Shown here: one piece after another, positions 1 through 64,000 of the stretch
Position numbering within the stretch: the first letter of the stretch is position 1
How the letters are laid out: the number at the start of each line of letters is the position of its first letter
Source of the DNA: Candidatus Poribacteria bacterium
GTDB taxonomy: Bacteria > Poribacteria > WGA-4E > PCPOR2b
DNA length: 64,000 bases
Assembly (NCBI GenBank): GCA_965208325.1
Contig: OZ242326.1
Coordinates: 854,725 to 918,724, forward strand
Reading direction: 5' to 3'
Notes under the pieces: model-generated
Told to the model about the DNA's origin: nothing
Seen by the model: only the letters and a program-made list of their open reading frames with translations
The model's database searches: none
Program-made: the position numbers and the translations under genes

Positions 1-1227
1 AGCAGCGGTGACAGACACCCGCCAGCGGGTTCATTATTGGAAGAGTGCACCGCCAAGGTAGTCGGTGTTGATGAGTTCGATTGCAGCAAACGGCTGGGTC
101 TGTTGCACATGGCATTTCCCTTGAAAATGATGTCCCAACCTGACGGTCATTTAACCTCTTGTGACATGCTCCACACAATGGCAGGCGCAATTATTTTTGA
201 TGTTTATGAAAATCAGGATGCCCGGCTAGTTTCCTTGAATATCCCGGAGAAGGTAATCCAAACCTTTCCGGGGCCTGCGCACGGCATGAGAGGAATTCGG
301 CAGCTTACGGGATTTCCGTCCGCCCAACCCGCTTTTGGCACAATCCTAAAACCGACCGCCGGAATTACTCCGAATGAGGTTGGCCAGCTTGTAGAAGAAG
401 TAGCGAGATGTCCTCTATTTCTCTTCGTAAAGGAAGACGAAAACCTCTACCCCAACCTAGATTATTCCCCGGCCGCCGAACGCACACGACAAGCTGTGGA
501 CGCCATTGAGCGCGCCCAGGATGAGCGTGGTGGACTAGGACTCATTTTCGCACCGCATATCAGCGGTGCGCCACATGAGATTTTGGAAACGGTACATGCC
601 GTGCTAGATGCGGGTTCCAGCGGTGTTATGTTCAGCGAGACATTTGCAGGCGGAACTGTTCGCATGGTGCGCGAAGCCACAAAAAACCTAAGTACGCCCC
701 CAATCATCTATGGCCACAACGCGGGAATTGGCGTAAAGACGCGTGCAATATGGCGCGAGATTATCGATCTGCTAGCACGGCTAGACGGAATTGATTTACG
801 CCAGACATCGCCGGTACGACCGGGAACACCATTTTTGCGACCTTACGGCGCAGAATGGGAGGCATCCGAGGAAATTCTCACCCGCCGGTTGTCTGGTATT
901 CACCCAACCGCAATCGTTCGTGCAGGTTCACTAGATCAGGGCAACATTTGTATCAATCTGGCGGACGCCGAGAAACGCGGACGCCGCGAAAACGTCATGT
1001 TTGTGTCGGGGTCCGCAATTAACTCCATCAAAAATTCAGCAGGCAAAACCGACCCAAGAATTGGCGTGGAAGCGATGCTGCAAGCTATAGAGGTTCATGA
1101 CTCGAATGAATTACGGGACGTACCAATGGAGGATCACGTCGCAGCGCTGATGGCGATTGCAGAACACAAACAGCTCAAGGCTTTACGCGAATCGCTGCGT
1201 CAACGGTATCCCGGTAAAACAGTTTAA
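1..1227 (+). CDS. RuBisCO large-subunit-like protein (form IV RLP-like), 5' truncated by window edge
   Basis: Frame 1 is open back to position 1, so the N-terminus is missing. Motifs 'GTILKPTAGITP' (RuBisCO 'CTIKPKLGLS' region, with the second Lys replaced by Thr) and 'FLFVKEDENL' (the carbamylated-Lys/metal-ligand motif 'FTKDDEN', K/D/E conserved). The K177-equivalent loss argues for an RLP rather than a carboxylase. Confidence 0.6.
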   Translation, partial: SSGDRHPPAGSLLEECTAKVVGVDEFDCSKRLGLLHMAFPLKMMSQPDGHLTSCDMLHTMAGAIIFDVYENQDARLVSLNIPEKVIQTFPGPAHGMRGIRQLTGFPSAQPAFGTILKPTAGITPNEVGQLVEEVARCPLFLFVKEDENLYPNLDYSPAAERTRQAVDAIERAQDERGGLGLIFAPHISGAPHEILETVHAVLDAGSSGVMFSETFAGGTVRMVREATKNLSTPPIIYGHNAGIGVKTRAIWREIIDLLARLDGIDLRQTSPVRPGTPFLRPYGAEWEASEEILTRRLSGIHPTAIVRAGSLDQGNICINLADAEKRGRRENVMFVSGSAINSIKNSAGKTDPRIGVEAMLQAIEVHDSNELRDVPMEDHVAALMAIAEHKQLKALRESLRQRYPGKTV

Positions 1228-1261
1228 CCTCGTCGCTGACCAATTACTTCAAATTATTATC

Positions 1262-2335
1262 ATGAGCAGAGAAACACGACGCTTGCGAATCGGCGTATTG
1301 GGGTGCGGTCCGGTCGCGCAGATTGCACACCTTGACGCCTGCCGCAAAGCCCGCAACGTAGAACTATACGCTATCTGTGATGTTGCCGAGGACTTACTAA
1401 AAAAAATGTCGGCAGTCCATGAACCGCGAGTCGTCTATCGAAATTATGATGACATGCTCGATGACCAGCAGGTAGAGGCAATCATCATTGCGGCGGCAGA
1501 CCAATTTCACGTAACTCTTTGCCGTCAGGCGGTCGATGCGGGAAAACATGTATTCATCGAAAAACCCCTCGGTGTAACTGTTGAGGAATGTGAAGATTTG
1601 CTTCGTCGGATTCAAAACACCGGGCTAACGCTTCAAGTAGGTAACAACAGGCGTTTCGATCCTGCAATAGACCACGCACACTCATTCATCAAAGAGGAAA
1701 TAGGACAAATCATCGCGCTTAAGTCGTGGTATTACGATTCGACCGACCGTTATACCATGACCGACAACTTACAGCCTATCCCTGTGACTAGCGTAAGCGT
1801 GAAACGTCCCGAAGGTAATCCAAAGGCGGACAAATACCAATATTTCATACTCGGACACGGCAGCCATTTAGTGGACACCGCGCGTTTTCTGGGCGGAGAG
1901 ATTTTGAGTGTTCATGCCCGGTTTCTTGAACGGTTTGGGAGCTACTGTTGGTTTGTGAGCGTTGACTTTACAAACGGCAGCTTAGGACACTTCGACTTAA
2001 TCATTGCCATACGCGGGGATTTTGAGGAGGGGTTTCAGGTTTTCGGCGAATATGGCAGCGTCCGGGGAAGAATTTACCTGCCGTGGTACCACAAGTCTGG
2101 CCACGTTGAATGCTTCTCGGTTAAGGATGGATTGTTTCGCCGCCCACTGGGGGCGGACGCCTACACCTACAAACTACAAATCGAAGGTTTCGCAGACACA
2201 ATCCTTAATGGGGCTCCTATGCACGGTGCAAGTGTTGAGGATGGCGTCGCTGCTATGCGGGCGATGGTTGCTATTGCCCGTTCAGCAAAAACCGGCGAAA
2301 AGGTACGGCTATCGGATGTCACGGGAGGTGTCTAA
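1262..2335 (+). CDS. Gfo/Idh/MocA family NAD(P)-dependent oxidoreductase
   Basis: ATG at 1262 sits just after the upstream stop. N-terminal Rossmann 'RIGVLGCGPVAQIAHL', 'EKPLGVTVEECEDL' consensus, about 357 aa. Confidence 0.75.
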   Translation: MSRETRRLRIGVLGCGPVAQIAHLDACRKARNVELYAICDVAEDLLKKMSAVHEPRVVYRNYDDMLDDQQVEAIIIAAADQFHVTLCRQAVDAGKHVFIEKPLGVTVEECEDLLRRIQNTGLTLQVGNNRRFDPAIDHAHSFIKEEIGQIIALKSWYYDSTDRYTMTDNLQPIPVTSVSVKRPEGNPKADKYQYFILGHGSHLVDTARFLGGEILSVHARFLERFGSYCWFVSVDFTNGSLGHFDLIIAIRGDFEEGFQVFGEYGSVRGRIYLPWYHKSGHVECFSVKDGLFRRPLGADAYTYKLQIEGFADTILNGAPMHGASVEDGVAAMRAMVAIARSAKTGEKVRLSDVTGGV

Positions 2336-2569
2336 TGCAAATCTCCGTATCGGGTTCACGTTAAACTAGCTTGAAGACATTAACAAGAATCAAACAATCA
2401 CGACAGTCGGCAAATATGATTGTTATTCGACGTCATTACATGGCCTCACCGAACGCTTGAAATGGTGAATCTGGAGAGTTGATAGCTGCCGTATTACATT
2501 GAATTCAGCGGAGACATCGGGAAATCGTCCGATAAGATTTTAACCACATATACTAATTGGTGTCCTCTA

Positions 2570-4171
2570 ATGTGCTTCCAACGACCGGCTAGAAATTGTG
2601 CGCGTATTGAAGAGCGGAGTCGCCTGAGCTTGTATCCAACACTGGGGTACGTCCTTTCGGTAATTTTGATTGGGGTGGTGCTCACTACGAATTTAGCTTT
2701 TGCGGGCACAGCCGGGACGGAGCATTTAGTGAAACGACACTTCGAGCAGGGGGTGCATTTTGTTGAAATTGGCGTATACGACCAAGCCCTCGCTGAGATT
2801 CAAAAAGTGTTAGAACTCCAGCCGAATAATAGCGAGGCGTATTGCTTTCTTGGCGACGTGTATCAATACCAGGAGATGTATAATGAGGCGGCGGACGCCT
2901 ATCAACGAGCGCTTACACTCAATGGATCAATTCAAACACGTGGGATAGCGAACTGGTGTCTGGGCATCATCTACAATAAACAAGGTAAATTCTTAGAGGC
3001 GGAGAAATACGGAAAGGAAGCCGTTTCATTGCTTCCAGACGCGGCTTGGACTCACTATAGATTGGGCAACATCTACACACAACGCGGGAAATTAGACGAA
3101 GCAACTGGCGCGTATCAAAAAGCGATTCAATTGAATCCGGAACTAGCCGAAGCATATCGTGGACTTGGGCGTACTGCGCTCATGCAAGATGATCCAGAGA
3201 CCGCAATTCAATATTACCACAGCGCAGTTCAGCGAAACCCTTATGAGGAAAGTGCATACTACAATCTCGCCAAAGCGTACCGGCGCGCAAATCAATTTGA
3301 ACAGGCAAAATCCCAGATGGAGTTATTCAGGGAGGTTAAAGCGTACCAAGATGCAGTCCAGGACTATCGAAAGAAGCTGAAGAATAACCCTTCTAACGTC
3401 AGTTTGTACGCGGAATTGGCGAAGGTTCATCTCGAAATCAATAACATTGACGCAGCCATCCAAGAGTTTAATATCGTGACATCTTTGTCCCCTGCGCTTG
3501 CACTCGGACATTACAATCTTGGGGCGCTCTACATGCAAAAAGGCGAGGTACAGCCAGCAATTGAGGCATTTCAAAAAGCAATTGAATTGGACGAAAACGA
3601 CACCGAACCGTACATTCGTCTCGGATGGATTTTTGCCAGCCAGAAAAAGTTTGATCTCGCAAAGTTCTACCTTCAAGGTGCACTTGAACGCGATTCAAGG
3701 TTGTGGGAAGCTTATCAGGGTTTGGGTGAAATTTATGCTCAAGAAGGCGCCCTGAACGACGCGATCGCGGCGTTCAAGGCGTTGACAGAAATACAACCCA
3801 AGTCCGCCGCGGGCTGGCTGCGGCTAGGTACGATACAGGTTAAAGCCAAACAGTTCGACGAAGCTGTACATGCATTCCAAACGGCTATCCAAACGGATCC
3901 CGACCTGCCCGATTCCTATAATAATCTGGCATGGCTTTACGCCGACCGGAACATGAATCTAGCCCAAGCTGTGACATTAGCAGAGAAGGCGGTTGCATTG
4001 AATCCGTCAGGTTCAAATCTTGACACACTTTCCTATGCCCACTACAAAAACAGAAATTATCCAGAGGCAGAGCATATGATTCAGCGCGCCCTTGAAATCG
4101 AACCCAACAGGGATCAATACCTCAAACTCTTGAAAGAAATCCAAAACGCACGGAAGATTAACGGTAAATGA
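2570..4171 (+). CDS. TPR-repeat protein with N-terminal transmembrane anchor
   Basis: Hydrophobic segment 'LGYVLSVILIGVVLTTNLAFA' followed by more than 10 tandem 34-aa TPR-like units (W-LG-Y-A-F-P pattern: 'AYCFLGDVYQYQEMYNEAADAYQRAL', 'AYRGLGRTALMQDD...'). Confidence 0.7.
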   Translation: MCFQRPARNCARIEERSRLSLYPTLGYVLSVILIGVVLTTNLAFAGTAGTEHLVKRHFEQGVHFVEIGVYDQALAEIQKVLELQPNNSEAYCFLGDVYQYQEMYNEAADAYQRALTLNGSIQTRGIANWCLGIIYNKQGKFLEAEKYGKEAVSLLPDAAWTHYRLGNIYTQRGKLDEATGAYQKAIQLNPELAEAYRGLGRTALMQDDPETAIQYYHSAVQRNPYEESAYYNLAKAYRRANQFEQAKSQMELFREVKAYQDAVQDYRKKLKNNPSNVSLYAELAKVHLEINNIDAAIQEFNIVTSLSPALALGHYNLGALYMQKGEVQPAIEAFQKAIELDENDTEPYIRLGWIFASQKKFDLAKFYLQGALERDSRLWEAYQGLGEIYAQEGALNDAIAAFKALTEIQPKSAAGWLRLGTIQVKAKQFDEAVHAFQTAIQTDPDLPDSYNNLAWLYADRNMNLAQAVTLAEKAVALNPSGSNLDTLSYAHYKNRNYPEAEHMIQRALEIEPNRDQYLKLLKEIQNARKINGK

Positions 4172-4212
4172 AACACCCATTATTATAACGCCGGGAGGTT
4201 GGGGATTGAACG

Positions 4213-6033
4213 TTGCAAACGCAGAAGGTTTGGGGACCGCTCCAGTCGAGTAAATTGGATTCAACAGCCAATTCTAAATGGCATTTGCCGTTCCAGGCGA
4301 TGGTTTCAATAAGTTCTGCTACATTGCTCAAGCCACCGAAACAAACCTCCAATTCACTGCATGCGTTTACCTTCATACTCGTATGTACGCTCTTTTGTCC
4401 TTCCTCTGCAAACACCCTCCAATCGAACGCTGGCTTCATCAATATAGCGGCCGACGCTGGGATTGATTTTGAACACACCGACGGCAAGAGTGAATTGCGT
4501 CTCTTCAATGAATACCTCGGTGCGGGCGGCGGTTTTTTCGACTATAACAATGACGGACATCTAGACATCTATCTCGTAAACGGCGCGCTTCAAACCGATC
4601 AGCGCAAACACATCCAATCGTCCATTCCGACAAACGCCCTGTATCGAAATAACGGAGATGGTACGTTTTCTAATGTTACAAGCTCAACTGGTGCAGGCGA
4701 CACCGGCTACGGCGTTGGCGCCGCAGTCGGCGATTATGACAACGACGGAGATTTGGATTTATATGTGACAAATTTTGGTGCCAATGCCTTCTATCGCAAT
4801 AATGGAGACGCGACCTTCGAAGAGGTGTCATTAAACGCCGGCGTTGCAAATTTACAATGGGGGACTAGCTGTGCGTTTGCCGATGTGAACAATGACGGCT
4901 ACCTCGACTTATACATTTCGAACTATGCGGATTACGCCATTGAACGGGACAAACGGTGCGTTATCAGAGGAATATGGCAATACTGCGGTCCAGGTACGTA
5001 TCCGCCTGATACAGATGTCCTTTATCATAACAACGGTGACGGCACATTCTCTGATGTGTCGAACACAAGCGGGGTTTTGAACGTGCCAGCCTATCACGGC
5101 TTAGGCGTGGTTTTCGGCGATTACGACAACGACGGTGATCAAGATGTCTATGTGGCAAATGATCAGGATGCAAATTTCTTATTTCGGAATCGCGGAGATG
5201 GGGCATTTGACGAGGTGGCGTTAGCGACAGGCGTTGGGTATAGCGACATGGGTAAGGAGGAGGCGGGGATGGGAACCGCTTTTGGCGATTACGACAATGA
5301 CGGCATGCTGGATTTGACGGTGAGCAATTTTCAAAATGAAACCAATACGTTGTATCACAACCGAAGCGGAGAATATTTTACCGATGAGACGATAACATCC
5401 GGAATTGGCGAGGTGACGTATAGCTACCTAGGGTGGGGAATTTCTTTTTTCGACTATGACAACGACGGCTACAAGGACGTATTTGTCGCAAATGGGCACG
5501 TTTTGGATAACATCGCTGAAATCGATCGTTCCACAACGTACCCCCAGCAGAATTTGCTGTTTAGGAACCTTGGGGACGGCACATTTGCCGATGTTACAAA
5601 TCAGGCGGGGTCAGGGTTGGAGCTCCGCAAGGTCAGCCGCGGCGCCGCCTTTGGAGATTACGATAACGACGGCGACATTGATATCTTGATTACAAATTGG
5701 AATCAAACAGCCGATCTGTTACGAAATGACGGAGGAAATCAGAATAACTGGGTGCAGTTCAGAGCGGTTGGCGTAAATAGCAATCGATCGGCAATTGGGG
5801 CGCGAATCAAAGTTACTTCGGGAAAATTGTCGCAATACGCCGAGGTCCAGTGCGGCGGCAGTTACCTGTCGTTCAACGACCTGCGCGTCCATTTCGGACT
5901 TGGTAAGTCAGAAAAAGTAGATTTCATTGAAATTCGATGGCCAAGCGGGAAAATTGATAGCGCAGATAATCTGCCCGTAAATCAACTGTATGTCGTAACC
6001 GAAGGGCATGGACTATCGCAATATCAAGACTGA
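4213..6033 (+). CDS. FG-GAP repeat / ASPIC-UnbV (CRTAC1-like) secreted protein
   Basis: Six or more 'FGDYDNDGxLDLYV' FG-GAP/calcium-binding repeats plus a C-terminal UnbV_ASPIC motif 'QCGGSYLSFNDLRVHFGLG'. The start codon is uncertain; the N-terminal region is hydrophobic. Confidence 0.7.
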   Translation: MQTQKVWGPLQSSKLDSTANSKWHLPFQAMVSISSATLLKPPKQTSNSLHAFTFILVCTLFCPSSANTLQSNAGFINIAADAGIDFEHTDGKSELRLFNEYLGAGGGFFDYNNDGHLDIYLVNGALQTDQRKHIQSSIPTNALYRNNGDGTFSNVTSSTGAGDTGYGVGAAVGDYDNDGDLDLYVTNFGANAFYRNNGDATFEEVSLNAGVANLQWGTSCAFADVNNDGYLDLYISNYADYAIERDKRCVIRGIWQYCGPGTYPPDTDVLYHNNGDGTFSDVSNTSGVLNVPAYHGLGVVFGDYDNDGDQDVYVANDQDANFLFRNRGDGAFDEVALATGVGYSDMGKEEAGMGTAFGDYDNDGMLDLTVSNFQNETNTLYHNRSGEYFTDETITSGIGEVTYSYLGWGISFFDYDNDGYKDVFVANGHVLDNIAEIDRSTTYPQQNLLFRNLGDGTFADVTNQAGSGLELRKVSRGAAFGDYDNDGDIDILITNWNQTADLLRNDGGNQNNWVQFRAVGVNSNRSAIGARIKVTSGKLSQYAEVQCGGSYLSFNDLRVHFGLGKSEKVDFIEIRWPSGKIDSADNLPVNQLYVVTEGHGLSQYQD

Positions 6034-6079
6034 ACTCTGTATATTTATTGTAGCCGGGAACTTCACCGTTCCGATTCGG

Positions 6080-6955
6080 TTATCGCGGCCAACGGTAAGG
6101 TTGAGCCCCCTGTGAAAACTTGAGTGCAAACTCCCACCTTTGGCACCACGTCGTGTAATCGGTCTGTAGCGAATCCGGTCGTGACTGGCTTCGCATCAAG
6201 AATGCAGGATAATAGGGGCGCCCCGTCGGTTGATAAGCGTCGTGGTAGCGTAAGTCAAAACTCCATCGCACCGTGTCTGTTTTGTTCAATAGCGAGTGGT
6301 GCATCGTGTAGTTGTGGAATAGGAGTATACCGCCAGCCCGAACCGGAAGCGGTATTGGTTCTATTTGAGGGCGTTCTTCAAGCGGTATATCCAGTCCATG
6401 GGGCGAAAAAACGTGCTTCCGAAGCCCTTGTTTATGGCTACCGGGTACCACTTCAAGACAACCATTATCCAAGGTCACATCTACGATGGGTATCCAAATT
6501 GTTAGGATAAAAAACGGGTCGGTTTCAGGCCAACAGACACCCGCGTCCTGATGCCACGGGGTCGGCCCCTTAGCGATTTTGCCGTGCGGTAGTGTAGCTC
6601 GGATGTGTTGTATGGGGTTGCACAGAATCTCCGACCCAACGAAGGATTCCGCCAGATCCAAAATTTTGGGGTTTTTTAAGAAGTTGAAGGACGCCTCGCC
6701 GCGTGCTTGCATGATGTCCAAATTGTCAGCAATCTCTGGGGCTTCTTCAGCTAAGCAAACGAGTCGGCGCGTAAATGGTTCATTTTCGTGCAGCGAGCTA
6801 ACTCGTCCTTCGGCATAATACCGCCGCGCACGTTCATCAATGATAGCGGAATACTCCTCGATGACCGGCTGCAGGTCGTCCTCATCCAGCCAATCCTCTA
6901 GCAATAGAAATCCGTTTTCATAAAAAGACGAGACTTGCGATTCCGTTAAATGCAT
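6080..6955 (-). CDS. phytanoyl-CoA dioxygenase (PhyH) family Fe(II)/2-oxoglutarate oxygenase
   Basis: 291 aa. The N-terminus 'SQVSSFYENGFLLLEDWL' is typical of the PhyH family, with His/Asp motif 'WHQDAGVCWPETDP' and C-terminal 'GILLFHNYTMHHSLLN'. Confidence 0.65.
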   Translation of the reverse strand: MHLTESQVSSFYENGFLLLEDWLDEDDLQPVIEEYSAIIDERARRYYAEGRVSSLHENEPFTRRLVCLAEEAPEIADNLDIMQARGEASFNFLKNPKILDLAESFVGSEILCNPIQHIRATLPHGKIAKGPTPWHQDAGVCWPETDPFFILTIWIPIVDVTLDNGCLEVVPGSHKQGLRKHVFSPHGLDIPLEERPQIEPIPLPVRAGGILLFHNYTMHHSLLNKTDTVRWSFDLRYHDAYQPTGRPYYPAFLMRSQSRPDSLQTDYTTWCQRWEFALKFSQGAQPYRWPR

Positions 6956-7169
6956 GATAATCGTGTCCTAACGTAACAACCTAAAGTCCGCGCGTCTTAA
7001 TCTTCAGCAGTCACCTTCAACAGATTGCGTGCGAGTTGCAGGAAACCCAAACAAGACAATCTCGACCTCGGACACCGCCGCAACGAAAGTAACCGCGCAA
7101 CGCGGTTCTTCGCTTTTGCTCGATTGAAAGAATCAATATCAGATTGCCGCTGAAATATCGGGTTCTATA

Positions 7170-7967
7170 CTAATCCCATTGAATTACACCTTGATTCCCC
7201 TTCAATGTGACGGTCGGCGTCATCAATACCTCGCCTTCCTTTATATCAGGCATCCCAATCGGATCTAAAGCATGTGCAATTCTGCGGGAGAGGTGTTTCC
7301 CCAAATCTGCCTCCATCTCACTATCGGTCTTAAATGTAACCTGCCGCCGCTGCTCTGTTTGATAGGCATACCAATACTTGATATAGCCTCTGATTGAATC
7401 ATTGAATATCAGTTGTCCGGAATTCGTATCAATCACCTTTATCCAAGCGCGCATGTACGCACTCAGCCGTGTGCGAACAAAGGTTGCGGATCCTGATATC
7501 CCTGCTTGCCTCCCTAGCCGCTGGAGCAGCGTGTTATAATCTTTTCTAGCAAAGGTCGGCTCATCCAGCTTTCCAACCACAATCAGATTTGCGTTTAACT
7601 CTCTCCCTACTTTTGCGGCTAATGCAGAATCCTCAAACATGTGACTCAGAGTTACGCCCATCTCTTCGAGCTTCGATGCAACCGGGTTTACACTCTTCGA
7701 CTGATCATAAACGAACTGTATTTCTTTGTCTGCATTCTTGAACTTCAAATCGAAGTTTTCTGCCACCCGAATCGGAACCCATCTGCCAAGTTTTTCAGCC
7801 ATCTCCGCGATAAACGGAGCAATCGCAACTCCTTGCGCCTGTTCAATAGGAGGAGGAGTGGTGATTTTTTCACCTTCGATCGCTTTAGTGCAGCCAGCAA
7901 CTATAACAAGACCCGCCAAAATCAGAAAAACTTGAAACGGAACAGAAACCATCAACGCTCTCTTCAT
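7170..7967 (-). CDS. hypothetical lipoprotein
   Basis: Signal peptide with lipobox 'LVIVAGC'. No recognisable catalytic motif. Confidence 0.5.
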   Translation of the reverse strand: MKRALMVSVPFQVFLILAGLVIVAGCTKAIEGEKITTPPPIEQAQGVAIAPFIAEMAEKLGRWVPIRVAENFDLKFKNADKEIQFVYDQSKSVNPVASKLEEMGVTLSHMFEDSALAAKVGRELNANLIVVGKLDEPTFARKDYNTLLQRLGRQAGISGSATFVRTRLSAYMRAWIKVIDTNSGQLIFNDSIRGYIKYWYAYQTEQRRQVTFKTDSEMEADLGKHLSRRIAHALDPIGMPDIKEGEVLMTPTVTLKGNQGVIQWD

Positions 7968-9088
7968 GATTCAGTTTCACTCCTTACCTTAAATGAATAA
8001 AATGCGAACTCGCTTTTTTGGAAACGCACAGATTATAGCACAGTTAGATTCCTATGTCAATCATCTCCATGAAAACTAAAAAAAAATGTAGGGCAGGTAC
8101 TGAACCCGATCCTAATCATGTGGAGTACCAGACAGAATTCTACAACAAAAGATATTTGAGCATTAGTCTCAATCCTTTCACCAATAGGGGTGACACAATT
8201 TTTGTCATCTGTACAGATTTGTTTACTACGCCTCCACGCCTGATTTGGTGCGGGTTTTCGCAACCTTCGCGCACAATTCGCCGGAATTCTGTAAATAAAA
8301 TGTTACACCTATTTCCATACTCGGTCAGAACGTTATCCCCTAGACCAAATAATTTCAAACTGCCCGGATGCCATGGTACATGCGGATTTACGAGTCCAAA
8401 CCGAGTCTAAATTGAAGCGGAATGCTGGATTTGGCATATATTTTGCGATGTAAAACCTATATTTTAAGTAATGGATTAAGCCCAATAGTAGTGTTCTGTC
8501 TAGTGATACCTAAGGGGTTACAATAGCATCATTTAGGCGAAAATGTAAACGTTCGATACTACATGGGCTTCACTAAATGAGGGTTGACTCAACGGGGGTG
8601 ACGACTTGAGCGCTAAACGCAAAACACAAAGATATTTTCGCAAGATAATTAAGCGGTACCTAAAGCGGCAAAATCCTAGGATGCAGGTAATATACCGTAA
8701 GACAACCGCAAACTACTAATCGCCGCGAGAGATTTCAAGTAAAGATTTAAAATGGCGTATGCGGATAGCTAGAGCATCTTCAGATGGTTATAAAGGCTGA
8801 CTTCAACTGTTCTAATTTGCCGCACTTCTTTCTTTCAGCAAGCATAAACTCCAAATCAACCTACAAGATAAAACGCAATGGACTCAATACTGAAATGAGT
8901 GGCGAAGATGGAGCTATAAAGGTTCGCAGTAGCGCAATATGTTGTACGTTTTTGCGCCAATTATCATACTAGGCGTCGTACAAGCAGGTTAAGAATGAAT
9001 TGACGTGCAATCGATTGCGTTAATACAAAATGAACTGCGTAACCGCATGCATGCGTCAACCGCGAAAACATGTCGCATCAATCACATT

Positions 9089-9880
9089 TTACTTACGGCT
9101 AAAGCCCATAATTCCTATGATACCGAGCAATGCTAGATTTGGGAATAGCAGCGGCGCAAGTATCGGTGCGCCGTGGAGAAAGCTCTCTCTTACGCTTTCA
9201 GCGGGCGCTGCGAGATTCGCCAGCAGGTGCAAATAGAAGCCGACAACGCCCGCCAAACCGTTCAGCGCCAAGATTAACACGCAGAGCGCAAGAAACGGTG
9301 CATTGCGCGGCTGCACGATTGCCGTCATCAAGAAACTGACAGCCATGGCGCTTGCATACACAGGAATCCACTCGCGCCAATCGAAAAATCCGTTTTGAGC
9401 ATGGTCACAGAGCGACAGAACGAAATTGCCAAGAAATCCGACACACGCCATAACCAGCACCCATCTACCCCATTCTAGTGACTCTTCGTGGACCGTATGG
9501 TGCATGATTAACAGCAAACCAATGCCGGCAAAAGAGAGCGGCGCAATGAACGGCGCAGTGTACACCAGACTCTGAATGGTGAAATCGACGAAGAACTGGC
9601 TATCAAGATGATACAGCATACCTCCCACGCCGACAAAAATGGACACCCAACCAACGCCAACGCCTGTTAGCCGGTTCACCTGTGTGCTTCCCATGAAGCG
9701 TGCAACCAACAGCAGCGGTACGGCGGCAATCGAAACAATGAACGGTATCCATTCCGCTCTGTGTGCGAAGGCATTTATAGAGTGTGCGATGTAAACGTCG
9801 ATAGCCAAAAAAGCTAGGTTAATGGCGATAAAACACTCCAATAACACTGGACACTTATCCAGCAGCCTACGGTTTTGCAT
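9089..9880 (-). CDS. polytopic membrane protein (about 8 TM, conserved His), putative partner of the octaheme cytochrome
   Basis: Multiple hydrophobic helices with His inside or next to helices ('YIAHSINAFAH', 'MLYHLD', 'MHHTVHEE', 'LCDHAQNG', 'FYLHLL'). The likely ATG at 9880 overlaps the cytochrome stop at 9867-9869 by about 14 nt (an alternate TTG at 9904 is possible), suggesting translational coupling. Confidence 0.5.
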   Translation of the reverse strand: MQNRRLLDKCPVLLECFIAINLAFLAIDVYIAHSINAFAHRAEWIPFIVSIAAVPLLLVARFMGSTQVNRLTGVGVGWVSIFVGVGGMLYHLDSQFFVDFTIQSLVYTAPFIAPLSFAGIGLLLIMHHTVHEESLEWGRWVLVMACVGFLGNFVLSLCDHAQNGFFDWREWIPVYASAMAVSFLMTAIVQPRNAPFLALCVLILALNGLAGVVGFYLHLLANLAAPAESVRESFLHGAPILAPLLFPNLALLGIIGIMGFSRK

Positions 9881-11102
9881 GGCGTTCTCGGAGTTCCGCC
9901 GCAATGTGCTTCATCTCAGTGGCCTTCAGCAGCAGCTCATAATTCCCATGCCACTGCACGAAATCTGCGCCGCCCATAAATGCGCCGTGTTTGGCGGTCC
10001 GTCCATAATAATGCCACAGGTCGAAATAGATAAATTCTATCGGCTCATCGAAAGGATCGGGCGTAAGCAAACCCTCCTGCCGAAGTTCAGTCATTAACGC
10101 TTTCGCTTCGGATATCTTCGCGTTCGTCGCTTCAACAACCCCTTCAGCTTCTTGATAAATTCTCTCCACATGCGTTTGGGCGTGACATTTCAGGCAGGTC
10201 TCTTTCATCGCGCTCTGTGCCTGATGATAGGTTGGTCGCTGCTTTGACACCGGCGAGAATAACCAGTACGATAACCGCTCTGACGTGTCGTGCGTAACCT
10301 TCAAGCCTTCCAATCCGCTAAGGTGGCAGGTCGAACATGTGGGTACAGACATATCAGCGGTGGATAGATGTTTCGGATCAGCGCCGAGATTCATCTCGCG
10401 TTTCTGTGCGTTGTAAAGTACGCCGTGTTTCGACTCATGGAAAATCTCGATTTGCGAGTGATCCGGACCCATGTGGCATTGTCCGCAGGTCTCGGGTTCC
10501 CGTGCGAGCGCGACTGATGTAGTGTGCCACGCGTGGCAATGCGTGCATGTACCGATTGATCCGTCCGAGTTCGGCTTGCCGATGTCGTGACAGCCTAAAC
10601 ATCCAACATCAATAGCGCTTTGCCCTTCTCTCTGCGCGAGTTGATTGGCAGCACGATTGACCGCCCCTTCATGGTAAGTTTCCGCAAATTCAATCTGTTC
10701 AACCGTGAAATCCTGCTTACCTCGGACGGCTGCCCAAGCCGGCGCGCCGTGGCGGCTCTTGATAAACTGCTGGTACTCAGTCGTGTGGCACTGGCTACAG
10801 TTTTTCGCCGTAAGTTCCCCGGCGATGGTGAATCCGTTATGCGGCTGCTGTGCTTGCCCTTCTAGCGCTTGGTGACAATCGAGGCAGGTCACGCCGCTAT
10901 TCGCATGACGGCTTCTTTCAAATTGATGTACGACCGCTGAGGTCTCTCTTCGATGGCATGTTGCACACTTGCCAGTCGCTCGCACAAACTCGGCTTTCGG
11001 TTGCTCCGTCTCGTGAGCCGGGCGTCTTGCATTGAAAAACACCGCGCCCACAATGAAGGCAGCGCCCACAACCACACTGATGAAAATTGCTCTGAACGTC
11101 AT
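9867..11102 (-). CDS. octaheme c-type cytochrome (HAO/Otr-like multiheme family), N-terminally membrane-anchored
   Basis: Eight CXXCH motifs (CATCH, CLDCH, CSQCH, CLGCH, CTHCH, CGQCH, CSTCH, CLKCH) in 411 aa. N-terminal TM 'AIFISVVVGAAFIVGAVFF'. Confidence 0.7.
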   Translation of the reverse strand: MTFRAIFISVVVGAAFIVGAVFFNARRPAHETEQPKAEFVRATGKCATCHRRETSAVVHQFERSRHANSGVTCLDCHQALEGQAQQPHNGFTIAGELTAKNCSQCHTTEYQQFIKSRHGAPAWAAVRGKQDFTVEQIEFAETYHEGAVNRAANQLAQREGQSAIDVGCLGCHDIGKPNSDGSIGTCTHCHAWHTTSVALAREPETCGQCHMGPDHSQIEIFHESKHGVLYNAQKREMNLGADPKHLSTADMSVPTCSTCHLSGLEGLKVTHDTSERLSYWLFSPVSKQRPTYHQAQSAMKETCLKCHAQTHVERIYQEAEGVVEATNAKISEAKALMTELRQEGLLTPDPFDEPIEFIYFDLWHYYGRTAKHGAFMGGADFVQWHGNYELLLKATEMKHIAAELRERHAKP

Positions 11103-11495
11103 TTGTGCCCTCTGATTATTTTCTGCCTACGCCCCGGATTTCCCATATGTGAATGGTACATGTACATGCTATCGAAGCCGATATTGACCAACTCAACATC
11201 GGAATCTGAAGCAAACTGCGTTTCCACCTAGTGGAGTGATAAGGTGAGATTTAGAAACGACTTCATGGTGCTGCAAGTAATTTACGCAAATTATACGACA
11301 AGAAGTCACCCAAGATCAAGTTAGCTTCCACGAGTTTTGATTGCGCAACGCATTTGATCGCATTATAATACCCTATCTGTAATTTTCACTGAACGATAAA
11401 TTCTATAAGTGCCTATCCGCCAAAAACACCGCCTACACTATACGAAAATCGCAGTTAATCCGTCAATCCCGTGAATTACCAGTAAATAGGAGATT

Positions 11496-12275
11496 ATGGT
11501 TAGCGAAGAGGTTACAGGCGGCTCGCGTGTCGCCATCGTTACAGGGGCAGCTAGTGGAATTGGACGCGCTATTGCCGAAGCGTTCGCGCTTGGCGGCATC
11601 CAAGTAATCGTAGCCGATTTTAACAGAGAACAGGGACAGGCTGTCGCTGACGCGGCGGGCGGCGACTTGGTAGTTGTGGATCTCGCTTTAAAAGATGACT
11701 GCCGCCGTTTGGTGCACGAAACACTGGCACTCCATGGCAGAATTGACATTTTGGTCAATAACGCAGGGATGCAGCATGTTGATCCTATTGAGATGTTTCC
11801 TGAGGAGATTTGGGATAGGATGCTGGCGGTGATGCTCACCGCTCCGTTTTTACTCACCAAATATGTTTGGCGAACGATGACAGCGTCCGGTTGGGGGCGC
11901 ATTGTGAATGTCGGTTCGATTCACAGCCGAGTCGCATCGCCCTTTAAGAGCGCCTACGTGACAGCCAAGCACGGTCTCATCGGTCTCACGCGCACTGCCG
12001 CACTGGAAGGCGGCGCGCACGGCATTACCGTCAACGCAATTTGCCCCGCCTATGTGGATTCCGCCCTTACGGAAGACCAAATCGCCGATCAGGCACGTAC
12101 GCGTGCACTCTCGCCCCAAGAAGTAATTGCGCAAGTTATGTTGGAACCTGCTGCAATCAAACGGCTCATTGCACCTGAAGAGGTGGCGTCGCTAGTCGCC
12201 TACTTGTGTTCGGACGCCGCTAACGCCGTCACTGGGGCGGACTGGACGATTGATTTAGGCTGGACGGCGCGCTAA
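11496..12275 (+). CDS. SDR family oxidoreductase, 3-hydroxybutyrate dehydrogenase-like
   Basis: '[16 protein letters not shown]' cofactor site, 'NNAG', catalytic 'YVTAKHG' (YxxxK), about 259 aa. Confidence 0.75.
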
Positions 12276-12332
12276 CCGAGAAAAACCGTAAACCTGATGA
12301 ATGAACACAAGCTGAAGAAGCGGATTTAGAGC

Positions 12333-13523
12333 TTGGGTGTTCATCACTATGCACCATGCACAAACGCACTTTCCGCGCGTGGAGGACGTACTTTGCCTGA
12401 GGACATTTACGATGCGATTATCATCGGCGCCGGAGGTATGGGGAGTGCAACAGCATATCACCTTGCCAGCTCTGGCGCCAAAACGCTGGTATTGGAACAA
12501 TTTTCCCGCGGACATGCACTCGGCAGTTCGCACGGAGATAGCCGGATTATTCGTCTTGCCTACGAGAAAACGATCTATGTGAAGTTGATGAAATCTGCAT
12601 ACGCAGAATGGCGTAAGCTGGAGGCGGCGTCAGGGAAGAAACTGCTGTACGACACCGGTGGTATTACAATTGCTCCTAAAGAGCACGATTATATCATTGG
12701 TTTGCGTAACAGCTTAGAGGCGGCGGGCGTTGAATCGGAATGGTGGGACAGAAGGCAGGTTTCCCAGCGTTTCCCTCAATTTGAGATTGATGACAACGTG
12801 TGCGTGCTGTGGCAAGCAGATACCGGTTTCCTCTACGCCTCCGAGTGTGTTTCAACGCATTTGCAGCTGGCTGAAAGTCACGGCGCTGAGATTCGAGAAA
12901 ACACCTGTGTCAGCAATATCGACTGGCAGCGCAGTGTTGCTCAGGTAATCGCTAATGGCGAATCCTTCAAAGGAATAAACGTGATTGTAACCGCCGGACC
13001 TTGGACAACTTCCATTCTCAGCACACTTGAACTCCCCTTGACAGTAACCCGTCAGCAGGTCGTTTATTTCCGTCCCACAGACGTAAACCTATTTCAACCG
13101 GGAAGATTCCCCGTCTTCATCGAAATATCACAAGGCGAGTTCATCTACGGGATACCAATCTTCAAATTTGGCGGCGTAAAGGCTGCCCGGCACGGGTTGG
13201 GGGAAACAGTATCACCGGACAAATGCGACCGCAACCCTAGCGCAGACTATATAGAGCATTTGCACGCTTATCTGAAGGCACGCATTCCCGATGCCGCCGG
13301 CGAGTTGCTTCACGCTCAAGTTTGCCTGTACACGGAGACTCCCGATGGCGACTTTATAATCGACACCCATCCTGACTGTCCGCAACTCATCATTGCGGCG
13401 GGGTTTTCCGGTCATGGGTTTAAGTTCTGTAGTCTTGTGGGGCGCATTCTTGCGGAATTAACTTCTTCCGGTAAAACGAACTTCGACGTTCGGCCATTCA
13501 GTGTGGCGCGATTCGCGCCGTGA
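12333..13523 (+). CDS. monomeric sarcosine oxidase / N-methyl-L-tryptophan oxidase family FAD oxidase
   Basis: 'YDAIIIGAGGMGSATAYHLA' dinucleotide fold, 'GSSHGDSRIIRLAYE', C-terminal 'GFSGHGFKFCSLVG' (the covalent-FAD Cys region of MSOX/MTOX). The start is probably a non-ATG codon. Confidence 0.65.
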   Translation: MGVHHYAPCTNALSARGGRTLPEDIYDAIIIGAGGMGSATAYHLASSGAKTLVLEQFSRGHALGSSHGDSRIIRLAYEKTIYVKLMKSAYAEWRKLEAASGKKLLYDTGGITIAPKEHDYIIGLRNSLEAAGVESEWWDRRQVSQRFPQFEIDDNVCVLWQADTGFLYASECVSTHLQLAESHGAEIRENTCVSNIDWQRSVAQVIANGESFKGINVIVTAGPWTTSILSTLELPLTVTRQQVVYFRPTDVNLFQPGRFPVFIEISQGEFIYGIPIFKFGGVKAARHGLGETVSPDKCDRNPSADYIEHLHAYLKARIPDAAGELLHAQVCLYTETPDGDFIIDTHPDCPQLIIAAGFSGHGFKFCSLVGRILAELTSSGKTNFDVRPFSVARFAP

Positions 13524-13599
13524 GGGCAAACACCAAAATAGACTCAGTGAAACTTCTCAGAGCATACGTCCGCTCCTAAATTAATCTCGTCAGAGTTGG

Positions 13600-14190
13600 G
13601 TGCCAACCACATCAGAACCCATGAACACGCAATCACATGTGATTATCAATGCCGCACTGCTGAGTCGGAAGGATAAGCCGCATCTGCAGCGCTACTTGCT
13701 TTTGGGTGCATTGATACCAGACCTGCCGATGTTTGTCTTTTTCGTTGTCGAAGCGTTCATGTTTGGACATCCTCAACAACAGATTTGGTCAGAACGCTAT
13801 TTTCTCCCGCAATGGCAAAACTTCATTGACATTTTCAACGCCGTGCCGCTCATACTGATTGTTCTCGGAATTGGTTACCGCCTCAAGTCCGAGGCGGTTA
13901 AATTCTGCTGCTTGAGCATGCTGTTACACTGCGCCGCGGATTTTTTCCTGCATCACGACGACGCCCATCGGCATTTTTTCCCATTACTACAATTCAGATT
14001 CAGCAGCCCAATCTCATACTGGGATGCAGCCCGTTACGGGCGCATTGTTTCGCTCATTGAAATCGTGATAACAATCTTGGCTTCCATCTACCTTTTTCCT
14101 CGACTAAATTCCCGCATCGCGCGAGGCGTTTTAATTGCCGTGAATTGCCTCTCCGTGCTCCTCTACATCGGCTTTGCAACACTGAATTAA
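13600..14190 (+). CDS. hypothetical integral membrane protein
   Basis: 196 aa with four or five hydrophobic helices and a His-rich segment 'LLHCAADFFLHHDDAHRHFFP'. No recognisable family. Confidence 0.4.
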   Translation: MPTTSEPMNTQSHVIINAALLSRKDKPHLQRYLLLGALIPDLPMFVFFVVEAFMFGHPQQQIWSERYFLPQWQNFIDIFNAVPLILIVLGIGYRLKSEAVKFCCLSMLLHCAADFFLHHDDAHRHFFPLLQFRFSSPISYWDAARYGRIVSLIEIVITILASIYLFPRLNSRIARGVLIAVNCLSVLLYIGFATLN

Positions 14191-14226
14191 CCGACCGCTT
14201 ATACCCTTGATGCAGTGAGCCGCTGG

Positions 14227-15108
14227 TTACACATGCAGTCGATCAATCAAGGCACGCAGGTTTCGCATGCAGTGCCGCGACGCTTCTTCTCCACCTTGGG
14301 AAAACGCGGTGCCACCCGGGCGATTAAGCTGGTCGTCGTCGATTCTCAGACTTGGGCGCCAATGCGTTTCCAAACAGAGGTGTCCACGATACCCATCATC
14401 AACAAAAGCCTGAAGTTGCCCGAGCCAATCAATCGTACCTTCACCGACAGCGACGCATTCGATTTTACCGGTCACAGGGTTTTTTAGCGCGTCCTTCAAG
14501 TGAGCATGAACCATTAGTGTTTTGAGGCGGTGATAGGCGTTAGGGTAAGGTATTTCTCCATCCTTATCCGCATGGGCTTCATTTGCTGGGTCCCAGATGG
14601 CGCGGACGTTTGGCGATTTGATTTCGCGCACAAATCGTTCCGTCAGTTTGGCAGTCGCGAGCGAAGTAGAATGTTCGTTTTCCATACCCAAGATTACCCC
14701 TTCATGCTCAGCAATCCGCACCGGTTCAAAATAGGCGGCGACAATTTCAGGCCAACGCTCCTCCGTGTTATCCGTCTTCCAGAATGCGAAGGTGCGAACC
14801 AGATTGGTGTCAAGCGCCTTCGCTAGATTGATACACCGCTTCAGTATATTCAGATGCTCCCTGCGTTCATTTTTATTGTCAATGTCACATTTCAAGAACG
14901 GCGAAGCGATTCCGGCAATCTTGAGGTTTGTCCCTTTCAAAATCCGTTTCATTTCACCGATGTCGGTCTCGGACAAATCCTGCGGCGGCTTTCCCCACAC
15001 GGTCCTAATCTCAATGGAATCGAGTTTGAACGACGTTGCAAAATCTACAACCGTTTGAAAGTCCTGTGACACCTCGTCACTGACAACACCAATTTTGAAC
15101 ATCTGCAT
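14227..15108 (-). CDS. sugar phosphate isomerase/epimerase (xylose-isomerase-like TIM barrel)
   Basis: 'KIGVVSDEVSQDFQTVVDFATSFKLDSIEIR', typical of the AP_endonuc_2 / xylose-isomerase-like fold. 293 aa. Confidence 0.6.
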   Translation of the reverse strand: MQMFKIGVVSDEVSQDFQTVVDFATSFKLDSIEIRTVWGKPPQDLSETDIGEMKRILKGTNLKIAGIASPFLKCDIDNKNERREHLNILKRCINLAKALDTNLVRTFAFWKTDNTEERWPEIVAAYFEPVRIAEHEGVILGMENEHSTSLATAKLTERFVREIKSPNVRAIWDPANEAHADKDGEIPYPNAYHRLKTLMVHAHLKDALKNPVTGKIECVAVGEGTIDWLGQLQAFVDDGYRGHLCLETHWRPSLRIDDDQLNRPGGTAFSQGGEEASRHCMRNLRALIDRLHV

Positions 15109-15124
15109 CTACTCCAAGCGTAAG

Positions 15125-16750
15125 TTAACGCCAAGGGTCGCCCGTATAACGATGGCGGAGCGACTTCTTGTCAAGTTTGCCCACACTGGTCTTCGGAATT
15201 TCATCTACGAATGAAATTTTGTCGGGCAACCAAAATTTTGGGAACTTTGAATCGAGGTGCAAAACTAGTTCTTCTTCCGTTACGGCGCCTGCGTCCGAAT
15301 CCAAAACAACAACTGCAAGCGGCCGCTCAATCCACCGTTCATCGGGTATTGCAATGACTGCGGCTTCCCTTACCTTGGGGTGATCCAAAAGTGCGTTTTC
15401 GATTTCGAGGCTTGAAATCCATTCACCGCCGCTTTTTACTAGGTCTTTCGCACGGTCGACTATCTGCATGCACCCATCGGTGCTAATCACCGCCACGTCG
15501 CCGGTACGAAACCATCCATCCGTAGTGAAGTGCTCTGGACTGGGCTTAACCTTGTAATAGCTATTGGCAACCCACGGCCCGCGGACTTGCAGTTCGCCCA
15601 TCGCAACACCGTCCCAAGGTAATAATTCGCCTGTTTCATCCACAATGCGCATCTCGACACCCGCAAGGGGGTAACCCTGCTTTGCTTTGATATCCCATTG
15701 GGCGTGTTCTAAGATTGCGCTATGATGGCTCTGCAGATTCAACAGCGTTCCAACCGGTGATGTCTCTGTCATACCCCATCCTTGCATCACATTGACATGC
15801 AACTCTGTCTCGTAGGCTTGAATAAGAGGACGGGGCATAGCGGCGCCTCCTACCGCCAATGTGCGGATATGTGATGTATCCCTTGGTTTTGTCTTTAGCT
15901 CTTCATACAAACCTGACCAGAGCGTCGGCACCCCTGCGGGTACCGTAACCTTTTGGTCCGCGATCATTTGTGCCAGATCGGAAGGTTTTAGATATTGTCC
16001 AGGCAAAACCATATCCGCTCCGGCAAATGCGCAGGCGTATGGCAACCCCCACGCCATAGCATGGTACATCGGTACAGCCGGCATGACCACGTCTTGTTCG
16101 CTTAAGGCGAATGCGTTTGCGTGGCTAATTCCCATCGTGTGCAGATACACGGATCGGTGGCTGTAAAGCACACCCTTTGGATTTCCCGTGGTGCCGCTCG
16201 TGTAACACAAGCCCATTGCCGCTTTTTCGTCCATGCCGCTCCATTCATAATCCTCGAACGCTTGCGCCATCAAATCTTCGTAAAAACTGACGTTAGGCAG
16301 TTTCGTTTGCACCCCGGAATCGACGTTGAACAAGACATAGTGCTCCACGCAGCCAATCTGATCGGCGGCCTGCTCGAATACCGGCAACACGGCCGCGTCA
16401 ATAAACACAGCCTTATCCTCCGCATGATTTACGACATAAGCGAGTAGTTCAGGAGATAGGCGGATGTTCAACGTGTGACACACTGCGGCGGTGCACGGCA
16501 CTGCGAAATACAATTCGAGGTGTTGAAAACTGTTCCATGCAAAGGTGCCCACCCGGTCGCCCGATTCGATGCCTAGAGCGCCCAACACGTTTGCCAGCCG
16601 TTTAACGCGATGATAAAGATCGGCGTATGAATACCGGTGCATAGTGCCGCCGGGAAGCTTTGTGGTAACCTGCTTGTGTGGATGCATGCGGTAAGCGTGT
16701 TCCAAAATACGGTCTATTGTGAGTTGGTAATCCATCATTAGACCTTCCAT
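15125..16750 (-). CDS. AMP-dependent acyl-CoA synthetase (fatty-acid-CoA ligase)
   Basis: AMP-binding signature '[14 protein letters not shown]', N-terminal '[15 protein letters not shown]', about 540 aa. Confidence 0.8.
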
Positions 16751-16868
16751 TGATATTGCTCCTCAAACGAGTTAACCTGGTTAGCCGTAATTCAACAATC
16801 AATCCTCGGATTCACCGTTCCGTGCACAGCGCCTTGAACGTGACACCCCGTCTTCATCGTAATGGACG

Positions 16869-19800
16869 CTAAGACAGTTCATTCAGCAGAGCCTTTGCCA
16901 GCTTGAGATCTGCAGTATCAAATCCCTCCGTGAACCAGCCGTAAACCTGACTAAGCATGGTTCGAGCTTCCTCTTGTCTACCTTGCGTCTGCCACAGGCG
17001 GCTCAAACTTACTGCTGCCCGCAACTCTAAAGATTTTGCATTCTGCCGCCGCGCGATTTCGAAAGCTCGGCGCAAACACACCTCGGCATCTGATACGGCA
17101 TCGCCTTCCAATAACAACAGTTCTCCTTTGATTCGATACAATTCGGCTTCAAATAAACGTTCGTCACTATCGGAAACTGCCGCTAACGCATCATTCAGTA
17201 CGTAATGTCCTTCCTTCGGCTTTCCCGCTTTCAAAAACGATTCTGCCAACAGGGCTTGAAAATATGGGCGCAATATTTCCGCGCCGGTTGCACGCCAGTC
17301 CGCCAGCCCCTGTTGCATTTGTGCAATTCCCGCGGTTTCCATGCCCTGCTCGGATTGCGCCCAACCCTCACCAAAGGTTCCTGCAGATGCCCAGAGCGTA
17401 AATCCTTGTTCAGTTGAAATCTTTTTCACCGCTTCCGCCTGCGCTTCGGCAGTTTCCACTTCGCGCCGGCACTGATGAACCATTCCAGCGAAATACAACG
17501 CAACCGCCATGCTGAATGGGTGGTCTATCGATTTAGCAAGGCCTAACACCTCATGAATCCTTTTCATGGCTTGGTCCGGGTAGCCAAGAACCCACAGTAC
17601 GGCACCTGAATAGGATAGACATGTGAGACGGGCGTCCGCCAAATAATGGAAGAAAGTGCGGGAACGGTGTTCCTGCGAGTCATAAAGTTTAATGCCGTGC
17701 TCTAAGTGTTCTTCAGAAGCAACTAAGTCTCCAAGATAACACAAAGTTGCCCCTAACGCCCGATATGCTTCCAAAAGCAAAGCACGGTCTTCTGTCTGCT
17801 CAGCCAGTTTGAGCAGTTGCTCTCCCAGCTCGCGCGCCGCCTGTAACTCCGCCCTTACTAAATGCGCTAACCACAGCCCGAACAGCACGGGGAATAGTTG
17901 AGGACTTTCGCCCAACTCCTGGCAGAGTTCGCGTGCGCGAGTGTAGGCGTCTACTACTTCTGAAGCTGCATATCCTCTAGTGGCTATTAACGCCGGACCA
18001 AGGGTGGTTTGCAATTTGAGTTCATGCTGGGATTTTGCGGGACTATCCGGAAGGGCATTTAACAACTCTAATCCTCTGGATACGTGACGAATTGCTTCTA
18101 CGTTGGCTGACCGTTCAATGGCTCGCTGGCCTGCCCGCTGCCAATAGACTAACGCGTCATTGTCGAGGCTTGCTTCAGCGTAATGGTGGGCTAATACGCC
18201 AGGCTGAGTTTCGGCAACCTCCGGAAATTTCTCCGCCAGAACCTGTGCAATTTGCCGATGGTACTGCCCCCTTGCACTTTTGAGCAGTGAGTGATAAGCA
18301 GCCTCTCGAATAAGGGGGTGCTTGAAAAAATAAAATCCCGATTGGTTGTGTTGCTGGTAACCGAGAAGCCCAGCGTCAACTAACCGAGATAATTCTTTGT
18401 GCAGCGTCTTATCGTCAAGCGGCGAGACCGCGCCGAGTACCTCATCGGAAAACTGGCTTCCCATAACAGCGCCTAGTTGTGCTAACTCTTTGGCTGTGCC
18501 GAGCTGATCTAACCGGGCGGTCAGCGAATCTTGCAGTGTCGTAGGAATTGCCAGCGACAAAAGCGGCTGCGTTAATTCATAACCCCCGTCGCGTTCCTGG
18601 AGGAGACCCGATTCTAAAACCATCTTGGTCAATTCTTCCACAAACAGAGGCACGCCATCCGTCTTCGAAACAATCTGTTTCATCACTTCGGACGGCAGCA
18701 ATTTGCTCTTTGTGACGTGTTCAACCATAATTGCTACCTGTTTCCGAGTTAAGCGGTTTAGCGTAATTGGTGTAACATACGGGCATGAAAGCCACGGCGG
18801 GCTAAAATCCGGGCGAAACGTCAGTAAGGTAAGCAGATTGGGAGTCGAACCTCGATCGACAATGAGGTCGAGCAGTTCTAGCGTGGATGGATCAGCCCAG
18901 TGCAGGTCCTCTACAACGAGCAAAACAGGCTGCCGATTTGCCCGTCCTAGAAAAATCTCAAGCAGGGCTTCAAGTGTTTTTTGCCGCTGTTGCTGGGGGG
19001 TAAGAAATTGAGGCGGGTACCGGCCATCATCATACGGTATAGAAAGGAAGGAAGCAAATAGAGGTAAGTTTTCTTCAACGGAGAGTTTTGAAAATGCAAG
19101 GAAATCTGTTAATTTTGACAACTTTTTCTGCGGCGAATCCCCGCGTTCAAACCCCAACACCGCGCGCTGGAACATGTCAATAATTGGGTAAAGGGCGCTG
19201 TTCTGATGGTATGGCGAACAGCGGCACTCAATTATCGGTGAATTCTCCCACCATGCATCCGATATGTCGTTTGGACGTTTCTCAGAGGATGTTCTACTTT
19301 TAACGTGCTCTTTCAGCATCTGCACCATGCGCGATTTGCCTATTCCGGGTTCGCCGTTAAGCAGCACGACCTGTCCCGCGCCTTCTACACTTTGCTCCCA
19401 ACGCTCCAGCAATAAGCCTACGACCTGCTCACGGCCTACCAGCGGCGTAAGTCCAGTAGTCGCCGCCACATCAATGCGATTGCGAGCTTCACTCGCAATA
19501 ACTTGATACACGCGAATCGGGTAGGATATCCCTTTGAGCGTTCGAGCACCCAACGCTTGACATTCGAAGAATCCCGCAATGAGTCTATAAGTTGCTGCGC
19601 TAACCAACACGGTATTCGGCTCGGCAAGTTCCTGTAAACGGCCGGCGATGTTTGGGGTTTCACCTACGATTGCCATCAATTCCAACTCGCCGCCTTTGCC
19701 CATGTCTCCCGCTACTACCAACCCTGTGTGAATTCCAATGCGAACTTCCAACCGTAGTTCATTTTCCTGTTGAAGGCGTGCATTCAAATTCTCCATTCCC

Positions 19801-20204
19801 TCAATGATCGCCAATCCCGCACGAACCGCACGCTGGGCGTTGTCCTCGTGGGCATGGGGGTAACCGAAGTAGACTAGCAGCCCGTCACCGAAATATCGGG
19901 CGATATGCCCCTCAAAGCGCCTGATGGCTTTAGCACAAACCGCTTGGTAGTCGCCGAGGACATCGCGTAACTCTTCAGGGTCGAGTCTTTCGGAGAGTGA
20001 GGTTGAGCCAGCCAGATCGCAAAACATCACTGTCAACTGGCGGCGGTCCGCTTCAGGAATTTCACGAGGGTTAGAGGCGGGTTTGGCGGACGTTTCGGCA
20101 GGCGGCGCAGGTGCCGCGCGAGAATTGAGTTTCGCGCCGCAATTCATGCAGAATTGGGCTTCTTCCGGATTGGTATGTTCACAAATACGACAACGCATTT
20201 GCAC
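16869..20204 (-). CDS. class III adenylate/guanylate cyclase fused to STAND AAA+ ATPase and TPR/sensor domain, with N-terminal zinc ribbon
   Basis: Zinc ribbon 'CRICEHTNPEEAQFCMNCGAKL', cyclase motif 'LTVMFCDLAGSTSL...RIGIHTGLVVAGDMG', P-loop 'VLLNGEPGIGKSRM', long C-terminal helical/TPR region. 1111 aa. Confidence 0.8.
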   Translation of the reverse strand: MQMRCRICEHTNPEEAQFCMNCGAKLNSRAAPAPPAETSAKPASNPREIPEADRRQLTVMFCDLAGSTSLSERLDPEELRDVLGDYQAVCAKAIRRFEGHIARYFGDGLLVYFGYPHAHEDNAQRAVRAGLAIIEGMENLNARLQQENELRLEVRIGIHTGLVVAGDMGKGGELELMAIVGETPNIAGRLQELAEPNTVLVSAATYRLIAGFFECQALGARTLKGISYPIRVYQVIASEARNRIDVAATTGLTPLVGREQVVGLLLERWEQSVEGAGQVVLLNGEPGIGKSRMVQMLKEHVKSRTSSEKRPNDISDAWWENSPIIECRCSPYHQNSALYPIIDMFQRAVLGFERGDSPQKKLSKLTDFLAFSKLSVEENLPLFASFLSIPYDDGRYPPQFLTPQQQRQKTLEALLEIFLGRANRQPVLLVVEDLHWADPSTLELLDLIVDRGSTPNLLTLLTFRPDFSPPWLSCPYVTPITLNRLTRKQVAIMVEHVTKSKLLPSEVMKQIVSKTDGVPLFVEELTKMVLESGLLQERDGGYELTQPLLSLAIPTTLQDSLTARLDQLGTAKELAQLGAVMGSQFSDEVLGAVSPLDDKTLHKELSRLVDAGLLGYQQHNQSGFYFFKHPLIREAAYHSLLKSARGQYHRQIAQVLAEKFPEVAETQPGVLAHHYAEASLDNDALVYWQRAGQRAIERSANVEAIRHVSRGLELLNALPDSPAKSQHELKLQTTLGPALIATRGYAASEVVDAYTRARELCQELGESPQLFPVLFGLWLAHLVRAELQAARELGEQLLKLAEQTEDRALLLEAYRALGATLCYLGDLVASEEHLEHGIKLYDSQEHRSRTFFHYLADARLTCLSYSGAVLWVLGYPDQAMKRIHEVLGLAKSIDHPFSMAVALYFAGMVHQCRREVETAEAQAEAVKKISTEQGFTLWASAGTFGEGWAQSEQGMETAGIAQMQQGLADWRATGAEILRPYFQALLAESFLKAGKPKEGHYVLNDALAAVSDSDERLFEAELYRIKGELLLLEGDAVSDAEVCLRRAFEIARRQNAKSLELRAAVSLSRLWQTQGRQEEARTMLSQVYGWFTEGFDTADLKLAKALLNELS

Positions 20205-20255
20205 AACTCCAAATTGGGCATGATGCTCAACTCTAATACAAAATGAATTGTGCGT

Positions 20256-21692
20256 TTACCACCACCCGAGAAACTTCCACCACATCATGCCGACGCTCAA
20301 CCAGATTGCTAAATGAAAGAGAGACACCAAGAATCCGATGCCGAACCACTTCGGCTGGGGTACATACCCAAGTCCAAAATAGATAATTAAGGGTCCGGTG
20401 GAATAATTTGTGACGCATCCGCACAAGTTAGAAAAGTAAGCCAGTATCGCAACGGTTAGCATCGCAGGCGCACCAACTCCTAACGCTACCGCGAAAAAAG
20501 CGGCAACCATTGCAGCGATATGCGCGGTCAACATGGAAAAAAAGTACATTGAATAAAAGTAAATCAATGCGAGGCTGATAATGATGGCTATACCGCTTAG
20601 GTCTTCAACCAAAAACTTCATGTTGCTTGCAAACCAATCGATGAATTCATAGGTCTTGAGACTGTTCGCCATAGTTAATAAGCCGCCCAGCCAGATTAGC
20701 GTATCCCATGCCTTGTCATTCCCCGTGATATCCTCCCAACTCTCGGTACGCGCTAAAAGCAATAGACTGACGCCTATCCAAGCCACAAGCGTCGTGCTCA
20801 TGCCGTGCAGGGCTTTTGTCGTCCACATGCCCAAGAGTATGATGAAGACCGCGCACATCACCTTTTCGCCAGATGACCACGGCCCCATCCTACGGAGTTC
20901 GTCTTGCGCCGTTTCTTGGGCGGCGTGCGTGTCCTTTAGTGTCGGTTTTGCGAGAAAATAGATTACAATTGGGAGTAAACTTAAACCTACGAGTCCCGGA
21001 ACGATCGCGCCGAGCGCCCATGTACCCCAACCGAAGTCAATTGCAAACACATCGCTTGCGGCCTTTTTGACGAGAGGATTCGCAGCCATTCCCGTCAGAA
21101 ACATTGCCGCTGCGATAAGATTGGCATGGGCGCCGACCAGTGTCAAATACTCCCCAGCACGTTTGGGTTCTCTTTCCGGGCGCGAATCGAGCGCTTCCGC
21201 TAACGAACGCATAATCGGCGCCAATACTCCGCCGCCGCGAGCCGTGTTCGAGGGCACGAACGGCCCAAGCAGCAGCTCTGCGCCGCACAAAGAATATCCT
21301 AACCCAATAATTGACTTCCCTAGCCAACTTACCAGCGTCAAAGCCAATCGCCGGCCGAAACCGGTGCGCACAACGCCGCCGGCAATCAGGAATGCGGCGA
21401 CGACTAACCAAACTGTGCTGTCCGCATATCCTGCAAGTGCTTCGGATACCGTTAGCGTCTTGGTCGCCATCAGCACGACCAGTCCAAATAAGACCATCGG
21501 CCCATTCGGAAAAGGGCGCAAAATGAAACCGACAATCACCGTGATAAACACGGCAAAGATTTTCCAACCTTTCGAGTATAGTTCACTTGGGTCTATCTCA
21601 CGCGGCGCCGGAACCACCCACCACAGTGTGAGCAGCAAGAGAACACAGCCGCCAAGTCTCAGAATTTTATGCTTTTGTAAGTTTCCTGTCAT
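20256..21692 (-). CDS. DASS/SLC13-family anion (di/tricarboxylate) transporter
   Basis: Roughly 14 TM segments with DASS hallmarks ('SNTARGGGVLAPIMRSLAEA', duplicated hairpin regions). The start is chosen at 'MTGNLQKH' to avoid overlap with the thiolase; the ORF could extend to 21731. Confidence 0.65.
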   Translation of the reverse strand: MTGNLQKHKILRLGGCVLLLLTLWWVVPAPREIDPSELYSKGWKIFAVFITVIVGFILRPFPNGPMVLFGLVVLMATKTLTVSEALAGYADSTVWLVVAAFLIAGGVVRTGFGRRLALTLVSWLGKSIIGLGYSLCGAELLLGPFVPSNTARGGGVLAPIMRSLAEALDSRPEREPKRAGEYLTLVGAHANLIAAAMFLTGMAANPLVKKAASDVFAIDFGWGTWALGAIVPGLVGLSLLPIVIYFLAKPTLKDTHAAQETAQDELRRMGPWSSGEKVMCAVFIILLGMWTTKALHGMSTTLVAWIGVSLLLLARTESWEDITGNDKAWDTLIWLGGLLTMANSLKTYEFIDWFASNMKFLVEDLSGIAIIISLALIYFYSMYFFSMLTAHIAAMVAAFFAVALGVGAPAMLTVAILAYFSNLCGCVTNYSTGPLIIYFGLGYVPQPKWFGIGFLVSLFHLAIWLSVGMMWWKFLGWW

Positions 21693-21721
21693 AGTCCAGT
21701 TCCTCAGCGAAAAAACCCGCA

Positions 21722-22897
21722 TTACATACATTCAAAAATTCCTGCCGCGCCCATTCCGCCGCCGATGCACATCGTGACCATGCCGTAGCGTGCATTCCGC
21801 CGGCGCATCTCGTTAATCAGCGTGACTGATAGCTTTGTACCAGTGCATCCAAGCGGGTGTCCCAGCGCAATGGCGTTGCCATTGACGTTGACTTTATCGA
21901 TTGGAAGATTGAGTTCGTCAATTACCGCAAGCGCCTGTACCGCAAACGCTTCGTTCAGTTCAATCAGATCGATGTCGTCGAGAGAAAGGCCCGCGAGTTT
22001 CAACGCTTTTGGAACAGCCGCAACTGGTCCAATCCCCATGATTTCTGGCGGGACACCCGCAGTGGCATAACCAACAAACCGCGCCATCGGTTCGCATCCG
22101 AGTTCCGCGGCTTTCTCCGCAGACATAAGCACGACCGCCGCCGCACCGTCGCTCATCTGGGATGAGTTTCCGGCGGTGACGCTGCCGTCCTCGCGAAATA
22201 CAGGTTTAAGTTTTGCCAATGCCAGAATGGATGTATCCCGGCGAACACCTTCGTCAACGGTGAATTCAAAGGTCCGCGTTTCTTGCACGCCGTTATCATT
22301 CGCATGCGTCTCAGTCACAGAGATAGGTAAAATTTCAGCCTTGAACTTGCCTGTATCAATCGCATCAGCCGCTTTCTGATGGCTAGACATCGCGTACGCG
22401 TCCTGAATTTCACGCGAGATACGGTATTTGCTTACTAGATTCTCGGCGGTCAAGCCCATACTGAGATAAACATCGGGATAGTGCTCAACAAGGTGTGGGT
22501 TCGGTGCCGACGTGATGTCGTAAGGAACGAAACTCATGCTTTCCGTTCCTCCAGCTACCACTACGTCAGCGAACCCGCACATAATTCGTTCCGCCCCCAT
22601 AGCAATCGTCTGCAAGCCTGAAGCACAAAAACGGTTCACGGTCATTGCAGGAACAGAAACCGGTATACCCGCACGTACGCAGGCAATTCGCGCGACATTC
22701 ACCCCCTGCGGGCCTTCGGGCATGGCACAGCCAATTATTACGTCGTCGATTTTTTCGGCATCAAGGTTCGGCACCCGATTGATAGCTTCTTTAATGACAA
22801 ATGCAGCGAGATCGTCTGGGCGCGTATCTTTTAGCGAGCCGCGGTTTGCTTTTCCAACAGCTGTCCGTACCCCCGCTGCAATAACTGCTGAATTCAT
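21722..22897 (-). CDS. fadA: acetyl-CoA C-acyltransferase (3-ketoacyl-CoA thiolase)
   Basis: '[22 protein letters not shown]', active-site Cys region '[10 protein letters not shown]', C-terminal '[13 protein letters not shown]'. 391 aa. Confidence 0.85.
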
Positions 22898-23077
22898 TCA
22901 TTCACTCCTAAACGTCGTTTTGGAAACGGAAAAGATATTTGAATCGCTCGGAAAACAACAATGTTTTAAACCTCTGAATCTTCATCTTTCCATCTGCACA
23001 TGATACTAATTTGGTTTGCTATTCATCACCAACAACCAGTTTCCCGCACTATGCAGAACTCTCGTGTTTCTTTCGTC

Positions 23078-25495
23078 TCAATTGCGAAGCGGCTTTCCAG
23101 TCTTTAGCGTAAACTCAATCCGATTCTGTGTCTTCTCCTCCCCGCACAGGCTAATAAACGCCTCTCGCTCAAGGTCGAGTATGTACGACTCGGAGACGCG
23201 CTGCGGCGACGTAAGTTCACCGCCGCACAAAACGTAGGCGAGTTTATTCAGGACAGCGGCGTCATGCTCGCTGATATAATTAGCGCTACGCATCTGATGA
23301 ATTTCCAGCTTATGTTGCGCGAGTCCGTTTCTTCCCGGCACCAACGTCTCTCGCGGCTGCGGTTGCTGGTAGCCCCTCGCGGCGATTGAACGTACCATCT
23401 CTTTTGCATCGTAGAGATGGCGCCTACTGTTTATTGAAATGAAATCTGTGTTGCGAAGATACCCTAGCTGCCTCGCGTGTTCGCCGCTCTCGGACACGCT
23501 TGAGCGTGCAATAGTCTCAAAAGCACGCTTCACATTCTGAATTGCGTCCGCGCTGCTGTCAATCGGCAGATTTTCTTGGCAACGGAGAATCATCTCCTTT
23601 GTGCCGCCCGCACCCGGGATGAGTCCGACACGCACCTCGACCAAACCCATATAAGTTTCTGCGGCGGCGCAGACCGCATCCGAATTGAGAACAACCTCAC
23701 ACCCGCCGCCGTACGTCATTCCCGATGGGGCGGATACGACGGTTTTCGGCGAACTACGCAGCGACATATTTGCCGTCTGGAAATTCAGGAGGATTTCGTC
23801 AATCGCGTCCCAATCTTTGTTCCTCGCCTTTTCAAGAACCAAGACAAGGTTTAACCCCACCGAAAAGTTGTCACTGTGGTTGCCGATGATGAGTCCGACA
23901 AAGTTCCGCTCGACCTCGTCGAGGGCGTTTAGCATCATCTCAAGCGTGGAAGTATTGATGATATTCATCTTGCTGTGGAACTCAAGGCAAGCTACACCAT
24001 CCCCAATATCAATTAGGCTGGCATCAGCATTGGATTGCACCGTCTTACCGTCTGATCGGAGGTCCGAGAGAACGATGTCCTCTGAAGGAGTTTCGGTCTC
24101 TTGGTAACTATTTGACCCGAGATCGAAATAAGCGCTCTTGGCATGCGAATCTTCCGGATTGACCGCCCTGTAAAAGGACGTGTGCCCCGAATCCAACAGA
24201 TTGGCGGCGAGCGGCGGAATTGCACCGCCTTCGGACTGCATTCGTTCAACGGATTCCGGCACGCCGATTGCGTCCCAAATCTCAAACACGCCAAGCTCCC
24301 AATTGAAACCCCATTTCATGGCTTTGTCGACGCTCGCCAAATCATCCGAGATTTCGGGGATACACGACGCAGCATAGCGCAACAAGTTACTCAGACTTTT
24401 CCACACTAACCGCCCTTCCCGGCTGTCGTTGTCCGTAAGTGCCTTGATCCGCGCACCGGCATCCCTAATTCGCTTTACTGAGTCGAGCGTACGAGATTGC
24501 ACACTTTCACGAGGTACATATTCAAGTGTATTGTAGTTCAACGTCAAGATTTCACTGCCTTTTTCACCGGGACGTTTATGATAAAATCCTCGTCCTGTTT
24601 TGTCACCAAGCCAATTCCTCTCGATCATGTGCAAAATGAACTCCGGCACACGGAAAACAGCACGCCGTTCATCGTCAGGCAACGCTGTGTTAAGATTCTT
24701 TGCCATATCCACAAGTATATCTACCCCGATAAGATCGCCCAGCCGGAAGGTGGCGCTTCGCGGCCGCCCAATCAGAGGCCCTGTAATCACATCGACCTCA
24801 TCAATGGTATAATCCTCTTCAAGCATCAGATGGATAGTGTGCATCATCGCAAAGGTGCCGATCCGGTTGGCGATGAAATTGGGCGTATCCTTGCAGCGTA
24901 CAATCCCTTTTCCGAGTATCCGCTCTCCAAAATCGGCAGCAAAATCGACCAGATTCGTTCGAGTCTCCGCTGTTGGAATAATTTCAAGCAGGTGCATGTA
25001 CCGTGGCGGGTTAAAGAAATGCGTTCCTAAAAAGCACTCCCGAAAGTTTGCAGAGCGCCCTTTGGAAAGTGCATTGATGGAGATTCCAGATGTGTTAGAA
25101 CTTACGAGCGTGCCGTGTCTGCGGTGCCGGTCGATTAATTCGTGAACCTGTTTTTTTACCTGTAAATTTTCGGTGACTGCTTCAACGATCCAGTCCGCCT
25201 CAGCCAACCGGTCGGCGTGGTCGCTAAGGTTTCCCGCCCGAATCAACCGCGCTGCTTCGCGAACATAGAACGGTGAACGGGTTTTCGCGATTTTCATCCG
25301 ATCCAGTGCAGACGCCGCGATTCGATTCCGCTCAACAGAGCGGCCGCAATTTCCATCCTTCATGCCAGCGGGTAAAACGTCCAACAAGTCACAAGGGATA
25401 CCGACGTTGGCGAAATGGGCGGCAATCTGCGAACCCATTGTACCGGCGCCCAAGACTGCAACTCGTTTTATTTTGCGATATAATTCTACTTGCAA
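23078..25495 (-). CDS. bifunctional 3-hydroxyacyl-CoA dehydrogenase / enoyl-CoA hydratase (FadN-type architecture)
   Basis: N-terminal NAD site 'VAVLGAGTMGSQIAAHFANVG' (3HCDH) and a C-terminal crotonase-fold region. 805 aa. Sits immediately upstream of the thiolase. Confidence 0.8.
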   Translation of the reverse strand: MQVELYRKIKRVAVLGAGTMGSQIAAHFANVGIPCDLLDVLPAGMKDGNCGRSVERNRIAASALDRMKIAKTRSPFYVREAARLIRAGNLSDHADRLAEADWIVEAVTENLQVKKQVHELIDRHRRHGTLVSSNTSGISINALSKGRSANFRECFLGTHFFNPPRYMHLLEIIPTAETRTNLVDFAADFGERILGKGIVRCKDTPNFIANRIGTFAMMHTIHLMLEEDYTIDEVDVITGPLIGRPRSATFRLGDLIGVDILVDMAKNLNTALPDDERRAVFRVPEFILHMIERNWLGDKTGRGFYHKRPGEKGSEILTLNYNTLEYVPRESVQSRTLDSVKRIRDAGARIKALTDNDSREGRLVWKSLSNLLRYAASCIPEISDDLASVDKAMKWGFNWELGVFEIWDAIGVPESVERMQSEGGAIPPLAANLLDSGHTSFYRAVNPEDSHAKSAYFDLGSNSYQETETPSEDIVLSDLRSDGKTVQSNADASLIDIGDGVACLEFHSKMNIINTSTLEMMLNALDEVERNFVGLIIGNHSDNFSVGLNLVLVLEKARNKDWDAIDEILLNFQTANMSLRSSPKTVVSAPSGMTYGGGCEVVLNSDAVCAAAETYMGLVEVRVGLIPGAGGTKEMILRCQENLPIDSSADAIQNVKRAFETIARSSVSESGEHARQLGYLRNTDFISINSRRHLYDAKEMVRSIAARGYQQPQPRETLVPGRNGLAQHKLEIHQMRSANYISEHDAAVLNKLAYVLCGGELTSPQRVSESYILDLEREAFISLCGEEKTQNRIEFTLKTGKPLRN

Positions 25496-25506
25496 TTTAT
25501 TCGCCT

Positions 25507-26973
25507 CTACCTTGTTTCCTCATTACTATCTCTACTGAATCGGGTGAGTGCATCGCCGATTTTATCTTGCAAGGATCGGCGTAAATTTGCAGAGCCTTTG
25601 AAATTACTCATCAAGACCGCGAAAGCCAAAATTTCGCCTTCCGCCGTCATGGTATAACCGGCAAGCGTCGAAACACCTCTCATCGTACCCGTTTTTGCCC
25701 GTAAAATGCCGCCCGCTCTCATGTCATTCATCCGCCTTTTCAACGTCCCATCAACGCCCGCAATGGGCAAAGATACAAGATATTCGGGCATCATCGCAAA
25801 ATTGTTGAACATATAAGTTAGAAGACTCGTTAAGGCCGAAGCCGTGACAAGATTGTATCGGGAAACGCCCGAACCGTCCGCTAAGGTGTACCGTGAATTG
25901 TCCAACCCAATTTCTCTCAAAAACTCGCCGATAGCGGCAATCCCTTTTTGCGCTGTACCGGGTGCGCCCTTTAACTCCGCGCCAATCGTTTTTAGGATGA
26001 GTTCCGCCGTTAAATTATCGCTAGATTTGTTCATCCCCCAGAGAATGCGAGATAGCGGCACTGATACATGATTGGCAATTTTCAACGCCCTTTCGGGAAC
26101 AACACCGTGACGTATACTCCCCCGAAACATGATGCCTTTCTGCGCAAGCTTCTCCTTCAATAGCGTCCCACAATAAAGCGCGGGATCGACGACATCCACC
26201 TGTCGATTGACGTCAGCTTGACCAATCTCCATTGATCCGCGGATGGTCAATACATTTGCCTCCACCGGCTTCCACTGTCGTTTAATGCTCAATCTTGTCG
26301 CGTCTGAAGCGGTGACGGTCGCCGCCTCATTGACAATTTTCATGTACTGCGTGGGCGGTTCAAGTTGCACGTCAACGGGATCGTCTATATTGCGGCCCGG
26401 TGACACGCGGACGCGAACGCCGTTGTGATTGATGGTCAGCGCGCTCAAATGCGAGTAATATCCGCCTAAGGGGCCGTCGTCCCACATCCACCCTTTCCCC
26501 CGCCGGATATCGTCGAAATAAGACTCATCCACAACAATATCGCCGTCTACAGATTTAACACCCATCGCGGCCAGCTTTTCAGTAAATTCTTCCAGATCGC
26601 CGCTCTCAAACCTTGGGTCGCCCCGGCCCTTGAAGTAGAGATTTCCTACAACACGCCCATCTTCGATTGCATCCGCATACAGGGTAGTGTGGAAACGATA
26701 GTTTGGACCCAGTTTGACGAGCGCCGCCGCAGCGGTAATCAATTTCATCGTCGAAGCCGGATGATGCAGTTTATCGGCAGCATTTTCATAAATTACGCTG
26801 CCGTTCGACAACGATACGACTTTAACCCCGACATTTGAAGCGGCGAGCAGCGGATCGCCCAAAATCGTTTCAATTTCACTCGCTAATACATGGGTCGGTT
26901 CAATCGGTGTTGGTGAGGAAACCGTGGCGCAACTGATGAGAACAACCAATAAACACAACAAAAACAGCGGCAT
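25507..26973 (-). CDS. D-alanyl-D-alanine carboxypeptidase/endopeptidase (PBP4, peptidase S13) lipoprotein
   Basis: S13 motifs 'PASTMKL' (SxxK), 'SSDN' (SxN) and 'KTGTM' (KTG). Signal/lipobox 'LLVVLISC'. The start is set at 'MPLFLL'; the ORF extends to 27039. Confidence 0.75.
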   Translation of the reverse strand: MPLFLLCLLVVLISCATVSSPTPIEPTHVLASEIETILGDPLLAASNVGVKVVSLSNGSVIYENAADKLHHPASTMKLITAAAALVKLGPNYRFHTTLYADAIEDGRVVGNLYFKGRGDPRFESGDLEEFTEKLAAMGVKSVDGDIVVDESYFDDIRRGKGWMWDDGPLGGYYSHLSALTINHNGVRVRVSPGRNIDDPVDVQLEPPTQYMKIVNEAATVTASDATRLSIKRQWKPVEANVLTIRGSMEIGQADVNRQVDVVDPALYCGTLLKEKLAQKGIMFRGSIRHGVVPERALKIANHVSVPLSRILWGMNKSSDNLTAELILKTIGAELKGAPGTAQKGIAAIGEFLREIGLDNSRYTLADGSGVSRYNLVTASALTSLLTYMFNNFAMMPEYLVSLPIAGVDGTLKRRMNDMRAGGILRAKTGTMRGVSTLAGYTMTAEGEILAFAVLMSNFKGSANLRRSLQDKIGDALTRFSRDSNEETR

Positions 26974-27283
26974 ATAGGTGGTGCCGGTGCCCGTTCGTTT
27001 CTTAAAGGTGACTCGCTTTATCCGGAGAATTTTAAACATGTTAACCGCCCGTAATTGAAGGTGAATTCGCCGAGGAATTTTCTCACATAAGGGTTATGAA
27101 GTCAAGCTCTTTTTCGGCGGCGGCAATCCGTTACTGTACCCATGCACGGTGATATGCTACAATAGAATGCACGTTGTATGAGGTTGTCGATACAACCCCG
27201 ATTTCGAATTGGATTCAGGCATTGATTCACAAATTGGCATAAAAGGCAATATATACATTCATTGTGCAAGGAGAACACCATAT

Positions 27284-28342
27284 ATGGCAAACCCATTAAA
27301 AGTTGGCATCATCGGCGTTGGCGGCATCGCCCGCACCCACGTACCGGGTTGGAACGCCTCGCCGCACGCCGAGTTGGTGGCTGGCTGTGATATCAGAGAC
27401 GATGTCGTCAAACACTGGGGCGAAGCAAACCAAATAAAAACACTGGCGACCAATCCGGAAGAACTCTTCAGCGATGCGGATATCGATATCATTGATGTGT
27501 GCACACCGAACATGTATCACGCGCCGCTGGCAGTTGCAGCGCTTGAATCGGGTAAACATGTCATCTGCGAAAAGCCATTGGCGCCGACGCCGCAAGACAT
27601 CTACAAAATGATCGAAGCCCGCAATCAGTCCGGAAAATTGCTCATGACGGCACAGCATTTCCGGTTTGAACCTAAATCGAAAGCCATGAAAGCCGAAATA
27701 GACAGGGGTGTGCTCGGCGACGTATACCATGCGCGCAGTTGGATGCTGCGCCGTAACGGGTTCTCACCAGGGCCGGGATTCGTCCTCAAGAAAAACAGCG
27801 GAGGGGGACCGTGCATCGACATCGGCGTTCATATTTTGGATTTAACCCTCTGGTTCATGGGCAATCCGCAGCCAGCCGCTGTGACGGGGGTAGCACGGGC
27901 TGAGCTCGCACATCGAAAGGGCGCTTTCTGCGCATGGGGCGGCGAGATTCCGGAAGCGTTCGATGTCGAAGATTTTGCGGCGGCGTTCGTGCGATTTGAG
28001 ACCGGCGCCACCCTAATCCTAGAGGTGAGTTGGCTGCTCCACCACGATATACGCGGCGAGGACATGCAGATGTGGCTTTACGGGACGGATGCCGGCGCGC
28101 ACTGGCCAAAATGCGAGTTTCTTGAGAGCAATGCTGCCACGAAGCAGCATTTCAATCGATCCTTACAACTTTTCCCGAATCTTTTGGAAGCGCATGCACA
28201 GGAGTGCGTCGAGTTTGCGCAGGCAATTGTTGACGGCGCGCCCTCACCCGTACCTGCCGAACAGTCGCTGCAGGTGATTTCCATTCTGGACGGCATCTAC
28301 AGGAGCCAAGAACAGGGCGGAGAAGTGCGAGTCAATGCGTAG
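27284..28342 (+). CDS. Gfo/Idh/MocA family oxidoreductase
   Basis: 'LKVGIIGVGGIARTHVPGW' Rossmann and 'EKPLAPTPQDIYKM'. The start is taken at 'MANPLKV'. Confidence 0.75.
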   Translation: MANPLKVGIIGVGGIARTHVPGWNASPHAELVAGCDIRDDVVKHWGEANQIKTLATNPEELFSDADIDIIDVCTPNMYHAPLAVAALESGKHVICEKPLAPTPQDIYKMIEARNQSGKLLMTAQHFRFEPKSKAMKAEIDRGVLGDVYHARSWMLRRNGFSPGPGFVLKKNSGGGPCIDIGVHILDLTLWFMGNPQPAAVTGVARAELAHRKGAFCAWGGEIPEAFDVEDFAAAFVRFETGATLILEVSWLLHHDIRGEDMQMWLYGTDAGAHWPKCEFLESNAATKQHFNRSLQLFPNLLEAHAQECVEFAQAIVDGAPSPVPAEQSLQVISILDGIYRSQEQGGEVRVNA

Positions 28343-28445
28343 TCTAGCAGGCACACTCAGTATGCCGTAGCATTATCCCGACCCGTCCATCAGCTTTCAA
28401 TGCAATATACGCAAACAACGGCACACGGAGTGTGCTTACTACTAT
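28341..28445. repeat. palindromic element, copy 1 (imperfect arms 'GCAGGCACACTCAGTATGCCGTA' / 'ACGGCACACGGAGTGTGCTTACTAC')
   Basis: Seen directly in the sequence. Same arm sequence as the 33001..33100 element. Sits right after the stop of the Gfo/Idh/MocA gene at 28342. Confidence 0.7.
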
Positions 28446-28559
28446 AGTCACTGCAACTAAAAATTACACATTACCTTTTCAATCCGATCAAAAAGAGGTG
28501 TAACCCCCCCTAACCCCCCTTTTCAGCTTACTATTGCCCACAAGTCCAGAAATTTGCAC

Positions 28560-28750
28560 GGTGCCACCTGTGGGAGGGAGATCCTTCTCCCGATTGTCGA
28601 GAATCAAGCGACCGAATAGGGAGCGCGATAGTTTTAAGTGTCTCTCCTACAGTGAGGACACTTTAGTCGGTTCATTGACAATAATCATTCCCCTCCTTAC
28701 TAAGGAGGATCAACTGACCGAATAAGGAAGGCGATAGGTTTTATAGTTCT
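28560..28750. repeat. modular intergenic repeat locus (two copies of 'TCAAsyGACCGAATArGGAGsGCGATAGkTTT' plus hairpins)
   Basis: Copies at 28604-28635 and 28710-28742. Hairpins 'GGGAGGGAGATCCTTCTCCC' and the perfect palindrome 'CCTCCTTACTAAGGAGG' at 28692-28708. A 'CACCTGTGGGAG' module and a 'CTCTCCTACAGTGAGGACA' module. Confidence 0.75.
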
Positions 28751-28878
28751 TCCTAGTTCTTATAGGTTGGGTTGAACGCTGTTTCTAGCACCCTCATTAA
28801 GATGTGGGTAATAGTAAGTCCTTTTCAGGGGGTATCTGAATGTGTGTAAATATGAATGTAAATGGCTATATTATGCGC

Positions 28879-30069
28879 TCAAACGACCTCATCCCTGCAC
28901 AACTCCGTTATCGCATCGTCATCTAAGCCTAGTATTTCCTTGAGAACTTCAGCCGTGTGCTGGCCCAGCGTGGGCGGCGGCAGACGCATCTCGGCAGGGG
29001 TCATCGACAGTTTGAACGGAGTTCCAGCGAGTTTCACGCTGCCCGCAGAGGGGTGGGGCATCTCGACAGTCATTTCCCGTGCGGCTGCCTGCGGATCGGC
29101 GAACACGGTGTCAAGTGTATTGACTGGTCCTGCGGGTACGTCAGCATCGGCGCAGAGTTGCAGCCATTCGGCAACAGTCCTCCGGCGGAACAAGTTCTCC
29201 AACATGGGTATCAATACGTCCCGGTGTGCGACGCGCTGCGGGTTGGACGCAAAACGCACATCCTTACCCAACGCACTCACACCCGCCGCTTCACAGAATC
29301 GCAGCCATTGTCCGTCGTTGCCGATGGCTAAGACTAAAAAATCGTCCGCCGCTTGAAACGCCTGATACGGAACGATGCTGGCGTGTGCGTTCCCCCACCG
29401 CAGCGGCACCTCGCCCGAACACAGATAATTGCTGCCGACGTTTGCCAACAGCGCAATCTGCGAATCGAACAAGGAAATATCAAGATGCTGTCCCTCACCG
29501 CTGCGTTCACGAGCGTACAGTGCGGCAAGTATCGCATTGCATGCGAACAGCGCAGCCGCAACATCAACAATGGCAACGCCTACCTTCATGGGCGCCCCGC
29601 CGCGCTCGCCGGTGATGGACATAAACCCGCCGCGTCCTTGAATCAGAGAATCGTATCCCGCTAACTCACGGTCAGGACCGGTGTGCCCAAAACCGCTAAT
29701 GGAGCAGTAAATTAATCGAGGATTAATATCCTTGAGTTCGGTGTACCCTAAACCGAGTTGGTCGGCGCCTCCGATTCGAAAGTTCTCGACCAACACATCG
29801 CTGTTGCGCGCTAAATCCTGCGCAATGGCGGCGCCTCGCCTGTCCTTGAGGTCGAGGGTGATGCTTTTCTTGTTGCGGTTGCAGCATAGGTAATATGCCG
29901 ACTCGCCCCCGACAAACGGCGGGCCCCATTGCCGTGTTTCGTCGCCGGCATCCGGACGCTCGACTTTGATTACCTCCGCGCCCAGATCGCCCAACATCAT
30001 GGCACAATAGGGACCGGCTAAATGCCGCGACAATTCCAGCACGCGCACGCCATCGAGCGCACCTGCCAT
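28879..30069 (-). CDS. CaiB/BaiF family (class III) CoA-transferase
   Basis: 'LDGVRVLELSRHLAGPYCAMMLGDLGAEVIKVERP', diagnostic of family III CoA-transferases. 396 aa. Its start overlaps the upstream stop as ATGA (30067-30071). Confidence 0.8.
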   Translation of the reverse strand: MAGALDGVRVLELSRHLAGPYCAMMLGDLGAEVIKVERPDAGDETRQWGPPFVGGESAYYLCCNRNKKSITLDLKDRRGAAIAQDLARNSDVLVENFRIGGADQLGLGYTELKDINPRLIYCSISGFGHTGPDRELAGYDSLIQGRGGFMSITGERGGAPMKVGVAIVDVAAALFACNAILAALYARERSGEGQHLDISLFDSQIALLANVGSNYLCSGEVPLRWGNAHASIVPYQAFQAADDFLVLAIGNDGQWLRFCEAAGVSALGKDVRFASNPQRVAHRDVLIPMLENLFRRRTVAEWLQLCADADVPAGPVNTLDTVFADPQAAAREMTVEMPHPSAGSVKLAGTPFKLSMTPAEMRLPPPTLGQHTAEVLKEILGLDDDAITELCRDEVV

Positions 30070-31283
30070 TACGTATCCTCCGCAAACGGATACGGCGGCA
30101 GTATTTGCGTTAAACGCTTGTCAGTTCGGTATCCGAGCGCATATTCTGCCTGCATCAATTGGTGAATTTCCTGCGTTCCCTCGTAGATTAACGCCCCACG
30201 GGAGTTTCGCAAGTAGCGTTCGACCGGGTACTCGTCGCTATAACCGTTGGCGCCATGGACTTGCACGGCGTCATCCGCAGCTCTGAAGGCGTTCTGACAA
30301 TTCACCCACTTCGCCAGGCTCGCCTCGCGTGTACAGCGCGCCCCTCGATTCATCATCCAGCCAATCTGATAGTATAGCAGCCGCCCGGTGTCCCTCCCCG
30401 CGACCATGCGGGCAATTTTTTGCTGAACGAGTTGGTGTTTTCCAATCGGACGCCCAAACGTCTCGCGCGCCTTAACGTAGGATGTACTCGCCTCAAGGCA
30501 CGCCTCTATCAAACCGACCGCCCCGGCGGCAACTGTGTAGCGACCGCTGTCCAATGCACTCATGGCGATCTTGAATCCTTCGCCCTCTTCACCGACACGA
30601 TTCGCTGCCGGTACGTGCACCTCTCGCAGTACGATCCCACCGGTAGCGCCGATGCGTCCCCCCAGTTTGTGTTTGATGCTAGAGGTGCTGACACCCTCGA
30701 AGCTGCGTTCCACGATAAATGCCGAAATGCCGCGGTACTTGGTGCTAGGGTCGGTGTAGGCAAAAACCAAATATTGGTCGGCGATGTCGGCGAAACCGAT
30801 CCACGTTTTCTCGCCGTCGAGAATATAACTGCCGCCCTCCCGCCGGGCGGTGGTGCGAATATTCGAGACATCGCTTCCCGCATGCGGTTCAGTCAGCGCA
30901 AACACCCCCAACTTCTCGCCGCGCGCCTGCGGCGCAAGATAATCGGCCTTTTGCGCGCCGCTTCCCCACCGAAACAACGTCAACGAGTTGAGGCCTAGAT
31001 GCACGGAAACCAACACGCGAAAAGCGCTGTCCGCACGCTCCAACTCTTCACAGACGATGCCGAGGCTTAGATAGTCGCGCCCCAATCCGCCGTGGCATCG
31101 GGGAATGCAAACGCCGAACAGCCCCTCTGCCGCCATCTTCGGCAAAATTTCCCGCGGAAATTTCTGTGCGCGGTCCCATTCGCGGACATACGGCAAAATC
31201 TCGCGTGCACAAAACTCGCGCGCCGCATTGCGGATGGCGTCGTGCTCCGATGTCAATGTGAAGTCCAAAATTTGAATCTCCAT
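30069..31283 (-). CDS. acyl-CoA dehydrogenase
   Basis: ACAD fold motifs ('GLFGVCIPRCHGG', 'FALTEPHAGSD', C-terminal 'YEGTQEIHQLMQAEYALG'). 404 aa. Translationally coupled to the CoA-transferase. Confidence 0.8.
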   Translation of the reverse strand: MEIQILDFTLTSEHDAIRNAAREFCAREILPYVREWDRAQKFPREILPKMAAEGLFGVCIPRCHGGLGRDYLSLGIVCEELERADSAFRVLVSVHLGLNSLTLFRWGSGAQKADYLAPQARGEKLGVFALTEPHAGSDVSNIRTTARREGGSYILDGEKTWIGFADIADQYLVFAYTDPSTKYRGISAFIVERSFEGVSTSSIKHKLGGRIGATGGIVLREVHVPAANRVGEEGEGFKIAMSALDSGRYTVAAGAVGLIEACLEASTSYVKARETFGRPIGKHQLVQQKIARMVAGRDTGRLLYYQIGWMMNRGARCTREASLAKWVNCQNAFRAADDAVQVHGANGYSDEYPVERYLRNSRGALIYEGTQEIHQLMQAEYALGYRTDKRLTQILPPYPFAEDT

Positions 31284-31694
31284 GCTTGGGAAGGGGTTGT
31301 CGGTATTGATTACAGTATATCAAATTCGAATTTTCTGATAAACAGAAAAAACAGACAATCCCTCTTGACAAAATCTGCAATTTTCGTATAATGAGAAACG
31401 GTCGTGTAGATTGTAGACACTTGCTAACGCCATGTTCTAGCCATTCAGCGGAGAAGAATGCGATTCGTTAAACCGAGTTTTTTCTTCAAAACTCGGTTTC
31501 TGTAATTTGATATCAATCGGTTTGGATTTCCAAGCCCTCATTGATAGAACCTGCCTATCCGCGGTAACAATACAATGTGTGAACCATCTCATTGACAAAT
31601 ACTAATTTTCGTAATTATTGCATAATCGAATTAATTTGAGCCAGAGATGTTTGATGTTCATGATTACCATTCACGGAAAGTTGCCGTAGCCGTA

Positions 31695-31850
31695 GGGGAT
31701 CAACCGAGTGAATAGCGAGGGATCAACCGACCGAATAGGGAGGGCGATAGTCTTACCTCAACACACCTCCTGTGGGAGCGTCCTCCCGGACGCGATAATC
31801 CCCGAATATTGAGGAAAGGATGCCTCTCCCACCGAGGACATTACGGCGAA
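31695..31850. repeat. modular intergenic repeat locus, second site (same family as 28560-28750)
   Basis: Full copy 'TCAACCGACCGAATAGGGAGGGCGATAGTCTT' at 31723-31754 preceded by a partial tandem copy at 31700-31720. 'CACCTCCTGTGGGAGCGTCCTCCCGGACGC' and 'CCTCTCCCACCGAGGACA' modules occur in a different order from site 1. Confidence 0.75.
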
Positions 31851-31979
31851 TATCAAAAATGTGCCGCCCTAAAAAACTAGCACCAAAGGTTTTGAAGACA
31901 TTTACAGGAATGTGGGAAGGCTGCCATTGAAATTCTTTAATCGCATGTACCCGCACATAGAGAAAAAGAGGATTAAACA

Positions 31980-32879
31980 ATGCGAGTTTTTGTTACGGGC
32001 GGCACCGGATATATCGGCAGCGCCGTTGTATCGGAACTTGTCAAGGGGTCTCACCAGGTAACCGGACTCGCCAGATCGGCGGACAAGGAGACCGAACTGG
32101 CGGATCTTGGAGTCGCACCGGTGCGAGGCGATTTGAGAGACGTTTACGGCTTCAGGGACCTCGCGGCGGAACACGACGCCATCATTCATATCGGCTTTGA
32201 ACGCAGCCCGGAAGGCTACGCCGCCGACCGCGCAGTCATGGAAGCGCTCCTCGCCGCCGCAAACGCCGCGTCCGGCGCCCGCCATGTAATCTATACCTCC
32301 GGTCTGTGGGTACTCGGCACCGTCAGCCAAGACCCCGTGGATGAAGATGCTACGACAGAACAGCCGGTTCCACTCGTCGCCTGGCGCCCGCCGCACGAAA
32401 GGCTGGTGTTGGACGCCGATTCGGAATCGGTGACTACATCAATTATCCGCCCGGGAATGGTTTATGGCGGAGACGGCGGAATCTTAGAGTCGTACTTCAT
32501 TTCGGCGGATAAGGGCGAGCCGGTTGTTCATGTTGGCGAGGGGGTTAACCGCTTCTGCTTTGTGCACCGCGAGGACCTGGCGGAGCTATACCGGCTCGTC
32601 GTAGAGAAACGGGCAGCCGGCATCTTCCACGGGATTGATGATGCATTTATCACAATTTCCGATGCGGCGCGCGCCGTTAGCCAAGCCGCAGGCAAAGGCA
32701 GCCCGGTACATAGCCAGCCGCTCGAAGACGCGCGGGATGAGATGGGATTGTTCGCCGATGCGCTCTGCACCGATCAGGCGGTGGTTGCGCGCCGTTCCCG
32801 TGAACTTGGTTGGCAGCCGCGTCATCCCCCGTTTCCCGAAAGCGCCCGCGCAGCCTATCGTGAGTGGAAAGAAAGTTAA
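31980..32879 (+). CDS. NAD-dependent epimerase/dehydratase family (atypical SDR / NmrA-like) protein
   Basis: 'MRVFVTGGTGYIGSAVVSEL' Rossmann. 299 aa. Confidence 0.65.
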   Translation: MRVFVTGGTGYIGSAVVSELVKGSHQVTGLARSADKETELADLGVAPVRGDLRDVYGFRDLAAEHDAIIHIGFERSPEGYAADRAVMEALLAAANAASGARHVIYTSGLWVLGTVSQDPVDEDATTEQPVPLVAWRPPHERLVLDADSESVTTSIIRPGMVYGGDGGILESYFISADKGEPVVHVGEGVNRFCFVHREDLAELYRLVVEKRAAGIFHGIDDAFITISDAARAVSQAAGKGSPVHSQPLEDARDEMGLFADALCTDQAVVARRSRELGWQPRHPPFPESARAAYREWKES

Positions 32880-33000
32880 ACTATTTGGGAGTTACGCACT
32901 TCAATAGTGAACAACGATCGATGTTCATTACGAAATGGAGAAAATACTGGGGCATTACCCTTGAAATTGTCGCGCCCTGTGGCGATGAATCTCCTGTAAA

Positions 33001-33100
33001 GTAGTAGGCACACTCCGTGTGCCGTAAGTTACAAATGCTGCTTAACGGCCGGATGGCGGCATCGGGACGAGGTTTACGGCACACGGAGTGTGCCTACTAC
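33001..33100. repeat. palindromic element, copy 2: perfect 27-bp inverted repeat 'GTAGTAGGCACACTCCGTGTGCCGTAA' separated by 46 bp
   Basis: 33001-33027 is the exact reverse complement of 33074-33100. Located 120 bp downstream of the epimerase gene. Confidence 0.85.
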
Positions 33101-33390
33101 GATGCCTTGCGCGTTCAACTGCTTACGTCCTATCCAATTTGAATTTTTGGCATGCGCGAATTCCTTGGGCTAAGGCGTATCAACATTTTGATGTTGCGAA
33201 TGGGTCAATTGACCGTGTGATTTGCCAAAAACCCAAACTGTGTGAGAAGTCCCACCTAGTGGGCAACCGCGAGCGTTGCTCCAATGTAGTGGCAGGTCTT
33301 GTGCCTGACCAAAAACCTCGAAATCGAGATGCGTTAAACTAGTGTCAACAGAATCTAATACAGCCCAATAAAATACAAAAGGAGCAATCT

Positions 33391-34284
33391 ATGAGATTTG
33401 TATCTTTCGCAACCGACGGCGGCTCACATTATGGTATTTTAAAAGATGACCGCGTCCTCGACTTAACAGTGGCGGGCGGCGCAGACCTTCCCAGCGACAT
33501 GCTCGGTTTAATTGACCTTGGGGCTTCCGGAATTGCACGTGCGCAGCAAGTGGCGGACCAGTCACCGGACTCGGCGTGGCAGCCGCTCGATTCATCCAAA
33601 TTGCTCGCGCCTATCCCGGTCCCCCGCCGCAACGTGTTCTGCATAGGCATGAACTACGCCGCCCACGCAGCCGAAGGCGCTTTGGCGAGGGGCGTAGAGC
33701 CTTCACTTCCCACAGTACCGGTTTTCTTCACAAAAACCACGACCGCGGTCACGGGACCATATTCGGATGTCCCGTTCGATGCCGCCGTATCCGATCAGAT
33801 TGACTGGGAAGTCGAATTGGCGGTCATCATCGGCGGGCGCGGGAAGAACATCTCGCCGGAATCGGCGATGGACTACGTCTTCGGGTATACCGTCGTCAAC
33901 GACCTCTCGGCTCGAGATTTACAATTCAGCCATAACCAGTTCTTTAAGGGCAAGAGCCTGGACGGCGCGTGTCCGATGGGACCGTGCATTGTGACCGCGG
34001 ACGAGATTTCAGACCCCCATGCACTCGACGTGCGCTGCACTGTCAACGGCGTCCTCAAGCAGGAGTCCAACACATCCGATCTCATCTTCGACATCCCGGC
34101 GACCATTGACTGGCTTTCGCGCGGGTTGACGATTCAACCGGGCGATGTCATCTCCACCGGCACCCCCAGCGGCGTCGGCTTCGCACGAACACCGCCGGAA
34201 TTCCTGTTCCCCGGCGATGTCGTCGAATGCGAAGTCGAGGAAATCGGAATTATAAAAAATCGGATGATTGATGTTGGTGGATGA
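33391..34284 (+). CDS. fumarylacetoacetate hydrolase (FAH) family protein (2-keto-4-pentenoate hydratase-like)
   Basis: 'FCIGMNYAAHAAE', 'DWEVELAVIIG', 'GYTVVNDLSARDLQ', metal-ligand pattern of the FAH family. 297 aa. Confidence 0.7.
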   Translation: MRFVSFATDGGSHYGILKDDRVLDLTVAGGADLPSDMLGLIDLGASGIARAQQVADQSPDSAWQPLDSSKLLAPIPVPRRNVFCIGMNYAAHAAEGALARGVEPSLPTVPVFFTKTTTAVTGPYSDVPFDAAVSDQIDWEVELAVIIGGRGKNISPESAMDYVFGYTVVNDLSARDLQFSHNQFFKGKSLDGACPMGPCIVTADEISDPHALDVRCTVNGVLKQESNTSDLIFDIPATIDWLSRGLTIQPGDVISTGTPSGVGFARTPPEFLFPGDVVECEVEEIGIIKNRMIDVGG

Positions 34285-34351
34285 ACATCTCCTCTCCCGA
34301 CTACTACATAATCAACATTAAATCTTTCATCACGCTAAGCGAATTCAGGTA

Positions 34352-37237
34352 TTGGCAATGAGGAAATCGGTCACACCCGTCCCCAATCCCCAGCAACAGA
34401 AGGCGATTCGGACAACAGAAGGGCCGCTGCTCATTATTGCTGGTCCTGGATCTGGAAAGACCTTTACGCTTGTTGAGCGTATCAATCTCTTAATTTCGCA
34501 AAAGGGAATTCCGCCGGAATCGCTCTTCGTCGCAACTTTTACTGAAAAAGCCGCGGCCGAACTGATCAGTCGAATCTCACTAAAATTGGATTCCGCCAAA
34601 ATCACCGCCAATCTGAACGAGATGTACATTGGCACCTTCCACTCCATCTGTCTTCGATTTCTTGAGGAACACCGTAGATTTACCCGCCTGGCGCGCAACT
34701 TCACCTTATTAGATCAATTCGATCAGCAGTATTTTCTTTATCAGCGCTTGTCTGACTATCAGGCGATTGAGGGAAGTGAGCATATTTTGGATAATCCAAG
34801 AGCTACATGGTGGGGTAAGGCGGAAAATCTTATGAAATGGGTGAACAAGGTGAGCGAGGAGGCGCTTGCCCCGGAAGATTTGCTTGATGCCGACGAGCCT
34901 GAAGTTCAAGCGCTTGGACGCTGTTATCAACAGTATCAGGCACATCTCGAAGCCGAAAACTGCCTTGATTTTTCCACGATTCAAGTTGAGGCGTTGCGTC
35001 TGCTCGACCAATACCCGGAGGTACTTGACGAGATTCGCACTAAGATTCAGTATTTGATGATCGATGAGTTTCAGGACACCAACACCGTTCAAGAAATCAT
35101 CCTGTTCAAACTTGCCGAACCGAACTACAATCTCTGCGTTGTAGGTGACGATGACCAAGGACTTTACCGATTTCGGGGCGCGACGATACGTAACATTCTC
35201 CAATTCCCGCAGCGGTTCCCGCCGGGAGATTGCCAGCAAGTCAAACTCACGACCAACTACCGATCGCACCCGGATGTCATCGGTTTTTACAACGATTGGA
35301 TGGATAGCCTTGATTGGTCCGAGGACGGCAAAACTTTCCGCTATGAGAAAACAATTGTTGAAAACTCGGAACGAGAATTCACGGAGGTGCCGGCCGTGCT
35401 GAAGGTCTCAGGTGAATTAGACTCTGAGAACTGGCACGAGGAAGTCCTTGCGTTCCTTCGCCACCTAAAAGGCAACGGTTCATTGACGGATTGGAATCAG
35501 GTCGCATTCCTTTTTCGATCGGTGCGGAATGAGAAAGTCGTTGCACTCGCAGGCGCGTTGGAGGAAAACGGAATTCCCGTCTATTCCCCGCGATCTAATC
35601 TGTTCTTCGACCGGGCAGAAATTCGCCTCATGATCGGCGCGTTAATTTTCCTCTTCCCCCAATTTGAAAATGTTCGGAAGTGGAATAAAGACGCTTCGCT
35701 TGATATCTGGAACTATTACGATGACGACTGTTTTCGGGATTTTGCTGACGAACTCCGCAAGCCAGACAATAAGTCTATGTTGGCGTGGTGCAGAAGGCGA
35801 GCAAAAGCGCATCTCCACCTGATAGAGTCGACAGACTATGCCTTCTCTGGGCTGTTCTACGAATTGTTGCAGTTTCCACTATTCAGTCAATACCTTGGCG
35901 AAGCTACGCAAGGCGGAGCAATAGACACCCGTCCTGCCCGAAACTTGGCAATTTTATCCCAACTCCTCAGCAAGTATGAGTATCTGCATCACATCAACGT
36001 CTTAACGCCTGATTATCTGAACACGAATCTACGCAGGTTGTTCAATCGTTATTTTCGATTCCTTAAAGAGGGTGGGATTGAAGAATTCGAGGATGCGTCT
36101 GATTATGCGCCAACAGGCTGCGTCTCCTTCATGACGATTCATCAGTCTAAAGGGTTGGAATTTCCGGTTGTATTAGTAGGCTCAATGGAAGCCAGACCTT
36201 ACAAGCAACACACGGACCTTGATGCTGTGCTCCAGCGGAATTACTATAGAAAGCCGCCGTTTGAACCATTGGAGAATACCAAAAGCTATGACTTCTGGCG
36301 ACTTTTTTACACGGCATTTTCCCGAGCACAAAATCTACTAATTCTCACCTGTCAGGAACGAAAGGGGCGGTGGCCTGCTCCATCTGGATATCTCAGCGAT
36401 TCCTACGCTCAAACCTGCGCATGGCGGGACCCCGCATTTCAATCACAAAACCTCACACTTGAAACAATCAGGGAAGTATCTCTAAAGCATGAGTATTCAT
36501 TCACGTCCCATATCACCCTATATGAGAACTGCGCGCGGCAATACAAATTCTACCGCGACCTCCAGTTTGCCCCAATTCGGCGGAACCCAATCCTCTTCGG
36601 GGTCGTGGTACATCAGACTATTGAGGACATCCACAAAGCCGTTCTACGAGGCGAAGAAAACAGTGTCACTGATGAACAAATTTCGCGCTGGTTCAACGCC
36701 AACTATACTCACCTGTCTCGTCAAGAACGCCTTTATTTAAGCGCGGGCGGCCAAAATGCCGCCTTGGAACACGTCCTGAGATATGCTCACCGTGAGCGCA
36801 GAACATGGGATCGCCTTCGCGAAACAGAGGTCAAGGTTTCCGTTGTGAAGGACACCTACTTTTTAACCGGACATGTGGACTTAATCCGCGGCGAAGACGA
36901 GTCAATGGAAATTGTGGATTTTAAGTCGGAACGTAAACCTGACCTATTTGGCGAACGCGAGACGTTAGACCGCTACCGGCGTCAACTCGAAGTCTATGCC
37001 CACATTGTAGAAGGACGCACCGGGCACAAGATTAGTAGAATGCACCTCTACTACACAGGAGAGGACAATAGTAATCCTTATGTCAGTTTTGACAAGAATC
37101 CGCGCTCAATTAATCGCACGATGGCAGCCTTTGACGATGTCGTTGAGCGTATCGAAGCAAAAAATTTCGAGATATCGGGACGTCCGGAGAAACTGTGCAA
37201 GAATTGTGACATGAAGGCATATTGTGATGCGATATAG
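34352..37237 (+). CDS. UvrD/PcrA-like SF1 helicase fused to C-terminal Cas4/AddB-like PD-(D/E)xK nuclease with Fe-S Cys cluster
   Basis: Helicase motifs 'QQQKAIRTTEGPLLIIAGPGSGKTF' (Q/I), 'VGDDDQGLYRFRGA', 'TTNYRS', 'TIHQSKGLEFPVVLV'. C-terminal nuclease with 'YENCARQYKF', 'VDLIRGEDESMEIVDFKSER', 'QLEVYAHIV' and terminal 'CKNCDMKAYCD' (four Cys). Confidence 0.7.
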   Translation: MAMRKSVTPVPNPQQQKAIRTTEGPLLIIAGPGSGKTFTLVERINLLISQKGIPPESLFVATFTEKAAAELISRISLKLDSAKITANLNEMYIGTFHSICLRFLEEHRRFTRLARNFTLLDQFDQQYFLYQRLSDYQAIEGSEHILDNPRATWWGKAENLMKWVNKVSEEALAPEDLLDADEPEVQALGRCYQQYQAHLEAENCLDFSTIQVEALRLLDQYPEVLDEIRTKIQYLMIDEFQDTNTVQEIILFKLAEPNYNLCVVGDDDQGLYRFRGATIRNILQFPQRFPPGDCQQVKLTTNYRSHPDVIGFYNDWMDSLDWSEDGKTFRYEKTIVENSEREFTEVPAVLKVSGELDSENWHEEVLAFLRHLKGNGSLTDWNQVAFLFRSVRNEKVVALAGALEENGIPVYSPRSNLFFDRAEIRLMIGALIFLFPQFENVRKWNKDASLDIWNYYDDDCFRDFADELRKPDNKSMLAWCRRRAKAHLHLIESTDYAFSGLFYELLQFPLFSQYLGEATQGGAIDTRPARNLAILSQLLSKYEYLHHINVLTPDYLNTNLRRLFNRYFRFLKEGGIEEFEDASDYAPTGCVSFMTIHQSKGLEFPVVLVGSMEARPYKQHTDLDAVLQRNYYRKPPFEPLENTKSYDFWRLFYTAFSRAQNLLILTCQERKGRWPAPSGYLSDSYAQTCAWRDPAFQSQNLTLETIREVSLKHEYSFTSHITLYENCARQYKFYRDLQFAPIRRNPILFGVVVHQTIEDIHKAVLRGEENSVTDEQISRWFNANYTHLSRQERLYLSAGGQNAALEHVLRYAHRERRTWDRLRETEVKVSVVKDTYFLTGHVDLIRGEDESMEIVDFKSERKPDLFGERETLDRYRRQLEVYAHIVEGRTGHKISRMHLYYTGEDNSNPYVSFDKNPRSINRTMAAFDDVVERIEAKNFEISGRPEKLCKNCDMKAYCDAI

Positions 37238-37277
37238 CAAGAGATTCAAATCGACGCAAGACGCAAGGAGAAGATTC

Positions 37278-39194
37278 ATGGAAACACAATCCCATCTCAA
37301 AATTTTAGAACCTATTAATTCTGTTGAATCATACGAATTTGAGCCTATTCAGGGTTACCCCATGCTCAACTGGAAAGGTAAACGCCCTTTCCGATCCACA
37401 CAATACTATCCAGCCCAACTTAAAGAGACGTATGGTGAGGAAGTAGAGGGTTGGCAAAACAAAATATACTGGGGCGATAACTTGCAGGTAATGAGCCATT
37501 TACTTAAAACCTTTCGGGGCAGGATAAACTTGATTTACATTGATCCCCCGTTTGATTCAAAGGCAGACTACAAGAAGCAAATAGAACTTAAGGGAAAGAA
37601 AGTTGAGAACGATAAAAGTGCATTTGAAGAGAAACAATACACTGACATTTGGACGAATGATGAGTATTTACAATTCATGTATGAGCGATTAATCTTGATG
37701 AAAGAATTGTTGGCAGATGATGGGACGATATATGTTCATTCTGACTGGCGAATGAATAGTTACCTTCAATTGGTTTTAAATGAGGTGTTTGGGAAGAGTA
37801 ATTTTCTTAACTTGATAACATGGCGACGGCAAATAGTCCGCGGGATGAAAAAATACGCACGATTCATGCCATTCAGTTCGGATTACATTTATCTCTATGC
37901 AAAAGACAAAAGCAAAGCGATTTGGAACAAAATCGAAAAAGTTAATGCTATCTCATTGAAAAAGGCCGAACAAAAATATAAGAAAGATGATAAAGGATTC
38001 TTCCGAACTTCCGACCGCGGGACATACTCGGACGAGAGCATCATTCAACTCTATAAGGAAGGACGAATTCATGTCACGCACGGTGGAAAATTCCAGATAA
38101 AGGAGGGCAAGGTGTCGGTATCAGCCGGCAAAATTGGCATCAAATATTACCGCGAAACAGTTGGTGATAAAGTCCTTGAAAAAACGGTTTTTGATAATCT
38201 ATGGGATGATATATCTGGATTGGGTATTACTCCCCACGAATATCTTGATTACCCAACCCAAAAACCCGAAGCACTGCTCGAACGTATAATCAAAGCCTCG
38301 TCCAATCCCACCGACATCGTCTTGGACTGCTTCATGGGCAGCGGCACGACGCAAGCGGTCGCTATGAAACTTGGCCGTCGCTTCATTGGGGCAGACATCA
38401 ACCTCGGTGCCGTGGAAACTGCGACAAAGCGTCTCCTGATTGTTGCAGCATCGCTAAAGGAAAAAACGGCACAAAGGCGAATTGAAGAAACCCTAATCCA
38501 CTTTTCGGGATTTGAAGTGTATAACGTCAACCACTATGATGTATTCCGAAATCCCGTTGAGGCGAAAGACCTGTTGATAGAGGCATTAGAGATACAACCT
38601 CTGCCAAACGGCGGTATTTTCGATGGCGAAAAGGACGGGCGCATGGTGAAAATCATGCCAATCAATCGAATTTCAACCCGAGCAGACCTCAACGAACTAA
38701 TCGCGGGATTTAACTACCAAACATTTGAAAGGCGTCAGGAAGAAAATCCAGATGCTCCGGTCGAAAAGCTATTACTGGTCTGCATGGGCCACGAACCTGG
38801 CCTCGCCGCAGCACTGCAAAACGAAGTACCTCACAAACTTGACATAGAAATAATGGATGTTTTGCGCGATAAATCCCGACTAGAGTTCAAGCGTGAATCC
38901 GAAGCGAAGATTGTTCGTAACAACGGATACCTAATCATAGAGCAATTCTACCCGATGAACCTTCTTCAAAAGTTGAGCCTGATAGAGGAAAACGTCGCTG
39001 ATTGGCGCGAACTGGTGGAATCTGTAAAGGTTGACTTCAACTACGACGGCGGGGTGATGAACCCATTAGTGGTCGATCTGGCGAAAGAACATCAACTAGT
39101 TGAGGGCACTTACCCCATTCCAGAAGACGCGGGCACAATCCGAGTTAAAATCACCGATTTGCTGTCAGAATCTTTGGAAAAGACAGTGGAATAG
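37278..39194 (+). CDS. mod: Type III restriction-modification DNA methyltransferase (Mod), beta-class N6-adenine/N4-cytosine MTase
   Basis: 'IYWGDNLQVMSHLL...INLIYIDPPF' (motif IV DPPF) N-terminal, AdoMet motif I 'DCFMGSGTTQAVAMKLGRRFIGADIN' C-terminal (beta order). Shine-Dalgarno 'AAGGAG' 9 nt upstream of the ATG at 37278. The ORF's nominal start at 37224 overlaps the helicase gene. Confidence 0.75.
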   Translation: METQSHLKILEPINSVESYEFEPIQGYPMLNWKGKRPFRSTQYYPAQLKETYGEEVEGWQNKIYWGDNLQVMSHLLKTFRGRINLIYIDPPFDSKADYKKQIELKGKKVENDKSAFEEKQYTDIWTNDEYLQFMYERLILMKELLADDGTIYVHSDWRMNSYLQLVLNEVFGKSNFLNLITWRRQIVRGMKKYARFMPFSSDYIYLYAKDKSKAIWNKIEKVNAISLKKAEQKYKKDDKGFFRTSDRGTYSDESIIQLYKEGRIHVTHGGKFQIKEGKVSVSAGKIGIKYYRETVGDKVLEKTVFDNLWDDISGLGITPHEYLDYPTQKPEALLERIIKASSNPTDIVLDCFMGSGTTQAVAMKLGRRFIGADINLGAVETATKRLLIVAASLKEKTAQRRIEETLIHFSGFEVYNVNHYDVFRNPVEAKDLLIEALEIQPLPNGGIFDGEKDGRMVKIMPINRISTRADLNELIAGFNYQTFERRQEENPDAPVEKLLLVCMGHEPGLAAALQNEVPHKLDIEIMDVLRDKSRLEFKRESEAKIVRNNGYLIIEQFYPMNLLQKLSLIEENVADWRELVESVKVDFNYDGGVMNPLVVDLAKEHQLVEGTYPIPEDAGTIRVKITDLLSESLEKTVE

Positions 39195-39212
39195 CGACTT
39201 ATAGGGGAAAAA

Positions 39213-41816
39213 ATGGCACGAATTGCGCGAACACAGATTAATCTCGATTTCGCCTTCTTCACCTACCTACGCATCTTTTATACTGAGAACCGCGGGCGAA
39301 TTCGCAATCACTTTCGAGATCTATCTAAAAAATTCCTAGATTTCAACACCCCTGAATCAGGGGCGTTTTTGCGCGAACCGCAGTTTGAGGCGTTAGAGAT
39401 GTACATTTTCCTTAAGGAATATCTAGGTAACCGACACGTTCACGAGATTTTCACTGACTGGTACACAAAACAAAACGGGTTTGAAGGGCGGTCAACTCTT
39501 GGTATCGAACAGCTTGAACTGCTTGGAGAACTCAATACGACGCAATACGAGGCTGTATTCCGCTATATTAGAAAATCTGGAAATCGAAATTATGCGAATT
39601 ATATTTTTGCGCTTCCAATGGGTACGGGCAAGACGATTCTCATGGCAACCTGTATCTTCTACGAGTTTCTGCTCGCCAATAAATTTCCGAAAGATCCAAA
39701 ATATTGTCGTAATGCCCTTGTCTTCGCACCCGATCGAACGGTGTTACAGTCTCTCAAAGAGATTCAGACCTTCGACATGACAAAAGTTATACCGCATGAA
39801 TACTTCAATTTCCTTTCACGCCACATCCAATTCCACTTCCTTGAAGAAGCCGGAACTACACTCTCTACAATGGACCGCTCGCAATTCAACATTATCATCT
39901 CCAATGCGCAGAAGATAATACTCAAAAAGCAACACACTGAGAAAAGTGCCAGTGAACGCTTGTTTAAGAGCGGAGCACCGACTTACAAACCGGGAAGCGT
40001 CTACGACCAATTTTCAGGTCTCTACAATTTTGACACGCCCGAAGATGAGAACGAATTAACAACCAATCAGCGATTTCAGAAACTGACAAGGCTTGAACAA
40101 CTCGCAATCTTTGTCGACGAGGCACATCATGCGTTCGGCAGTAAACTGGCAAGGGACATGGGGCTTCAGAAGTCAAAGACCAGTCTGCGGCTTACCATTG
40201 ATGAACTTGCGGCAAGTTTGGAGCGTGCGGGAACGCGCGTCTGCGCCTGCTACAATTTCACGGGTACACCATACGTCGGGCAACAGGTCTTACCCGAAGT
40301 AGTTTACGGGTACGGGTTAAAAGAAGCAATTGACAAAGGATTCTTGAAAAAAGTTAGGCTTCATACCTACACCAATCCTAAAGACTCGGAGTTTGTGCGA
40401 CTGACGATTAAGGATTTCTGGGACAATCATCGTGGATTACGACATGAAGGGATGTTGCCGAAACTCGCACTATTTTCATCCACAATCGACGAGTTAAAGA
40501 ACGATCTTCGCCCCGCTGTTGAATCGGCGTTAAGCGAGTTTGGTGTGCCGCTCTCTAGCATCCTTGTTAATGTGGGAGATTCAAAGCTGACATCCAACGA
40601 TGAACTCCGCGAGTTTATTAACCTTGACACCCAATCATCCGAAAAACAGTTTATCTTGTTAGTCAATAAAGGAAAAGAAGGATGGAACTGCCGATCGCTG
40701 TTTGGCGTGGCACTTTACCGGAGACCGAAATCCAAAATTTTTGTTCTACAAGCCAGTATGCGATGCTTACGGCAGATTGGCGAAGACCAGCAAACTGGAC
40801 ACATTTATCTTTCCGCAGAGAATGCTCAGATTCTTGATGACGAGTTGCAGCAAAACTTCCGCGTGTCCGTCAATGAAATTCATAACTTCGGTGTTGAAAA
40901 ATTAAATTATAAGGTACGAGTTAACAAACCGCCCGTGAACGTGACGCTCAAACGCATCAGAAAGTTGCACCAGCTGGTAGAAAAGCAATCCCAGAACGGG
41001 CTGTGTTTGGAGCTCGATCAGATAGACACAGAAAAGTATCGCTTAATACACGAAGAAAGTGAAGGGCTGGCGGCTCCTCACCCGATTCTAACGGAGGACC
41101 TATCCGAATACAAGTTAAAGCGAGATTTCAGTCAGTTGACGCTGTGTGCGGAAATTTCTCGCTACCTAAATCGATCTCCGCTGAAAATTGAGGAAATGCT
41201 GACGAATACAGAAGAAGGGATGCAAAGGATTCTGTCGAATGTCAATGAGTTTAATGAACTACTTTACGACTGGATAATTCCACGAATTTTTAAGGCATTA
41301 TATGATTTGCAGGAATTTGAAAATCACGAATCAGAAGAAATTGAATTGGTTAAGGAGCCCGAGGAGGGGTACTACACTGTTCGGGCGACGCCTAACCTTG
41401 TTTTTACAGATAACAACACTGAAGTAATACAGCACCGGCGAAAGAGTTTTCACTTGGACACCTACGCTTTTGACTCCAACCCTGAAAAGGCTTTATTTTG
41501 GTCACTGCTGCGGGCTGGAAAAGTTAAAAAAGTGTATTTCACAGGAATGCTGACGCATGGGCAATCAGATTTTTACATCCAATACATTGACCCAGAATCG
41601 CATGCAGTCAGGCGATATTATCCCGATTTCCTCATGCGGAAGGATGACGACTCATGGGTCATCGTCGAAGTAAAGGGTGACAATATGGTTGACGACCAGA
41701 TAGTTCAGGCAAAAGCTGCGGCTACCTATCAGCGAGCAAATGCAAGTCGCATGACATACAAAATCATTAAGGGCAGCGATGCTCAGGCGGGAAGATATAG
41801 TTCATTGTTGGAATAG
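39213..41816 (+). CDS. res: Type III restriction enzyme Res subunit (SF2 DEAH helicase plus C-terminal PD-(D/E)xK endonuclease)
   Basis: Walker A 'FALPMGTGKTILMA', DEAH 'IFVDEAHHAF', C-terminal nuclease 'YYPDFLMRKDDDSWVIVEVKGD'. 867 aa, immediately downstream of Mod. Confidence 0.7.
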   Translation: MARIARTQINLDFAFFTYLRIFYTENRGRIRNHFRDLSKKFLDFNTPESGAFLREPQFEALEMYIFLKEYLGNRHVHEIFTDWYTKQNGFEGRSTLGIEQLELLGELNTTQYEAVFRYIRKSGNRNYANYIFALPMGTGKTILMATCIFYEFLLANKFPKDPKYCRNALVFAPDRTVLQSLKEIQTFDMTKVIPHEYFNFLSRHIQFHFLEEAGTTLSTMDRSQFNIIISNAQKIILKKQHTEKSASERLFKSGAPTYKPGSVYDQFSGLYNFDTPEDENELTTNQRFQKLTRLEQLAIFVDEAHHAFGSKLARDMGLQKSKTSLRLTIDELAASLERAGTRVCACYNFTGTPYVGQQVLPEVVYGYGLKEAIDKGFLKKVRLHTYTNPKDSEFVRLTIKDFWDNHRGLRHEGMLPKLALFSSTIDELKNDLRPAVESALSEFGVPLSSILVNVGDSKLTSNDELREFINLDTQSSEKQFILLVNKGKEGWNCRSLFGVALYRRPKSKIFVLQASMRCLRQIGEDQQTGHIYLSAENAQILDDELQQNFRVSVNEIHNFGVEKLNYKVRVNKPPVNVTLKRIRKLHQLVEKQSQNGLCLELDQIDTEKYRLIHEESEGLAAPHPILTEDLSEYKLKRDFSQLTLCAEISRYLNRSPLKIEEMLTNTEEGMQRILSNVNEFNELLYDWIIPRIFKALYDLQEFENHESEEIELVKEPEEGYYTVRATPNLVFTDNNTEVIQHRRKSFHLDTYAFDSNPEKALFWSLLRAGKVKKVYFTGMLTHGQSDFYIQYIDPESHAVRRYYPDFLMRKDDDSWVIVEVKGDNMVDDQIVQAKAAATYQRANASRMTYKIIKGSDAQAGRYSSLLE

Positions 41817-41855
41817 GGCATAATCGCAAACATTAAGAGTTCGGGGTCGTTCTTT

Positions 41856-42698
41856 TTGGCAATGAGAAAGATCAAAACAGGACTACGCTGGCTCTGTGGG
41901 AAGGTCGGCAAACTTAGTTTTGAACACATACCCCCGGAAAAAGCATTCAACGACCAGAAAGTTTTCCATGACTGCGTTATCAACATCCTTGAAAACCAAA
42001 AGCTTAAAACATCTCAACGAGGTGTTGGGGACCATACGCTGTGTATTACCTGCAACAATAATACAGGTACAATGTATGGGTCTGCTTTTGTAGAATTTTG
42101 CAAACGTGCTGCTGACGTGCTGTCTCAGGCGTACGGTTATCCTACGCTGCATTACGAGTATAGTACCTACCCCTTGCGGGTCATTAAACAAATCGTAACG
42201 ATGTTCTTTTCGACCAATAGCCCAGAATGGCGGAAATCATGTCCTGATTTGGAGAAATTCGTATTGGATAAGCAGGATAGATACCTGCCTGAAAGATACG
42301 GCATCTTCCTCTATTACAATATTGAAGGTACGCTGCTGAAGCACACAGGCATACAACGTGTGCTTAAATTCGACCCCGACTGGATTGCTTCACCCAACCT
42401 GTCAGAATTCAGTGAAATCGTGCACCCTCCTTTCGGGTATTTGATGACAACAGACTCGGACAAACCAGATGATAGGCTGTTTGACATTTCTTGGTTCAGC
42501 AATTTCACCTTTGATGACTATCGGCGAGTGTATCTAAAAATTCCCGTGTTACCCATTTACACAATGTATGCGGGGCAATATCCGAGTCGAAAAGAAATAG
42601 ACGAAATTCGACGCAAAAATCCGGCACGAGGTCTCCAAGATTACCTTGAAGACATCGTGAGTCAGTCTGTCAACAGGAAAGGCGAACAATCCAAATAG
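41856..42698 (+). CDS. hypothetical protein with N-terminal HNH-like motif
   Basis: 'LCGKVGKLSFEHIPPEKAFND...HTLCITCNNNTG' resembles the HNH beta-beta-alpha-Me core (E-H, N, CxxC). The remaining roughly 200 aa are unassigned. Confidence 0.35.
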   Translation: MAMRKIKTGLRWLCGKVGKLSFEHIPPEKAFNDQKVFHDCVINILENQKLKTSQRGVGDHTLCITCNNNTGTMYGSAFVEFCKRAADVLSQAYGYPTLHYEYSTYPLRVIKQIVTMFFSTNSPEWRKSCPDLEKFVLDKQDRYLPERYGIFLYYNIEGTLLKHTGIQRVLKFDPDWIASPNLSEFSEIVHPPFGYLMTTDSDKPDDRLFDISWFSNFTFDDYRRVYLKIPVLPIYTMYAGQYPSRKEIDEIRRKNPARGLQDYLEDIVSQSVNRKGEQSK

Positions 42699-43049
42699 CA
42701 TTTTCTAAGCATTAATTACGAATTGCTAAGTAGAAAATATATGTATCAATTGGAGGTAATCTGTAAAATCCGTCAAATCTTGTAAACTATTGTAAACTTG
42801 AATGATGCGACAAATGCGCGAGAAAATCGCTACATACGCTTAAGCGATTGCGACCGGCGTTTGAAGCTGCGGCTGAAGGATACAGTAACCAACTTAAATT
42901 AAATAGTAAATGGATACGGTGACTCTCAACACCCGGCAACGCCATTCGATCGCTCGTTAATCCATTCATTTGGTTGTAGTTAAAGTCACTATTCCCACGC
43001 GTTCCCTTCATCTTAACGCCCGCTTTAATTTAGCAAGGGAGAATACGAT

Positions 43050-43496
43050 ATGACAAAGCGAATTTGGGTACTTCTTGGAGTTGGAATTATCGCTATTGTC
43101 TTCATATTAATTGCTGTATTTGCAGTTCGATCTTGCGGACAGCCCCCGGCCGAGACTCCGGTCCCCGACGATGATGCAACATCAGCCGCTCCTAAGCCCA
43201 CACGCGCGATAAAACCTGCGCCCGCGTATGTATCCGTTTCAATCAACGCCGTTCCGTGGGCAGAGGTTTTCATAAGGACTCCTGGAAGCGCTCGATTCGT
43301 AAAACCGGGGACTAAATACTTTAATATCAAGCCTCCTTCCAATGGAAAGGATGCCCACGTCACTCCGATTCGCGGAAAATTGAAAGTGCCGGCCGGCACA
43401 GCGATAAAGTTGGTGTATGATGGACGAGAGAAAATTTTCCCTTACGAGTCTTGGAAGACAAGGCGTTCAATCTCACACGATTTTCTGGGGCAATAA
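43050..43496 (+). CDS. hypothetical membrane-anchored protein
   Basis: N-terminal TM 'IWVLLGVGIIAIVFILIAVFAV', then a Pro/Ala-rich linker. 148 aa. Confidence 0.45.
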   Translation: MTKRIWVLLGVGIIAIVFILIAVFAVRSCGQPPAETPVPDDDATSAAPKPTRAIKPAPAYVSVSINAVPWAEVFIRTPGSARFVKPGTKYFNIKPPSNGKDAHVTPIRGKLKVPAGTAIKLVYDGREKIFPYESWKTRRSISHDFLGQ

Positions 43497-43542
43497 CCTA
43501 TCATTAAATAGAGTCGCTGGTAGATTTTTGGTGATACTTAAA

Positions 43543-45897
43543 ATGAGATTTTTCGTCATTTTTACGAAATTAATCCTTTTGACGGTCTGGAATTCGTCAG
43601 TCGCCATGGCCCTTACATCGGAAGAGATTGCCAAGAAAGCGTTGGACGCTACTGTACTTCTTGTCATGGTCGATGTCAATGGCAAGGTCGAATCACAAGG
43701 CAGCGGGTTTTTTGTACAATCAAATCGCATTGTGACCAATTTCCACGTTATTGATGGTTTCACTAGAGGCGACGCAAAACCTGTTGGTCGACAGACGGTG
43801 TACCCGATTGAGCATGTCTCGGCGGTGGACAGGAAGCACAATTTGGCAATTTTACAGGTGTCGGCACCCGGAATTGAACCACTTTCCATAGGGAACAGTG
43901 CGTCAGTTGCGGTTGAAGATCAGATTTATGTCGTGGGCAATCCATTAGGCGTCCTTGAGGGCACATTCTCTGAAGGGATTATCAGTGCGATCCGAGAAGT
44001 GGATTCGGTAAAGCTGTTTGAGGTTACTGCACCCATCTCTGAGGGTAACAGCGGCGGTCCAGTGCTAAACGCCCAAGGCGAAGTAATTGGAGTTTCACAC
44101 GGAGCGGTCCCTGCAGGGCGGAATCTAAATTTTGCGATCCCGTCAATCCACATTCAAGTGCTCGCCAACAAATTGGGCAAAGAACTGCTAGAAAAGGGTA
44201 TTCTGCAATATGAAGCTACCCAATTCAATGAGGCAATAAAATCATTGCGATTAGCCCTAACCGAGCTTAGCGATTCGAAACTGCGAGCCGTTGCCCACCT
44301 TTACCTTGGATGCTCAAAACGAGGATATGGAGAATCTGATTACCCCGTTAGCGCGGCGTTTGTAGAGGCGCTTCGACACAATCCTGAACAGATGTTGCCG
44401 CCTAGAATAGGAGAGGACCACCCGGTTTTTAAACCGATGCTCGAAAAAGTACGGTCTGAGTCAACTGGGAAATTGACGGTTAACTGCTCACTCCCCGAAA
44501 CTGAAATCTGGATTGACGGGGAGGTAATTGACAGGAAAATGATTGGCAGCGGCAATGCCGCCGTCCGACTATTTGTGGGCGGCTACACCGCGGAGGGGGT
44601 TTTTGAAGACGTGTACCGAAAGGCCTCATTCTCTATTGTACCTGATGGGCATGAGATTCTTTATCTAGATATGCCGCCCGTATTAAGGCATGAACCCCCA
44701 TCTAGAGTTTCCGTCGGTGAGGTTATCTCTCTTTCTTTGGATATAATTAGCCGCGATAAGGCGAAGCAGGTTCAGATCCACTACACCATCTTCGACAGAA
44801 ACGGGGAAGAATTGGTCCGGGGGATGCAGGACATGCTTTTGTGGAAGGAACAGCCCATACCGTCTACGTGGATTCACCGCTCGGATTTGCCATCGCAAAC
44901 CACCGTAGGAAGAATTTCATATTTCATCATGGCGGATGAAGGAAGGTCTCCTACTAGTCAGTTTCATGAAATCGCAATTGTTGACGAGAATCTCCCAATA
45001 ATTGACCTGCTAGAGCCCCCTGAAACTGCCGAATTCAGGGTCAACCAATCCATTTCGGTTAGAGCAAAAGTAACTGATAACACCGCTATTGATGAGGTTC
45101 GTATTCATTATGCTTTCTCGAGTTCAGGCAATTCAAGACCTTCCGAGACAATTCCGTCTGAACCACTGGTGAAGGAAACCTCTGGCGACGTATATGCCGG
45201 GTTAATCCCGCCGCAAAAGAGCGGTCCCGGCTACATCTGGTATTATCTGACCGCAATTGATGAAGAAAATAACCAGCGCCGCTCCGATTTCAGACGAATA
45301 AGTATAGTAAAAATTCCCGATGAGCGGCCCATGATGCCGGCGATAATTAAACGAAGCGCCCCGGTACGCCTCCCACATCAGAGTGTATGGGCAAGCCTCG
45401 GGTTGTGGAACGATATTCTCAAATTACATCGACCTGATGCTTTTTCGTGGGAAAGAGGAAATGTAATCAGTCTCGGTTACTTGAGTGAAGGCAGGGGCTA
45501 TCCGACACTTGGCGTAAAACTGGATTATTCGTATCAGATTCGCGAAAACATAAATGCGACAATAGAATTGGGGCCTGCAATTAGAAACGCTGCAATCACA
45601 GTAGCATTACTGGGCGGTGTTGCACGGTACAAAAAAATTTACGATGAATCGAATCCAATTACACCTTTTCTCGGTGCGAGTTTAAGGCTTTACCCAATGG
45701 ATACCGTCACAATTGACATCGCAAGTTCGATTAATCTTAGGTCGTTTGACACCACTTCCATACAATTCCAGCACTACGAAATGGGCCTGCGGATTTACCT
45801 AACGCCAACTCTGAACCTCAAGTTAAGTTACGGAAATTGGTACATAAGAGAGCACGGAAACAAAAGCGTTCAGATTGGACTGGGGATTAAATTCTGA
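43543..45897 (+). CDS. trypsin-like (S1) serine protease with large C-terminal region ending in a putative outer-membrane beta-barrel
   Basis: Signal peptide 'MRFFVIFTKLILLTVWNSSVAMA'. Protease motifs 'GSGFFVQSNRIVTNFHVIDG' (His), 'NLAILQVS' (Asp region), 'GNSGGPVLN' (Ser). C-terminal amphipathic beta strands ending '...QIGLGIKF' (terminal Phe). The ORF's upstream in-frame start at 43417 is rejected for lacking a signal peptide. Confidence 0.65.
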   Translation: MRFFVIFTKLILLTVWNSSVAMALTSEEIAKKALDATVLLVMVDVNGKVESQGSGFFVQSNRIVTNFHVIDGFTRGDAKPVGRQTVYPIEHVSAVDRKHNLAILQVSAPGIEPLSIGNSASVAVEDQIYVVGNPLGVLEGTFSEGIISAIREVDSVKLFEVTAPISEGNSGGPVLNAQGEVIGVSHGAVPAGRNLNFAIPSIHIQVLANKLGKELLEKGILQYEATQFNEAIKSLRLALTELSDSKLRAVAHLYLGCSKRGYGESDYPVSAAFVEALRHNPEQMLPPRIGEDHPVFKPMLEKVRSESTGKLTVNCSLPETEIWIDGEVIDRKMIGSGNAAVRLFVGGYTAEGVFEDVYRKASFSIVPDGHEILYLDMPPVLRHEPPSRVSVGEVISLSLDIISRDKAKQVQIHYTIFDRNGEELVRGMQDMLLWKEQPIPSTWIHRSDLPSQTTVGRISYFIMADEGRSPTSQFHEIAIVDENLPIIDLLEPPETAEFRVNQSISVRAKVTDNTAIDEVRIHYAFSSSGNSRPSETIPSEPLVKETSGDVYAGLIPPQKSGPGYIWYYLTAIDEENNQRRSDFRRISIVKIPDERPMMPAIIKRSAPVRLPHQSVWASLGLWNDILKLHRPDAFSWERGNVISLGYLSEGRGYPTLGVKLDYSYQIRENINATIELGPAIRNAAITVALLGGVARYKKIYDESNPITPFLGASLRLYPMDTVTIDIASSINLRSFDTTSIQFQHYEMGLRIYLTPTLNLKLSYGNWYIREHGNKSVQIGLGIKF

Positions 45898-46062
45898 GCG
45901 TTCATACCTTTATTGTGACTACACTTATTATCCCCCAAATATCAATCTAAACACGTGCACGACGACACCGATATTTTTCCAACTTTACATCATCGCATTT
46001 CTCGCCCTTAACGGCGGATGCAAAGACGCAAGATGTGTCTTGGGTTGGCAACTCTTTGAATA

Positions 46063-46551
46063 TTGGAGATTCATGTGCTTCAATCAACGTTCAACCAACG
46101 CCTAGCGTCGTGCATTATTGTTGCATTGTTGATTTTTTTGAACATAGGTTGCGCTACAATTACGCGGGGTAGTAAACAAGAGATATCAATATCTAGTGAA
46201 CCACCGGGAGCATCTGTAACCATCGATAATCAGCTTTATGGGGTAACCCCTACGGCGGTGCAACTTGCTCGTTCCAAACCCCATTCGGTGTTCCTTCAAC
46301 TTGAAGGTTACGAACCCGTTTTAATACAGATTCAGTCACAACCCGATGCTGCTGTCGCGGGAAACTGTCTGATGTGTTGTTGTTTGGGTGTACCTGGCAT
46401 TGTAGCCTTTGCAGTAGACATAATAACGGGTTCCGGTCGAACGTTAACGCCTGAAACAATTCACGTAGTTTTAATCCCCTTTGATGTTATTCTACCACCA
46501 GAAGTTGGGCAAAAATGGTATGTACGTCGTGCCTCTAGCGGCGAAAGATAG
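46063..46551 (+). CDS. PEGA-domain lipoprotein
   Basis: Lipobox 'FLNIGC'. PEGA motif 'ISSEPPGASVTIDNQLYGVTP'. Cys-rich hydrophobic C-terminus. Confidence 0.55.
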   Translation: MEIHVLQSTFNQRLASCIIVALLIFLNIGCATITRGSKQEISISSEPPGASVTIDNQLYGVTPTAVQLARSKPHSVFLQLEGYEPVLIQIQSQPDAAVAGNCLMCCCLGVPGIVAFAVDIITGSGRTLTPETIHVVLIPFDVILPPEVGQKWYVRRASSGER

Positions 46552-46831
46552 ATGGGAGTATAAGCACCAGTGTCCAATAGAGTATAGCGTTACGACGAAA
46601 ATTACGGTTCCGACATGTCCAACTACATAATCGGCTATTCAAATAAAAAACCTGACGAGCGGCAATTAAATTTTTAGATCGATTTCAAATGCCTACTCCA
46701 GTGAGGAATTTCTAAACTTTACGTCTGAATTGCCTCGCGAATTCTTTCAACATCAGCTTCAAACAAGAAGACTGAGACCCTGACATTCGAACTAAGTCAT
46801 TGGCGAGCCTAGTTAGGTATTGGACTGTATT

Positions 46832-47443
46832 CTAATAAAACACTACACCAATTGCAAAACTGTCAATTGCCCCGGTAAACGAAAAAGCATACGTACCCGA
46901 AATTATCAAAGATGGAGAAACCGTTAGTTCTAACCCCATCGCCGCATTTACGTGGCCTTCATCGATTTCCAACTCATCATTCAGAAACTCCCAGTTGTAA
47001 TTGTATCCCACACCGAAAAAAGGCGCAAATTCCATTGGGCTTGATTCGGATTTCAGTCGTTTTAATAGACCGGCATAGCCGCCTAAGCCAAGTCCATAGA
47101 TGTGTAGGTCACTGGCAAGGTTTTGATATGAGCCCCCTCCCCCAATCGTGACAAACGAATCGAATCCCGTAGTGCCAAACGGAGCGATGTGCATAAAGTC
47201 TAGTGAGGCTGCGGGAGAGGGCGGAACATCTAATTCATCGAAAAACCGAATCGCACCGGTAAACGATGCTTTTGCGTTTGCGTCAATGCCATATTCGAGA
47301 TTGGCCCAAATGGCACGATTCATTTCAGTAAAGGCTAATCCAAGTCCAAATGTGCTTTGTGTGGGCGCCAACCGTTTAAAGCTTGCAAAAGCGCTTGTGG
47401 CACACACATAAAAGCAAATTGCAATAATGAAGATTTTTTTCAT
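46832..47443 (-). CDS. small outer-membrane beta-barrel protein (OmpA-like / porin family 3 type)
   Basis: Signal peptide 'MKKIFIIAICFYVCATSAFA', alternating hydrophobic beta pattern, Gly/aromatic-rich, C-terminal '...GVVFY'. The start is taken at the internal ATG 47443. Confidence 0.5.
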   Translation of the reverse strand: MKKIFIIAICFYVCATSAFASFKRLAPTQSTFGLGLAFTEMNRAIWANLEYGIDANAKASFTGAIRFFDELDVPPSPAASLDFMHIAPFGTTGFDSFVTIGGGGSYQNLASDLHIYGLGLGGYAGLLKRLKSESSPMEFAPFFGVGYNYNWEFLNDELEIDEGHVNAAMGLELTVSPSLIISGTYAFSFTGAIDSFAIGVVFY

Positions 47444-47595
47444 GGTAACTGGGTTCTCCATAAAACCAAGTGAGTTGCTAGATTTTTCTAGAACTTCATG
47501 ATGTAATTTTGTTGTCCGCAGTTGTAATGATTGCGGAATGTCAGATAGCGGCACGTATCAGGCCATCCCATGTAATGCGGATTTGGGAAAAAGGG

Positions 47596-47925
47596 TTATT
47601 CACCGTATACCGTTATAGTATAGGTGGCCACAATTCCTAGAACACTCTGTGAGTGTTGCTCAACATGGTGGATCTTGGTGATACCACCATTCCTAGCCGC
47701 CGTTTGGATACTTGCATCCCCTATTGCGACCCATCCAAGAATGGATTGTGCGAATGCCGTTCCTGATTTGAGCGGTTTGACATTGTTATCTATACTTGAA
47801 GGAATTGGTGCCTTTACATCGGAGTATAGAAAACCCGTAACGGGTTGTTTAGCCTGTGCAGCACATCCTGTCAGATACATAACCAGCAATAACGGGATTG
47901 TAACAGTAACAACAAATTTTGACAT
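47596..47925 (-). CDS. TRL-like small lipoprotein
   Basis: Lipobox 'MYLTGC'. 109 aa. 'GFLYSDVKAP...GDASIQTAARNGGITKIHHVE' resembles the TRL-domain family. Confidence 0.4.
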   Translation of the reverse strand: MSKFVVTVTIPLLLVMYLTGCAAQAKQPVTGFLYSDVKAPIPSSIDNNVKPLKSGTAFAQSILGWVAIGDASIQTAARNGGITKIHHVEQHSQSVLGIVATYTITVYGE

Positions 47926-48550
47926 GGTAAACTCCTTTTAATTGAGCAAAATAAAATCATCACCTATAATCATAGCCGGCATCGCTGTCCTTTATCACTT
48001 AATGCCGAACTTGTAGCGGCTTTGACCCCGCCCCCAATCTCAGAAGACGGCTTTCGCGATGCCTAGCAATCGGAATCACTAAACCCATTTGGAATTTAGC
48101 AGCAAATAACAGACAGAAATCGATGAACGCGTATCGTTTGGCAAGGAAATGATTTGCGCCGTACATCGGCATTTCAATCTTAGATTGACGCTCTTGTTAT
48201 TCTTCATTAAGTAATGATTTATGATACCACAAGAAACCTTTCTCGGCAACGCCAAAAATCTGCGAACGCCGGTTGACGGATACTCCTGTCCTAGTATAAA
48301 ATCTTAAATTTTCACAAATTGTATTTTACCGCCACCACGCATTATATCCGATACTGTCAGTAACGCTTTTTTTAATGAGAAAACTCATAGTTGAGAATCT
48401 ACCGCCGGATGCCACATAGAAACTGAAAATCATGTAAACTTCTTTAAACTTTGTAAACTTGATCGAGAGAAAATTTCATCAAAATTTACGTCGCTACAAC
48501 TTGACATACTTCGAGGTTTTGTCGACATCTCTTTATAAGGTTGTGGCATT

Positions 48551-48916
48551 ATGTTAAGAATGATGCCGATAACCTTACCTGATAACCAATGGGAAAAAAT
48601 ATATGAGTTTCTTCTGGGTTGTTCCAACATCTTTGTCCGCAACGAAGCCGAAACCCGACGATTCGTCGAAGCTGTCCTGTGGGTGGCTCGCAGCGGTGCG
48701 CAATGGAGATTATTGCCTACTGCTTATGGCAAGTGGAACTCCATTTACAAGCGGTTTAGTAACTGGTGCGACATAGGAATCTTCGAACATATGCACCGCC
48801 ACTTTGCCTCCGACCCAGATATGGCGTCGCTTATTATTGACTCGACCATTTGCCGGGCTCACCCATGCGCACCTGGCGCCTCAAAAAAAACGGGGGTGCC
48901 GAAAACCAAGCGTTAG
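48551..48916 (+). CDS. IS5-family transposase OrfA
   Basis: 'MLRMMPITLPDNQWEKIYEFL...AQWRLLPTAYGKWNSIYKRFSNWCDIGIFE', a conserved IS5/IS427 OrfA. Confidence 0.75.
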   Translation: MLRMMPITLPDNQWEKIYEFLLGCSNIFVRNEAETRRFVEAVLWVARSGAQWRLLPTAYGKWNSIYKRFSNWCDIGIFEHMHRHFASDPDMASLIIDSTICRAHPCAPGASKKTGVPKTKR

Positions 48917-49230
48917 GACGTTCTCGCGGCGGCTTCAGCACCAAGATTCACATCACAGTTGACGCACTAGGTAATCCGCTTAGACTCCAGCTAACCCCCG
49001 GTCAGAGACACGACATAGCTGAAGCCGAATCGTTGATAGTTGGATATAACAGCCAGCATGTAATTGGAGACAAAGGATATGACTCAGTTGAATTTATCAC
49101 CGTTATTGAAGCCAATGGTGCCATTCCGGTGATACCACCACGACGTAATCGTGGTGCTCAAAGAACATTCGACCCCCATTTATACAAAGAGAGACATCTA
49201 GTCGAATGTTTCATCAAAAAAAAATACTAA
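48850..49230 (+). CDS. IS5-family transposase OrfB (DDE domain), expressed by frameshift from OrfA
   Basis: 'GFSTKIHITVDALGNPLRLQLTPGQRHD...VIGDKGYDS', a DDE transposase motif. Confidence 0.7.
   Translation: MPGSPMRTWRLKKNGGAENQALGRSRGGFSTKIHITVDALGNPLRLQLTPGQRHDIAEAESLIVGYNSQHVIGDKGYDSVEFITVIEANGAIPVIPPRRNRGAQRTFDPHLYKERHLVECFIKKKY
48883..48890 (+). promoter_or_regulatory. A8 slippery run - candidate programmed -1 frameshift site in IS5 transposase
   Basis: 'TCAAAAAAAACGGGGG' lies inside the OrfA/OrfB overlap. Confidence 0.5.
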
Positions 49231-49614
49231 TCCACGCCACATCACCAACAGCGATTCACCATCCGTGGCAACGCCGCATGATTATGTGCCCACGTAATCA
49301 TAGCCCATCGTTTAATCATACAAATCACAGTTCAGACAGTCTTCTCAATAACGCAACACTACACCCGCCGCGGCAACAATATGTAGGTTTCATTTTGTTT
49401 TTCGAGATTCCCACCGAGCGCCAAAGAATGCCCTGAATCAGAATCCAAAACAACACTGTCCCAAAATTTCCCCTTCATACCCACCTGCAACGGCACAAAC
49501 CCTTGCCCCGTCCGCATCCAAGCGATGGATTTTTCAACCCTTTCCGCCAAAAACCCCGATAACCTCGCACTCCGCCTTGACAATCGCTAAATCTCAAAGT
49601 ATACTACAATTATT

Positions 49615-50148
49615 ATGCCAACTACAAATGTCCAATTCGGCGAATCGGACATTGACTTCACCATTGAGCGTTTTGCTTATTATGGTGAGGGAAAAGCTAA
49701 TGCGAAGCGCGTAATTCGTGATGTATGTGATTATTTTGGGATTGAAGACAATGCTAGCAATCATAAATTATTATCCAATAAAATTCGTACCTTTAATCCC
49801 AACCGAAAAGACTGCGCAGAGCATTATCGGAGTCGCTATCTCATGAAACGAAATCAGGTTCTTACACACAGACACGAACCCAACGGCATTTTTTCACAAC
49901 AGCTACATGCACTTTTACTCGTTGCATTCAAAGTTCTGTCTGAAGAGATGACGCCGCCCCTCGCACTCAAGCTCATTGAAGCCGAAATCCGATTCGCAAT
50001 TGAAAACAAACACATAAATGTTCAGGAAAGAATTGAACGACAATGTTTAGCCGCCGACACGGGAGATAGTTCATTTCTAAATGGAAAGACGGAGCCGGAT
50101 TTACGGAAACCACAGTCGGTTTCTGAAAATCCATCGCGCATACCATAG
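49615..50148 (+). CDS. hypothetical protein; could be a frameshifted N-terminal part of the downstream terminase
   Basis: 177 aa with no recognisable motif. Overlaps the terminase ORF by 68 nt. Confidence 0.3.
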   Translation: MPTTNVQFGESDIDFTIERFAYYGEGKANAKRVIRDVCDYFGIEDNASNHKLLSNKIRTFNPNRKDCAEHYRSRYLMKRNQVLTHRHEPNGIFSQQLHALLLVAFKVLSEEMTPPLALKLIEAEIRFAIENKHINVQERIERQCLAADTGDSSFLNGKTEPDLRKPQSVSENPSRIP

Positions 50149-51895
50149 TGTAAGCGTGCCGTCCGCCATTAAAAGAACTGGAGAGGAACAGGACATCTAT
50201 CTCCGCGGCTTCCATGATGTCCTCTTCTTTGCCAAGCATCACTTTCCCAATGTGTTTACGGTGGAGTGCGGTCCCCATGCTTCTCCTATTCTGAATTGCA
50301 TTCCTTCAGGTGAGCGCGGACAGCGCGTCAATATTATTGCGCCTAGAGGTTGCGGCAAAAGCACCTACATCGCCGTAATCTATGTGCTGCACTGCGTTTA
50401 CTACAAAGACGAATACGAACGGCGCGGCTTAATGCCCGATAGCTTCATCGTTATCCTGTGCGGTACCAAAGACCTCGCTGTGGCGCGGCTGCACGACATC
50501 CGAGACAAAATCGAGGACGATCCCAACTTCCGCCATCTCAAAGGAAACGGTAAGTGGAGCGCGGACCAGCTCGATACGGCAAACGGAGCATGCCTAATTC
50601 CCGTCGGGCGGCACGGAAGAATCCGCGGTGAACTCAAGGATCTCGCAAGACCGACGCTAATTATCCTCGACGATGTTGAAGACTGCGAGGAAGTCCAAAA
50701 CCCCCGTATCCGAGATAAAAACTGGAAATGGTTCAACGAAGATGTCATGGCTGCTGGTAGAATTGACGGCAAGACTAACTTCATCCACGTCGACACCGTA
50801 AAGCACGAGGAAGCCATCTCCAAGCGTCTGCAACTTCTGCCCGACTGGTACAACCAATTCTACCGTTCTATTGAACATCCCCGAGACCTACGCCACCCCA
50901 CCGCCGAACCGTTTTGGGAAGAGTGGCAGAAAATCTATACGGACTTGACGCTCGAAAAAGACGAGCGTGACCGCCTTGCGCATGCATTTCTTGAGGAACA
51001 CAAGAATGAAATGCTGGACGGCATCCAAGAACTCTGGCCCCAAATGCTCTCGTACACCTACATCCGGCGGCTCATCTGCAACGATGGCTATATCCCCGTC
51101 ATGCGTGAGCGGCAAAACTCGACACGCGACCCTTCTAAAGAAATTTTCAACATGGAAAAAGCCGTTCGCTTCAAAATCACGCCCGACGGACTCTTGCGTA
51201 GCGACGGGCGGCTAGTCCTATGGAGCGACATCGCTGGCGGTACAGTTTTCCTCGACTGGGCTGGCGGAAAGGACGCTTACGATTCCTGCTACGCCGCCGC
51301 TGTGTTTGTCGTGTGGGAACCGCTGCCTCAAGCGACTATGAGGCGTAAGGGAGAACCGGTTGCCGCCCTCTCTAACACCCACGCCTACGTCCTGAACGTC
51401 TGGATGGACAAAGTCCCCGTCACGACCCAACTCGAGGAGACTTTTAAACTCATAAAGCGCAGTGTCAGCGCTGTACCGAACATTCGATTCGATTCCATCC
51501 TGCTCGCAGTCGAGGAAATTCCGAAAGACACCGGTAACGCGTTACACACCATGATATCGCGGGCTTTTAAGGGTGCGCGGGAAAAATACGGCATGACCTC
51601 GTTAGTCCGCCTTAAATTCCACAAACGAAGTGTCCGGAAGTTGGACCGCATCGCCGCGTTGGAACCGCCAATCGCCAACGGTTGGCTCGTCTTCAATGAG
51701 ACGCTGCCAGAAGTGTTTATGCGCCAGATGCGGCAATTCCCGACCGGGGATTTCTGCGACGGTCCCGACGCCCTGCAAGGCGGGACTGAGTTGCCCATCA
51801 CGCGCTTCCCCGCCCATAAACTGCCGCACGGAATGCCGATGCCGTTCGACGACGATCCGGACGCGCCAATGCACGTTATAAGGAGTTATCTATGA
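50081..51895 (+). CDS. phage terminase large subunit (TerL) - ATPase plus RNaseH-like nuclease
   Basis: Walker A 'NIIAPRGCGKSTY', Walker B 'TLIILDDVEDCEE', C-terminal acidic nuclease region 'VFLDWAGGKDAYDSCYAAAVFVV'. The start codon is uncertain. Confidence 0.65.
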   Translation: MERRSRIYGNHSRFLKIHRAYHSVSVPSAIKRTGEEQDIYLRGFHDVLFFAKHHFPNVFTVECGPHASPILNCIPSGERGQRVNIIAPRGCGKSTYIAVIYVLHCVYYKDEYERRGLMPDSFIVILCGTKDLAVARLHDIRDKIEDDPNFRHLKGNGKWSADQLDTANGACLIPVGRHGRIRGELKDLARPTLIILDDVEDCEEVQNPRIRDKNWKWFNEDVMAAGRIDGKTNFIHVDTVKHEEAISKRLQLLPDWYNQFYRSIEHPRDLRHPTAEPFWEEWQKIYTDLTLEKDERDRLAHAFLEEHKNEMLDGIQELWPQMLSYTYIRRLICNDGYIPVMRERQNSTRDPSKEIFNMEKAVRFKITPDGLLRSDGRLVLWSDIAGGTVFLDWAGGKDAYDSCYAAAVFVVWEPLPQATMRRKGEPVAALSNTHAYVLNVWMDKVPVTTQLEETFKLIKRSVSAVPNIRFDSILLAVEEIPKDTGNALHTMISRAFKGAREKYGMTSLVRLKFHKRSVRKLDRIAALEPPIANGWLVFNETLPEVFMRQMRQFPTGDFCDGPDALQGGTELPITRFPAHKLPHGMPMPFDDDPDAPMHVIRSYL

Positions 51896-52132
51896 TGGCT
51901 GAATTAACCAACATGTTAGGGCCTTCAAAAATGAGCATTCTCAACTTATTTTTTCTGGCGCACAACAATGCTCAACGCCCCAAACCCGCTCCCTGTCTAG
52001 CTTTCCACGCGTTTTGCTTATTTCACTATGTCCCAAATACTCAAAAAATAAGCAAATCCAATATCCCAAATTTACCTCGCCTCAACTTAACCAAAGTCAC
52101 GCTTATTTCCCTGAACATGTGCCAAATTTCAT

Positions 52133-52636
52133 TTGGAGAGAGGCCGAGATATGACTAAAATTGTTAGCACGCTTCTCGCGTTTGGGGCTATAGCCGCTGT
52201 CATGCTTGTTTTCATTGTTACTCTTTTGCACAGCGACTCCTTCAATATACGTACGTCATCTGAGCCCGAGAGTGTTGAACTTGATGCGGCAAATCAGTCG
52301 CCAAATAATCTGGGATTGTCTTCCGAAGTGGACTTTTTGTTTGGGAGACCTAGATGGTTGCCGGGTGGGGTGATTCAAATTATCCCAACTGTCGGCGTGG
52401 ATTTTGGGTTCATCCGACCAATCGCATCCGGGTATGCTGTCGGAAGGTCATTCATGGTCGGTACGAGCACCACGCTATCCGATGAAGAGTTAGGTTTCAG
52501 CACAAAACATCGCGTCTCCTTTGAAACGGGAATCCGCGTTTACCTATCCCCTTCGCAGTATGTGTCGATCACTTGCGGCAAACAGTACGACGAAGATAGC
52601 GTTACGACAAACTTTAAAACTGCGTTGCGGCTTTAA
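52133..52636 (+). CDS. hypothetical membrane-anchored protein
   Basis: N-terminal TM 'IVSTLLAFGAIAAVMLVFIVTLL'. 167 aa. Confidence 0.4.
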   Translation: MERGRDMTKIVSTLLAFGAIAAVMLVFIVTLLHSDSFNIRTSSEPESVELDAANQSPNNLGLSSEVDFLFGRPRWLPGGVIQIIPTVGVDFGFIRPIASGYAVGRSFMVGTSTTLSDEELGFSTKHRVSFETGIRVYLSPSQYVSITCGKQYDEDSVTTNFKTALRL

Positions 52637-52681
52637 TGTTGGCGCGCGCCGGTTATATGACAACGGTGCAATGATGATGGG

Positions 52682-53896
52682 TTGTTGGAAAGCAATCAAA
52701 TAATTGTGCGATGCTCCCGCGCAAATATAACCAAGTTCTATGTCAGCTCAGCGCTCGGCGGTTTTACGCTATTTCACGGCGTGTTGGGTTTTTACATGCG
52801 GCAGATTGGGTTTTCGTACACCCAAATCTTCTTTTTAGCCGCCCTATACGAAATCTTGGTTTTTCTCTTGGAAATTCCGACTGGCGTATTTGCCGACCGT
52901 TTCGGGCTTAAAAAGTGCGCAGTCCTAGGGCACTTCATATCCGCCGCAAGTTGTTTTCCGATTGCACTGTTCCCCACATCTTACAGCGTGTTCCTTCTCT
53001 GGAGCGTGTTGTCAGCGATATGCACGACACTGAATTCCGGATCGGTAGAGGCGCTGCAATTCGAGTCGTTGCGAGATATATCGCGCGAAGCAGAATACAC
53101 AAAGTTGCGCGGCAGATTAGCCGCAATCGGAGGCTTGTCAATGCCGGTTGGGGCTCTTATCGGCGGCGTTCTTTGCGAGAACATCGGGTTTGGTAACGTC
53201 GTCGCGCTCGGCGGGCTGACCGGACTATTTATTACCGCAGTTTATGTCAGTATGAGCGAACCGAGCGAGGTTCAACTAGCGCGCGAAAGTTTGACAGATC
53301 AAAGCATATTTAAGTGGATAGCCGAAAACTTTCGATTTATTAAAAAGGATAAGGAATTAACCGGAGTCATTATCGCCGGAGCGGTGGTCTATGCAGCGTA
53401 TCTTCTGATTAATAACTATTCGCAGCCGTGTTTGGAAGAGGCAGGAATACAGTCGTATCGAATTGTTGGCTTGGTTAGCGGCTCCTTTATGCTCGCGTTC
53501 GCCGCAGTCTCATGGTGGGCGGGATATTTGACGCAACGCATCGGAGCGAAAGGCACATTCGTGTGGTTGTCCGGCGTGCCGATTTTGAGTTTAATAGGCT
53601 TGGGAAGACTTAACGGCATCACATTATTGGCACCGCTCTATCTCTCCAGGTTGGGCGAGGGTGTCGCCGAGCCTGTCATCTCGAACCGGTTGCTTCAGAA
53701 AAGCCCAGCGGGAAGAACCGCAACGCTCCTTTCCACGCATAGCCTTCTTACATCGCTGGTATTTTCTATATGGAGCATGGCGAGCGGGTTTGGTCTGGAC
53801 AATGTAGGTCGATTCTTCACATTTTCTGCGGGTGCCGCCTTCGCGGTTATAATATTGCTGTGGAGCGGGCGGTGGGTAGTGAGAACTGACGATTAG
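52682..53896 (+). CDS. MFS transporter
   Basis: About 12 TM. MFS motif A-like 'GVFADRFGLKKC'. 404 aa. Confidence 0.7.
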   Translation: MLESNQIIVRCSRANITKFYVSSALGGFTLFHGVLGFYMRQIGFSYTQIFFLAALYEILVFLLEIPTGVFADRFGLKKCAVLGHFISAASCFPIALFPTSYSVFLLWSVLSAICTTLNSGSVEALQFESLRDISREAEYTKLRGRLAAIGGLSMPVGALIGGVLCENIGFGNVVALGGLTGLFITAVYVSMSEPSEVQLARESLTDQSIFKWIAENFRFIKKDKELTGVIIAGAVVYAAYLLINNYSQPCLEEAGIQSYRIVGLVSGSFMLAFAAVSWWAGYLTQRIGAKGTFVWLSGVPILSLIGLGRLNGITLLAPLYLSRLGEGVAEPVISNRLLQKSPAGRTATLLSTHSLLTSLVFSIWSMASGFGLDNVGRFFTFSAGAAFAVIILLWSGRWVVRTDD

Positions 53897-53945
53897 AACT
53901 CGTCAAACTAAGCGGGTTATTGAGATTGACTTAGGGAATATTTTT

Positions 53946-55778
53946 TTGCTGCGTTTTGCGAAAACACACAACGGCGTTGCCGTAAGATTTTTATCACAGC
54001 ATGGACCATCATTCAATTTCAGTCCGAACAATGGTAGGAAACCGCTGCTTCCAATTTTTCTCACAATTCAATTGACCGGTTTGATTGCTGCCGTTTTCGC
54101 GGCGGAGATATACGGGGGGCAAAAGGAGGAATCTATGATGCGAAGTGAACAACTAGTGGGTACCCCCAACACCCTGGATTTGGTAGAGCGGGCGCGGTAT
54201 GCGATTAACGCGATGACGCAAAGCACCAATCCGGAAGCGGAGTACGCGGTCTACTTCACCGGGGTGCTTCACCGCAATCCGCCGACGCTATTGAGGGAAA
54301 TCCCGCTGTACGGAAAATTCATGGAAGGGTTGGCTTTAATGCGCATCATGACGAGCGGCGAATTCGATACACGCGCATCTACGCAACCCGATGATTTTAA
54401 CCGGCATGTGGACCGCGTCTGGCGGGAAGCCTTTCTGCGCAAGCTAAAGAAACAGGAACTTACATTAGTTGGCGCCGAAGGCGGACGGCAGCTCGCTTGG
54501 TTGGCGATCCAATATCAACAGACCCAAGACTCAATGTGGAAAGAACTCGGCGAAACGGTGATTCAGCGGGCGCTAAAAACGACGGTCCATCAAAACGGCT
54601 ACTGCTATTTCCCGACTGACGCGGAAGGCACAATGCCGACGAGTTGGGAGGCGACCTACCAAGGGTGGACGCTCCAGGGCGTAACCCAATTTTATATGGC
54701 GACCGGCTCTGAAGCGGCGCTGGAACTGGCGGGCAAACTCGCCCGCTACTTGAAAGATCACTCCGGCATGTTTGATGCCGACGGACGCTTTCTCGCACGC
54801 CACGACGTTGATGTTCCGCTCGACCCGCCGGCTACACTTGGACCTGCGCTGCATTTCCACCACAATGGCAACACGATGGAAGCGCTCTCGGAGTATGCGT
54901 GGGCAAGCGGCGAATCGGAATTTGGAGAATTCGCCAAGAAATGCTACGAATACGCCCGTTCACTCCCCGACTCATCGCCGCTTATCGGCTTTTTCCAAGA
55001 GTACATCGACGATTGGCCCGATAACCGCGGTGTCATAGACTGCGAAACCTGCTGTGTCGTTGACATGATGTTGACTGCGCTCTGGATGACGAAGGCGGGC
55101 GTGGAGGATTATTGGGACGATATCGACCGATATTTGCGAAACCAGTTCGCCGAGATGCAGATGACCTCCGGAGATTGGTTAACCCGGATGACAGAAGCAC
55201 TGCCGTATCGGCCGCCGGGCGAGGGCGAAATTGCCATGGGGTCGCCGGACCGCTGGGTCGGCACCTTCGCCGGTTGGGCGACTGCCAATGACTTCTTCGC
55301 CATCGGCGCAGGTCCCGGCATCATGCACTGCTGCACCGGCAACGGGTCACGGGCGCTTTACTACCTTTGGGAGAATATGCTTGAGTTCAGCGGCGGAGAG
55401 TTACGGCTCAATCTACTGCTCAACCGGAATTCTCCGTGGGTCGAGGTCAGCAGCCGCATCCCGTATGAAGGCAAGGTTGAGTTGAAGGTCAAGGCGGGGT
55501 GTGAAAATATTTCGGTTCGCGCGCCCGAATGGGTGGAAGGCTCAAACGGCGCAATGTCGTGCCGCGTTAACGGCGCCTCCCGAAACTTCAGTTGGAAGGG
55601 CCGCTGTGTACACATCGGCAAAGCCGCACCCGGTGATAAAGTTGAAATTACATTTCCCATATCGAATCGGACGGTGGAAGAAACGGTAGGCGGTGTGCCG
55701 TACACGCTTGTAATCCGGGGCAATAACGTGATTTCCATCTCTCCGCCGGGGAAGCATTACCCTTTTTATAACCGATAA
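53946..55778 (+). CDS. DUF1680 / GH127-like six-hairpin glycoside hydrolase family protein, membrane-anchored (paralog 1)
   Basis: N-terminal anchor 'LLPIFLTIQLTGLIAAVFAA'. 'DCETCCVVD' (E-x-C, 55041-55055) and 'HCCTGNG' (55327-55345) match the Glu/Cys/Cys-Cys zinc/catalytic arrangement described for GH127 beta-L-arabinofuranosidase. C-terminal beta-sandwich. Confidence 0.45.
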   Translation: MLRFAKTHNGVAVRFLSQHGPSFNFSPNNGRKPLLPIFLTIQLTGLIAAVFAAEIYGGQKEESMMRSEQLVGTPNTLDLVERARYAINAMTQSTNPEAEYAVYFTGVLHRNPPTLLREIPLYGKFMEGLALMRIMTSGEFDTRASTQPDDFNRHVDRVWREAFLRKLKKQELTLVGAEGGRQLAWLAIQYQQTQDSMWKELGETVIQRALKTTVHQNGYCYFPTDAEGTMPTSWEATYQGWTLQGVTQFYMATGSEAALELAGKLARYLKDHSGMFDADGRFLARHDVDVPLDPPATLGPALHFHHNGNTMEALSEYAWASGESEFGEFAKKCYEYARSLPDSSPLIGFFQEYIDDWPDNRGVIDCETCCVVDMMLTALWMTKAGVEDYWDDIDRYLRNQFAEMQMTSGDWLTRMTEALPYRPPGEGEIAMGSPDRWVGTFAGWATANDFFAIGAGPGIMHCCTGNGSRALYYLWENMLEFSGGELRLNLLLNRNSPWVEVSSRIPYEGKVELKVKAGCENISVRAPEWVEGSNGAMSCRVNGASRNFSWKGRCVHIGKAAPGDKVEITFPISNRTVEETVGGVPYTLVIRGNNVISISPPGKHYPFYNR

Positions 55779-55829
55779 TGGATTTGCGCCTGTCTTAAGC
55801 TAACTAATCTGAACAAATGCGCCCTCAAT

Positions 55830-57731
55830 TTGATTCGTGGTAGTTTGATATGCGCCGCACAATTCAACCTACCTACTAATGTCAATGACGATGATATGAC
55901 ATATCCCAACGATTCACTAATCGGTCTTATAGAAAAAGACCCATCAACAATGAGACGGCTATGCATTTTCAATCCCTCGAAACGTTGGAAACTGAGACTC
56001 CCATTATTTCGCGCGATTCTGCCGATCGGGTTAATTGCCGCCGTTTTCGTTTCGGGGGGCTACGGAAAGCTCAAGGAGGAACCAACGATGCAAAATGAAC
56101 AATTAGCAGAGGCACCCAACACGCTGGATTTGGTAGAGCGGGCTGGGTATGCGATTAACGCGATGACGCGAAGCACCAATCCGGAAGCGGAGTACGCGGT
56201 CTACTTCACCGGCGTGCTCCACCGCAACCCGCCGACCCTATCAGGGCAAATTCCACTGTACGGAAAATTCATGGAAGGGACGGCGTTGATGCGCATTATG
56301 ACGAGCGGCGAATTCAACACACGCCCATCTTCCCAACCCAAGGATTTCAATCGACACGTGGACCGCGTCTGGCAAGATGCGTTTGTGCGGTTACTGACTG
56401 AAAGTAAGCCGGTGCTTACGGGACCCGAAGGCGGACGGCAACTCGCATGGTTAGCCATTCAGTATCGGCGGACGAATAACGAAATGTGGAAAGAACTCGG
56501 TGAATCGGCGATTCAGCGCGCGCTTGATGCGGCAGTCCATCAAGATGGCTACTGTTATTTCCCGCACGGCGCAGAAGGGACGATGCCGACGGGCTGGGGG
56601 GCGACCTACCAAGGGTGGACGCTTCAAGGGCTCAGCCAGTTTCATATTGCGACCGGTTCGGACGTTGCACTGGAACTGGCGGGCAAACTTGCCCGCTATT
56701 TGAAGGATTACGCTGGCGTTTTTGATGCGGACGGCCGGTTTCTATCGCGCCACGGCGATTCCATTCCGCACAGCCCGCCAGCCACACTGGGACCTGCACT
56801 GCATTTCCACCACAACGGCAATGCGATGGAAGGGCTGATGGAGTACGCGTTGGCGAGCGGCGATGCGGAATATGCTGAATTCGCGAAAAAATGCTATGAA
56901 TACGCCCGTTCGCTCCCCGACTCATCGCCGCTTATCGGCTTTTTTCAGGAGTACATTGACGATTGGCCCGATAACCGCGGCGTCATTGACTGCGAAACCT
57001 GCTGTGTTGTTGACATGATGCTGACGGCGCTCTGGATGACGAAGGCGGGTGTTGGCGATTATTGGGACGACATTGACCGGTACATGCGGAACCAGTTCGC
57101 CGAGATGCAGATGACCACCGGAGATTGGCTGGAAAAAATGAATGAAGGGCTATCATATCAACCGCCGGGCGATGATGAGATTGCGATGGGTTCACCTCAG
57201 CGTTGGATCGGCACCTTCGCCGGTTGGGCGACTGCCAATGACTTCTTCGCCATCGGTGCAGGTCCAGGTATTATGCACTGCTGCACCGGCAACGGGTCAC
57301 GGGCGCTTTACTATCTCTGGGAAAATACGCTAGAATACAACGACGGAGAGTTACGGCTCAATCTGCTTCTTAACCGGCAATCTCCATGGGTGCAAGTCAG
57401 CAGCCATATCCCGTATGAAGGCAAGGTTGAGTTGAAGGTCAAGGCAGGGTGTGAAAATATTGCCGTTCGCGCGCCCGAATGGGTGGAAGGGTCGAGCGGC
57501 GTACTGTCGTGCCGCGTCAACGGCGCCGTCCGCAAAATTAGTTGGACGGACCGCTATGTGCACATCGGTGAAGCGGCGCCTGGCGACACAGTTGAACTCG
57601 CATTTCCGATATCTGAACGGACGGTCGAGGAAACAGTTGGCGGTGTTCCTTATACGCTTGTAATCAGGGGAAATAACGTGGTTTCCATCTCACCGCAGGG
57701 AAAGAATTATCCGTTTTACCACCGTAATTAA
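55830..57731 (+). CDS. DUF1680 / GH127-like protein, tandem paralog 2
   Basis: About 75% amino-acid identity to paralog 1 with identical 'DCETCCVVD' and 'HCCTGNG' motifs. Long stretches of near-identical DNA. Confidence 0.45.
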   Translation: MIRGSLICAAQFNLPTNVNDDDMTYPNDSLIGLIEKDPSTMRRLCIFNPSKRWKLRLPLFRAILPIGLIAAVFVSGGYGKLKEEPTMQNEQLAEAPNTLDLVERAGYAINAMTRSTNPEAEYAVYFTGVLHRNPPTLSGQIPLYGKFMEGTALMRIMTSGEFNTRPSSQPKDFNRHVDRVWQDAFVRLLTESKPVLTGPEGGRQLAWLAIQYRRTNNEMWKELGESAIQRALDAAVHQDGYCYFPHGAEGTMPTGWGATYQGWTLQGLSQFHIATGSDVALELAGKLARYLKDYAGVFDADGRFLSRHGDSIPHSPPATLGPALHFHHNGNAMEGLMEYALASGDAEYAEFAKKCYEYARSLPDSSPLIGFFQEYIDDWPDNRGVIDCETCCVVDMMLTALWMTKAGVGDYWDDIDRYMRNQFAEMQMTTGDWLEKMNEGLSYQPPGDDEIAMGSPQRWIGTFAGWATANDFFAIGAGPGIMHCCTGNGSRALYYLWENTLEYNDGELRLNLLLNRQSPWVQVSSHIPYEGKVELKVKAGCENIAVRAPEWVEGSSGVLSCRVNGAVRKISWTDRYVHIGEAAPGDTVELAFPISERTVEETVGGVPYTLVIRGNNVVSISPQGKNYPFYHRN

Positions 57732-57784
57732 ATCGGTCCTGAGAACCCCCTGCACTCACCCAAATAACTAAAAAAAACGTTCAA

Positions 57785-58090
57785 TTAGCACTTGACCTGG
57801 ATTTCGCCATCCTCAACGAGAACGTCATAAGATTTCACTTGTAACCGCACATCGGTGCGGCACACGCCGGTTTCGACATCGTATGCGTAACCGTGAACCG
57901 GACAGATTGCCAAGCCGTTTTTAATGCGTCCTCTGCCGAGTGACCCCAGGGCGTGGGCGCATGTATTATCAAGCGCGTAAAAATTCTCGCCATCGTTGAA
58001 AACCGCAATACGTTTTCCGTTTATGGTGAAGGCTTTCCCCCGCCCGACGGGAATATCCGACGTTTTTGCCACGGGCGCATAAGATGACAT
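57785..58090 (-). CDS. Rieske [2Fe-2S] domain protein (NirD-like small subunit)
   Basis: 'CAHALGSL...CPVHGYAYD' (CxH...CxxH). 101 aa. Confidence 0.7.
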   Translation of the reverse strand: MSSYAPVAKTSDIPVGRGKAFTINGKRIAVFNDGENFYALDNTCAHALGSLGRGRIKNGLAICPVHGYAYDVETGVCRTDVRLQVKSYDVLVEDGEIQVKC

Positions 58091-58476
58091 CGCGTTTCTC
58101 CTCTTGAGTTAAACTTTCTTCAGTATAAAAAACGACACAGACTAGGGCGTGTTGACATTTGGCATCCCGTAGGTTGAATTGAACGGTTAAACGGCAGTCC
58201 CTATCAAGTACAATGGAATCTTTTGTAACACAATCTGTTAGATTGTGATCCGAGCCCGCAAACTAACAGTTTGTGCTACTTATATCAGATTATCCAATGG
58301 TGACAACGTTTGCGGAATCAGTAGCCTCAAAATGTCAACAGAACCTAGGGCGTGTTGACAAATTAGTCATGACAGCACAGCTTAGTAGGAACGACAATTA
58401 AACGCATTGGCAAGTCCATTGTTTGCTGTTCCCATTTTACATTGATTCACGGCGGATTGTAAAGCGGCACGTCTGT

Positions 58477-60582
58477 TCACGCATTCTGAGCATCATCATC
58501 TTCCATCTTCTTTACCAACCGGTCAATCCTTTGAAACTGCCACGTCCAGCGGACATTGTAGAGAAATTGCCTGAGGTCAAATCGATTGTCATCAGGCGAA
58601 TAGGATTCGGCATGATATGAAGGCGTCAACGTTGTCATCTTATGGCGGTTGAGTGAATAGTGGTAGAAAAAATACCTGACCTTTGCAGCCACTTCCTGGC
58701 GCGAAAGATGATGCCACTCATGAACCAATTTCTCAAACATGTTTACTGGCCCGCACCGATCTATTTTGCGGAGCCTTCCGAACCGGCTAAGTTCCTGGTA
58801 GGTCAACCCCATATCCGCTTCGTCTTCCTGCGTATACGACTCGGTGATGGGTTCTAGCTCCGCTGTCGGCGGCGCGTCCAAAACATCGTTAAGAATCGTA
58901 TACCCCAGATTTTCCGCCGCCCACCGCAAAAACCGGCGGAGATCCTCCTTGCTTATTCCCCCAATCGGATTTATGTCAGCGCTGCTGCAGTCGTATTTTG
59001 TTACGTAGCCGCGCAGGCTCTCATCCACATTCGCCGTTCCCAGCACCAGCAATACCCCGCGTTTGCCGCGCACCCACGGCAACAGTTGCGCCAATAGGTA
59101 GGAAAATACCATGCGAAGGCGTGCTTGGATGTTCTGCAGAGCGGTGTTTTCCGATGCCGTGCCGCCGTCCACCTTGAACCGCGGAGTTTTCTGGGTCAGC
59201 TTTATAAAGAGGGAGAGCATTGCAGCGACGACGGAATCAATATTGACATTCAGGTGGTACGCCCCAATCTGATCCGCCAACTCTTTTGCACGCGTGCGTG
59301 TCACCTTTGAGCTGTTCACAGTCGCCAGATAGCATGTGTGGAGAATTCGGTTGGCGAATTCACGCGCATCGGTCGGCAGATAGCCGCCCGCCTCGTCTTC
59401 TCCGGCGATGCGGCGAGCGTCTCGGATGACCGCACGATTCCCCGCCTTTGCTTCTTTGGCTACCATTTGGCACATCGATCCGACCAAGGTAGCAACCGTG
59501 GAACTATCCGCTCCCCCCGAGATTGGCAGGAAATACCCCGCTGCACCGGAGCGCCTCAGATAATCCCATAGCCAGCATGCCGGGCCGTAAGCAATTTCGC
59601 CTTCCGGTGTGTGATAGCGAATCTCTATCGGCGGGGACGGCGCAAGTCCATAATCCTCGGCGGTAAGGTCGAAATCCACAGCAACTCTGGGAACCAATTC
59701 CGATTGGCTCGCCTGCACGCCGCGGCTAGTTTTCGCCCCGCGATACGAGCGGACATCTTCCAAATCGAGCGTGGCGGTTAACACTTCGATGTCGTTTAGC
59801 GAAAACTGTGTTCCTTGCGCCACAATCTCGCCGTTAACGGCTATCATGGCACAGCCGTCGAAGTAAAGACGTCCCCCATCGCAGCCTTGCTGGTTTGCAT
59901 AGAGGTAGATCCCGCCGGCTTTTGACGTGGCGTTGCGGATGAGATTTACGCGCTGGTCGAGTTTACGAAGTTCGTGATGCGATCCCGATGCGTTGGTGAT
60001 AATCTCAACCCCGTTCAAGCTGAGGTAGATATGCGGGCTATTCGGTGCAAAAAGCCCCTCACAAGTTTCCGCCGCAAGCACAGTGTCGCGCGTCGCGACG
60101 GCGGCATCGCCGAACGGGACGGTATCCTGACCCGTGATTTCCCGAATCATGCGCGGCAGATAGAAGTCTTCTAGCGTCTTGGAATGCTGCCACGCTGCGA
60201 ACCACCGCATTTCACGGTAATTTCCGTCCGCCGCGAGAATCGGCTTCGGTATAATCAGGACAATTTTTCGATCCAGCACGAGAATGCGGCAGTTGTACCG
60301 CACATTTTTGTGCATCACCGGCATCCCGATATCGCAAAGCATGCTTGTTGTCAAATCCCCACTGAGTATCTCGGCGAGGCATTCCCACGAATGAAGAAAA
60401 GTATCCTGCTCCAAAAAATGATCTTCGCATCCGTAACCGGAAATCTCTAATTCGGGACCGACGCGATACCGTGCTCCCTTTTCTTTTGCAATCTGAGTCG
60501 AGGCAACAATTCGCTCAAGATTTCCTTCGAAGTCCATCGCCCATTGATTGAGATTGCAGGTTGCGAGGGTTACTAATTTCAT
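58477..60582 (-). CDS. nadE: glutamine-dependent NAD(+) synthetase (CN-hydrolase plus NAD synthetase domains)
   Basis: N-terminal nitrilase domain ('[24 protein letters not shown]', catalytic Cys 'GCDGG' region), PP-loop '[16 protein letters not shown]'. 701 aa. Confidence 0.85.
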
Positions 60583-61182
60583 AGTTTTTCCGTTTCGTGC
60601 CAGAGTTACAGGTCCGGTCAGAAGCCAAATGCCCTACCGCCGAGATTCCTTGTTCACTCGTACCTTTATTGCATCGTGCAAGATACGGGGGTCTGGTGTT
60701 TTATGCGAGGTTGGCGGCGTAAAACGCCACACATTTTATCATAACATCGGTTTGCATGCGAAAGATAACGGTTCGCCGCAGCGTTACTGAGGTGCTGGAA
60801 GACCGGCAAAACAGCGGCCCGCACCGTGAATTTTGGAGACAAAATTTCACAGTTTTCACAGTAAACTGAAAAAACGGGAAAACGAAATATGCCCACAAAC
60901 ATAGGTGAGGCGCGGGTTCAGCCGACTGTTAAGAATATGTTACTGTGAAATTTTCATAGTTTTAGTGGTTAGGTGGTTGAACGTCCAAAAGCTCGTATTA
61001 GGGCAATTCTTTGCCCGTTATTACACATAAAATCTGGCAGACCGAGAAAGTGAATAGCCTGCCGGACGCTCAATTGATTGCGCGACTACGAACCTCTACC
61101 ATGGTGCGCTCAAACCGTCAACCGTTTTCCACCAGCATTCCGCGAGTAGGACGACGGAGGATTGTAGTATAAGTTGGTTTGA

Positions 61183-61686
61183 TTACTTTACGGATTCATT
61201 GAAAATTGGATCCGTTGTTCGGAATCTGAGGTTGTCTTTTGCTTTGATTTCATCGATTAAGTTTCTAACGTCTGGTTGCGTCAAAATTCCACATTCCCAA
61301 AGCGCCCGTAAGGTCTCGGCTAGGTTGACGCAGTCTATTTTGATTCTCAGACAGTGATGTTTGACTCGCCGTTCGTTGCTAACAAAGACGGCGCCTAATC
61401 GTTTGCAAATTGCCATTGTCTCGCGTTCCCCCAAACCGAGTGTCCAAGGCAAAGTTTCCATGAACTGTTGGTCTGCATCTGTCGGTTGATACGTCACGAT
61501 TCGTCCTTGCGCGTGTAATGCCATGACATTTTCTACAAAATTGAACCCCTTAACGGCGCCCGTTTGTAGTTCGCGCTCCACGGCGGAAGAAATGTTGAGT
61601 AAATCCGCATTGAAGACGGTGAACAACAGCGGCAAACGGTGAACTTTAGCAAAAATCGAAAGCACATCCGTGTCAATGAAAACCAC
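61183..61686 (-). CDS. PIN-like (DUF3368-type) toxin
   Basis: 'MVFIDTDVLSIFAKV' PIN acidic start, and a downstream Asp ('QPTDADQQF'). Stop/start coupled with the upstream UPF0175 gene. Confidence 0.55.
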   Translation of the reverse strand: MVFIDTDVLSIFAKVHRLPLLFTVFNADLLNISSAVERELQTGAVKGFNFVENVMALHAQGRIVTYQPTDADQQFMETLPWTLGLGERETMAICKRLGAVFVSNERRVKHHCLRIKIDCVNLAETLRALWECGILTQPDVRNLIDEIKAKDNLRFRTTDPIFNESVK

Positions 61687-61688
61687 GG

Positions 61689-62039
61689 TTAAGCCCCTTC
61701 GGAATTGTCGTTTGGCTTGTGAACTTGCTTGACGACCGAAACTCCCGCCTGCAATGCGTCCACCGATTCGATTTCAATTGTCTTTGGGATACCCTTCGCG
61801 CTCAAAGCCACGTCAAACTCAAAACGGTGGATTCCAGCCAATTCCGCTGCCCTCGCAAGCGTCACTTCACCGTGTTGATAAAGCAAAATTGCGGCATCAA
61901 GACGAGATTCTTTTTTCGTAGTGACTAATTTTTCAAGTGCATCGGTCATCAACGCATGCGAATCGGCATAAAGTCCCACATCAATCAGGGCGTTCACCTC
62001 TTCTTCAAGGGTAGGTGAGTGAATTTCAATCTGGAGCAT
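61689..62039 (-). CDS. UPF0175-family antitoxin-like protein
   Basis: 'AILLYQHGEVTLARAAELAGIHRFEF', the UPF0175 HTH signature. 116 aa. Lies 2 nt upstream of the PIN gene. Confidence 0.55.
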   Translation of the reverse strand: MLQIEIHSPTLEEEVNALIDVGLYADSHALMTDALEKLVTTKKESRLDAAILLYQHGEVTLARAAELAGIHRFEFDVALSAKGIPKTIEIESVDALQAGVSVVKQVHKPNDNSEGA

Positions 62040-62322
62040 GGCTTTCTTTCCTTTCGATATCGAAGTTAATTACGAAAAGTCAACCTCATCGGCGTCGAGC
62101 TTGCGGAGAAAAAGATCTTGAGATTGGTGGAGGATTCGAATTTTCAAAATCATTTTCCCAATGCGAAAAGATTGGTTCGATAAATTTAGGTACGCAAGGA
62201 TTATGGACAGGGTTATACCGGTACCGCAGCGGGCGAACCATCCACTCCCATGGCGTCAACTGCTTCATCTAGCGAAATGGTTAGGTTTGCATAATGAGGC
62301 ATAATCTGAATCTCATTCACGT

Positions 62323-63276
62323 TTAATTTTGCAATTCATGCAGCAAATCTACCCAACTCAGGCGTTCTCGTGCGGGGTCTACCAGCGGTTTAAGCCGTTC
62401 GCACCACCCCTTGACGGTATTGTAAAACGCCGGGTCTGTCTCAATTCGCTCTAGGAGTTTCGCCAATGCGTACGTATCGCCTACCGGAAAGTAGCCCGGA
62501 TAATCCTCGCCGAGTAGACCGATTGATCCGGATATTTGCGACGAAATGACGGGCACCGAACAGGCGATCGCCTCGCCAACCACATTCGCGCCGCCCTCCA
62601 TCTGTGAAGTCAACACGAGCGCACGGCAGCGGGCTAACCGGCGAAGTGCCTTCCACCGAGGAATTTCCCCTAACCAACGATAGCGCGGATTGGATGCTTC
62701 CTCTGCTCTTGCGGTTATTTCCGTATCTTCGCTTAAGGCGCCGCCGATATGCACCACCTGGACTCGCGAGTGGGCGCGCAGGGAGCGGGAAGCTATCGCC
62801 GTCCGGAATGGGTCCTTCACGGGACGCAAATGTCCAATCACGCACACCTCAAAGACATCCTTTTTCGGAGAAAAGGCGCGTGGCGGTTTCTTTACGGATT
62901 GGTAAATGACGCTTGCCTTGCCTCGCAAGTGTACCGGAAGTTCATCAATTCCCATCGCTTGCAGCACGATGAACCTCGACGCTATCTCCAGCGATTCTTG
63001 AGCGTACGAATCGATATGGATATCGCTGTACAGATCTGTTCCGGTCAACGCCAGGATAAGTGGTAGGTCGGGGTATTTTCCCCGAAAGCGTTTAATGGAA
63101 ACATAACTGCGGCGTGCGTGAAGCGCGACCATCAAATCGCACCGCTCGCCGCCATACGTTTGCTGAACCAGGACACGGTGACCAAGTTCGCGCAATATGC
63201 GAGCCCAGCGCAGCGCTGTTACACGGTTTCCTTTGCGGGAGCGCGGCGGCGCCGGGGTAATCATACAAATTTTCAT
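62323..63276 (-). CDS. small GT-B-fold glycosyltransferase (SenB-like?)
   Basis: 'MKICMITPAPPRSRKGNRVTALRWARILRELGHRV' N-terminal GT-B Rossmann, C-terminal 'EGGANVVGEAIACSVPVISSQISG' (EX7E-like nucleotide-sugar region). 317 aa. Confidence 0.5.
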   Translation of the reverse strand: MKICMITPAPPRSRKGNRVTALRWARILRELGHRVLVQQTYGGERCDLMVALHARRSYVSIKRFRGKYPDLPLILALTGTDLYSDIHIDSYAQESLEIASRFIVLQAMGIDELPVHLRGKASVIYQSVKKPPRAFSPKKDVFEVCVIGHLRPVKDPFRTAIASRSLRAHSRVQVVHIGGALSEDTEITARAEEASNPRYRWLGEIPRWKALRRLARCRALVLTSQMEGGANVVGEAIACSVPVISSQISGSIGLLGEDYPGYFPVGDTYALAKLLERIETDPAFYNTVKGWCERLKPLVDPARERLSWVDLLHELQN

Positions 63277-63361
63277 GGTGTTCTCTTCAAGAGTTCAAAG
63301 TGAAAACGGCTGAAATTTCTTTTTTATATGCGCGTATCATGGCGTTAACGGTGTCTGCGCA

Positions 63362-64000
63362 TCAGTCGCACGCACAGGTGCGAAATCCAGCCAGCACATC
63401 CCGCCGATCCGGCGTGTAGAAATTGCGCCAGGTGTTGCGCAGCATCCGGGAACGCGTTGTCCAGCACCCGCCGCGCAGCACTTTTCGAGATCCAAACCAG
63501 GGGGCGGAATACTCCTTGTACAGGTCAACCTCAAAACCCGGATAAGGGTGAAAACTGCTGCTCGTCCATTCCCATACATTGCCAATCATTTGGCGGCAGC
63601 CGAAGCCGCTGTCCCCCTCCGGTAATGCGTTTACACTGACGCAACCCATCTGATTCCAATCCAAGTTAGCCCGCTCGGGCGTATGCGGTTCGCTGCCCCA
63701 AGGGAAGCGCCGCTTCGCCGACGAAAGCCCCTCACCGCCAAGGCGCGGTTCTGCGGCGGCGGCAACCTCCCACTCAACCTCTGTTGGGAGCCGGCGCTTC
63801 GCCCAACGGCAGTACGCTTCAACCTCATACCAGTTGACATGGATTACGGGAAGGCGGGGTTCGAGCGGCACCCATTCGCCAAAATGCCGCCGCAACCATT
63901 CGCCATCCGTGTCGCAACGCCAGTAGACGGGATGTTGCGCCGCCTCCGAGTTACGCCAATCCCATCCGTCCGAACTCCAGAGGTCTCTTCGGCGGTAACC
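63362..64000 (-). CDS. EgtB/FGE-sulfatase-family sulfoxide synthase, C-terminal part (gene continues beyond window end)
   Basis: 'VIHVNWYEVEAYCRWAKRRLPTEVEWE', 'GNVWEWTSS', 'RVLRGGCWTTRSRMLRNTWRNFYTPDRRDVLAGFRTCACD', the EgtB/OvoA/FGE C-terminal signature. The frame is open to the window edge. Confidence 0.65.
   Translation of the reverse strand, partial: GYRRRDLWSSDGWDWRNSEAAQHPVYWRCDTDGEWLRRHFGEWVPLEPRLPVIHVNWYEVEAYCRWAKRRLPTEVEWEVAAAAEPRLGGEGLSSAKRRFPWGSEPHTPERANLDWNQMGCVSVNALPEGDSGFGCRQMIGNVWEWTSSSFHPYPGFEVDLYKEYSAPWFGSRKVLRGGCWTTRSRMLRNTWRNFYTPDRRDVLAGFRTCACD

Follow-up and report, generated by a model that had tools for sequence, protein, structure and literature searches.

The window, the whole 64-kb stretch of DNA that was analysed, encodes a single-chain helicase-nuclease that almost certainly belongs to the UvrD-Cas4 family, as judged by identical architecture and context, and that stands first in a three-gene operon (Hel-Mod-Res) with a type III-like Mod methyltransferase and a divergent Res-like protein. 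The explanation we favour overall, with a probability of roughly 0.55, is that this UvrD-Cas4 member heads a mobile Hel-Mod-Res operon and, more tentatively, that it degrades the DNA ends made by restriction. Both the fusion and its operon position were described in 2017, so the window gene adds one more unremarkable member to a known family.

Domain architecture of the helicase-nuclease

The open reading frame of the helicase-nuclease begins at ATG 34358, or at the alternative start TTG 34352, and ends at 37237 on the + strand, with a translation matching that in the earlier note. Residues are numbered from the M at 34358. A 959-aa protein in public databases (P0001) is 100% identical, and public records label the homologues 'ATP-dependent DNA helicase'. 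The features of the gene are as follows.

34358..37237, + strand: UvrD-Cas4-like helicase-nuclease gene, 959 aa, stop TAG 37235-37237 (open reading frame list, translation, Pfam)
34391..36361, + strand: SF1A (UvrD/PcrA-type) helicase region, aa 12-668 (motifs I, Ia, II, III, IV, V and VI)
36470..37234, + strand: Cas4/AddB-type PD-(D/E)XK nuclease domain, aa 705-959 (Pfam, family profile, AF2, Foldseek)
36530..36532, + strand: C725 codon, first predicted Fe-S ligand (YENCARQY), Cys in 86/87 sequences
36878..36925, + strand: catalytic core D841...D854-F-K856 (GHVDLI...IVDFKSER; conservation, profile alignment)
36983-36997, + strand: QhxxY motif, Q876 (84/87) and Y880 (81/87)
37196..37225, + strand: C947-x2-C950-x5-C956, three C-terminal predicted Fe-S ligands (sequence read directly)

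The N-terminal part is a UvrD/PcrA-type motor. Pfam assigns UvrD-helicase to aa 12-290 (E = 4.8e-75) and UvrD_C to aa 569-668, and matches in the PDB include PcrA (1pjr, E = 3.9e-54) and UvrD. The helicase motifs are AGPGSGKT (28-35), IDEFQDTN (235-242), VVGDDDQGLYRFRGA (261-275), TNYRS (299-303), IHQSKGLEFP (594-603) and FSRAQ (654-658). Conservation was assessed against 86 full-length relatives that each represent a cluster and are 28-56% identical, giving counts out of 87 sequences. Motifs I-VI are at least 94% conserved in these relatives, and motif location and alignment both indicate that the ATPase/helicase motif set of the SF1A motor is intact. An AF2 model of the full-length protein, built from 33 close homologues (71-85% identity), reached a pLDDT of 56 and a pTM of 0.37; it is too poor for motor-nuclease geometry and was therefore left unused.

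The C-terminal domain matches PDDEXK_1 (PF12705; aa 719-959, E = 2.6e-22, 80.4 bits, cut-off 22) and Cas_Cas4 (aa 825-958, E = 2.4e-5, 24.9 bits, cut-off 22.7). Its motifs are YENCARQY (722-729), GHVDLI (838-843), IVDFKSER (852-859), RRQLEVYA (874-881) and CKNCDMKAYCD (947-957). The catalytic residues D841, D854 and K856 occur in 87/87, 81/87 and 80/87 sequences, and C947, C950 and C956 in 86/87, 85/87 and 84/87, these three cysteines being invariant in alignment A2. Each of the listed helicase residues, the four cysteines, D841, D854/K856 and Q876/Y880 is kept in 80-87 of the 87 sequences; key nuclease residues are at least 92% conserved in relatives, except E756 at 84%. Searched alone as a single sequence, the nuclease domain gave only a marginal Cas4-Cas1 match in the PDB (E = 0.82). 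The family profile found Cas4 SSO0001 as its best match (4ic1, E = 2.6e-5) and also matched the AddA nuclease, MGME1, Cas4-Cas1, AdnB and AdnA. In these profile alignments C725 aligns with the 'CPRR' cysteine of SSO0001, and the nuclease residues align with the D...ExK...QLxxY of Cas4 and AddA. The D/E/K residues and Cys ligands, whose absence the earlier note named as grounds for rejection, are present in the alignment to Cas4 and AddA and conserved across the 86 relatives. A model of the nuclease domain from a more diverse alignment had a pLDDT of 91, and its top Foldseek matches were ACE1 (E = 6e-8, TM 0.64), AdnA and Cas4; 9iac/9iab was the best fold match, and Cas4-Cas1 structures were also matched. 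The four cysteines are spaced as in the cluster-binding Cas4, AddB, AdnA and ACE1, and Fe-S binding is predicted. The motif set as a whole is far beyond chance. Pfam, NCBIfam, motif conservation, the family profile and Foldseek all bear out that the SF1 motifs and an Fe-S-type nuclease lie in one chain.

Mod and Res-like genes complete the operon

Two genes follow the helicase-nuclease gene on the same strand, with gaps of 40 nt to Mod and 18 nt from Mod to the Res-like gene and a purine-rich element before each start.

37265..37270, + strand: Shine-Dalgarno-like AAGGAG, with 7 nt between it and the likely Mod start ATG 37278
37278..39194, + strand: type III-like Mod DNA methyltransferase, 638 aa from ATG (Pfam N6_N4_Mtase, 1.5e-47)
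39213..41816, + strand: divergent Res-like protein, 867 aa (SF2 helicase plus C-terminal PD-ExK endonuclease)

Mod matches EcoP15I Mod in the PDB (4zcf_A, E = 6e-19) and the MTase_III models of PADLOC, and carries DPPF (motif IV, 89-92) ahead of FMGSGTT (motif I, 352-358). The Res-like protein has the SF2 motifs MGTGKT (136-141) and VDEAHH (301-306) and the endonuclease motifs YYPDF (802-806) and VEVKG (818-822), with G137/G139/K140/T141, D302-H306 and D805/E819/K821 invariant in 18 homologues. Its Pfam matches are ResIII (3e-9, 37.5 bits) and Tn7_TnsA-like_N (3.4e-5), the PADLOC REase_III match is weak (E = 2.6e-4), and neither the single-sequence search nor the 18-sequence profile search returned a meaningful PDB match. 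Its RefSeq name, taken from PLSDB, is 'TnsA endonuclease N-terminal domain-containing protein'.

The earlier note read the downstream gene as overlapping the helicase-nuclease stop. The overlap exists only with the longest open reading frame of Mod, from GTG 37224, and is probably an artefact of that choice, because AAGGAG precedes ATG 37278 and most homologue alignments begin at residue 15-35 of the long frame. Mod most likely starts at ATG 37278, 40 nt past the TAG stop, and a translationally coupled stop/start overlap with Mod in the window was dropped in favour of that start. Spacing is closer in some other loci: annotated coding sequences nearly abut or overlap in L086, and gaps of 2-3 nt separate them in L087.

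No AddB-, AdnA-, RecC- or RecD-like open reading frame was found among those scanned in the 64 kb (35 of at least 200 aa and several shorter). The window has no N bases and hence no assembly gap. The earlier statement that no partner subunit lies nearby holds for an AddB- or RecC-like protein and fails for Mod and the Res-like protein, the operon partners directly downstream; that note had seen the downstream gene and given no interpretation of it.

The operon is conserved and mobile

Eighty loci were collected with the close alignment A1, a sample skewed to relatives of at least 57% identity. The same-strand order Hel, Mod, Res recurs in 71 of the 75 loci that have at least 5.2 kb downstream (95%), with a median of 58 nt separating the end of the Hel match from the Mod match that follows. 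When loci were found through the Res-like protein instead, Hel and Mod lay upstream in 3/3. Identities of Hel and Res to the window's proteins are correlated across loci (r = 0.95). Homologues without Mod or Res also occur (L004, L012, L027 and the archaeal plasmid L088), that of L004 among ordinary metabolic genes.

The most similar homologues come from Candidatus Poribacteria MAGs. Operon loci come from about ten bacterial lineages, and some of them lie on conjugative plasmids and one in a phage record; homologues of 57-63% identity are found in Cyanobacteria, Acidobacteriota, Chloroflexota, Alpha-, Beta- and Gammaproteobacteria, Bacillaceae, Desulfobacterota and Myxococcota. Such identity (~60%) between distant phyla indicates horizontal transfer. 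Plasmid copies are conjugative in Nitrosomonas and Enterococcus and non-mobilizable in Bacillus cereus, a gut phage carries a copy at the end of its genome record, and flanking genes vary from locus to locus. On this distribution of sequences, the three-gene operon is taken to be horizontally mobile. In the window, GC content drops from 0.60 to 0.46 where the helicase-nuclease gene begins, and a repeat search for island boundaries over 33.8-50.5 kb returned short chance-level matches only. An IS element lies near the module. Defence genes adjoin some copies: CBASS genes in L005, and a SIR2 gene and a DUF2326 gene upstream of the module on the B. cereus plasmid.

Relationship to known systems

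The family was described by Hudaiberdiev et al. (2017, BMC Evol Biol; PMC5704561, section 8, Fig. 6), in whose analysis UvrD-Cas4 is the largest pfam12705 branch and its commonest neighbourhood is type III Mod plus Res. The fusions occur in many bacteria, sometimes stand-alone and also beside Dcm/Vsr, and an ancillary defence role was predicted (PMC5704561). The window protein has the same domain order and the same Mod and Res context, and nothing substantive differs. The novelty that the earlier note implied for a single-chain fusion does not survive this precedent, nor does that of a single-chain enzyme survive ZomB, which has already been purified as an ATP-dependent nuclease (PMC9453066). 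Literature searches on the 'UvrD-Cas4' fusion yielded the 2017 paper only, and keyword literature searches found no experiment tying UvrD-type nucleases to type III restriction.

ZomB is a UvrD-like/Cas4-like single chain borne on the mobile element ICESp23FST81 of Streptococcus pneumoniae (PMC9453066). The purified protein is an ssDNA-stimulated ATPase and degrades linear duplex DNA only with ATP; it affects ply transcription and has been tied to pneumolysin regulation, not defence (PMC9453066). Its domain types are those of the window protein, a likeness drawn from description, and two Cas4-like domains are described for it (PMC9453066). The main text of the ZomB paper mentions no methyltransferase (PMC9453066), whereas the window protein adjoins Mod.

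In the resection enzymes AddAB, AdnAB and RecBCD, too, a C-terminal RecB-family nuclease comes after an SF1A UvrD-type motor, and AddB and AdnA resemble the window protein in nuclease fold and four-Cys 'iron staple'. The tracked 3' strand is cut by RecB, AddA and AdnB, and the displaced 5' strand by the Fe-S nucleases AddB and AdnA; the window nuclease may do either. These enzymes are heterodimers or heterotrimers with the Fe-S nuclease off the main translocating motor, whereas the window protein has both in one chain and, unlike them, comes without a Chi-recognition subunit. The earlier contrast with AddAB, in which Fe-S nuclease and motor are on separate subunits, is fair, and AdnAB is similar, with the Fe-S cluster in AdnA and ATP hydrolysis by AdnB driving translocation (PMC8789073). 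Equivalog scores are below cut-off for both addA_Gpos (171 against 708 bits) and recB (110 against 696 bits).

Cas4, SSO0001, Pcal_0546 and ACE1 share the C...CX2CX5C ligands and D...DxK...QxxxY residues of the window nuclease. These nucleases are stand-alone proteins of ~200-280 aa that work with Cas1/Cas2 or Argonaute, whereas the window domain forms one chain with a motor and has Mod and Res as neighbours; the protein scores 41.8 bits against a cut-off of 65 for the Cas4 equivalog TIGR00372, and no cas genes were found among the open reading frames scanned in the window. Relative to EcoP15I-like type III systems, Mod is clearly related and the third gene has the Res layout, with a PD-ExK endonuclease after an SF2 helicase. 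The window operon differs in its extra leading helicase-nuclease and in a Res-like protein too divergent for a profile match to a solved Res. Gabija's GajB is likewise a UvrD-type SF1 helicase in a defence context; it is not known to have a fused Fe-S nuclease. The PADLOC models for GajB and DRT 'RTasHel', the best PADLOC hits, match the N-terminal motor only. Membership of Gabija or DRT was rejected: the matches extend over no more than the helicase core common to these proteins, and the partner genes that define either system are missing, with no GajA-like (OLD/TOPRIM) open reading frame nearby.

Proposed role and alternatives

We consider it probable that the helicase-nuclease is a functional partner of Mod and Res in defence; its specific role as a post-cleavage end-degrader is a more tentative proposal. 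In that scheme, Mod would mark host DNA and Res would cut incoming unmethylated DNA. The helicase-nuclease would load on the Res-made ends and travel 3'->5' on one strand with ATP, passing the single strand that it unwinds into a narrow channel in its predicted Fe-S nuclease; both its polarity and its physical contact with Mod and Res are conjectural. In the AdnA and ACE1 nucleases, ssDNA passes through such a narrow channel (PMC12094033). The enzyme would thus be a system-encoded single-chain counterpart of RecBCD, AddAB and AdnAB, and restriction would become irreversible without relying on the end-processing enzyme of the host. Many phages inhibit that host enzyme. Some observations weigh against this proposal. 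The helicase-nuclease also occurs alone, and it is not strictly dependent on Mod and Res, because it is found beside Dcm/Vsr too (PMC5704561). Since the Res-like protein keeps invariant PD-ExK residues, it is not obvious why the module would require another nuclease. ZomB, the one protein with these domain types to have been studied biochemically, was linked to gene regulation and not to defence (PMC9453066). It seems doubtful that Hel-Mod-Res forms a distinct restriction class, in which the predicted Fe-S helicase-nuclease would be integral and coupled, physically or kinetically, to the very divergent Res-like protein for RecBCD/AddAB-independent destruction of cut DNA; if it does, the system would be resistant to phage RecBCD inhibitors.

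A tighter arrangement, a distinct restriction system with several motors, would make the helicase-nuclease a bound, required third subunit or the main effector, with Mod and the Res-like protein recognising and translocating on unmethylated DNA. The near-obligate linkage seen from both directions, the covariation of Hel and Res identities, the fixed gene order with close spacing and a Res-like protein so divergent that its family profile finds no solved relative all fit such a complex. We nevertheless think it unlikely, given that the Res-like protein has the invariant PD-ExK triad and full SF2 motifs of a self-sufficient Res and that the helicase-nuclease also occurs solo and with Dcm/Vsr (PMC5704561). 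Self-protection or repair is a further candidate: the enzyme might resect Res breaks in under-methylated host DNA for RecA repair, or limit Res (restriction alleviation). Its architecture parallels the AddAB, AdnAB and RecBCD resection enzymes, the module moves on plasmids and transposon-like insertions, so that a newly arrived Res could endanger its host, and the 2017 authors proposed a RecB/AddB-like role in recombination (PMC5704561). Yet most bacteria already encode RecBCD or AddAB (PMC5704561), the protein has neither a Chi-recognition module nor a second subunit, and the strict gene order at the operon head is left unexplained, which together make this quite unlikely.

Co-occurrence with Mod and Res at 95% across phyla, ~60% identity between distant phyla, plasmid copies and one phage copy, the local GC drop and the nearby IS element all argue against a housekeeping single-chain helicase-nuclease for double-strand-break repair whose restriction neighbours are coincidental. 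The public label 'ATP-dependent DNA helicase' and the close homologues that sit amid metabolic genes without Mod or Res, as in L004, would suit that reading, which we rate as very unlikely. Even less probable is that the protein acts as a ZomB-like transcription regulator or, like Cas4 or RecBCD, supplies prespacers for CRISPR adaptation. ZomB does alter ply transcription (PMC9453066), and Cas4-family nucleases trim prespacers, with Cas4-Cas1 among the structural matches; however, no cas gene is present among the scanned window open reading frames, and the genes conserved alongside it encode Mod and Res rather than Cas proteins or regulators.

With architecture and neighbourhood already in the literature and thousands of homologues in databases, the window gene carries little weight as a discovery. 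The question it raises is real but not new, namely why a widespread and mobile type III-like module carries its own UvrD/Fe-S nuclease. If the helicase-nuclease is a built-in end-degrader, it would explain irreversible restriction where RecBCD or AddAB is absent or inhibited, and would offer a compact single-chain model of an SF1A motor coupled to an Fe-S nuclease. Hel-Mod-Res would then also be a subtype worth adding to defence-annotation tools, because at present the GajB and DRT helicase models, which are generic, are all that PADLOC has to match its first gene.

Helicase and nuclease domains share one intact chain

The earlier note read one ORF of the window as a UvrD helicase joined to a Cas4-type Fe-S nuclease in one polypeptide; the ORF translates as described, and Pfam domains and motifs agree with that reading. 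Three domain types (helicase, PDDEXK_1 and Cas_Cas4) lie on a single 959-aa chain, hereafter the helicase-nuclease, whose nearest solved helicases in a PDB comparison are PcrA (1pjr, E = 3.9e-54) and UvrD. The full canonical SF1A motif set is located.

Features of the helicase-nuclease (residues numbered from the methionine at 34358)
34352/34358-37237, + strand: helicase-nuclease ORF (ORF list and translation)
aa 12-290: UvrD-helicase domain (Pfam, E = 4.8e-75)
aa 569-668: UvrD_C domain (Pfam)
aa 719-959: PDDEXK_1 domain (Pfam, E = 2.6e-22)
aa 825-958: Cas_Cas4 domain (Pfam, E = 2.4e-5)
aa 28-35: SF1A motif AGPGSGKT
aa 235-242: SF1A motif IDEFQDTN
aa 261-275: SF1A motif VVGDDDQGLYRFRGA
aa 299-303: SF1A motif TNYRS
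aa 594-603: SF1A motif IHQSKGLEFP
aa 654-658: SF1A motif FSRAQ
aa 722-729: nuclease motif YENCARQY
aa 838-843: nuclease motif GHVDLI
aa 852-859: nuclease motif IVDFKSER
aa 874-881: nuclease motif RRQLEVYA
aa 947-957: nuclease motif CKNCDMKAYCD

With aa 429-959, the C-terminal half, as query, a HMMER search across 1.84 billion cluster representatives recovered 2,496 clusters at E ≤ 1e-3, of which 256 reach E ≤ 1e-30, and full-length family members are mostly ~950-1,000 aa. Conservation was counted over 87 sequences, 86 of them full-length representatives at 28-56% identity. Helicase residues are kept in nearly all (K34 in 84, D236/E237 86, Q267 86, R271 84, R302 85, Q596 82, G599 86 and R656 86), and the key nuclease residues, which the earlier note proposed to check by alignment, are likewise present (C725 in 86, H752 82, D841 87, D854 81, K856 80, Q876 84 and Y880 81), as is the cysteine cluster (C947 in 86, C950 85 and C956 84). 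Such conservation exceeds chance and is functional-looking; at the level of sequence, the motor is shown here to be intact, as is the nuclease with its conserved four-cysteine staple.

A nuclease-domain profile (alignment A2) matched Cas4 SSO0001 (4ic1, E = 2.6e-5), pairing the family's first cysteine with that of the Cas4 ‘CPRR’ motif and also pairing the D...DxK...QLxxY block; its other matches are the AddA nuclease, MGME1, Cas4 Pcal_0546, Cas4-Cas1, AdnB and AdnA. AF2 modelled the domain confidently (pLDDT 91, pTM 0.88), and the best Foldseek match of this model is the Fe-S nuclease ACE1 (9iac/9iab, E = 6e-8, TM 0.64), with the AdnA nuclease domain also among the best (9np6_A, 7sjr_A, 6ppr_A), and AddA, Cas4 SSO0001, RecE, AddB, MGME1 and Exo5 following.

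About one-fifth of the closest homologues are longer, at 1,100-1,250 aa (for example, the proteins P0111, P0045 and P0089), and carry an extra N-terminal domain of ~150 aa with a conserved ‘SWADD...GVYI(I/L)WYFDESHAPQTVRVG’ motif and no Pfam match; between it and the helicase runs a linker of low complexity that contains repeats and is rich in Q, E, A and R. Long forms occur alone (locus L004, 10001-13756) and with the partner genes described below (locus L092, 942-4409). In one Poribacteria-like genome (L090, 3304-6184), a 691-aa helicase and a 287-aa Cas4-like nuclease are called as separate, overlapping ORFs upstream of those same partners; a frameshift or pseudogene could account for this, or else a natural split of the kind seen in the unfused pairs of PMC5704561.

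The helicase-nuclease gene opens a type III-like module

The earlier note presented the helicase-nuclease as partnerless and, by implication, unusual. Neither part stands, given that two further genes adjoin it and that family and context are already described. Directly 3' lies a type III-like Mod methyltransferase gene (37278-39194, + strand), and the third gene (39213-41816, + strand) encodes an 867-aa Res-like protein. Mod matches N6_N4_Mtase (Pfam, 1.5e-47), the PADLOC MTase_III models and EcoP15I Mod (4zcf_A, E = 6e-19), with DPPF preceding FMGSGTT. The Res-like protein combines an SF2 helicase (MGTGKT, VDEAHH) with a C-terminal PD-ExK endonuclease (YYPDF...VEVKG), and residues of Walker A (G137/G139/K140/T141), D302-H306 and D805/E819/K821 are invariant in 18 homologues. 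Its layout is that of type III Res, whereas its sequence is very divergent: Pfam gives ResIII at 3e-9 and Tn7_TnsA-like_N at 3.4e-5, PADLOC REase_III reaches only E = 2.6e-4, the NCBIfam ‘BPTD_3080 family restriction endonuclease’ model scores 78.6 bits against a cut-off of 800 bits, and neither the single sequence nor an 18-member profile found a solved relative in the PDB.

The stop overlap that the earlier note ascribed to the downstream gene holds only for the longest Mod ORF (GTG 37224). A perfect AAGGAG (37265-37270) precedes ATG 37278, and alignments with most Mod homologues begin only at residue 15-35 of the long ORF; on these grounds a 40-nt spacer without overlap is more likely, and probably separates the two genes. 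Only 18 nt lie between the Mod stop and the Res-like start. The other refuting case named in the earlier note, a partner addB-like gene just past an assembly break, does not arise either: with no N bases in the window, there is no gap in the assembly where a partner gene might be concealed.

Module linkage is near-obligate and extends to mobile DNA

When one genome was scanned for each species, with two peptide patterns only, at least 350 genomes were found to encode a relative. The best 80 are 57-76% identical; the top ones (69-76%) are Candidatus Poribacteria MAGs, and the rest belong to Cyanobacteria, Acidobacteriota, Chloroflexota, Alpha-, Beta- and Gammaproteobacteria, Bacillaceae, Desulfobacterota and Myxococcota. 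Because identity is ~60% across phyla, the sequences point to horizontal transfer. When 85 loci were searched by tblastn with the Mod and Res-like proteins of the window, both partners were found, with order and strand kept, in 71 of the 75 loci with ≥5.2 kb downstream, with a median of 58 nt between the end of the helicase-nuclease match and the point where the Mod match begins. Identities of the helicase-nuclease and Res to their window counterparts are correlated (r = 0.95), and a search begun from Res-like homologues found the helicase-nuclease and Mod upstream in 3/3 loci. Partner-less exceptions include loci L004, L012 and L027, and the genes flanking the module vary between loci.

In some modules a pair of N6_N4 methyltransferase genes, sometimes with a small unknown ORF between the two, separates the helicase-nuclease gene from the Res-like gene (L001, 12926-16473; L002, 12935-16453; L092, 4441-7991). 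Ten other loci have their first Mod match >200 nt past the end of the helicase-nuclease match (387 nt-5.3 kb, the largest in L017).

The module is also found on plasmids and in a phage. On the Nitrosomonas eutropha C91 conjugative plasmid p1 it lies inside the transfer-gene region, with a partial TrbG/VirB9-family gene on either side and recombinase and transposase genes; further copies are on the Enterococcus conjugative plasmid pEC369 (45% identity) and on a Bacillus cereus plasmid (41% identity), there downstream of SIR2 and DUF2326 genes (L089, 1177-4496). Among 50,697 phage records the nuclease domain occurs in one only, that of Acutalibacteraceae phage NatCom_11578, where the whole module (L093, 5895-14048: helicase, 246-aa unknown, methyltransferase and 872-aa Res-like protein) occupies one end. 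An archaeal plasmid copy (28% identity) stands alone. The helicase-nuclease is linked near-obligately, and with co-variation, to Mod and the Res-like motor-nuclease on mobile DNA. Besides SIR2 and DUF2326 on the B. cereus plasmid, defence-type neighbours include CBASS genes for a CD-NTase and a Cap15-like effector, directly downstream of the module at one locus (L005, 17557-19121), and, at another, an additional UvrD-like gene, shorter at 635 aa, after the Res-like gene (L092, 10749-12656).

The fusion belongs to a described family

Cas4-like nucleases fused to UvrD-like SF1 helicases form the largest pfam12705 branch; their helicase parts are monophyletic, type III Mod and Res genes are their commonest neighbours, Dcm/Vsr is a second genomic context and an ancillary defence role was predicted (Hudaiberdiev et al. 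2017, PMC5704561). The arrangement in the window is the same. ZomB of a pneumococcal ICE, which has been purified, likewise combines UvrD-like helicase and Cas4-like domains in a single chain with a predicted 4Fe-4S cluster, an ATPase stimulated by ssDNA and an ATP-dependent nuclease on linear DNA (PMC9453066). The contrast with AddAB drawn in the earlier note is correct and extends to AdnAB, in which AdnA holds the Fe-S cluster and AdnB hydrolyses ATP for translocation (PMC8789073). Fusion of an active UvrD motor to a Cas4-type nuclease is nevertheless not new, and the protein is a further copy of an already known family in a described context. A literature search found no published functional test of such a fusion inside a type III-like module; the residual value lies in the question of what the helicase-nuclease contributes to such restriction modules.

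Possible roles in restriction

Type III enzymes make one cut in unmethylated DNA, having slid, once triggered by ATP, between two sites in inverse orientation. RecBCD or AddAB, enzymes that many phages inhibit, normally complete the destruction of restricted DNA. We propose that the helicase-nuclease, whose SF1A motor would run 3'->5', may load at Res-made ends and processively degrade DNA from them, which would give the module its own end-destroying activity. Either strand may be the one that is cut: by fold the nuclease is nearest to AdnA and AddB, Fe-S nucleases that act on the 5' strand, and by domain order it is like the 3'-strand cutters RecB, AddA and AdnB. In AdnA and ACE1, ssDNA is threaded to the D-DxK site through a narrow channel that excludes duplex DNA (PMC12094033). 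Acting as a dimer would allow the helicase-nuclease to degrade both strands, and duplex DNA degradation by ZomB is compatible with this.

There are rival explanations. A new multi-motor system could require the protein as its third subunit, or the protein could serve in self-repair or restriction alleviation; both readings are compatible with the same data as the preferred end-degrading role. It could also be a regulator or CRISPR-adaptation helper. A housekeeping repair enzyme placed beside the other two genes by coincidence is strongly argued against by the linkage statistics.

The module lies in a putative acquired island

GC content drops from 0.60 to 0.46 exactly at the start of the helicase-nuclease gene, where a low-GC stretch begins (~0.39-0.50 versus 0.51-0.60 outside; profile 34200-50000), and an IS transposase remnant sits at its far end. 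Together these suggest an acquired island of ~15 kb from the helicase-nuclease gene to the remnant; no flanking repeats were found.

Other features of the window
41856-42698, + strand: 280-aa ORF directly after the Res-like gene
43417-45897, + strand: 826-aa protein, trypsin-like serine protease domain at the N terminus (Trypsin_2, 3e-28)
48551-49230, + strand: IS4/IS5-family transposase remnant, two overlapping ORFs (DUF4096, then DDE_Tnp_1)
49615-50148: unassigned 177-aa ORF before the 604-aa ORF
50081-51895, + strand: 604-aa ORF just past the IS element
16869-20204, - strand: 1,111-aa protein with adenylate/guanylate cyclase, AAA_16 (STAND-type) ATPase and TPR repeats

The 280-aa ORF has no significant family match and is kept with the module in 0/85 loci; its ‘FEHIPPEKAF’ and ‘CITCNNNTG’ motifs are reminiscent of an HNH-type nuclease. 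The 826-aa protein shows no linkage to the module in other loci, and its PADLOC matches, to the ‘RT-Protease’ and LmuA models, are confined to the protease part; the long C-terminal region gives faint Ig-like and beta-barrel signals. The DEAD-box helicase match of the 604-aa ORF is weak and sub-threshold (E = 1.5e-4, 22 bits, cut-off 26). The 1,111-aa protein is unrelated to the helicase-nuclease finding.

Follow-up and report, generated by a model that had tools for sequence, protein, structure and literature searches.

A phage-type large terminase gene and its putative small-subunit partner recur as a chromosomal unit in Candidatus Poribacteria

Terminase genes inside and outside phages

Terminases are usually treated as a hallmark of a virus or prophage. 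In an integrated prophage, the terminase genes are contiguous with portal, capsid, tail and lysis genes and are accompanied by an integrase and att sites, and in headful (pac) phages with a P22-type portal the small and large subunits (TerS and TerL) are encoded, in that order, by adjacent and overlapping genes. PICI satellites are chromosomal, non-phage elements of 8–20 kb that encode terminase subunits (TerS only in the SaPI type; TerS, TerL, HNH and capsid proteins in the capsid-forming type, cf-PICIs) along with an integrase, a regulatory switch and a replication module. The satellite subunits presumably steer packaging into particles made by a helper (PMC11389934, PMC10690885), and in reviews the presence of terminase genes or of pac/cos sites is what identifies phage-mobilised 'hitcher' elements (PMC11389934). 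GTA terminases, such as RcGTA g1/g2, are single-copy genes that head a contiguous head–tail cluster. These domesticated terminases are retained vertically under purifying selection. Defective lambdoid prophages of E. coli K-12 carry Nu1-like noh terminase genes; cryptic-prophage fragments of this kind are typically truncated and lie inside recognisable prophage remains.

Here we describe a locus in the window, by which we mean the whole 64-kb stretch of Candidatus Poribacteria DNA that was analysed. At this locus, a promoter, a TerS-like gene, an overlapping TerL gene and a 197-nt non-coding tail make up a unit of ~2.5 kb (~49577–52092). As in the headful phage represented by L004, a 43-kb uncultured phage contig, the two genes are adjacent and overlapping, small subunit then large, and TerL combines an ASCE ATPase with an RNase H-like nuclease in which the catalytic residues are all present. 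Unlike the headful phage, the unit has no adjoining portal, scaffold, capsid, tail, lysis or replication genes, possesses its own sigma-70 promoter, conserved non-coding tail and an extra N-terminal TerL extension of ~60 residues, and is stably resident in the chromosome at several unrelated sites. It resembles the PICIs as a non-phage chromosomal element encoding terminase subunits, and a PICI-like satellite was among the readings offered in a preliminary description of this DNA. That reading does not hold: the unit is only 2.5 kb long, with two genes and neither integrase, repressor or regulatory switch, replication module nor capsid genes; it includes TerL, which SaPIs lack; and it has no att sites, its flanks being host genes that are syntenic in an orthologous locus (L084). 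With GTA terminases it shares phage-derived genes fixed in a bacterial lineage under host-level purifying selection, but no head–tail cluster adjoins it and several diverged copies occur per genome. Cryptic-prophage fragments are likewise terminase genes in a chromosome without a functional phage; by contrast, the genes of the unit are full-length, conserved to a dS of 0.9 and set within defined boundaries. The intact TerS–TerL pair found here is very probably a free-standing chromosomal unit under selection.

Two overlapping genes

The larger gene (50081–51895, plus strand; 604 aa) had been taken for TerL on the basis of its Walker motifs and nuclease domain, and this assignment is borne out. 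In a PHROG profile search the protein matches phrog_38 ('terminase large subunit') at E 2.1e-47. Matches to the T7 and psiM2 TerLs in NCBIfam were weak and below cut-offs, no Pfam terminase family was matched, and no match was found among PDB sequences; by its sequence, the protein is a divergent TerL lineage. An N-terminal ATPase (~residues 60–345) is followed by a C-terminal RNase H-like nuclease (~residues 360–570). In an alignment (A2) of 21 homologues with identity down to 35%, P88, R89, K93 and T95 are invariant within the Walker A motif, or P-loop (A87-PRGCGKST-95, APRGCGKST; 50339–50365, plus strand), as are L193, D197 and D198 within Walker B (L193-IILDDVED-201, LIILDDVED; 50657–50683, plus strand). 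The acidic residues of the nuclease, D392 (51254–51256), E478 (51512–51514), D560 (51758–51760) and D563 (51767–51769; all plus strand), are also all invariant.

An AF2 model of TerL (pLDDT 81) was compared with the PDB using Foldseek. TerLs accounted for 32 of the 35 matches at E ≤ 0.001, the other three being two deep-sea helicase chains and a chain of Cdc48. The best matches were to PhiV-1 (8dgc_E, 4e-16), T4 gp17 (1e-11) and HK97 (8e-10), and below HK97 came D6E, T7 and the nuclease domains of HCMV and HSV, so that the modelled fold matches those of T7-like, T4, HK97 and D6E TerLs. The nuclease-domain fold matches HCMV pUL89, HSV pUL15 and P74-26, and in the model D392, E478, D560 and D563 are placed on a beta strand, at a beta-strand end and at a helix start of the RNase H-like domain. 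As judged from sequence and model, the 604-aa ORF is a real, intact TerL of phage type, with predicted packaging activity.

TerL relatives that adjoin a P22-type portal occur in phages and prophages of the same phylum. A scan of IMG/VR for TerL relatives returned only distant phage relatives, at ≤35% identity, and among the phage relatives searched no complete phage genome was seen to hold a TerL >75% identical to those of the window's clade (clade A). The portal-linked TerLs closest to clade A are 39–48% identical to it, and no known helper phage has a closely related terminase or a matching portal.

The smaller gene (49615–50148, plus strand; 177 aa) encodes a putative TerS. As first reported, it overlaps TerL; the overlap is 68 nt, in different frames. 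It had been suggested that this ORF might be the frameshifted N-terminus of TerL and that no small terminase was visible. Neither suggestion survives comparison with other loci. The ORF has its own stop codon and is separate, intact and overlapping the TerL start in 7/7 clade-A loci, where it is under purifying selection. The same order and overlap are common to the seven chromosomal copies and the phage contig L004/L005, in which a portal comes after TerL (184-aa ORF, TerL, P22_portal in L004). The TerS-like protein is homologous to this phage ORF (24% identity, pairwise E 6e-6), the two TerLs being 46% identical. In jackhmmer searches, the ORF directly 5' of TerL belonged to the TerS-like family in 26 loci other than the window, a count that leaves out one further match (L068).

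The TerS-like protein is all-helical, with an N-terminal three-helix domain of DNA-binding-like character, a conserved R-T-x-N-P-N...C motif, and a long helix at residues 114–149 followed by a disordered C-terminal tail (AF2 model, pLDDT 76). It matched nothing in Pfam, PHROG or NCBIfam, and 18 diverse members of its family matched no PHROG. A PDB profile search with the protein returned nothing, and a fold search with its model gave no match that reached significance. The 177-aa ORF is a distinct conserved gene, and on the strength of its gene position, size and helical architecture we consider it a probable TerS. The protein defines a small family without annotation, for which clustering at 50% identity gives 56 clusters in a set of 1.84 billion representatives.

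Boundaries, copies and selection

A sigma-70-type promoter (TTGACA, 17 nt, TATACT; 49577–49605, plus strand) agrees with the consensus at 11 of 12 positions and ends 10 nt 5' of the TerS-like start codon. Both hexamers are kept in 5/5 aligned clade-A loci, and the sequence 5' of the promoter is unrelated in L007, L002 and L008. An upstream leader (49400–49576, plus strand) is common to the syntenic orthologue L084 and a non-syntenic copy, L006, blastn matches to the window spanning 49400–52094 for the former and 49291–52092 for the latter.

Downstream of TerL, the tail (51896–52092, plus strand) is conserved across copies and is a candidate terminator and cis-acting site. It contains an AT-rich hairpin, then a T-run, and several invariant blocks, and homology to every other copy ends at ~52092. 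Pairwise identity of the tails to that of the window is 0.60–0.91, and tail identity exceeds TerL synonymous-site identity (0.70–0.91 versus ~0.48–0.82) in each of the four pairs with both measurements. Among orthologues the tail carries indels of 1 nt and 2 nt, which break the frame and therefore argue against a coding function. A small ORF (51892–52158; 88 aa, with an ATGA overlap and AGGAG) was rejected as a third gene on account of these indels and of L008, in which it has no start codon. The tail was also rejected as a structured RNA, given no Rfam match, no covariation and fold z-scores of −1.8 (plus strand) and −0.2 (minus strand); no repeat pattern or structure was detected in it. A second candidate cis site is an inverted repeat within the TerS ORF (arms 49640–49660 and 49977–49997, unstranded), whose arms are separated by 316 nt. 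The arm pair occurs with identical spacing in the window, L002, L006, L007 and L008; since both arms lie in conserved coding sequence, this conservation may be a by-product of that of the protein.

Across Poribacteria genomes, related units occupy at least five unrelated chromosomal contexts, and at least two genomes have two copies each. When the window was compared by blastn with L001, L002, L006, L007 and L008, the match was confined to ~49625–52092 (to 49291–52092 for L006) and the flanks were unrelated; none of the proteins flanking the window's unit is encoded within 10 kb of these copies. In L084, the unit sits between the TRL gene and the 161-aa/MFS genes, and nucleotide identity to the window is 85.5% for the unit and 88% for the flanks, showing that unit and flanks were here inherited vertically together. 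Two clade-A copies (L006 and L007) are carried by OZ242351.1, and the window's own contig (4,707,648 bp) has a second TerS-like gene (P0075). The three copies of clade B in OZ245030.1 have only the 3.0-kb unit in common, at 90–92% identity. These data show that terminase-only units form a family that is spread across the phylum, occupies several unrelated sites and numbers two to four copies per genome. Paralogues within a genome are diverged, each being sister to a different phage lineage.

No unit-specific flanking direct repeats or att sites were found. A direct repeat (48482–48505 and 52068–52091; 83%) was rejected as a pair of att-like ends, being unsupported at other loci, and repeats with a 23-nt period (GATCAACCGACCGAATAGGGA), present on both sides of the unit in L002, L006 and L007, were also rejected as ends, since they recur in the window around unrelated genes (28602–28728 and 31698–31741). 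A discrete unit of 2.5–3 kb at many sites, in several copies per genome and with no other recombinase, would fit a self-mobilising element in which the TerL nuclease/ATPase, guided by the TerS-like DNA-binding protein, serves as its own transposase or homing enzyme. Consistent with this, unit edges coincide with a 21-nt motif, CTCAACCCAACCTACAAGAAC, copies of which bracket the clade-B unit of L027 and of L036 in opposite orientations and, in L002 and L006, lie at the right edge. However, the motif is scattered over intergenic DNA, occurs in either orientation and is also found on both sides of unrelated genes; its behaviour is therefore that of a general REP-like repeat and not of element-specific ends. 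Moreover, intragenomic copies are 8–11% diverged, with no sign of recent transposition; no target-site duplications and no transposase or integrase of the unit's own were found; and close relatives of both proteins reside in ordinary phage packaging modules. We regard self-mobilisation as very improbable.

Selection on the unit was estimated from dN/dS, which among clade-A copies is 0.13–0.20 for TerL and 0.11–0.36 for the TerS-like gene. Between the window and L084, the values are 0.136 (TerL) and 0.183 (TerS-like), versus 0.11–0.19 for three neighbouring host genes, which shows that purifying selection on the unit is as strong as on its host neighbours. Both genes are intact in 7/7 clade-A copies, among which dS for TerL reaches 0.9, and TerL is full-length in 32 of 34 Poribacteria copies, L037 and L038 being split. 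By clustering and a portal HMM, a portal is present in only 7 of the 34 Poribacteria loci of the TerL family (~27 have none), and the HMM matched nothing at any clade-A locus.

These findings bear on the proposal in the preliminary description that the locus could be the last remnant of a prophage, taken here in the sense of an inert piece without present function. The phage origin of the genes, the IS remnant that adjoins the unit in the window, the IS3 transposase next to the L006 copy and the two disrupted family members could all be read in this way. Yet neutral decay would have destroyed a 1.8-kb ORF at a dS of up to 0.9, and the unit has identical, sharp boundaries in five unrelated contexts, with promoter and non-coding tail conserved. 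Because the unit is intact and recurring, its dN/dS is at host level and its family is mostly portal-less, neutral prophage decay is unlikely, and we regard an inert leftover as a very unlikely explanation. The recurrence of related units, several per genome across the phylum, instead suggests a working module, and of the three readings first put forward (prophage remnant, satellite- or GTA-like element, domesticated terminase), a domesticated terminase persisting as a stand-alone module is the best fit.

Possible action on phage procapsids

The structural genes of a particle could in principle lie elsewhere in the chromosome, the unit being the packaging part of a GTA-like or defective-phage particle system. 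Multi-locus GTA 'genomes' are documented (PMC5026251); long vertical retention, purifying selection and a promoter of its own would also agree with such a role, as in domesticated GTA terminases. Against this, known GTA terminases head a contiguous portal–protease–capsid cluster, and none is present in the 64 kb of the window, nor does any lie less than 10 kb from one of the seven clade-A copies; in the genomes with clade-A units, a genome scan recovered no TerL of this family linked to a portal; and two to four diverged terminase pairs per genome would be unexpected for a single particle system. For the GTA-like reading in the preliminary description, then, no head or tail cluster adjoins the unit, and structural loci at a distance are improbable.

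To our knowledge, no terminase activity occurs without a procapsid portal, and for this reason the most likely mode of action of the module is in trans, on procapsids. Overall, we give an even chance to a stand-alone, phage-derived packaging module that acts in trans on the procapsids of phages. The source of these procapsids would be a related phage, infecting or resident. TerS would recognise a cis site in or beside the unit, candidates being the tail and the inverted repeat of the TerS gene, and TerL would then cleave at that site and drive chromosomal DNA into the borrowed heads. The unit and its neighbourhood might in this way hitch-hike or be transduced in situ, and the diversion of capsids from the phage would amount to packaging interference. 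This specific mechanism, of trans-packaging or interference, is a plausible possibility to which we give somewhat less than an even chance.

A role in host defence alone would explain several of the same observations. Under this explanation, the terminase pair, captured repeatedly from phages, poisons the packaging of related invaders through portal occupation, mixed inactive terminase complexes or concatemer cutting, and any DNA transfer is incidental. Of 15 ORFs lying 3' of portal-less units, 11 are housekeeping or defence genes (including SHMT, Mur ligase, S49 peptidase, HtrA-type protease, Cas3, Cas10d, an Mrr-ResIII enzyme and a type III methylase) and four have no match. Defence genes directly adjoin units in L036 (Cas10d, type I-D; 1e-169), L025 (Cas3), L034 (a type IIG/Mrr-ResIII enzyme) and L016 (the type III methylase); Cas1/Cas2 lie 9 kb 5' of the unit in L085, and a type III R-M system and a GajB-like UvrD/PD-(D/E)XK protein lie 8–15 kb 5' of it in the window. 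The diverged paralogues, each sister to a different phage lineage, resemble an arms-race repertoire, and the purifying selection is of host-gene level; indeed, old multiple paralogues and adjacency to defence genes fit a pure host-defence role equally well. However, neither protein matches any PADLOC model (PADLOC-DB 2.0, E ≤ 0.1), and no sensor or effector partner is conserved beside the units. The adjacency is anecdotal (~6/27 loci), and mobile DNA and defence genes occupy common hotspots anyway. Nor would a pure interference protein obviously need a conserved non-coding tail. We therefore consider an exclusively anti-phage role doubtful.

The packaging module acting in trans may be extended to a broader, more tentative proposal, which as a whole we judge rather less likely than not. 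The terminase-only units (2.5–3 kb: promoter, TerS, TerL and cis element) might be minimal modules of phage descent that form a class not described before. Poribacteria phages would have supplied them on repeated occasions, with two to four diverged copies retained in a genome and often located beside CRISPR-Cas or R-M genes. Upon infection, the units would commandeer an invader's procapsids and package chromosomal DNA in situ, starting from a site at the unit. Such packaging would resemble lateral transduction in needing no excision, integrase or replication, and could spread the unit and neighbouring genes, including those for defence, while starving the phage of capsids. Our search of the literature on orphan, domesticated or Poribacteria terminases found nothing pertinent. 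If the unit does work on borrowed capsids, no smaller means by which chromosomal DNA hijacks phage particles would be known; the spectrum of satellites, GTAs and lateral transduction would be extended, and a new packaging-interference type of phage defence could be defined. For annotation, TerL matches in Poribacteria, and perhaps in other little-studied phyla, should not be taken as prophages, and TerL-based virus–host linking or prophage counting would over-call in such phyla.

The surroundings of the window's unit are as the preliminary description had outlined them. Forty of the larger ORFs across the 64-kb window matched ordinary cellular, IS or restriction-modification families in Pfam, or had no match, and none matched portal, capsid, tail or integrase families; no tRNA gene was found in the window. 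On its 3' side, the unit is followed by genes for a 167-aa membrane protein and an MFS transporter and by two GH127-like genes. On its 5' side, and outside it, is an insertion block (48461–49399, plus strand) that is absent from the syntenic locus L084 and contains an IS5-family transposase remnant and a dispersed repeat. The remnant comprises overlapping frames (48551–48916 and 48850–49230) with Pfam matches to DUF4096 (1.8e-20) and DDE_Tnp_1 (7.9e-14; profile positions 14–115 of 200), the DDE domain being truncated, and no clean terminal inverted repeats were found for it. The dispersed repeat, of 48 nt, lies at 49295–49341 and occurs three times in L006.

Large terminase and putative small terminase of the unit

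The large terminase (TerL) gene lies at 50081–51895 on the forward strand and encodes a 604-aa protein, in which both ATPase motifs named in the preliminary description were found (Walker A, APRGCGKST; Walker B, LIILDDVED). PHROGs assigned this protein to phrog_38 'terminase large subunit' (2.1e-47), while Pfam returned only a sub-threshold DEAD-box match, and NCBIfam only T7 and psiM2 terminase matches, both sub-threshold. In an alignment of 21 homologues with identities down to 35%, the P-loop, the Walker B residues and the C-terminal acidic residues D392, E478, D560 and D563 were invariant. When an AlphaFold model based on this alignment (mean pLDDT 81) was compared with the PDB using Foldseek, 32 of 35 matches at E ≤ 0.001 were terminases. 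The top full-length fold matches were PhiV-1 TerL (4e-16), T4 gp17 and HK97 TerL, with D6E and T7 next; at the level of separate domains, matches were to the ATPase domains of T4 and P74-26 and to HCMV/HSV nuclease domains. Taken together, the phrog_38 match, invariant catalytic residues and fold matches uphold the identity first proposed and indicate a complete but divergent TerL. In the NCBI annotation the gene is probably too short (579 aa, GTG start at 50156): when translated from the ATG at 50081, its first 25 residues are kept in orthologues of 602–608 aa.

Overlapping TerL by 68 nt in another frame is a 177-aa ORF (49615–50148, forward strand), which had been suggested to be a frameshifted TerL N-terminus. 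This is excluded: all close relatives have a distinct upstream ORF of 162–177 aa, 63–87% identical to the 177-aa protein, with its own stop codon 23–68 nt within the TerL ORF. A counterpart is also present in L004, an uncultured 43-kb phage contig with the gene order 184-aa ORF, TerL, P22-type portal. The L004 TerL is 46% identical to that of the window; the 184-aa ORF shares 8 nt with TerL and has 24% identity to the 177-aa protein (pairwise E 6e-6). An iterative profile search of all fetched loci with the 177-aa protein recovered the ORF directly 5' of TerL in the window and in 26 further loci, some of them portal-bearing prophages. The protein had no match among Pfam, PHROG, NCBIfam or PDB sequence profiles, and its model (pLDDT 76) is all-helical, with an N-terminal domain of three helices, one long helix and a tail that is disordered, so its membership of the small terminases (TerS) is positional and architectural. 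Its position, size, co-inheritance with TerL and architecture are consistent with a putative cognate TerS, directly upstream of TerL, where the preliminary description had seen none. The TerS-like family is small (56 clusters at 50% identity among 1.84 billion representatives). One 192-aa member, P0097 (genome OZ251998.1), occurs as one exact sequence on 26 different contigs, perhaps because one population was assembled many times or because the copy number is high.

Boundaries, copies and selection

Using blastn, homology between the window and other loci carrying the unit was confined to ~49625–52092 (L001/L007, L002 and L008) or to 49291–52092 (L006). Homology between copies starts at a conserved promoter (TTGACA-17-TATACT, 49577–49605, forward strand) and ends, in all copies, about 197 nt past the TerL stop codon. 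The copies in L002, L006, L007, L008 and L085 have, within 10 kb, no gene for any of eight proteins flanking the unit in the window. By contrast, locus L084 is syntenic with the window, a true orthologue in which the genes run PEGA, OMP, TRL, unit, 161-aa gene, MFS, GH127, and its nucleotide identity to the window is 85.5% in the unit and 88% in the flanks. On these comparisons, it is the 2.5-kb unit and not its neighbourhood that is conserved, in at least five contexts. All relatives come from uncultured metagenome-assembled genomes. Contig OZ242351.1 carries two copies, with TerL identities to the window of 92% (L006) and 81% (L007), and a second TerS-like protein, P0075 (68% identical), is encoded on the window's own contig, which measures 4.7 Mb and comes from a Candidatus Poribacteria bacterium.

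Among five copies of clade A, the TerL group that includes the window, Nei-Gojobori dN/dS was 0.13–0.20 for TerL and 0.11–0.36 for TerS, at dS of up to 0.9–1.8, and neither gene contained internal stop codons. Between the window and L084, values for TerL (0.136) and TerS (0.183) were indistinguishable from those of three adjacent host genes (0.11–0.19). These selection data contradict the earlier suggestion of a last prophage remnant, in the sense of an inert leftover, and make it very unlikely. The 197-nt tail was 70–91% identical between copies, against about 48–82% at TerL synonymous sites, and was the higher in all four pairs with both values measured. This conservation, together with frame-breaking indels in the tail, points to a selected non-coding element. 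It had no Rfam match, covariation or significant fold; it includes a possible terminator, an AT-rich hairpin with a T-run after it.

Distribution in Poribacteria and possible action

In a genome scan, this TerL family was identified at 34 loci in Poribacteria (two to four on a chromosome), and only seven of these loci have a P22-type portal (ORF clustering and portal HMM). TerL is full-length in 32 loci; it is split into 221-aa and 376-aa pieces in L037 (9866–11677), and in L038 (7632–10900) an opposite-strand ORF of 384 aa interrupts it. In a rough neighbour-joining distance tree without support values, the window falls inside clade A, all members of which are orphans. The remaining orphan clades group as sisters with clades of portal-bearing phages or prophages, a pattern that implies repeated derivation of orphan units from phages. 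Clade B includes one genome with three copies, which have in common only a 3.0-kb unit (90–92% identity; dN/dS 0.18–0.29) with a non-coding leader of 670 nt, an HTH-type TerS and TerL.

Downstream of TerL in portal-less loci, 11 of 15 ORFs checked were of housekeeping or defence type (SHMT, Mur ligase, S49 peptidase, HtrA-type protease, PQQ/BamB-type propeller protein, Cas3, type I-D Cas10d, Mrr-ResIII/type IIG enzyme, type III methylase, Nmad3 and a SPOR protein) and four had no match. CRISPR-Cas genes lie directly beside units in L036 (Cas10d, type I-D, 12756–15611) and L025 (Cas3, 13133–15565) and 9 kb upstream of the unit in L085 (Cas1/Cas2, 1–1273), and restriction-modification-type genes adjoin units in L034 (type IIG/Mrr-ResIII enzyme) and L016 (type III methylase). 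Such individual cases would suit a dedicated defence acting by packaging interference, but neither the TerS-like protein nor TerL matches any PADLOC model, and we consider this unlikely.

These data demonstrate a phage-derived TerS–TerL module that is intact, self-promoted, selectively maintained and detached from virion genes. Characterised terminases all act on a portal-bearing procapsid. It is therefore most economical to propose that the module would act in trans on procapsids from an infecting or resident related phage, packaging DNA from a candidate cis site at the unit and so diverting capsids. If so, the unit would be a minimal 'hitcher' in the sense of PMC11389934. In SaPI-type PICIs, TerS is the only terminase subunit and is accompanied by integrase and replication genes, and capsid-forming PICIs encode both TerS and TerL as well as capsid genes (PMC10690885). 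The unit differs from all described satellites: unlike the former it has TerS and TerL alone, and unlike the latter it lacks capsid genes. TerL and TerS each belong to a known kind of protein; a chromosomal unit that is terminase-only, multi-copy and under selection did not turn up in the searchable literature.

Paralogous predicted secreted or membrane-anchored proteins lie directly downstream of units of two different clades (L007 12306–14731, L006 12722–13324, L008 12167–13533, L002 12381–12950, L029 11950–12267), with further copies upstream. They share the N-terminus MFxIQNWKQALGLMALGS...RDKFGEIECTKLTVVD, and some contain 22-aa YGKDGK-type repeats (e.g. L007 12306–13124). The family has no Pfam match and is absent beside the window's unit.

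Surroundings and dispersed repeats

The IS element upstream and the membrane and transport genes downstream were as originally described. The former is an IS5-family remnant (48461–49399; DUF4096 and truncated DDE_Tnp_1) with its transposase in two overlapping frames, a DDE domain that stops after about position 115 of 200, and no clean terminal inverted repeats on searching. The block is entirely missing from L084, so it is a recent insertion with no relation to the unit. The genes downstream encode a 167-aa membrane protein, an MFS transporter and a tandem pair of GH127-like (beta-L-arabinofuranosidase-like) paralogues (53946–55778 and 55830–57731; about 80% nucleotide identity), a duplication also present in L084. 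A Pfam scan of 40 of the larger ORFs of the 64-kb window gave metabolic, envelope, transposase or restriction-modification families, or nothing; the reported lack of portal, capsid and integrase genes holds for these ORFs, as does a lack of tail families, and the window contains no tRNA genes. A gene transfer agent with its structural loci dispersed elsewhere in the genome seems distinctly improbable.

A low-GC block at 34352–42698 (0.39–0.47 over 37–43 kb), 8–15 kb upstream of the unit, is probably a defence island. Its three defence-type genes encode a UvrD helicase fused to a PD-(D/E)XK nuclease (GajB-like in PADLOC, 2e-60), a type III restriction-modification methylase (37224–39194) and a ResIII helicase (39213–41816) with a C-terminal sub-threshold match to a TnsA-like endonuclease domain, followed by an unannotated 280-aa ORF. 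The window also encodes a weakly RuBisCO-large-chain-like protein (37–1227), a multi-haem cytochrome (9867–11102) and a 1111-aa zinc-ribbon/adenylate cyclase/AAA_16/TPR (STAND-like) protein (16869–20204).

A 21-nt motif, CTCAACCCAACCTACAAGAAC, coincides with unit edges and forms an inverted pair about the unit in L027 and in L036; further copies lie in L002 (11998–12021 and 12971–12994), L008 (8050–8385) and, degenerate, the window (52079–52095). Since it also surrounds unrelated genes, we read it as a REP-like recombination substrate and not as element-specific ends. A terminase-driven transposon is weakly supported and extremely unlikely. The motif is scattered in both orientations through intergenic DNA of several Poribacteria genomes, often as inverted pairs around single genes or the terminase unit. 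Repeats with a period of 23 nt, GATCAACCGACCGAATAGGGA, are dispersed between genes and lie on both sides of the unit in L002, L006 and L007. In the window (28602–28728 and 31698–31741) they bracket a high-GC two-gene block, comprising a CoA-transferase family III gene (28879–30069) and an ORF at 30069–31283, and they look like a Poribacteria REP-like or cassette-flanking family. A 48-nt repeat, TTAATCATAGCCCATC.TTTAAT...CACAGTTCAGACAGTC, possibly of MITE or IS-end type, has a single copy in the window, shortly before the unit (49295–49341), and three copies in L006, on both sides of its unit (9213–9260, 12258–12305 and 12458–12505), where the downstream pair lies inside a 200-bp tandem duplication.

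Follow-up and report, generated by a model that had tools for sequence, protein, structure and literature searches.

Two adjacent, similar genes of a sponge symbiont, Candidatus Poribacteria bacterium (contig OZ242326.1), raise the question of whether they encode zinc- and cysteine-dependent glycosidases like those of family GH127, as a first-pass annotation proposed, and how far such a kinship tells which sugar they act on. Cysteine-nucleophile glycosidases are mechanistically unusual, and to our knowledge the only characterized ones belong to GH127 and GH146. The DNA analyzed is a 64,000-nt window, and all coordinates are positions in that window.

An ancient tandem pair under purifying selection

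Both ORFs were found on the + strand, adjacent and co-oriented, at the 610 and 633 aa first described. Paralog A (53946 to 55778) starts with TTG and is organized as a leader of ~65 to 73 residues, an (alpha/alpha)6 barrel, and one beta-sandwich. Paralog B (55830 to 57731) is a 633-aa ORF when read from its first in-frame TTG, but as a product this length is probably over-extended; the start column shared with related copies gives a likely ATG start at 55896 and 611 aa. The proteins share 78% identity over 586 residues in a gapless alignment (BLASTP, E = 0), bearing out the close paralogy first put at about 75%, and the DNA is 80% identical across 610 aligned codons. Exact DNA runs are also present, but "long" overstates them, the longest being 49 nt and the next three 42, 41, and 38 nt. 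Of seven related Poribacteria genomes, the three closest also carry the tandem pair, which is kept in all four genomes of this duplicated clade (window genome included; eight copies in total). Single-copy relatives also occur in Poribacteria. A and B are ancient, well-conserved tandem paralogs.

Both copies are under purifying selection. The dN/dS comparison suggested with the first-pass annotation gives 0.16 between A and B; values against orthologs of each copy are 0.07 to 0.16, and no segment of the mature domain exceeds 0.26 between A and B. The segments bearing the catalytic motifs have a dN/dS of 0.02 with dS of 0.5 to 0.65, so their identity reflects selection and not recent gene conversion. 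Divergence between the paralogs had been placed in the N-terminal third and read as subfunctionalization of substrate recognition. It lies instead mainly in the first ~65 residues, which are the leader (27 to 50% identity over residues 1 to 60), with further, shorter patches at residues 151 to 180, 271 to 300, and 541 to 570. Because the strong divergence sits mainly in the leader and not in the catalytic domain, where dN/dS stays at or below 0.26, the proposed subfunctionalization is unsupported.

The duplication and its gene neighborhood are otherwise ordinary. A co-oriented MFS transporter gene (PF07690; 52682 to 53896, + strand) lies 49 bp upstream of paralog A; the NCBIfam models closest to it describe efflux/antiporter proteins, and its scores fall far short of every cut-off. 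The transporter gene adjoins copy A in L002, is separated from it by a protease/TPR gene in L001, and is absent from L003; its functional link to the pair is weak. Eight loci of the family in other organisms have no common conserved neighbor and few sugar-related neighbors.

Distant kinship to GH127 and GH146

The HMM search proposed for the pair gave a match in both copies, although a marginal one: PF07944 (GH127 catalytic domain) scores 27.0 bits for A and 25.9 bits for B, both barely above the gathering score of 24.9, and the match spans only profile positions 46 to 166 of 376, a generic hairpin region. An NCBIfam search of A and B returned no match, and a single-sequence search of the PDB nothing significant. 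At the family level, PF07944 matches 43 of 48 members (best E = 6e-10), and a family profile searched against the PDB finds GH146 5opj (E = 0.003, 18.9 bits) and GH127 4qjy (E = 0.03, 15.6 bits), with C-C aligned on C-C in both. Aligned by hhalign with seven canonical GH127 proteins, the family profile reaches 98.4% probability (E = 4e-15), with ETC on ETC, CC on CC, and H303 on the His of GHAVR (HypBA1 H270).

The AlphaFold (AF2) model of paralog A (pLDDT 80, pTM 0.83) consists of a 12-helix barrel and one beta-sandwich. The GH127 reading had been made to depend on such a fold, and an (alpha/alpha)6-type barrel is indeed predicted, with 12 long helices in residues 75 to 478 (54168 to 55379, + strand). 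The C-terminal beta-sandwich (residues 479 to 610, strands at 479 to 591; 55380 to 55775, + strand) is equivalent to GH127 beta-sandwich 1; residues 479 to 600 align to the GH127/GH146 middle domain, and the corresponding model, PF20736, matches 22 of 48 family members, not including A or B themselves. A ends after this one sandwich: beta-sandwich 2 is absent, its model PF20737 has no match among the 48 members, and the confident hhalign alignment stops at residue 552 of the 640-aa GH127 protein of S. meliloti. In a Foldseek search of the PDB, GH127 and GH146 structures take all of the first 21 places (E from 5e-14 to 1e-10), and the next class of matches appears only from 1.5e-6. The profile search favors GH146 5opj over GH127 4qjy, whereas Foldseek gives 5e-14 for GH127 and 1e-12 for GH146, and the family is effectively equidistant from the two. 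The GH127/DUF1680-like identity first assigned thus stands as kinship, but only as a distant one, given the marginal Pfam match and the ~14% identity to the solved structures of either family (Foldseek), and A and B are credibly described as very distant, uncharacterized relatives of these zinc-and-cysteine enzymes. The profile search recovered ~2,700 representatives of clusters formed at 50% identity, and the family occurs mainly in Chloroflexota and Poribacteria. NCBI labels a few of its members "glycoside hydrolase family 127 protein."

The two motifs first noticed are present in both copies, all on the + strand: DCETCC in A (residues 365 to 370; 55038 to 55055) and B (residues 387 to 392 of the 633-aa ORF; 56988 to 57005), and HCCTGNG in A (residues 461 to 467; 55326 to 55346) and B (residues 483 to 489 of the 633-aa ORF; 57276 to 57296). 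Their spacing, first given as about 90 residues, measures 95 from E367 to C462. In HypBA1 the Zn site is a Cys3-Glu set (E338, C340, C417, and C418) with C417 as nucleophile, the corresponding nucleophile of BtGH146 being C416 (PMC10728902), and mutation of any Zn ligand or of the acid/base abolishes activity (PMC10728902; PMC10850190). Profile-profile alignment places E367-x-C369 on E-T-C and C462-C463 on C-C, in keeping with the GH127 arrangement first proposed, so that E367, C369, and C463 are predicted Zn ligands and C462 a predicted nucleophile and Zn ligand. Of 259 family members, 249 (96%) retain this four-residue set, and 233 have E352 as well; singly, among 267 members, E367 is kept in 260, C369 in 255, C462 in 261, and C463 in 260. 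The additional cysteines of DCETCC, C366 and C370, are not conserved family-wide.

The remainder of the active site is less like that of HypBA1. The GH127 acid/base column (HypBA1 E322, in N-E-G-F) holds I347 (I-G-F) in A, and the candidate acid/base is E352 (54999 to 55001, + strand; E374 of B, 56949 to 56951), 5 residues downstream of that column. The E352 position is an invariant Glu in a set of 48 sequences, and holds Glu in 244 of 267 in a larger one. E352 precedes E367 by 15 residues, against 16 in HypBA1 and 29 in GH146. R273 of the HypBA1 -1 subsite aligns, in a confident stretch, to the conserved H306, and H142, Y145, and H194 have no conserved His/Tyr counterpart in what is a low-confidence stretch of the alignment. 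With beta-sandwich 2 missing, R273 replaced, three other pocket residues not detectably conserved, and the acid/base Glu out of its aligned column, the beta-L-arabinofuranosidase specificity implied by the first-pass annotation is unsupported.

Leader, translation start, and export

The leader was compared among the eight copies from the four genomes and with the single-copy Poribacteria relatives. One alignment column holds a start codon in all eight copies (five ATG, two TTG, and one GTG), giving products of 605 to 612 aa, and frame 0 is open through the leader in all eight, an outcome that none of 5,000 neutral simulations reproduced; the leader is therefore translated. A hydrophobic stretch is kept in every copy. 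In A (LLPIFLTIQLTGLIAAVFAA; 54045 to 54104, + strand) it has a Kyte-Doolittle 19-residue maximum of 2.15 and is preceded by net positive charge, and in B (LPLFRAILPIGLIAAVFVSG; 55998 to 56057, + strand) the maximum is 2.06, with a net charge of +6 in the preceding 15 residues.

Tat-type features recur at the N termini of the GH127-like family, whose consensus is SRRxFLK: the twin-arginine motif (S/T-R-R-x-F-L-K) occurs in 78 of 221 complete N termini, Pfam TAT_signal matches 5 of 48 members, and the single-copy Poribacteria relatives carry the Tat-type N terminus SISRRRFLMMAG. The hydrophobic segment of A aligns with the Tat h-region of those relatives (SISRRRFLMMAGTSAVALAV), and the twin arginine is gone; all eight copies of the duplicated clade lack the motif, with at most one Arg at the aligned position (PIFL in A and PLFR in B). 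Judged from these alignments, the leader of A and B is a decayed Tat signal. On this reading the family was ancestrally Tat-exported, the twin-arginine motif has decayed in the Poribacteria lineage with the duplicated pair, and the leader persists as a hydrophobic N-terminal stretch that is still translated and evolves fast, serving as either a signal-anchor or a Sec-type signal. The earlier claim of N-terminal anchors instead of cleavable signals goes further than the data: the translated, hydrophobic leader is equally compatible with an anchor and with a signal cut by signal peptidase.

A different localization would follow if the products started internally. In A, AAGGAGG is followed by ATG ATG (M64 and M65; 54123 to 54140, + strand), a possible alternative start for a leaderless protein of 546 to 547 aa, and in B the same element precedes an ATG (M87; 56073 to 56090, + strand); starts at 54135 and 56088 would yield leaderless cytoplasmic proteins of ~547 aa, possibly beside the long form. 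In both paralogs 5 to 8 nt separate the AAGGAGG from the ATG, GAGGA with ATG or GTG is conserved at this site in eight of eight copies, and GGAGG is otherwise rare before real gene starts in the window. Further points in its favor are the loss of the twin arginine, the need of HypBA1-type enzymes for reduced cysteines, public gene calls for relatives that are split between ~610 and ~546 aa, and a leader without codon-position periodicity (0.31/0.30/0.33, versus 0.10/0.07/0.32 in the mature part). Against this stand the open leader frame, the long-form start column, and the hydrophobic stretch, each retained in all eight copies; the internal Met is moreover found in single-copy relatives that clearly bear a Tat signal and therefore need not be a start. 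Internal initiation is accordingly a possible but rather doubtful account of where the proteins reside.

Proposed activity and comparison with known systems

We consider it fairly probable that A and B, ancient tandem paralogs from a large, uncharacterized, and deeply divergent branch of clan GH-P, act as retaining cysteine glycosidases. The analysis establishes their paralogy, purifying selection, fold class, homology to GH127/GH146, conserved Zn-ligand positions, loss of the twin arginine, and leader translation; zinc binding, hydrolytic chemistry, the acid/base, the substrate, and the final location are inferred. E367, C369, C462, and C463 would hold Zn2+, and C462, as a Zn-bound thiolate, would be the group that attacks the anomeric carbon, giving a thioglycosyl intermediate. 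General acid/base catalysis would fall to a glutamate, for which the invariant E352 is the likeliest candidate. With R273 replaced and no detectable conservation of the other pocket residues, a sugar specificity like that of HypBA1 is improbable. More tentatively, the family could form a third family-level branch of GH-P, with a relocated acid/base Glu, a single sandwich, a new specificity, and ancestral Tat export (presumably Zn-loaded), in which the Tat signal became a membrane anchor in the Poribacteria lineage of A and B and a conserved internal ribosome-binding site may add a cytoplasmic isoform; this fuller scheme is a possibility that we hold loosely.

A more conventional assignment would make A and B ordinary GH127 beta-L-arabinofuranosidases, with glycans of algae or plants that contain arabinofuranosides as substrate. 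In its favor are the match of the Zn-ligand motif to GH127, the few NCBI labels, and a reported enrichment of GH127 in sponge symbionts (PMC8163846). The assignment is nonetheless unlikely given the ~14% identity to any solved member, the alignment of R273 on H306, the want of conserved counterparts of H142, Y145, and H194, the displaced acid/base Glu, and the missing second sandwich. GH127 itself, moreover, already spans other specificities, including carrageenan-related ones and BT1003, which we take to be an aceric-acid-releasing enzyme. Other chemistries housed in (alpha/alpha)6 barrels, with the Cys/Glu cluster as no more than a structural metal site, are quite improbable. For examples such as unsaturated uronyl hydrolases of the GH88/GH105 type and AGE-type sugar epimerases/isomerases, the Pfam models match none of the 48 members at E ≤ 0.01 whereas PF07944 and PF20736 do, the profile and Foldseek evidence is specific to GH127/GH146, the four-residue Zn/nucleophile set is 96% conserved, and the beta-sandwich behind the barrel can be aligned with its GH127 counterpart. 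The tandem arrangement and the TTG start of A might suggest that one of the two genes is degenerating or no longer functional, but every catalytic-motif residue is present in both copies, dN/dS is low between the paralogs and against their orthologs, and none of the four clade genomes has lost the pair, which makes this very improbable.

The retaining cysteine glycosidase reading is a credible but fairly ordinary enzyme assignment. The family is large and hardly picked up by the Pfam GH127 model, and it is a reasonable target for new specificity because the Zn/Cys machinery is kept while the sugar pocket is changed. Counts of "GH127" in sponge-symbiont metagenomes have been read as arabinose use (PMC8163846), a reading that counts taking in the clade of A and B would not justify.

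Among known systems, GH88, GH105, GH76, and AGE epimerases share only the generic six-hairpin (alpha/alpha)6 barrel, without the Cys3-Glu site or a GH127-type beta-sandwich, and their Pfam models matched no family member. HypBA1 (Bifidobacterium longum; 3wkw/3wrg) and Ara127N (Geobacillus; 4qjy) share with A and B a barrel followed by a beta-sandwich and are the best Foldseek matches of A (5e-14 to 6e-13); E338, C340, C417, and C418 of HypBA1 match the E-x-C and C-C residues column for column, as does H270 of GHAVR. HypBA1 differs in its second beta-sandwich, a dimerization domain absent from A and B, in the -1 subsite Arg and other pocket residues described above, and in an E-to-CC spacing of 79 rather than 95 residues, and it is the family of A and B that is ancestrally Tat-signaled. 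The GH146 beta-L-arabinofuranosidases (BT0349, 5opj/6yqh; Bll3HypBA1, 8k7x) have the clan GH-P Cys3-Glu Zn site that is predicted for A and B, and 5opj is the best profile-to-PDB sequence match of the family (Foldseek ~1e-12). They carry two beta-sandwiches and extra modules where A and B have a single sandwich, their acid/base Glu (E694) stands 29 residues ahead of the Zn Glu (E723) where the candidate of A and B stands 15 ahead, and their sugar-pocket residues are unlike those of GH127 and not evidently shared by A and B. BT1003 (5mqo), which has the highest TM-score to the A model (0.52, E = 4e-11), and GH127 enzymes of the carrageenan pathway are of canonical length and match the GH127 model strongly (the S. 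meliloti GH127 protein matches 5mqo at 1e-85), in contrast to the marginal matches of A and B; these enzymes use the same fold and Zn-Cys machinery on sugars other than beta-L-Araf.

Organization and history of the tandem gene pair

The glycosidase gene pair is a real feature, correctly located in the first-pass annotation, and its description there as tandem paralogs sharing two cysteine-rich motifs is borne out in substance. Copy A (53946-55778, forward strand) is an ORF of 610 aa and copy B (55830-57731, forward strand) is one of 633 aa, counted from its first TTG, with a 51-bp gap between the two similarly oriented ORFs. The proteins share 78% identity over 586 gap-free residues (BLASTP) and the DNA is 80% identical across aligned codons; the long identical DNA runs noted earlier are present but modest, with a maximum of 49 nt. 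Both proteins contain the motifs DCETCC (residues 365-370 in A and 387-392 in B) and HCCTGNG (461-467 in A and 483-489 in B), with 95 residues separating the Glu of the former from the first Cys of the latter; residue numbers below refer to copy A. The 633-aa length of copy B is probably an over-extension, because a start codon falls in a single alignment column in all eight copies (A and B in each of four related genomes), giving products of 605 to 612 aa and placing the true copy B start probably at ATG 55896.

The pair belongs to a large family, with 280 matches in a word-indexed homologue search, mostly of about 610 aa, and 2,713 clusters at E ≤1e-3 (777 at E ≤1e-30) in a profile search of 50%-identity representatives; a few members also carry a fused parallel beta-helix domain. 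Named matches are from Chloroflexota/Anaerolineae and Armatimonadota metagenome-assembled genomes (MAGs), and the nearest genomic loci are all in Candidatus Poribacteria MAGs. In the closest locus, L001 (OZ242351.1), the two proteins match the window pair at 87% and 96% identity, and the flanking Rieske and NAD synthase genes are in the same order with 96% and 98% identity. The tandem pair is found in the window and in loci L001, L002, and L003, and four more distant Poribacteria loci (L004 to L007; about 61 to 65% identity) have one copy each. The A copies group across genomes rather than with the B copy of their own genome, and the duplication is therefore old; these genes are an old tandem pair from a large, deeply divergent GH127/GH146-like family.

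The mature domains of A and B have a dN/dS of 0.16 (dN 0.107, dS 0.65), and values against orthologs are 0.07 to 0.16. In the segments that hold the motifs (residues 331-390 and 451-480), dN/dS is 0.02, and because dS remains 0.5 to 0.65 there, the near-identity of these blocks reflects purifying selection, and recent gene conversion is ruled out as its source in the window. Gene conversion is an occasional event in the clade, as seen in a recent tract at residues ∼487-526 of L001, where A and B are 97% identical in nucleotide sequence and the orthologs are 88% identical.

Profiled in 30-residue windows, the identity of A and B is 27 to 50% at residues 1-60, 73 to 87% at 61-150, 60% at 151-180, 67 to 80% at 181-330, 97 to 100% at 331-390 and 451-480, and 67% at 541-570. 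The strong divergence is thus in the leader and not, as first proposed, in the N-terminal third of the enzyme, and segment-wise comparison of A with B gives no sign of positive selection, with dN/dS ≤0.26 in every mature-domain segment. Together, these two observations leave the proposed subfunctionalization of substrate recognition without support. Of more interest are the fate of the Tat leader in this lineage and the possible status of the clade as a family of its own in clan GH-P (GH127 plus GH146); the literature searched contains nothing specific on Tat export of a DUF1680 protein or on a new family in clan GH-P.

Fate of the Tat leader

The family consensus N terminus is SRRxFLK; the Pfam TAT_signal model matches 5 of 48 members, an RR-hydrophobic motif is present in 78 of 221 complete N termini, and a textbook SISRRRFLMMAGTSAVALAV is seen in the single-copy Poribacteria proteins. 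The twin arginine has been lost from each of the eight copies in the duplicated clade, where the aligned position reads PIFL in A and PLFR in B. Ahead of this position is a new extension of about 35 residues with positive charge; after it come a hydrophobic stretch of 16 to 20 residues and a charged GGYGKxKEE linker. Leader dN/dS is 0.63, and pairwise differences at the three codon positions are 0.31/0.30/0.33, versus 0.10/0.07/0.32 in the mature part; the leader is evolving almost without amino acid constraint. On sequence grounds we conclude that the leader is translated, because its reading frame is uninterrupted in every one of the eight copies, whereas 5,000 neutral simulations on the estimated tree interrupted 6.1 copies on average and never kept all eight frames open, and because the long-form start column is retained in 8/8 copies. 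It may act as an uncleaved anchor or as a cleaved Sec-type signal, and permissible peptidase sites can be found by inspection in A (V-F-A↓A) and B (V-S-G↓G).

Both genes also contain a perfect internal AAGGAGG positioned 5 to 8 nt upstream of an in-frame ATG, at 54123-54140 in A (ATG 54135) and 56073-56090 in B (ATG 56088). GAGGA with an ATG or GTG is present at this site in all eight copies in the four genomes, GGAGG is otherwise rare upstream of real gene starts in the window, and several relatives are annotated from the internal start by public gene callers, at about 546 aa. Together, these features make a cytoplasmic, leaderless isoform possible, and dual translation initiation may yield one membrane or exported isoform and one cytoplasmic isoform.

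Genomic neighborhood

An MFS transporter gene lies 49 bp upstream of copy A on the same strand. Its nearest NCBIfam models are of efflux/antiporter types, all far below cut-off, and its adjacency to copy A is broken by a trypsin-like/TPR gene in L001 and the transporter is absent from L003; a role as importer of the released sugar was dropped on these grounds. The interrupting gene (L001 5971-7836) codes for a secreted trypsin-like protease of 621 aa that carries many TPR repeats, and a different trypsin-like protease (826 aa, 43417-45897; RT-protease-like in PADLOC) is encoded about 8 kb upstream of the pair in the window. Immediately before the MFS gene comes a 167-aa ORF (52133-52636, forward strand) whose N terminus has a hydrophobic segment; it matches no family in Pfam, NCBIfam, or PHROGs and is conserved at 83% identity in L001 and in part in L003. 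Downstream of the pair are reverse-strand genes for a 101-aa Rieske/NirD-like ferredoxin (57785-58090) and a 701-aa glutamine-dependent NAD synthase with CN-hydrolase and NAD_synthase domains (58477-60582), both in strict synteny with the pair in L001 to L003.

No neighbor gene recurs across eight family loci from other organisms, and obvious sugar metabolism genes are near only two of these, the single-copy Poribacteria locus L021 (GH95, GFO/IDH/MocA oxidoreductases, and a PfkB kinase) and L024 (a sugar ABC transporter); gene context therefore points to no substrate. In L021, a 472-aa ORF without a Pfam match (9746-11164) overlaps the upstream glycosidase gene by 4 nt, which suggests translational coupling, and no equivalent is present downstream of the window pair. 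Promoter and terminator scans gave the same result as shuffled expectation.

The region at 34352-51895 looks like a defense or mobile island. It contains a UvrD-helicase/PD-(D/E)XK nuclease fusion (34352-37237; GajB/DRT-helicase-like in PADLOC), a DNA methylase of type III-like character (37224-39194), a ResIII helicase carrying a TnsA-like endonuclease at one end (39213-41816), the 826-aa protease, and a PEGA-domain protein (46063-46551). It also has a gene for a phage terminase large subunit (50081-51895; phrog_38, E = 2e-47), which stands alone, with no other recognizable phage genes nearby. The GC content is 0.44 to 0.47 between 36 and 50 kb and 0.50 to 0.55 elsewhere in the window. At the right end of the window are reverse-strand genes for a GT4 glycosyltransferase (62323-63276) and an FGE-sulfatase (sulfatase-modifying factor-like) domain ORF (63362-63895).

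Kinship with clan GH-P and the active site

Kinship with GH127/GH146 is weak from single-protein evidence and solid at the family level. The GH127 catalytic barrel model PF07944 (DUF1680) matches both proteins by a narrow margin (27.0 bits for A and 25.9 bits for B; gathering score, 24.9), and the match is confined to a generic hairpin region; neither protein has an NCBIfam match, and single-sequence phmmer against the PDB returned nothing significant. Across 48 aligned family members, PF07944 matches 43, the beta-sandwich 1 model PF20736 matches 22, and the AGE, GH88, and GH105 Pfam models match none. The family profile finds GH146 structure 5opj (E = 0.003) and GH127 structure 4qjy (E = 0.03) in the PDB, with alignments that place C-C on C-C together with the following beta-sandwich. 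Compared by hhalign with a canonical GH127 alignment of seven proteins from plasmid records, the family scores 98.4% probability (E = 4e-15); a 124-aa 4qjy fragment used as a search seed recovered only short fragments and is not the basis of this reference set. The AlphaFold2 model (mean pLDDT 80, pTM 0.83) is disordered over residues 1-73, then has 12 long helices (residues 79 to 477) and a single beta-sandwich (479 to about 600), and its best 21 Foldseek matches in the PDB are GH127, GH146, or BT1003 (E 5e-14 to 1e-10), with the next class of matches beginning at E = 1.5e-6. The GH127-like reading is thus supported for family-level homology and fold but not for beta-L-arabinofuranosidase specificity.

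In characterized enzymes the nucleophile is C417 in the GH127 enzyme HypBA1 and C416 in BtGH146, the zinc site is Cys3-Glu, and all Zn-ligand and acid/base mutants of the GH146 enzyme Bll3HypBA1 lose activity (PMC10728902; PMC10850190). The literature numbering of HypBA1 E322, E338-T-C340, and C417-C418 was confirmed by counting along the printed PDB alignment. Profile-profile alignment places E367-T-C369 on the GH127 E-T-C, C462-C463 on C-C, and H303 on the GHAVR His (HypBA1 H270). Among 267 family sequences, all four ligand positions are kept in 249 of the 259 that span both motifs, 233 of them also having E352; the other DCETCC cysteines are poorly kept (C366 in 157/267 and C370 in 115/267). 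The machinery resembles that of cysteine glycosidases of clan GH-P, and retaining hydrolysis of a glycoside via a predicted Zn-activated cysteine would be the most likely mechanism, a reading we favor with moderate confidence.

The comparison with HypBA1 gives no support to beta-L-arabinofuranosidase specificity. R273 of its -1 subsite aligns with a conserved His (H306) here, and H142, Y145, and H194 have no conserved counterparts, in a stretch of low-confidence alignment. The GH127 acid/base Glu (N-E-G-F) aligns with I347 (I-G-F), whereas the invariant E352 of the family lies five residues downstream of that column. As a candidate acid/base, E352 is 15 residues before the Zn-ligand E367, and since the corresponding distance is 16 residues in HypBA1 and 29 in GH146, the position of the acid/base already varies within the clan. 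The second beta-sandwich (PF20737), which is the dimerization domain of HypBA1, is absent. By sequence comparison with these enzymes, the family keeps the predicted Cys3-Glu zinc/nucleophile set but differs in its sugar pocket, in the displaced position of its candidate acid/base, and in having one beta-sandwich less.

Follow-up and report, generated by a model that had tools for sequence, protein, structure and literature searches.

The window analysed here, a 64-kb stretch of DNA from a genome closely related to 'Candidatus Poribacteria' MAGs, very probably ends in a two-gene senA-senB operon for the biosynthesis of selenoneine. The selenoneine pathway itself is already known; the locus is a stripped-down, two-gene instance of it. 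The characterised counterpart is the sen cluster of Variovorax paradoxus, SenA, SenB and SenC (Kayrouz et al. 2022, bioRxiv 10.1101/2022.04.13.486033; structures 8K5I, 8JJN and 8FBX), in which, as in the window, the two pathway-specific enzymes are adjacent and co-directional. The initial annotation had suggested a sen-type rather than an egt-type pair, and this is upheld by the profile, fold and residues of SenB, and by the SenA-type motif and best HMM score of its neighbour. None of the papers searched ties the selenoneine pathway to Poribacteria; the assignment would widen the reach of the pathway to a Poribacteria-like lineage.

The gene pair and the selenosugar synthase

The 3′ part of senA and a complete senB lie at the window edge, separated by 85 nt (Table 1). 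The N-terminal portion of senA, approximately 225 codons, falls beyond the window end. The EgtB/OvoA-type C-terminal signature first noted in the edge gene is present, as RNFYTPDRRDVLAGFR, at about 63380-63427. The 317-aa glycosyltransferase described as downstream and co-directional is likewise borne out when the minus strand is read, as a complete ORF with a match to Pfam Glycos_transf_1 (E = 5.7e-15). The senA fragment matches Pfam FGE-sulfatase (E = 1.7e-37) and NCBIfam TIGR04373 ('EgtB-related enzyme signature domain', 94.9 bits, cutoff 71). Both Pfam matches are far beyond chance, and both genes are under purifying selection, with dN/dS values between the window and the related locus L001 of 0.17 for senA and 0.33 for senB. 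The negative search for promoter-like and terminator-like sites in the spacer fits co-transcription of senA and senB, which we infer.

Table 1. Positions of the genes and sequence features of the senA-senB locus in the window
Feature	Position	Strand	Remarks
senA, 3′ part	63362..64000	-	C-terminal 212 codons and TGA stop; frame runs off the window end
Tyr-Lys-Glu-Tyr codons (senA)	63509..63520	-	first Tyr catalytic; second is the hercynine-pocket aromatic residue
Asn-Phe-Tyr codons (senA)	63416..63424	-	positions of MthEgtB N414-W415-D416 and OvsA Q430-A431-Y
senA-senB spacer, 85 nt	63277..63361	-	no promoter-like or terminator-like site found in search
senB	62323..63276	-	317-aa selenosugar synthase (Se-glycosyltransferase, GT-B fold); TIGR04348, PDB, AlphaFold/Foldseek
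Cys145 codon TGC (senB)	62842..62844	-	first strand of the C-terminal Rossmann domain in the SenB model
R151-P-V-K154 codons (senB)	62815..62826	-	G-H-L-R-P-V-K loop; VpSenB R155, V157, K158
SECIS-like hairpin UGG...GUCC-CGUGAA-GGAC-CCA	62809..62836	-	retained downstream of the Cys145 codon

The glycosyltransferase is identified as SenB by profile, alignment and predicted structure. A SenB-type HMM had been proposed as a check on this gene; against NCBIfam TIGR04348, whose cutoff is 300 bits, the product reaches 398.5 bits over model positions 1-309 of 310, with the runner-up glycosyltransferase family at 92.5 bits. Sequence search of the PDB matched it to solved SenB structures (E = 1.3e-61). 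The AlphaFold model (pLDDT 92.9) retrieved SenB structures at all of Foldseek ranks 1-15, with TM 0.84-0.92 (8RZ3, 8JJN, 8JJT, 8JJQ, 8K5U, 8FBX), whereas the best non-SenB GT4 structure reached TM 0.77. The generic Glycos_transf_1 match would also suit an unrelated cell-envelope GT4 beside an ordinary ergothioneine EgtB, and a cell-wall GT4 had been named initially as an outcome that would count against the sen reading. The distance between 398.5 bits for SenB and at most 92.5 bits for any other family argues against this, as does the recurrence of senA-senB adjacency in 97 related loci.

The catalytic and SeP/UDP-sugar residues of V. paradoxus SenB (VpSenB) are shared by the window protein, as is the fold (TM 0.9), although sequence identity to the V. 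paradoxus proteins is only about 38-40%. Critical VpSenB residues have been defined by mutation and include the catalytic lysine K158, an SeP pocket (N20, H58, R61, T83, T85, R155) and, for the sugar donor, N20, T23, E231 and E239 (PMC10891094). Alignment showed that VpSenB N20, T23, H58, R61, T83, T85, D86, Q131, R155, V157, K158, E231 and E239 are all kept, as N17, T20, H53, R56, T78, T80, D81, Q126, R151, V153, K154, E227 and E235 of the window protein. The sole change among the mapped residues is at H235 ('EGGAHV'), which is Asn in the window (N231, 'EGGANV'). R155, V157 and K158 serve SeP/UDP phosphate binding and cleavage of the Se-P bond in VpSenB (PMC10891094), and the corresponding R151-P-V-K154 loop residues showed no variation across 91 homologues.

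SenA-type residues in the EgtB-like fragment

Scored on NCBIfam models, the fragment reached 247.4 bits on SenA (NF041186, model positions 224-382), 199.7 on EgtB and 107.7 on OvoA; the NF041186 cutoff of 420 bits is set for the whole protein and is out of reach for a fragment of only 212 aa. The fragment and the C-terminus of the L001 orthologue, a 437-aa protein, share 92% identity, and that full-length protein scored 516.1 bits on SenA, above the cutoff, and 345.9 on EgtB (TIGR03440), below the cutoff of 360. The iron site of three His residues and the selenosugar contacts N63, E68 and R120 of V. paradoxus SenA (VpSenA) are encoded beyond 64000 and are known from orthologues only; the full-length proteins from L001 and L122 retain the triad and all three contacts.

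Pocket residues were compared by alignment of the fragment with 4X8B, 8K5I and 8U41 and by a motif survey, following the residue rule that distinguishes SenA, EgtB and OvsA (bioRxiv 10.1101/2022.04.13.486033, 10.1101/2024.04.10.588772). The first Tyr of Tyr-Lys-Glu-Tyr aligns with MthEgtB Y377 and with VpSenA Y363, the catalytic Tyr of that enzyme (PMC11237966), and the second occupies the position of Met401 in OvsA. The resulting window motif, Y/Y/N/F/Y, is common to 97 of 113 homologues; VpSenA has YYNFF, EgtB YYNWD and OvsA YMQAY. In common with VpSenA, the window has the catalytic Tyr, Asn-Phe in the hercynine pocket and, where EgtB has D416, an aromatic residue. It also keeps a segment of approximately 54 aa, as do EgtB and OvsA, that VpSenA lacks.

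With EgtB of the M. thermoresistibile EgtB-EgtD ergothioneine pathway (4X8B) the window protein shares the DinB and FGE-like fold, the catalytic Tyr and the hercynine-binding Tyr and Asn. The 199.7 bits on the EgtB model would suit an ergothioneine enzyme next to an unrelated GT4. However, D416, which binds the thiol substrate gamma-Glu-Cys, is Tyr in the window; the residue matching R87, encoded past the window end, is His in the orthologues from L001 and L122; the full-length L001 protein falls below the EgtB cutoff while exceeding that for SenA; and the gene paired with it is senB instead of egtD. We consider that reading to be extremely improbable. Assignment to EgtB type I (TIGR03440) was rejected on N-F-Y in place of N-W-D, the orthologue score of 345.9 (<360) and the lack of an EgtD in the window.

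The ovoselenol (ovs) pathway of Halomonas utahensis, OvsA/OvsM with SenB/SenC (bioRxiv 10.1101/2024.04.10.588772; 8U41/8U42), also combines a selenosugar-dependent non-heme-iron selenoxide synthase with SenB. OvsA has the highest overall sequence similarity to the fragment among solved structures (184-194 bits; 8UX5 193.7, 8U41 183.8), and V. paradoxus SenA reaches 148. This ranking raised the alternative that the EgtB-like enzyme is an OvsA selenylating C5 of free histidine, for which EgtD is not needed; the lack of an egtD nearby would fit it. The top match, 8UX5, is itself the OvsA-YNF variant, with Y...NF in its sequence instead of the wild-type M...QA. OvsA takes on SenA specificity through changes at M401, Q430 and A431 (bioRxiv 10.1101/2024.04.10.588772), and in the window these positions are Y, N and F, corresponding to hercynine and C2, in contrast to M/Q/A for histidine and C5. 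No OvsM-like N-pi-methyltransferase was found in the window or among the genes flanking senAB in the closest relatives, and EgtD occurs in related Poribacteria clusters. A phylogeny of the EgtB-like protein had been proposed as a further check: a distance tree placed the fragment inside a 106-member SenA clade, with OvsA outside. The OvsA alternative was rejected on the motif and the tree, and we regard it as very unlikely. By its sequence, the fragment is SenA-type, and neither EgtB nor OvsA.

Genomic surroundings and proposed pathway

The initial annotation expected selD just past 64000, and this is probably wrong. Synteny with five close relatives (L122, L123, L001, L002 and L003; 78-94% nucleotide identity) stands in for the sequence past that point. 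L122 is collinear with window positions 58431-64000 at 94.3% nucleotide identity. Upstream of senA, 5/5 relatives have a divergent metallophosphoesterase gene, then pyrK/pyrD/pyrB, and neither selD nor egtD occurs within 10 kb in any of them. The window sequence is predicted to continue likewise past senA, with a gap of about 250 nt before the metallophosphoesterase gene. Within the 64-kb window, no SelD homologue was found by tblastn and HMM scans, nor was an egtD; selenium transporters were likewise absent, both from the window and from the flanking 10 kb in the nearest relatives. The pathway is therefore not certain to be complete in this organism.

Linkage of selD is the exception among related loci. 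In the 36 whose flanks extend 5 kb or more in each direction, selD lies within 5 kb in 11, and 25 have senAB as a two-gene pair without it. Absence of SelD upstream, put forward at first as grounds for abandoning the sen reading, is therefore not a valid refuter. The sen BGC of Kayrouz et al. is defined by an egtB homologue, tigr04348 and selD within 5 kb (bioRxiv 10.1101/2022.04.13.486033); no selD lies within 5 kb of senB on the window side or in the five relatives. The pathway-specific core is often senA-senB alone, with selD and egtD unlinked, and mining rules that call for all three genes within 5 kb miss most such loci (25/36 here). No database record was identical to the window SenB protein, and when metagenomes were scanned with the SenA fragment, only relatives of at most 75% identity came up.

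Fuller islands occur in other Poribacteria (L005, L009, L015 and L042), with orthologous SenA (65-72% identity) and SenB (64-76%) and motifs as in the window. Unlike the window lineage, whose locus lacks every one of the following genes, all four carry a Sec-containing SenC/SelD between senA and senB, together with EgtD and a betaine-type SBD-permease/ATPase ABC system, and L015 and L042 add a TIGR04553 selenate-type ABC system. The EgtD in these clusters is a true one (TIGR03438, 374.7 bits, cutoff 290.9), which supports hercynine as the substrate.

The proposed mechanism is borrowed from the characterised V. paradoxus enzymes, and the activities given here are predicted by analogy. SelD encoded elsewhere in the genome would supply selenophosphate, in place of the senC (selD) that the V. 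paradoxus cluster has and the window locus lacks. SenB would join selenophosphate to UDP-GlcNAc through a C-Se glycosidic bond; hydrolysis of the Se-P bond via Lys154 (VpSenB K158) would follow and give 1-seleno-beta-D-GlcNAc. SenA, with non-heme Fe, O2 and the catalytic Tyr, would attach the selenosugar to C2 of hercynine, itself presumably the product of an EgtD elsewhere or imported. The selenoxide so formed may eliminate the sugar to yield selenoneine.

Alternatively, the pair may be an orphan in decay, with senC, egtD and transporters lost and senAB either non-functional or reliant on imported precursors. The window and its five relatives do hold senA-senB alone at the locus where the other islands are fuller; senB dN/dS (0.33, window versus L001) is somewhat relaxed, exceeding the 0.07-0.18 among other lineages; and the Sec codon of close relatives has become Cys in the window. 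Against this, both ORFs are intact with every catalytic residue kept, dN/dS is far under 1, and the two-gene layout persists across five genomes with nucleotide identities of 78-94%, as it does in most soil relatives. A senB TGA codon in L001-L003, which would need SelD-dependent Sec insertion, implies that selD lies elsewhere in those genomes. A search of the protein database with a Poribacteria SelD gave no match from the L001-L003 or L122 genomes among the best 120. Overall, decay of the pair seems unlikely, and a functional senA-senB operon is preferred.

Residue 145 of SenB

Codon 145 of senB is TGC (Cys) in the window and in L122, neither of which has an in-frame TGA there. In VpSenB the residue is Val149. 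The aligned codon is an in-frame TGA in eight related loci, mostly Poribacteria, among them L001-L003, L009 and L015. The SECIS-like hairpin retained in the window overlaps the stretch coding for the catalytic R-P-V-K loop, and includes a 17-nt block, CGUCCCGUGAAGGACCC, that is identical in all TGA-containing orthologues. Values of dN/dS were 0.07-0.18 both before and after the TGA, and a Sec-containing SelD adjoins senB in three of the eight TGA loci. Selection past the TGA, the conserved hairpin and the adjoining SelD together suggest that SenB is read through with Sec, and it appears to be a selenoprotein in the lineages that carry the codon.

Other explanations of the TGA were discarded. 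A pseudogene or sequencing error does not fit eight assemblies that share the codon, have no other stops and show the same low dN/dS on both sides. For a split gene, the following codon is GTG, GTC or GTA, and hence no start is conserved. A recoded genome does not fit senA, which ends with TGA in the same genomes. An Rfam search for bacterial SECIS elements around the L001 TGA gave no match, an Rfam scan of the whole window returned nothing, and ARAGORN found no tRNA, tRNA-Sec included, in the window. Other TGA-interrupted ORFs in the window, sought as a sign of Sec use, were shadow ORFs only.

A wider proposal, for and against which we see the balance as even, is that SenB constitutes an undescribed selenoprotein family. 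An ancestral UGA145 in the Poribacteria lineage would have been read via the short SECIS hairpin, and the window would represent a recent Sec-to-Cys change with the hairpin kept. If so, Cys/Sec145 would have a redox or selenium-handling role unseen in the Val149-bearing V. paradoxus enzyme; one option is that it holds the selenolate product or selenophosphate as an Se-S or Se-Se adduct. Confirmation of Sec/Cys145 would mean that the enzyme making the first C-Se bond of small-molecule selenium metabolism is itself selenium-dependent in some bacteria, and that residue 145 is a conserved site that crystallography of V. paradoxus SenB could not have flagged.

Cys46 and Cys145, the only conserved cysteines of SenB, show weak co-occurrence and may form a redox pair, although the model places them on strands of the two different Rossmann domains and at some remove from the cleft.

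Identity of the gene pair at the window edge

The initial annotation had placed an EgtB-like gene and a co-directional 317-aa glycosyltransferase at the window edge and proposed a sen-type cluster. The pair was borne out by open reading frames and by Pfam and NCBIfam matches (Table). The EgtB-like fragment matched the FGE-sulfatase family (Pfam, E = 1.7e-37) and, at 94.9 bits against a cutoff of 71, the NCBIfam 'EgtB-related enzyme signature' domain; this domain spans the motif quoted in that annotation. The downstream frame matched Glycos_transf_1 (Pfam). No promoter-like or terminator-like site was found in the 85-nt spacer, and the genes would appear to be co-transcribed. Against L001, a close syntenic relative, dN/dS was 0.33 for senB and 0.17 for senA.

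Features of the window and of related sen loci
Feature	Location	Strand	Remark
senA, 3' part (EgtB-like)	63362-64000	minus	212-codon open frame ending TGA, continues past window end
senB	62323-63276	minus	317 codons, complete ORF
SenB Cys46 codon	63139-63141		
SenB Cys145 codon	62842-62844	minus	TGC
UPF0175 + DUF3368 pair	61183-62039	minus	116 aa and 167 aa; between senB and nadE
Tandem paralogues	53946-55778, 55830-57731		610 and 633 aa
Helicase/methylase series	34352-41816		UvrD/PD-(D/E)XK helicase-nuclease, N6/N4 DNA methylase, ResIII helicase
Kinase/cyclase-like protein	16869-20204	minus	1111 aa
RuBisCO-like protein	37-1227		start of window
SenB TGA codon	L001, L002, L003, L006: each 10433-10435; L004:1115-1117		aligned codon in L009, L015, L042
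SenC/SelD with TGA	L005:8922-9980; L007:8936-9994; L009:1390-2436; L015:8881-9927; L042:10714-11760		others too
Added elements of fuller islands	L005:1954-5269; L009:3506-6835; L015:4203-7365, 10981-14286; L042:6041-9204, 12830-16159		

Judged by sequence and predicted fold, the glycosyltransferase is SenB, the selenosugar synthase. In the HMM check suggested earlier, it aligned with 309 of the 310 positions of the NCBIfam equivalog TIGR04348, 'selenoneine biosynthesis selenosugar synthase SenB', and scored 398.5 bits (cutoff 300); the runner-up glycosyltransferase family reached 92.5. In a PDB sequence search, SenB entries were the only matches at E ≤ 1e-5 (best 1.3e-61). All 15 top-ranked PDB matches to the AlphaFold model (pLDDT 92.9, pTM 0.87, 42 homologues as input) were SenB crystal structures (TM 0.84-0.92), and the best non-SenB GT4 match was BshA (TM 0.77). 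Homologues ~70% identical are already named 'SenB' in public records. In V. paradoxus SenB, mutagenesis defined a selenophosphate pocket (N20, H58, R61, T83, T85, R155), alongside sugar-donor residues (N20, T23, Q131, V157, E231, E239) and Lys158, the residue responsible for Se-P bond cleavage (PMC10891094). All are kept in the window protein (N17, T20, H53, R56, T78, T80, Q126, R151, V153, K154, E227, E235), the sole change among mapped residues being H235 to Asn231.

The EgtB-like fragment is, by its sequence, SenA-type, with model scores of 247.4 (SenA), 199.7 (EgtB) and 107.7 bits (OvoA). Its full-length L001 orthologue (437 aa), with 92% identity across the shared stretch, scored 516.1 bits for SenA (cutoff 420) and 345.9 for EgtB, under the EgtB cutoff of 360. 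An EgtB beside an unrelated glycosyltransferase is thus extremely improbable, being contradicted by this score and by the two glycosyltransferase family scores.

The closest solved relative was, unexpectedly, OvsA, the ovoselenol selenoxide synthase of Halomonas utahensis (8UX5, 193.7 bits; 8U41, 183.8), with V. paradoxus SenA at 148 and EgtB at 144 bits in the same comparison. Three residues set the substrate in OvsA: M401/Q430/A431 give C5 selenylation of histidine, and Y/N/F give C2 selenylation of hercynine (bioRxiv 10.1101/2024.04.10.588772). 8UX5 outranks the wild type because it is the YNF variant. The window protein carries Y, N and F (in KEYSAPWF and WRNFYTP), and has Tyr at the EgtB D416 position, where every SenA protein is reported to have Phe or Tyr (bioRxiv 10.1101/2022.04.13.486033). 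The resulting five-residue motif was YYNFY in 97 and YYNFF in 11 of 113 homologues; V. paradoxus SenA has YYNFF, whereas OvsA has YMQAY and EgtB YYNWD. A rough neighbour-joining tree of the C-terminal domain only placed the window in a 106-member clade without OvsA. OvsA-type chemistry, to which the PDB ranking might point, is contradicted by the Y/N/F residues and this clade, and we consider it very unlikely. The SenA iron ligands, N63/E68/R120 and the R87-to-His change are encoded past the window end and are all present in orthologues. When window 63365-64000 was compared with V. paradoxus SenA (8K5I), a ~54-aa segment (EPRLGGEG...GCRQMI) proved to be shared with EgtB and OvsA but missing from the V. 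paradoxus protein. The 382-position NCBIfam SenA model covers the fragment with just 159 positions (224-382), and therefore appears to lack this segment too.

By homology, SenB would couple selenophosphate with UDP-GlcNAc and hydrolyse the Se-P bond via K154 to give SeGlcNAc; SenA would join this oxidatively to hercynine C2, and selenoxide collapse would yield selenoneine. We infer these activities, and a supply of selenophosphate and hercynine from outside the locus. The proposed sen-type identity was right, given the model scores, residues and SenB fold. The selenoneine pathway is a highly probable explanation of the pair, and the locus is very likely a minimal two-gene form of that known pathway.

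Neighbourhood and the location of selD

A selD gene had been predicted just beyond position 64000. No SelD or EgtD homologue was found in the 64-kb window by tblastn with proteobacterial and Poribacteria queries, nor were their models returned by HMM scans of ORFs of at least 200 aa in its first 54 kb. Homologues of betaine-type and selenate-type transporters were likewise absent from the 64 kb. Downstream, senB is followed by a UPF0175/DUF3368 pair, nadE and a gene for a Rieske protein. The pair is toxin-antitoxin-like and common to L122 and L123, with a GxxExxY-family gene at that position in L001.

L122, an ENA scaffold, matched window 58431-64000 as one collinear block at 94.3% nucleotide identity, UPF0175/DUF3368 included. 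L123 (93.8%), L001 (a 'Candidatus Poribacteria' chromosome, 92-93.6%) and L002 and L003 (78-85%) were collinear up to the window end. Upstream of the 437-aa senA in all five is a ~210-540-nt gap, then a divergent metallophosphoesterase gene (686-709 aa; in L003 broken up as two shorter ORFs), and beyond it a small ORF, pyrK, pyrD, pyrB, a flippase gene and purS, the short contig L123 stopping after pyrK and one more gene. Neither selD nor egtD occurred within 10 kb in these five relatives (L123 being short); selD is therefore most probably not just past the window, and the prediction is probably wrong. The sen assignment is unweakened, because among 36 related loci with senA, senB and at least 5 kb on either side, only 11 have selD within 5 kb (egtD, 6). 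The main rival, that the genome has lost selD or egtD and senA-senB is left as an orphan pair, is unlikely.

Four fuller Poribacteria loci (L005, L009, L015, L042) have the order senA-senC-senB, flanked by EgtD (TIGR03438, 374.7 bits, cutoff 290.9) and a betaine-type system in which a binding-domain/permease fusion is paired with a ProV-like ATPase. L015 and L042 also encode a binding protein that matches TIGR04553, 'putative selenate ABC transporter' (361.5 bits, cutoff 250), together with PhnE/PhnC-like partners. The window locus, in contrast, has two pathway-specific genes only, and lacks EgtD and the betaine-type and TIGR04553 systems. The presence of EgtD beside sen genes fits a SenA that acts on hercynine. 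The betaine-type system could possibly transport hercynine, ergothioneine or selenoneine.

Codon 145 of SenB

The locus itself is of modest interest; the part worth pursuing is Sec/Cys at SenB position 145. Eight related loci (L001-L004, L006, L009, L015, L042; six labelled Poribacteria, L006 and L042 without phylum label) carry a single in-frame TGA in SenB, aligned exactly with window Cys145. Among 91 distinct homologues this codon is Cys in 74 and TGA in 8, whereas V. paradoxus has Val149. In TGA-bearing genes (dS ≥ 0.4), dN/dS was 0.07-0.18 both 5' and 3' of the TGA, and the distal half of senB is therefore translated. The ordinary senA stop in these genomes is also TGA.

At +20 to +33 from the TGA there is a hairpin, GUCC-CGUGAA-GGAC, in which GU occupies +25/26; covariation was seen between positions +9 and +36. 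Codons 151-155 showed no third-position variation among the seven distinct Sec forms analysed (L042 being the same as L009 here), compared with 0.6-1.95 bits of variation at neighbouring conserved codons and 0.8-1.8 bits at codons 151-155 in 65 Cys forms. The 17-nt block is intact in the window despite its Cys codon. An Rfam search gave no match for the TGA region, and no report of a Sec-containing SenB was found in the literature searched. From these sequence features, SenB is probably a selenoprotein in the TGA-bearing lineages. Cys in the window and L122, Ser (TCA) in L005 and Cys in L007 seem to have arisen by independent replacement.

In the AlphaFold model, Cys145 belongs to strand 1 of the C-terminal Rossmann domain and precedes the G-H-L-R-P-V-K loop by three residues. 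Cys46 and Cys145 are the sole well-conserved cysteines in the window's SenB clade, and Cys46 is kept in all Sec forms. Loss of one tends to accompany loss of the other (6/9 vs 16/91, confounded by phylogeny).

In L009, L015 and L042, the SelD adjoining SenB carries TGA where Sec is classically found, and a canonical SECIS (CAGUCC-GGUC-GGACUG) comes after it. The same arrangement (TCG-U-AAK) was seen in SenC/SelD genes of Poribacteria, Acidobacteriota and Latescibacterota loci. Because of this TGA, SelD proteins appear in databases in truncated form, with 290-320 aa.

Other genes in the window

The tandem paralogues show weak GH127-like similarity, and copies occur in L001 (three) and in L002, L003 and L122 (two each). 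The helicase/methylase series is a possible restriction-modification or defence module. The 1111-aa protein scored 662.5 bits for the 'TOMM system kinase/cyclase fusion' model, slightly under the cutoff of 705.75. The RuBisCO-like protein gave weak form III/RLP-type matches and adjoins Gfo/Idh/MocA-type dehydrogenases.
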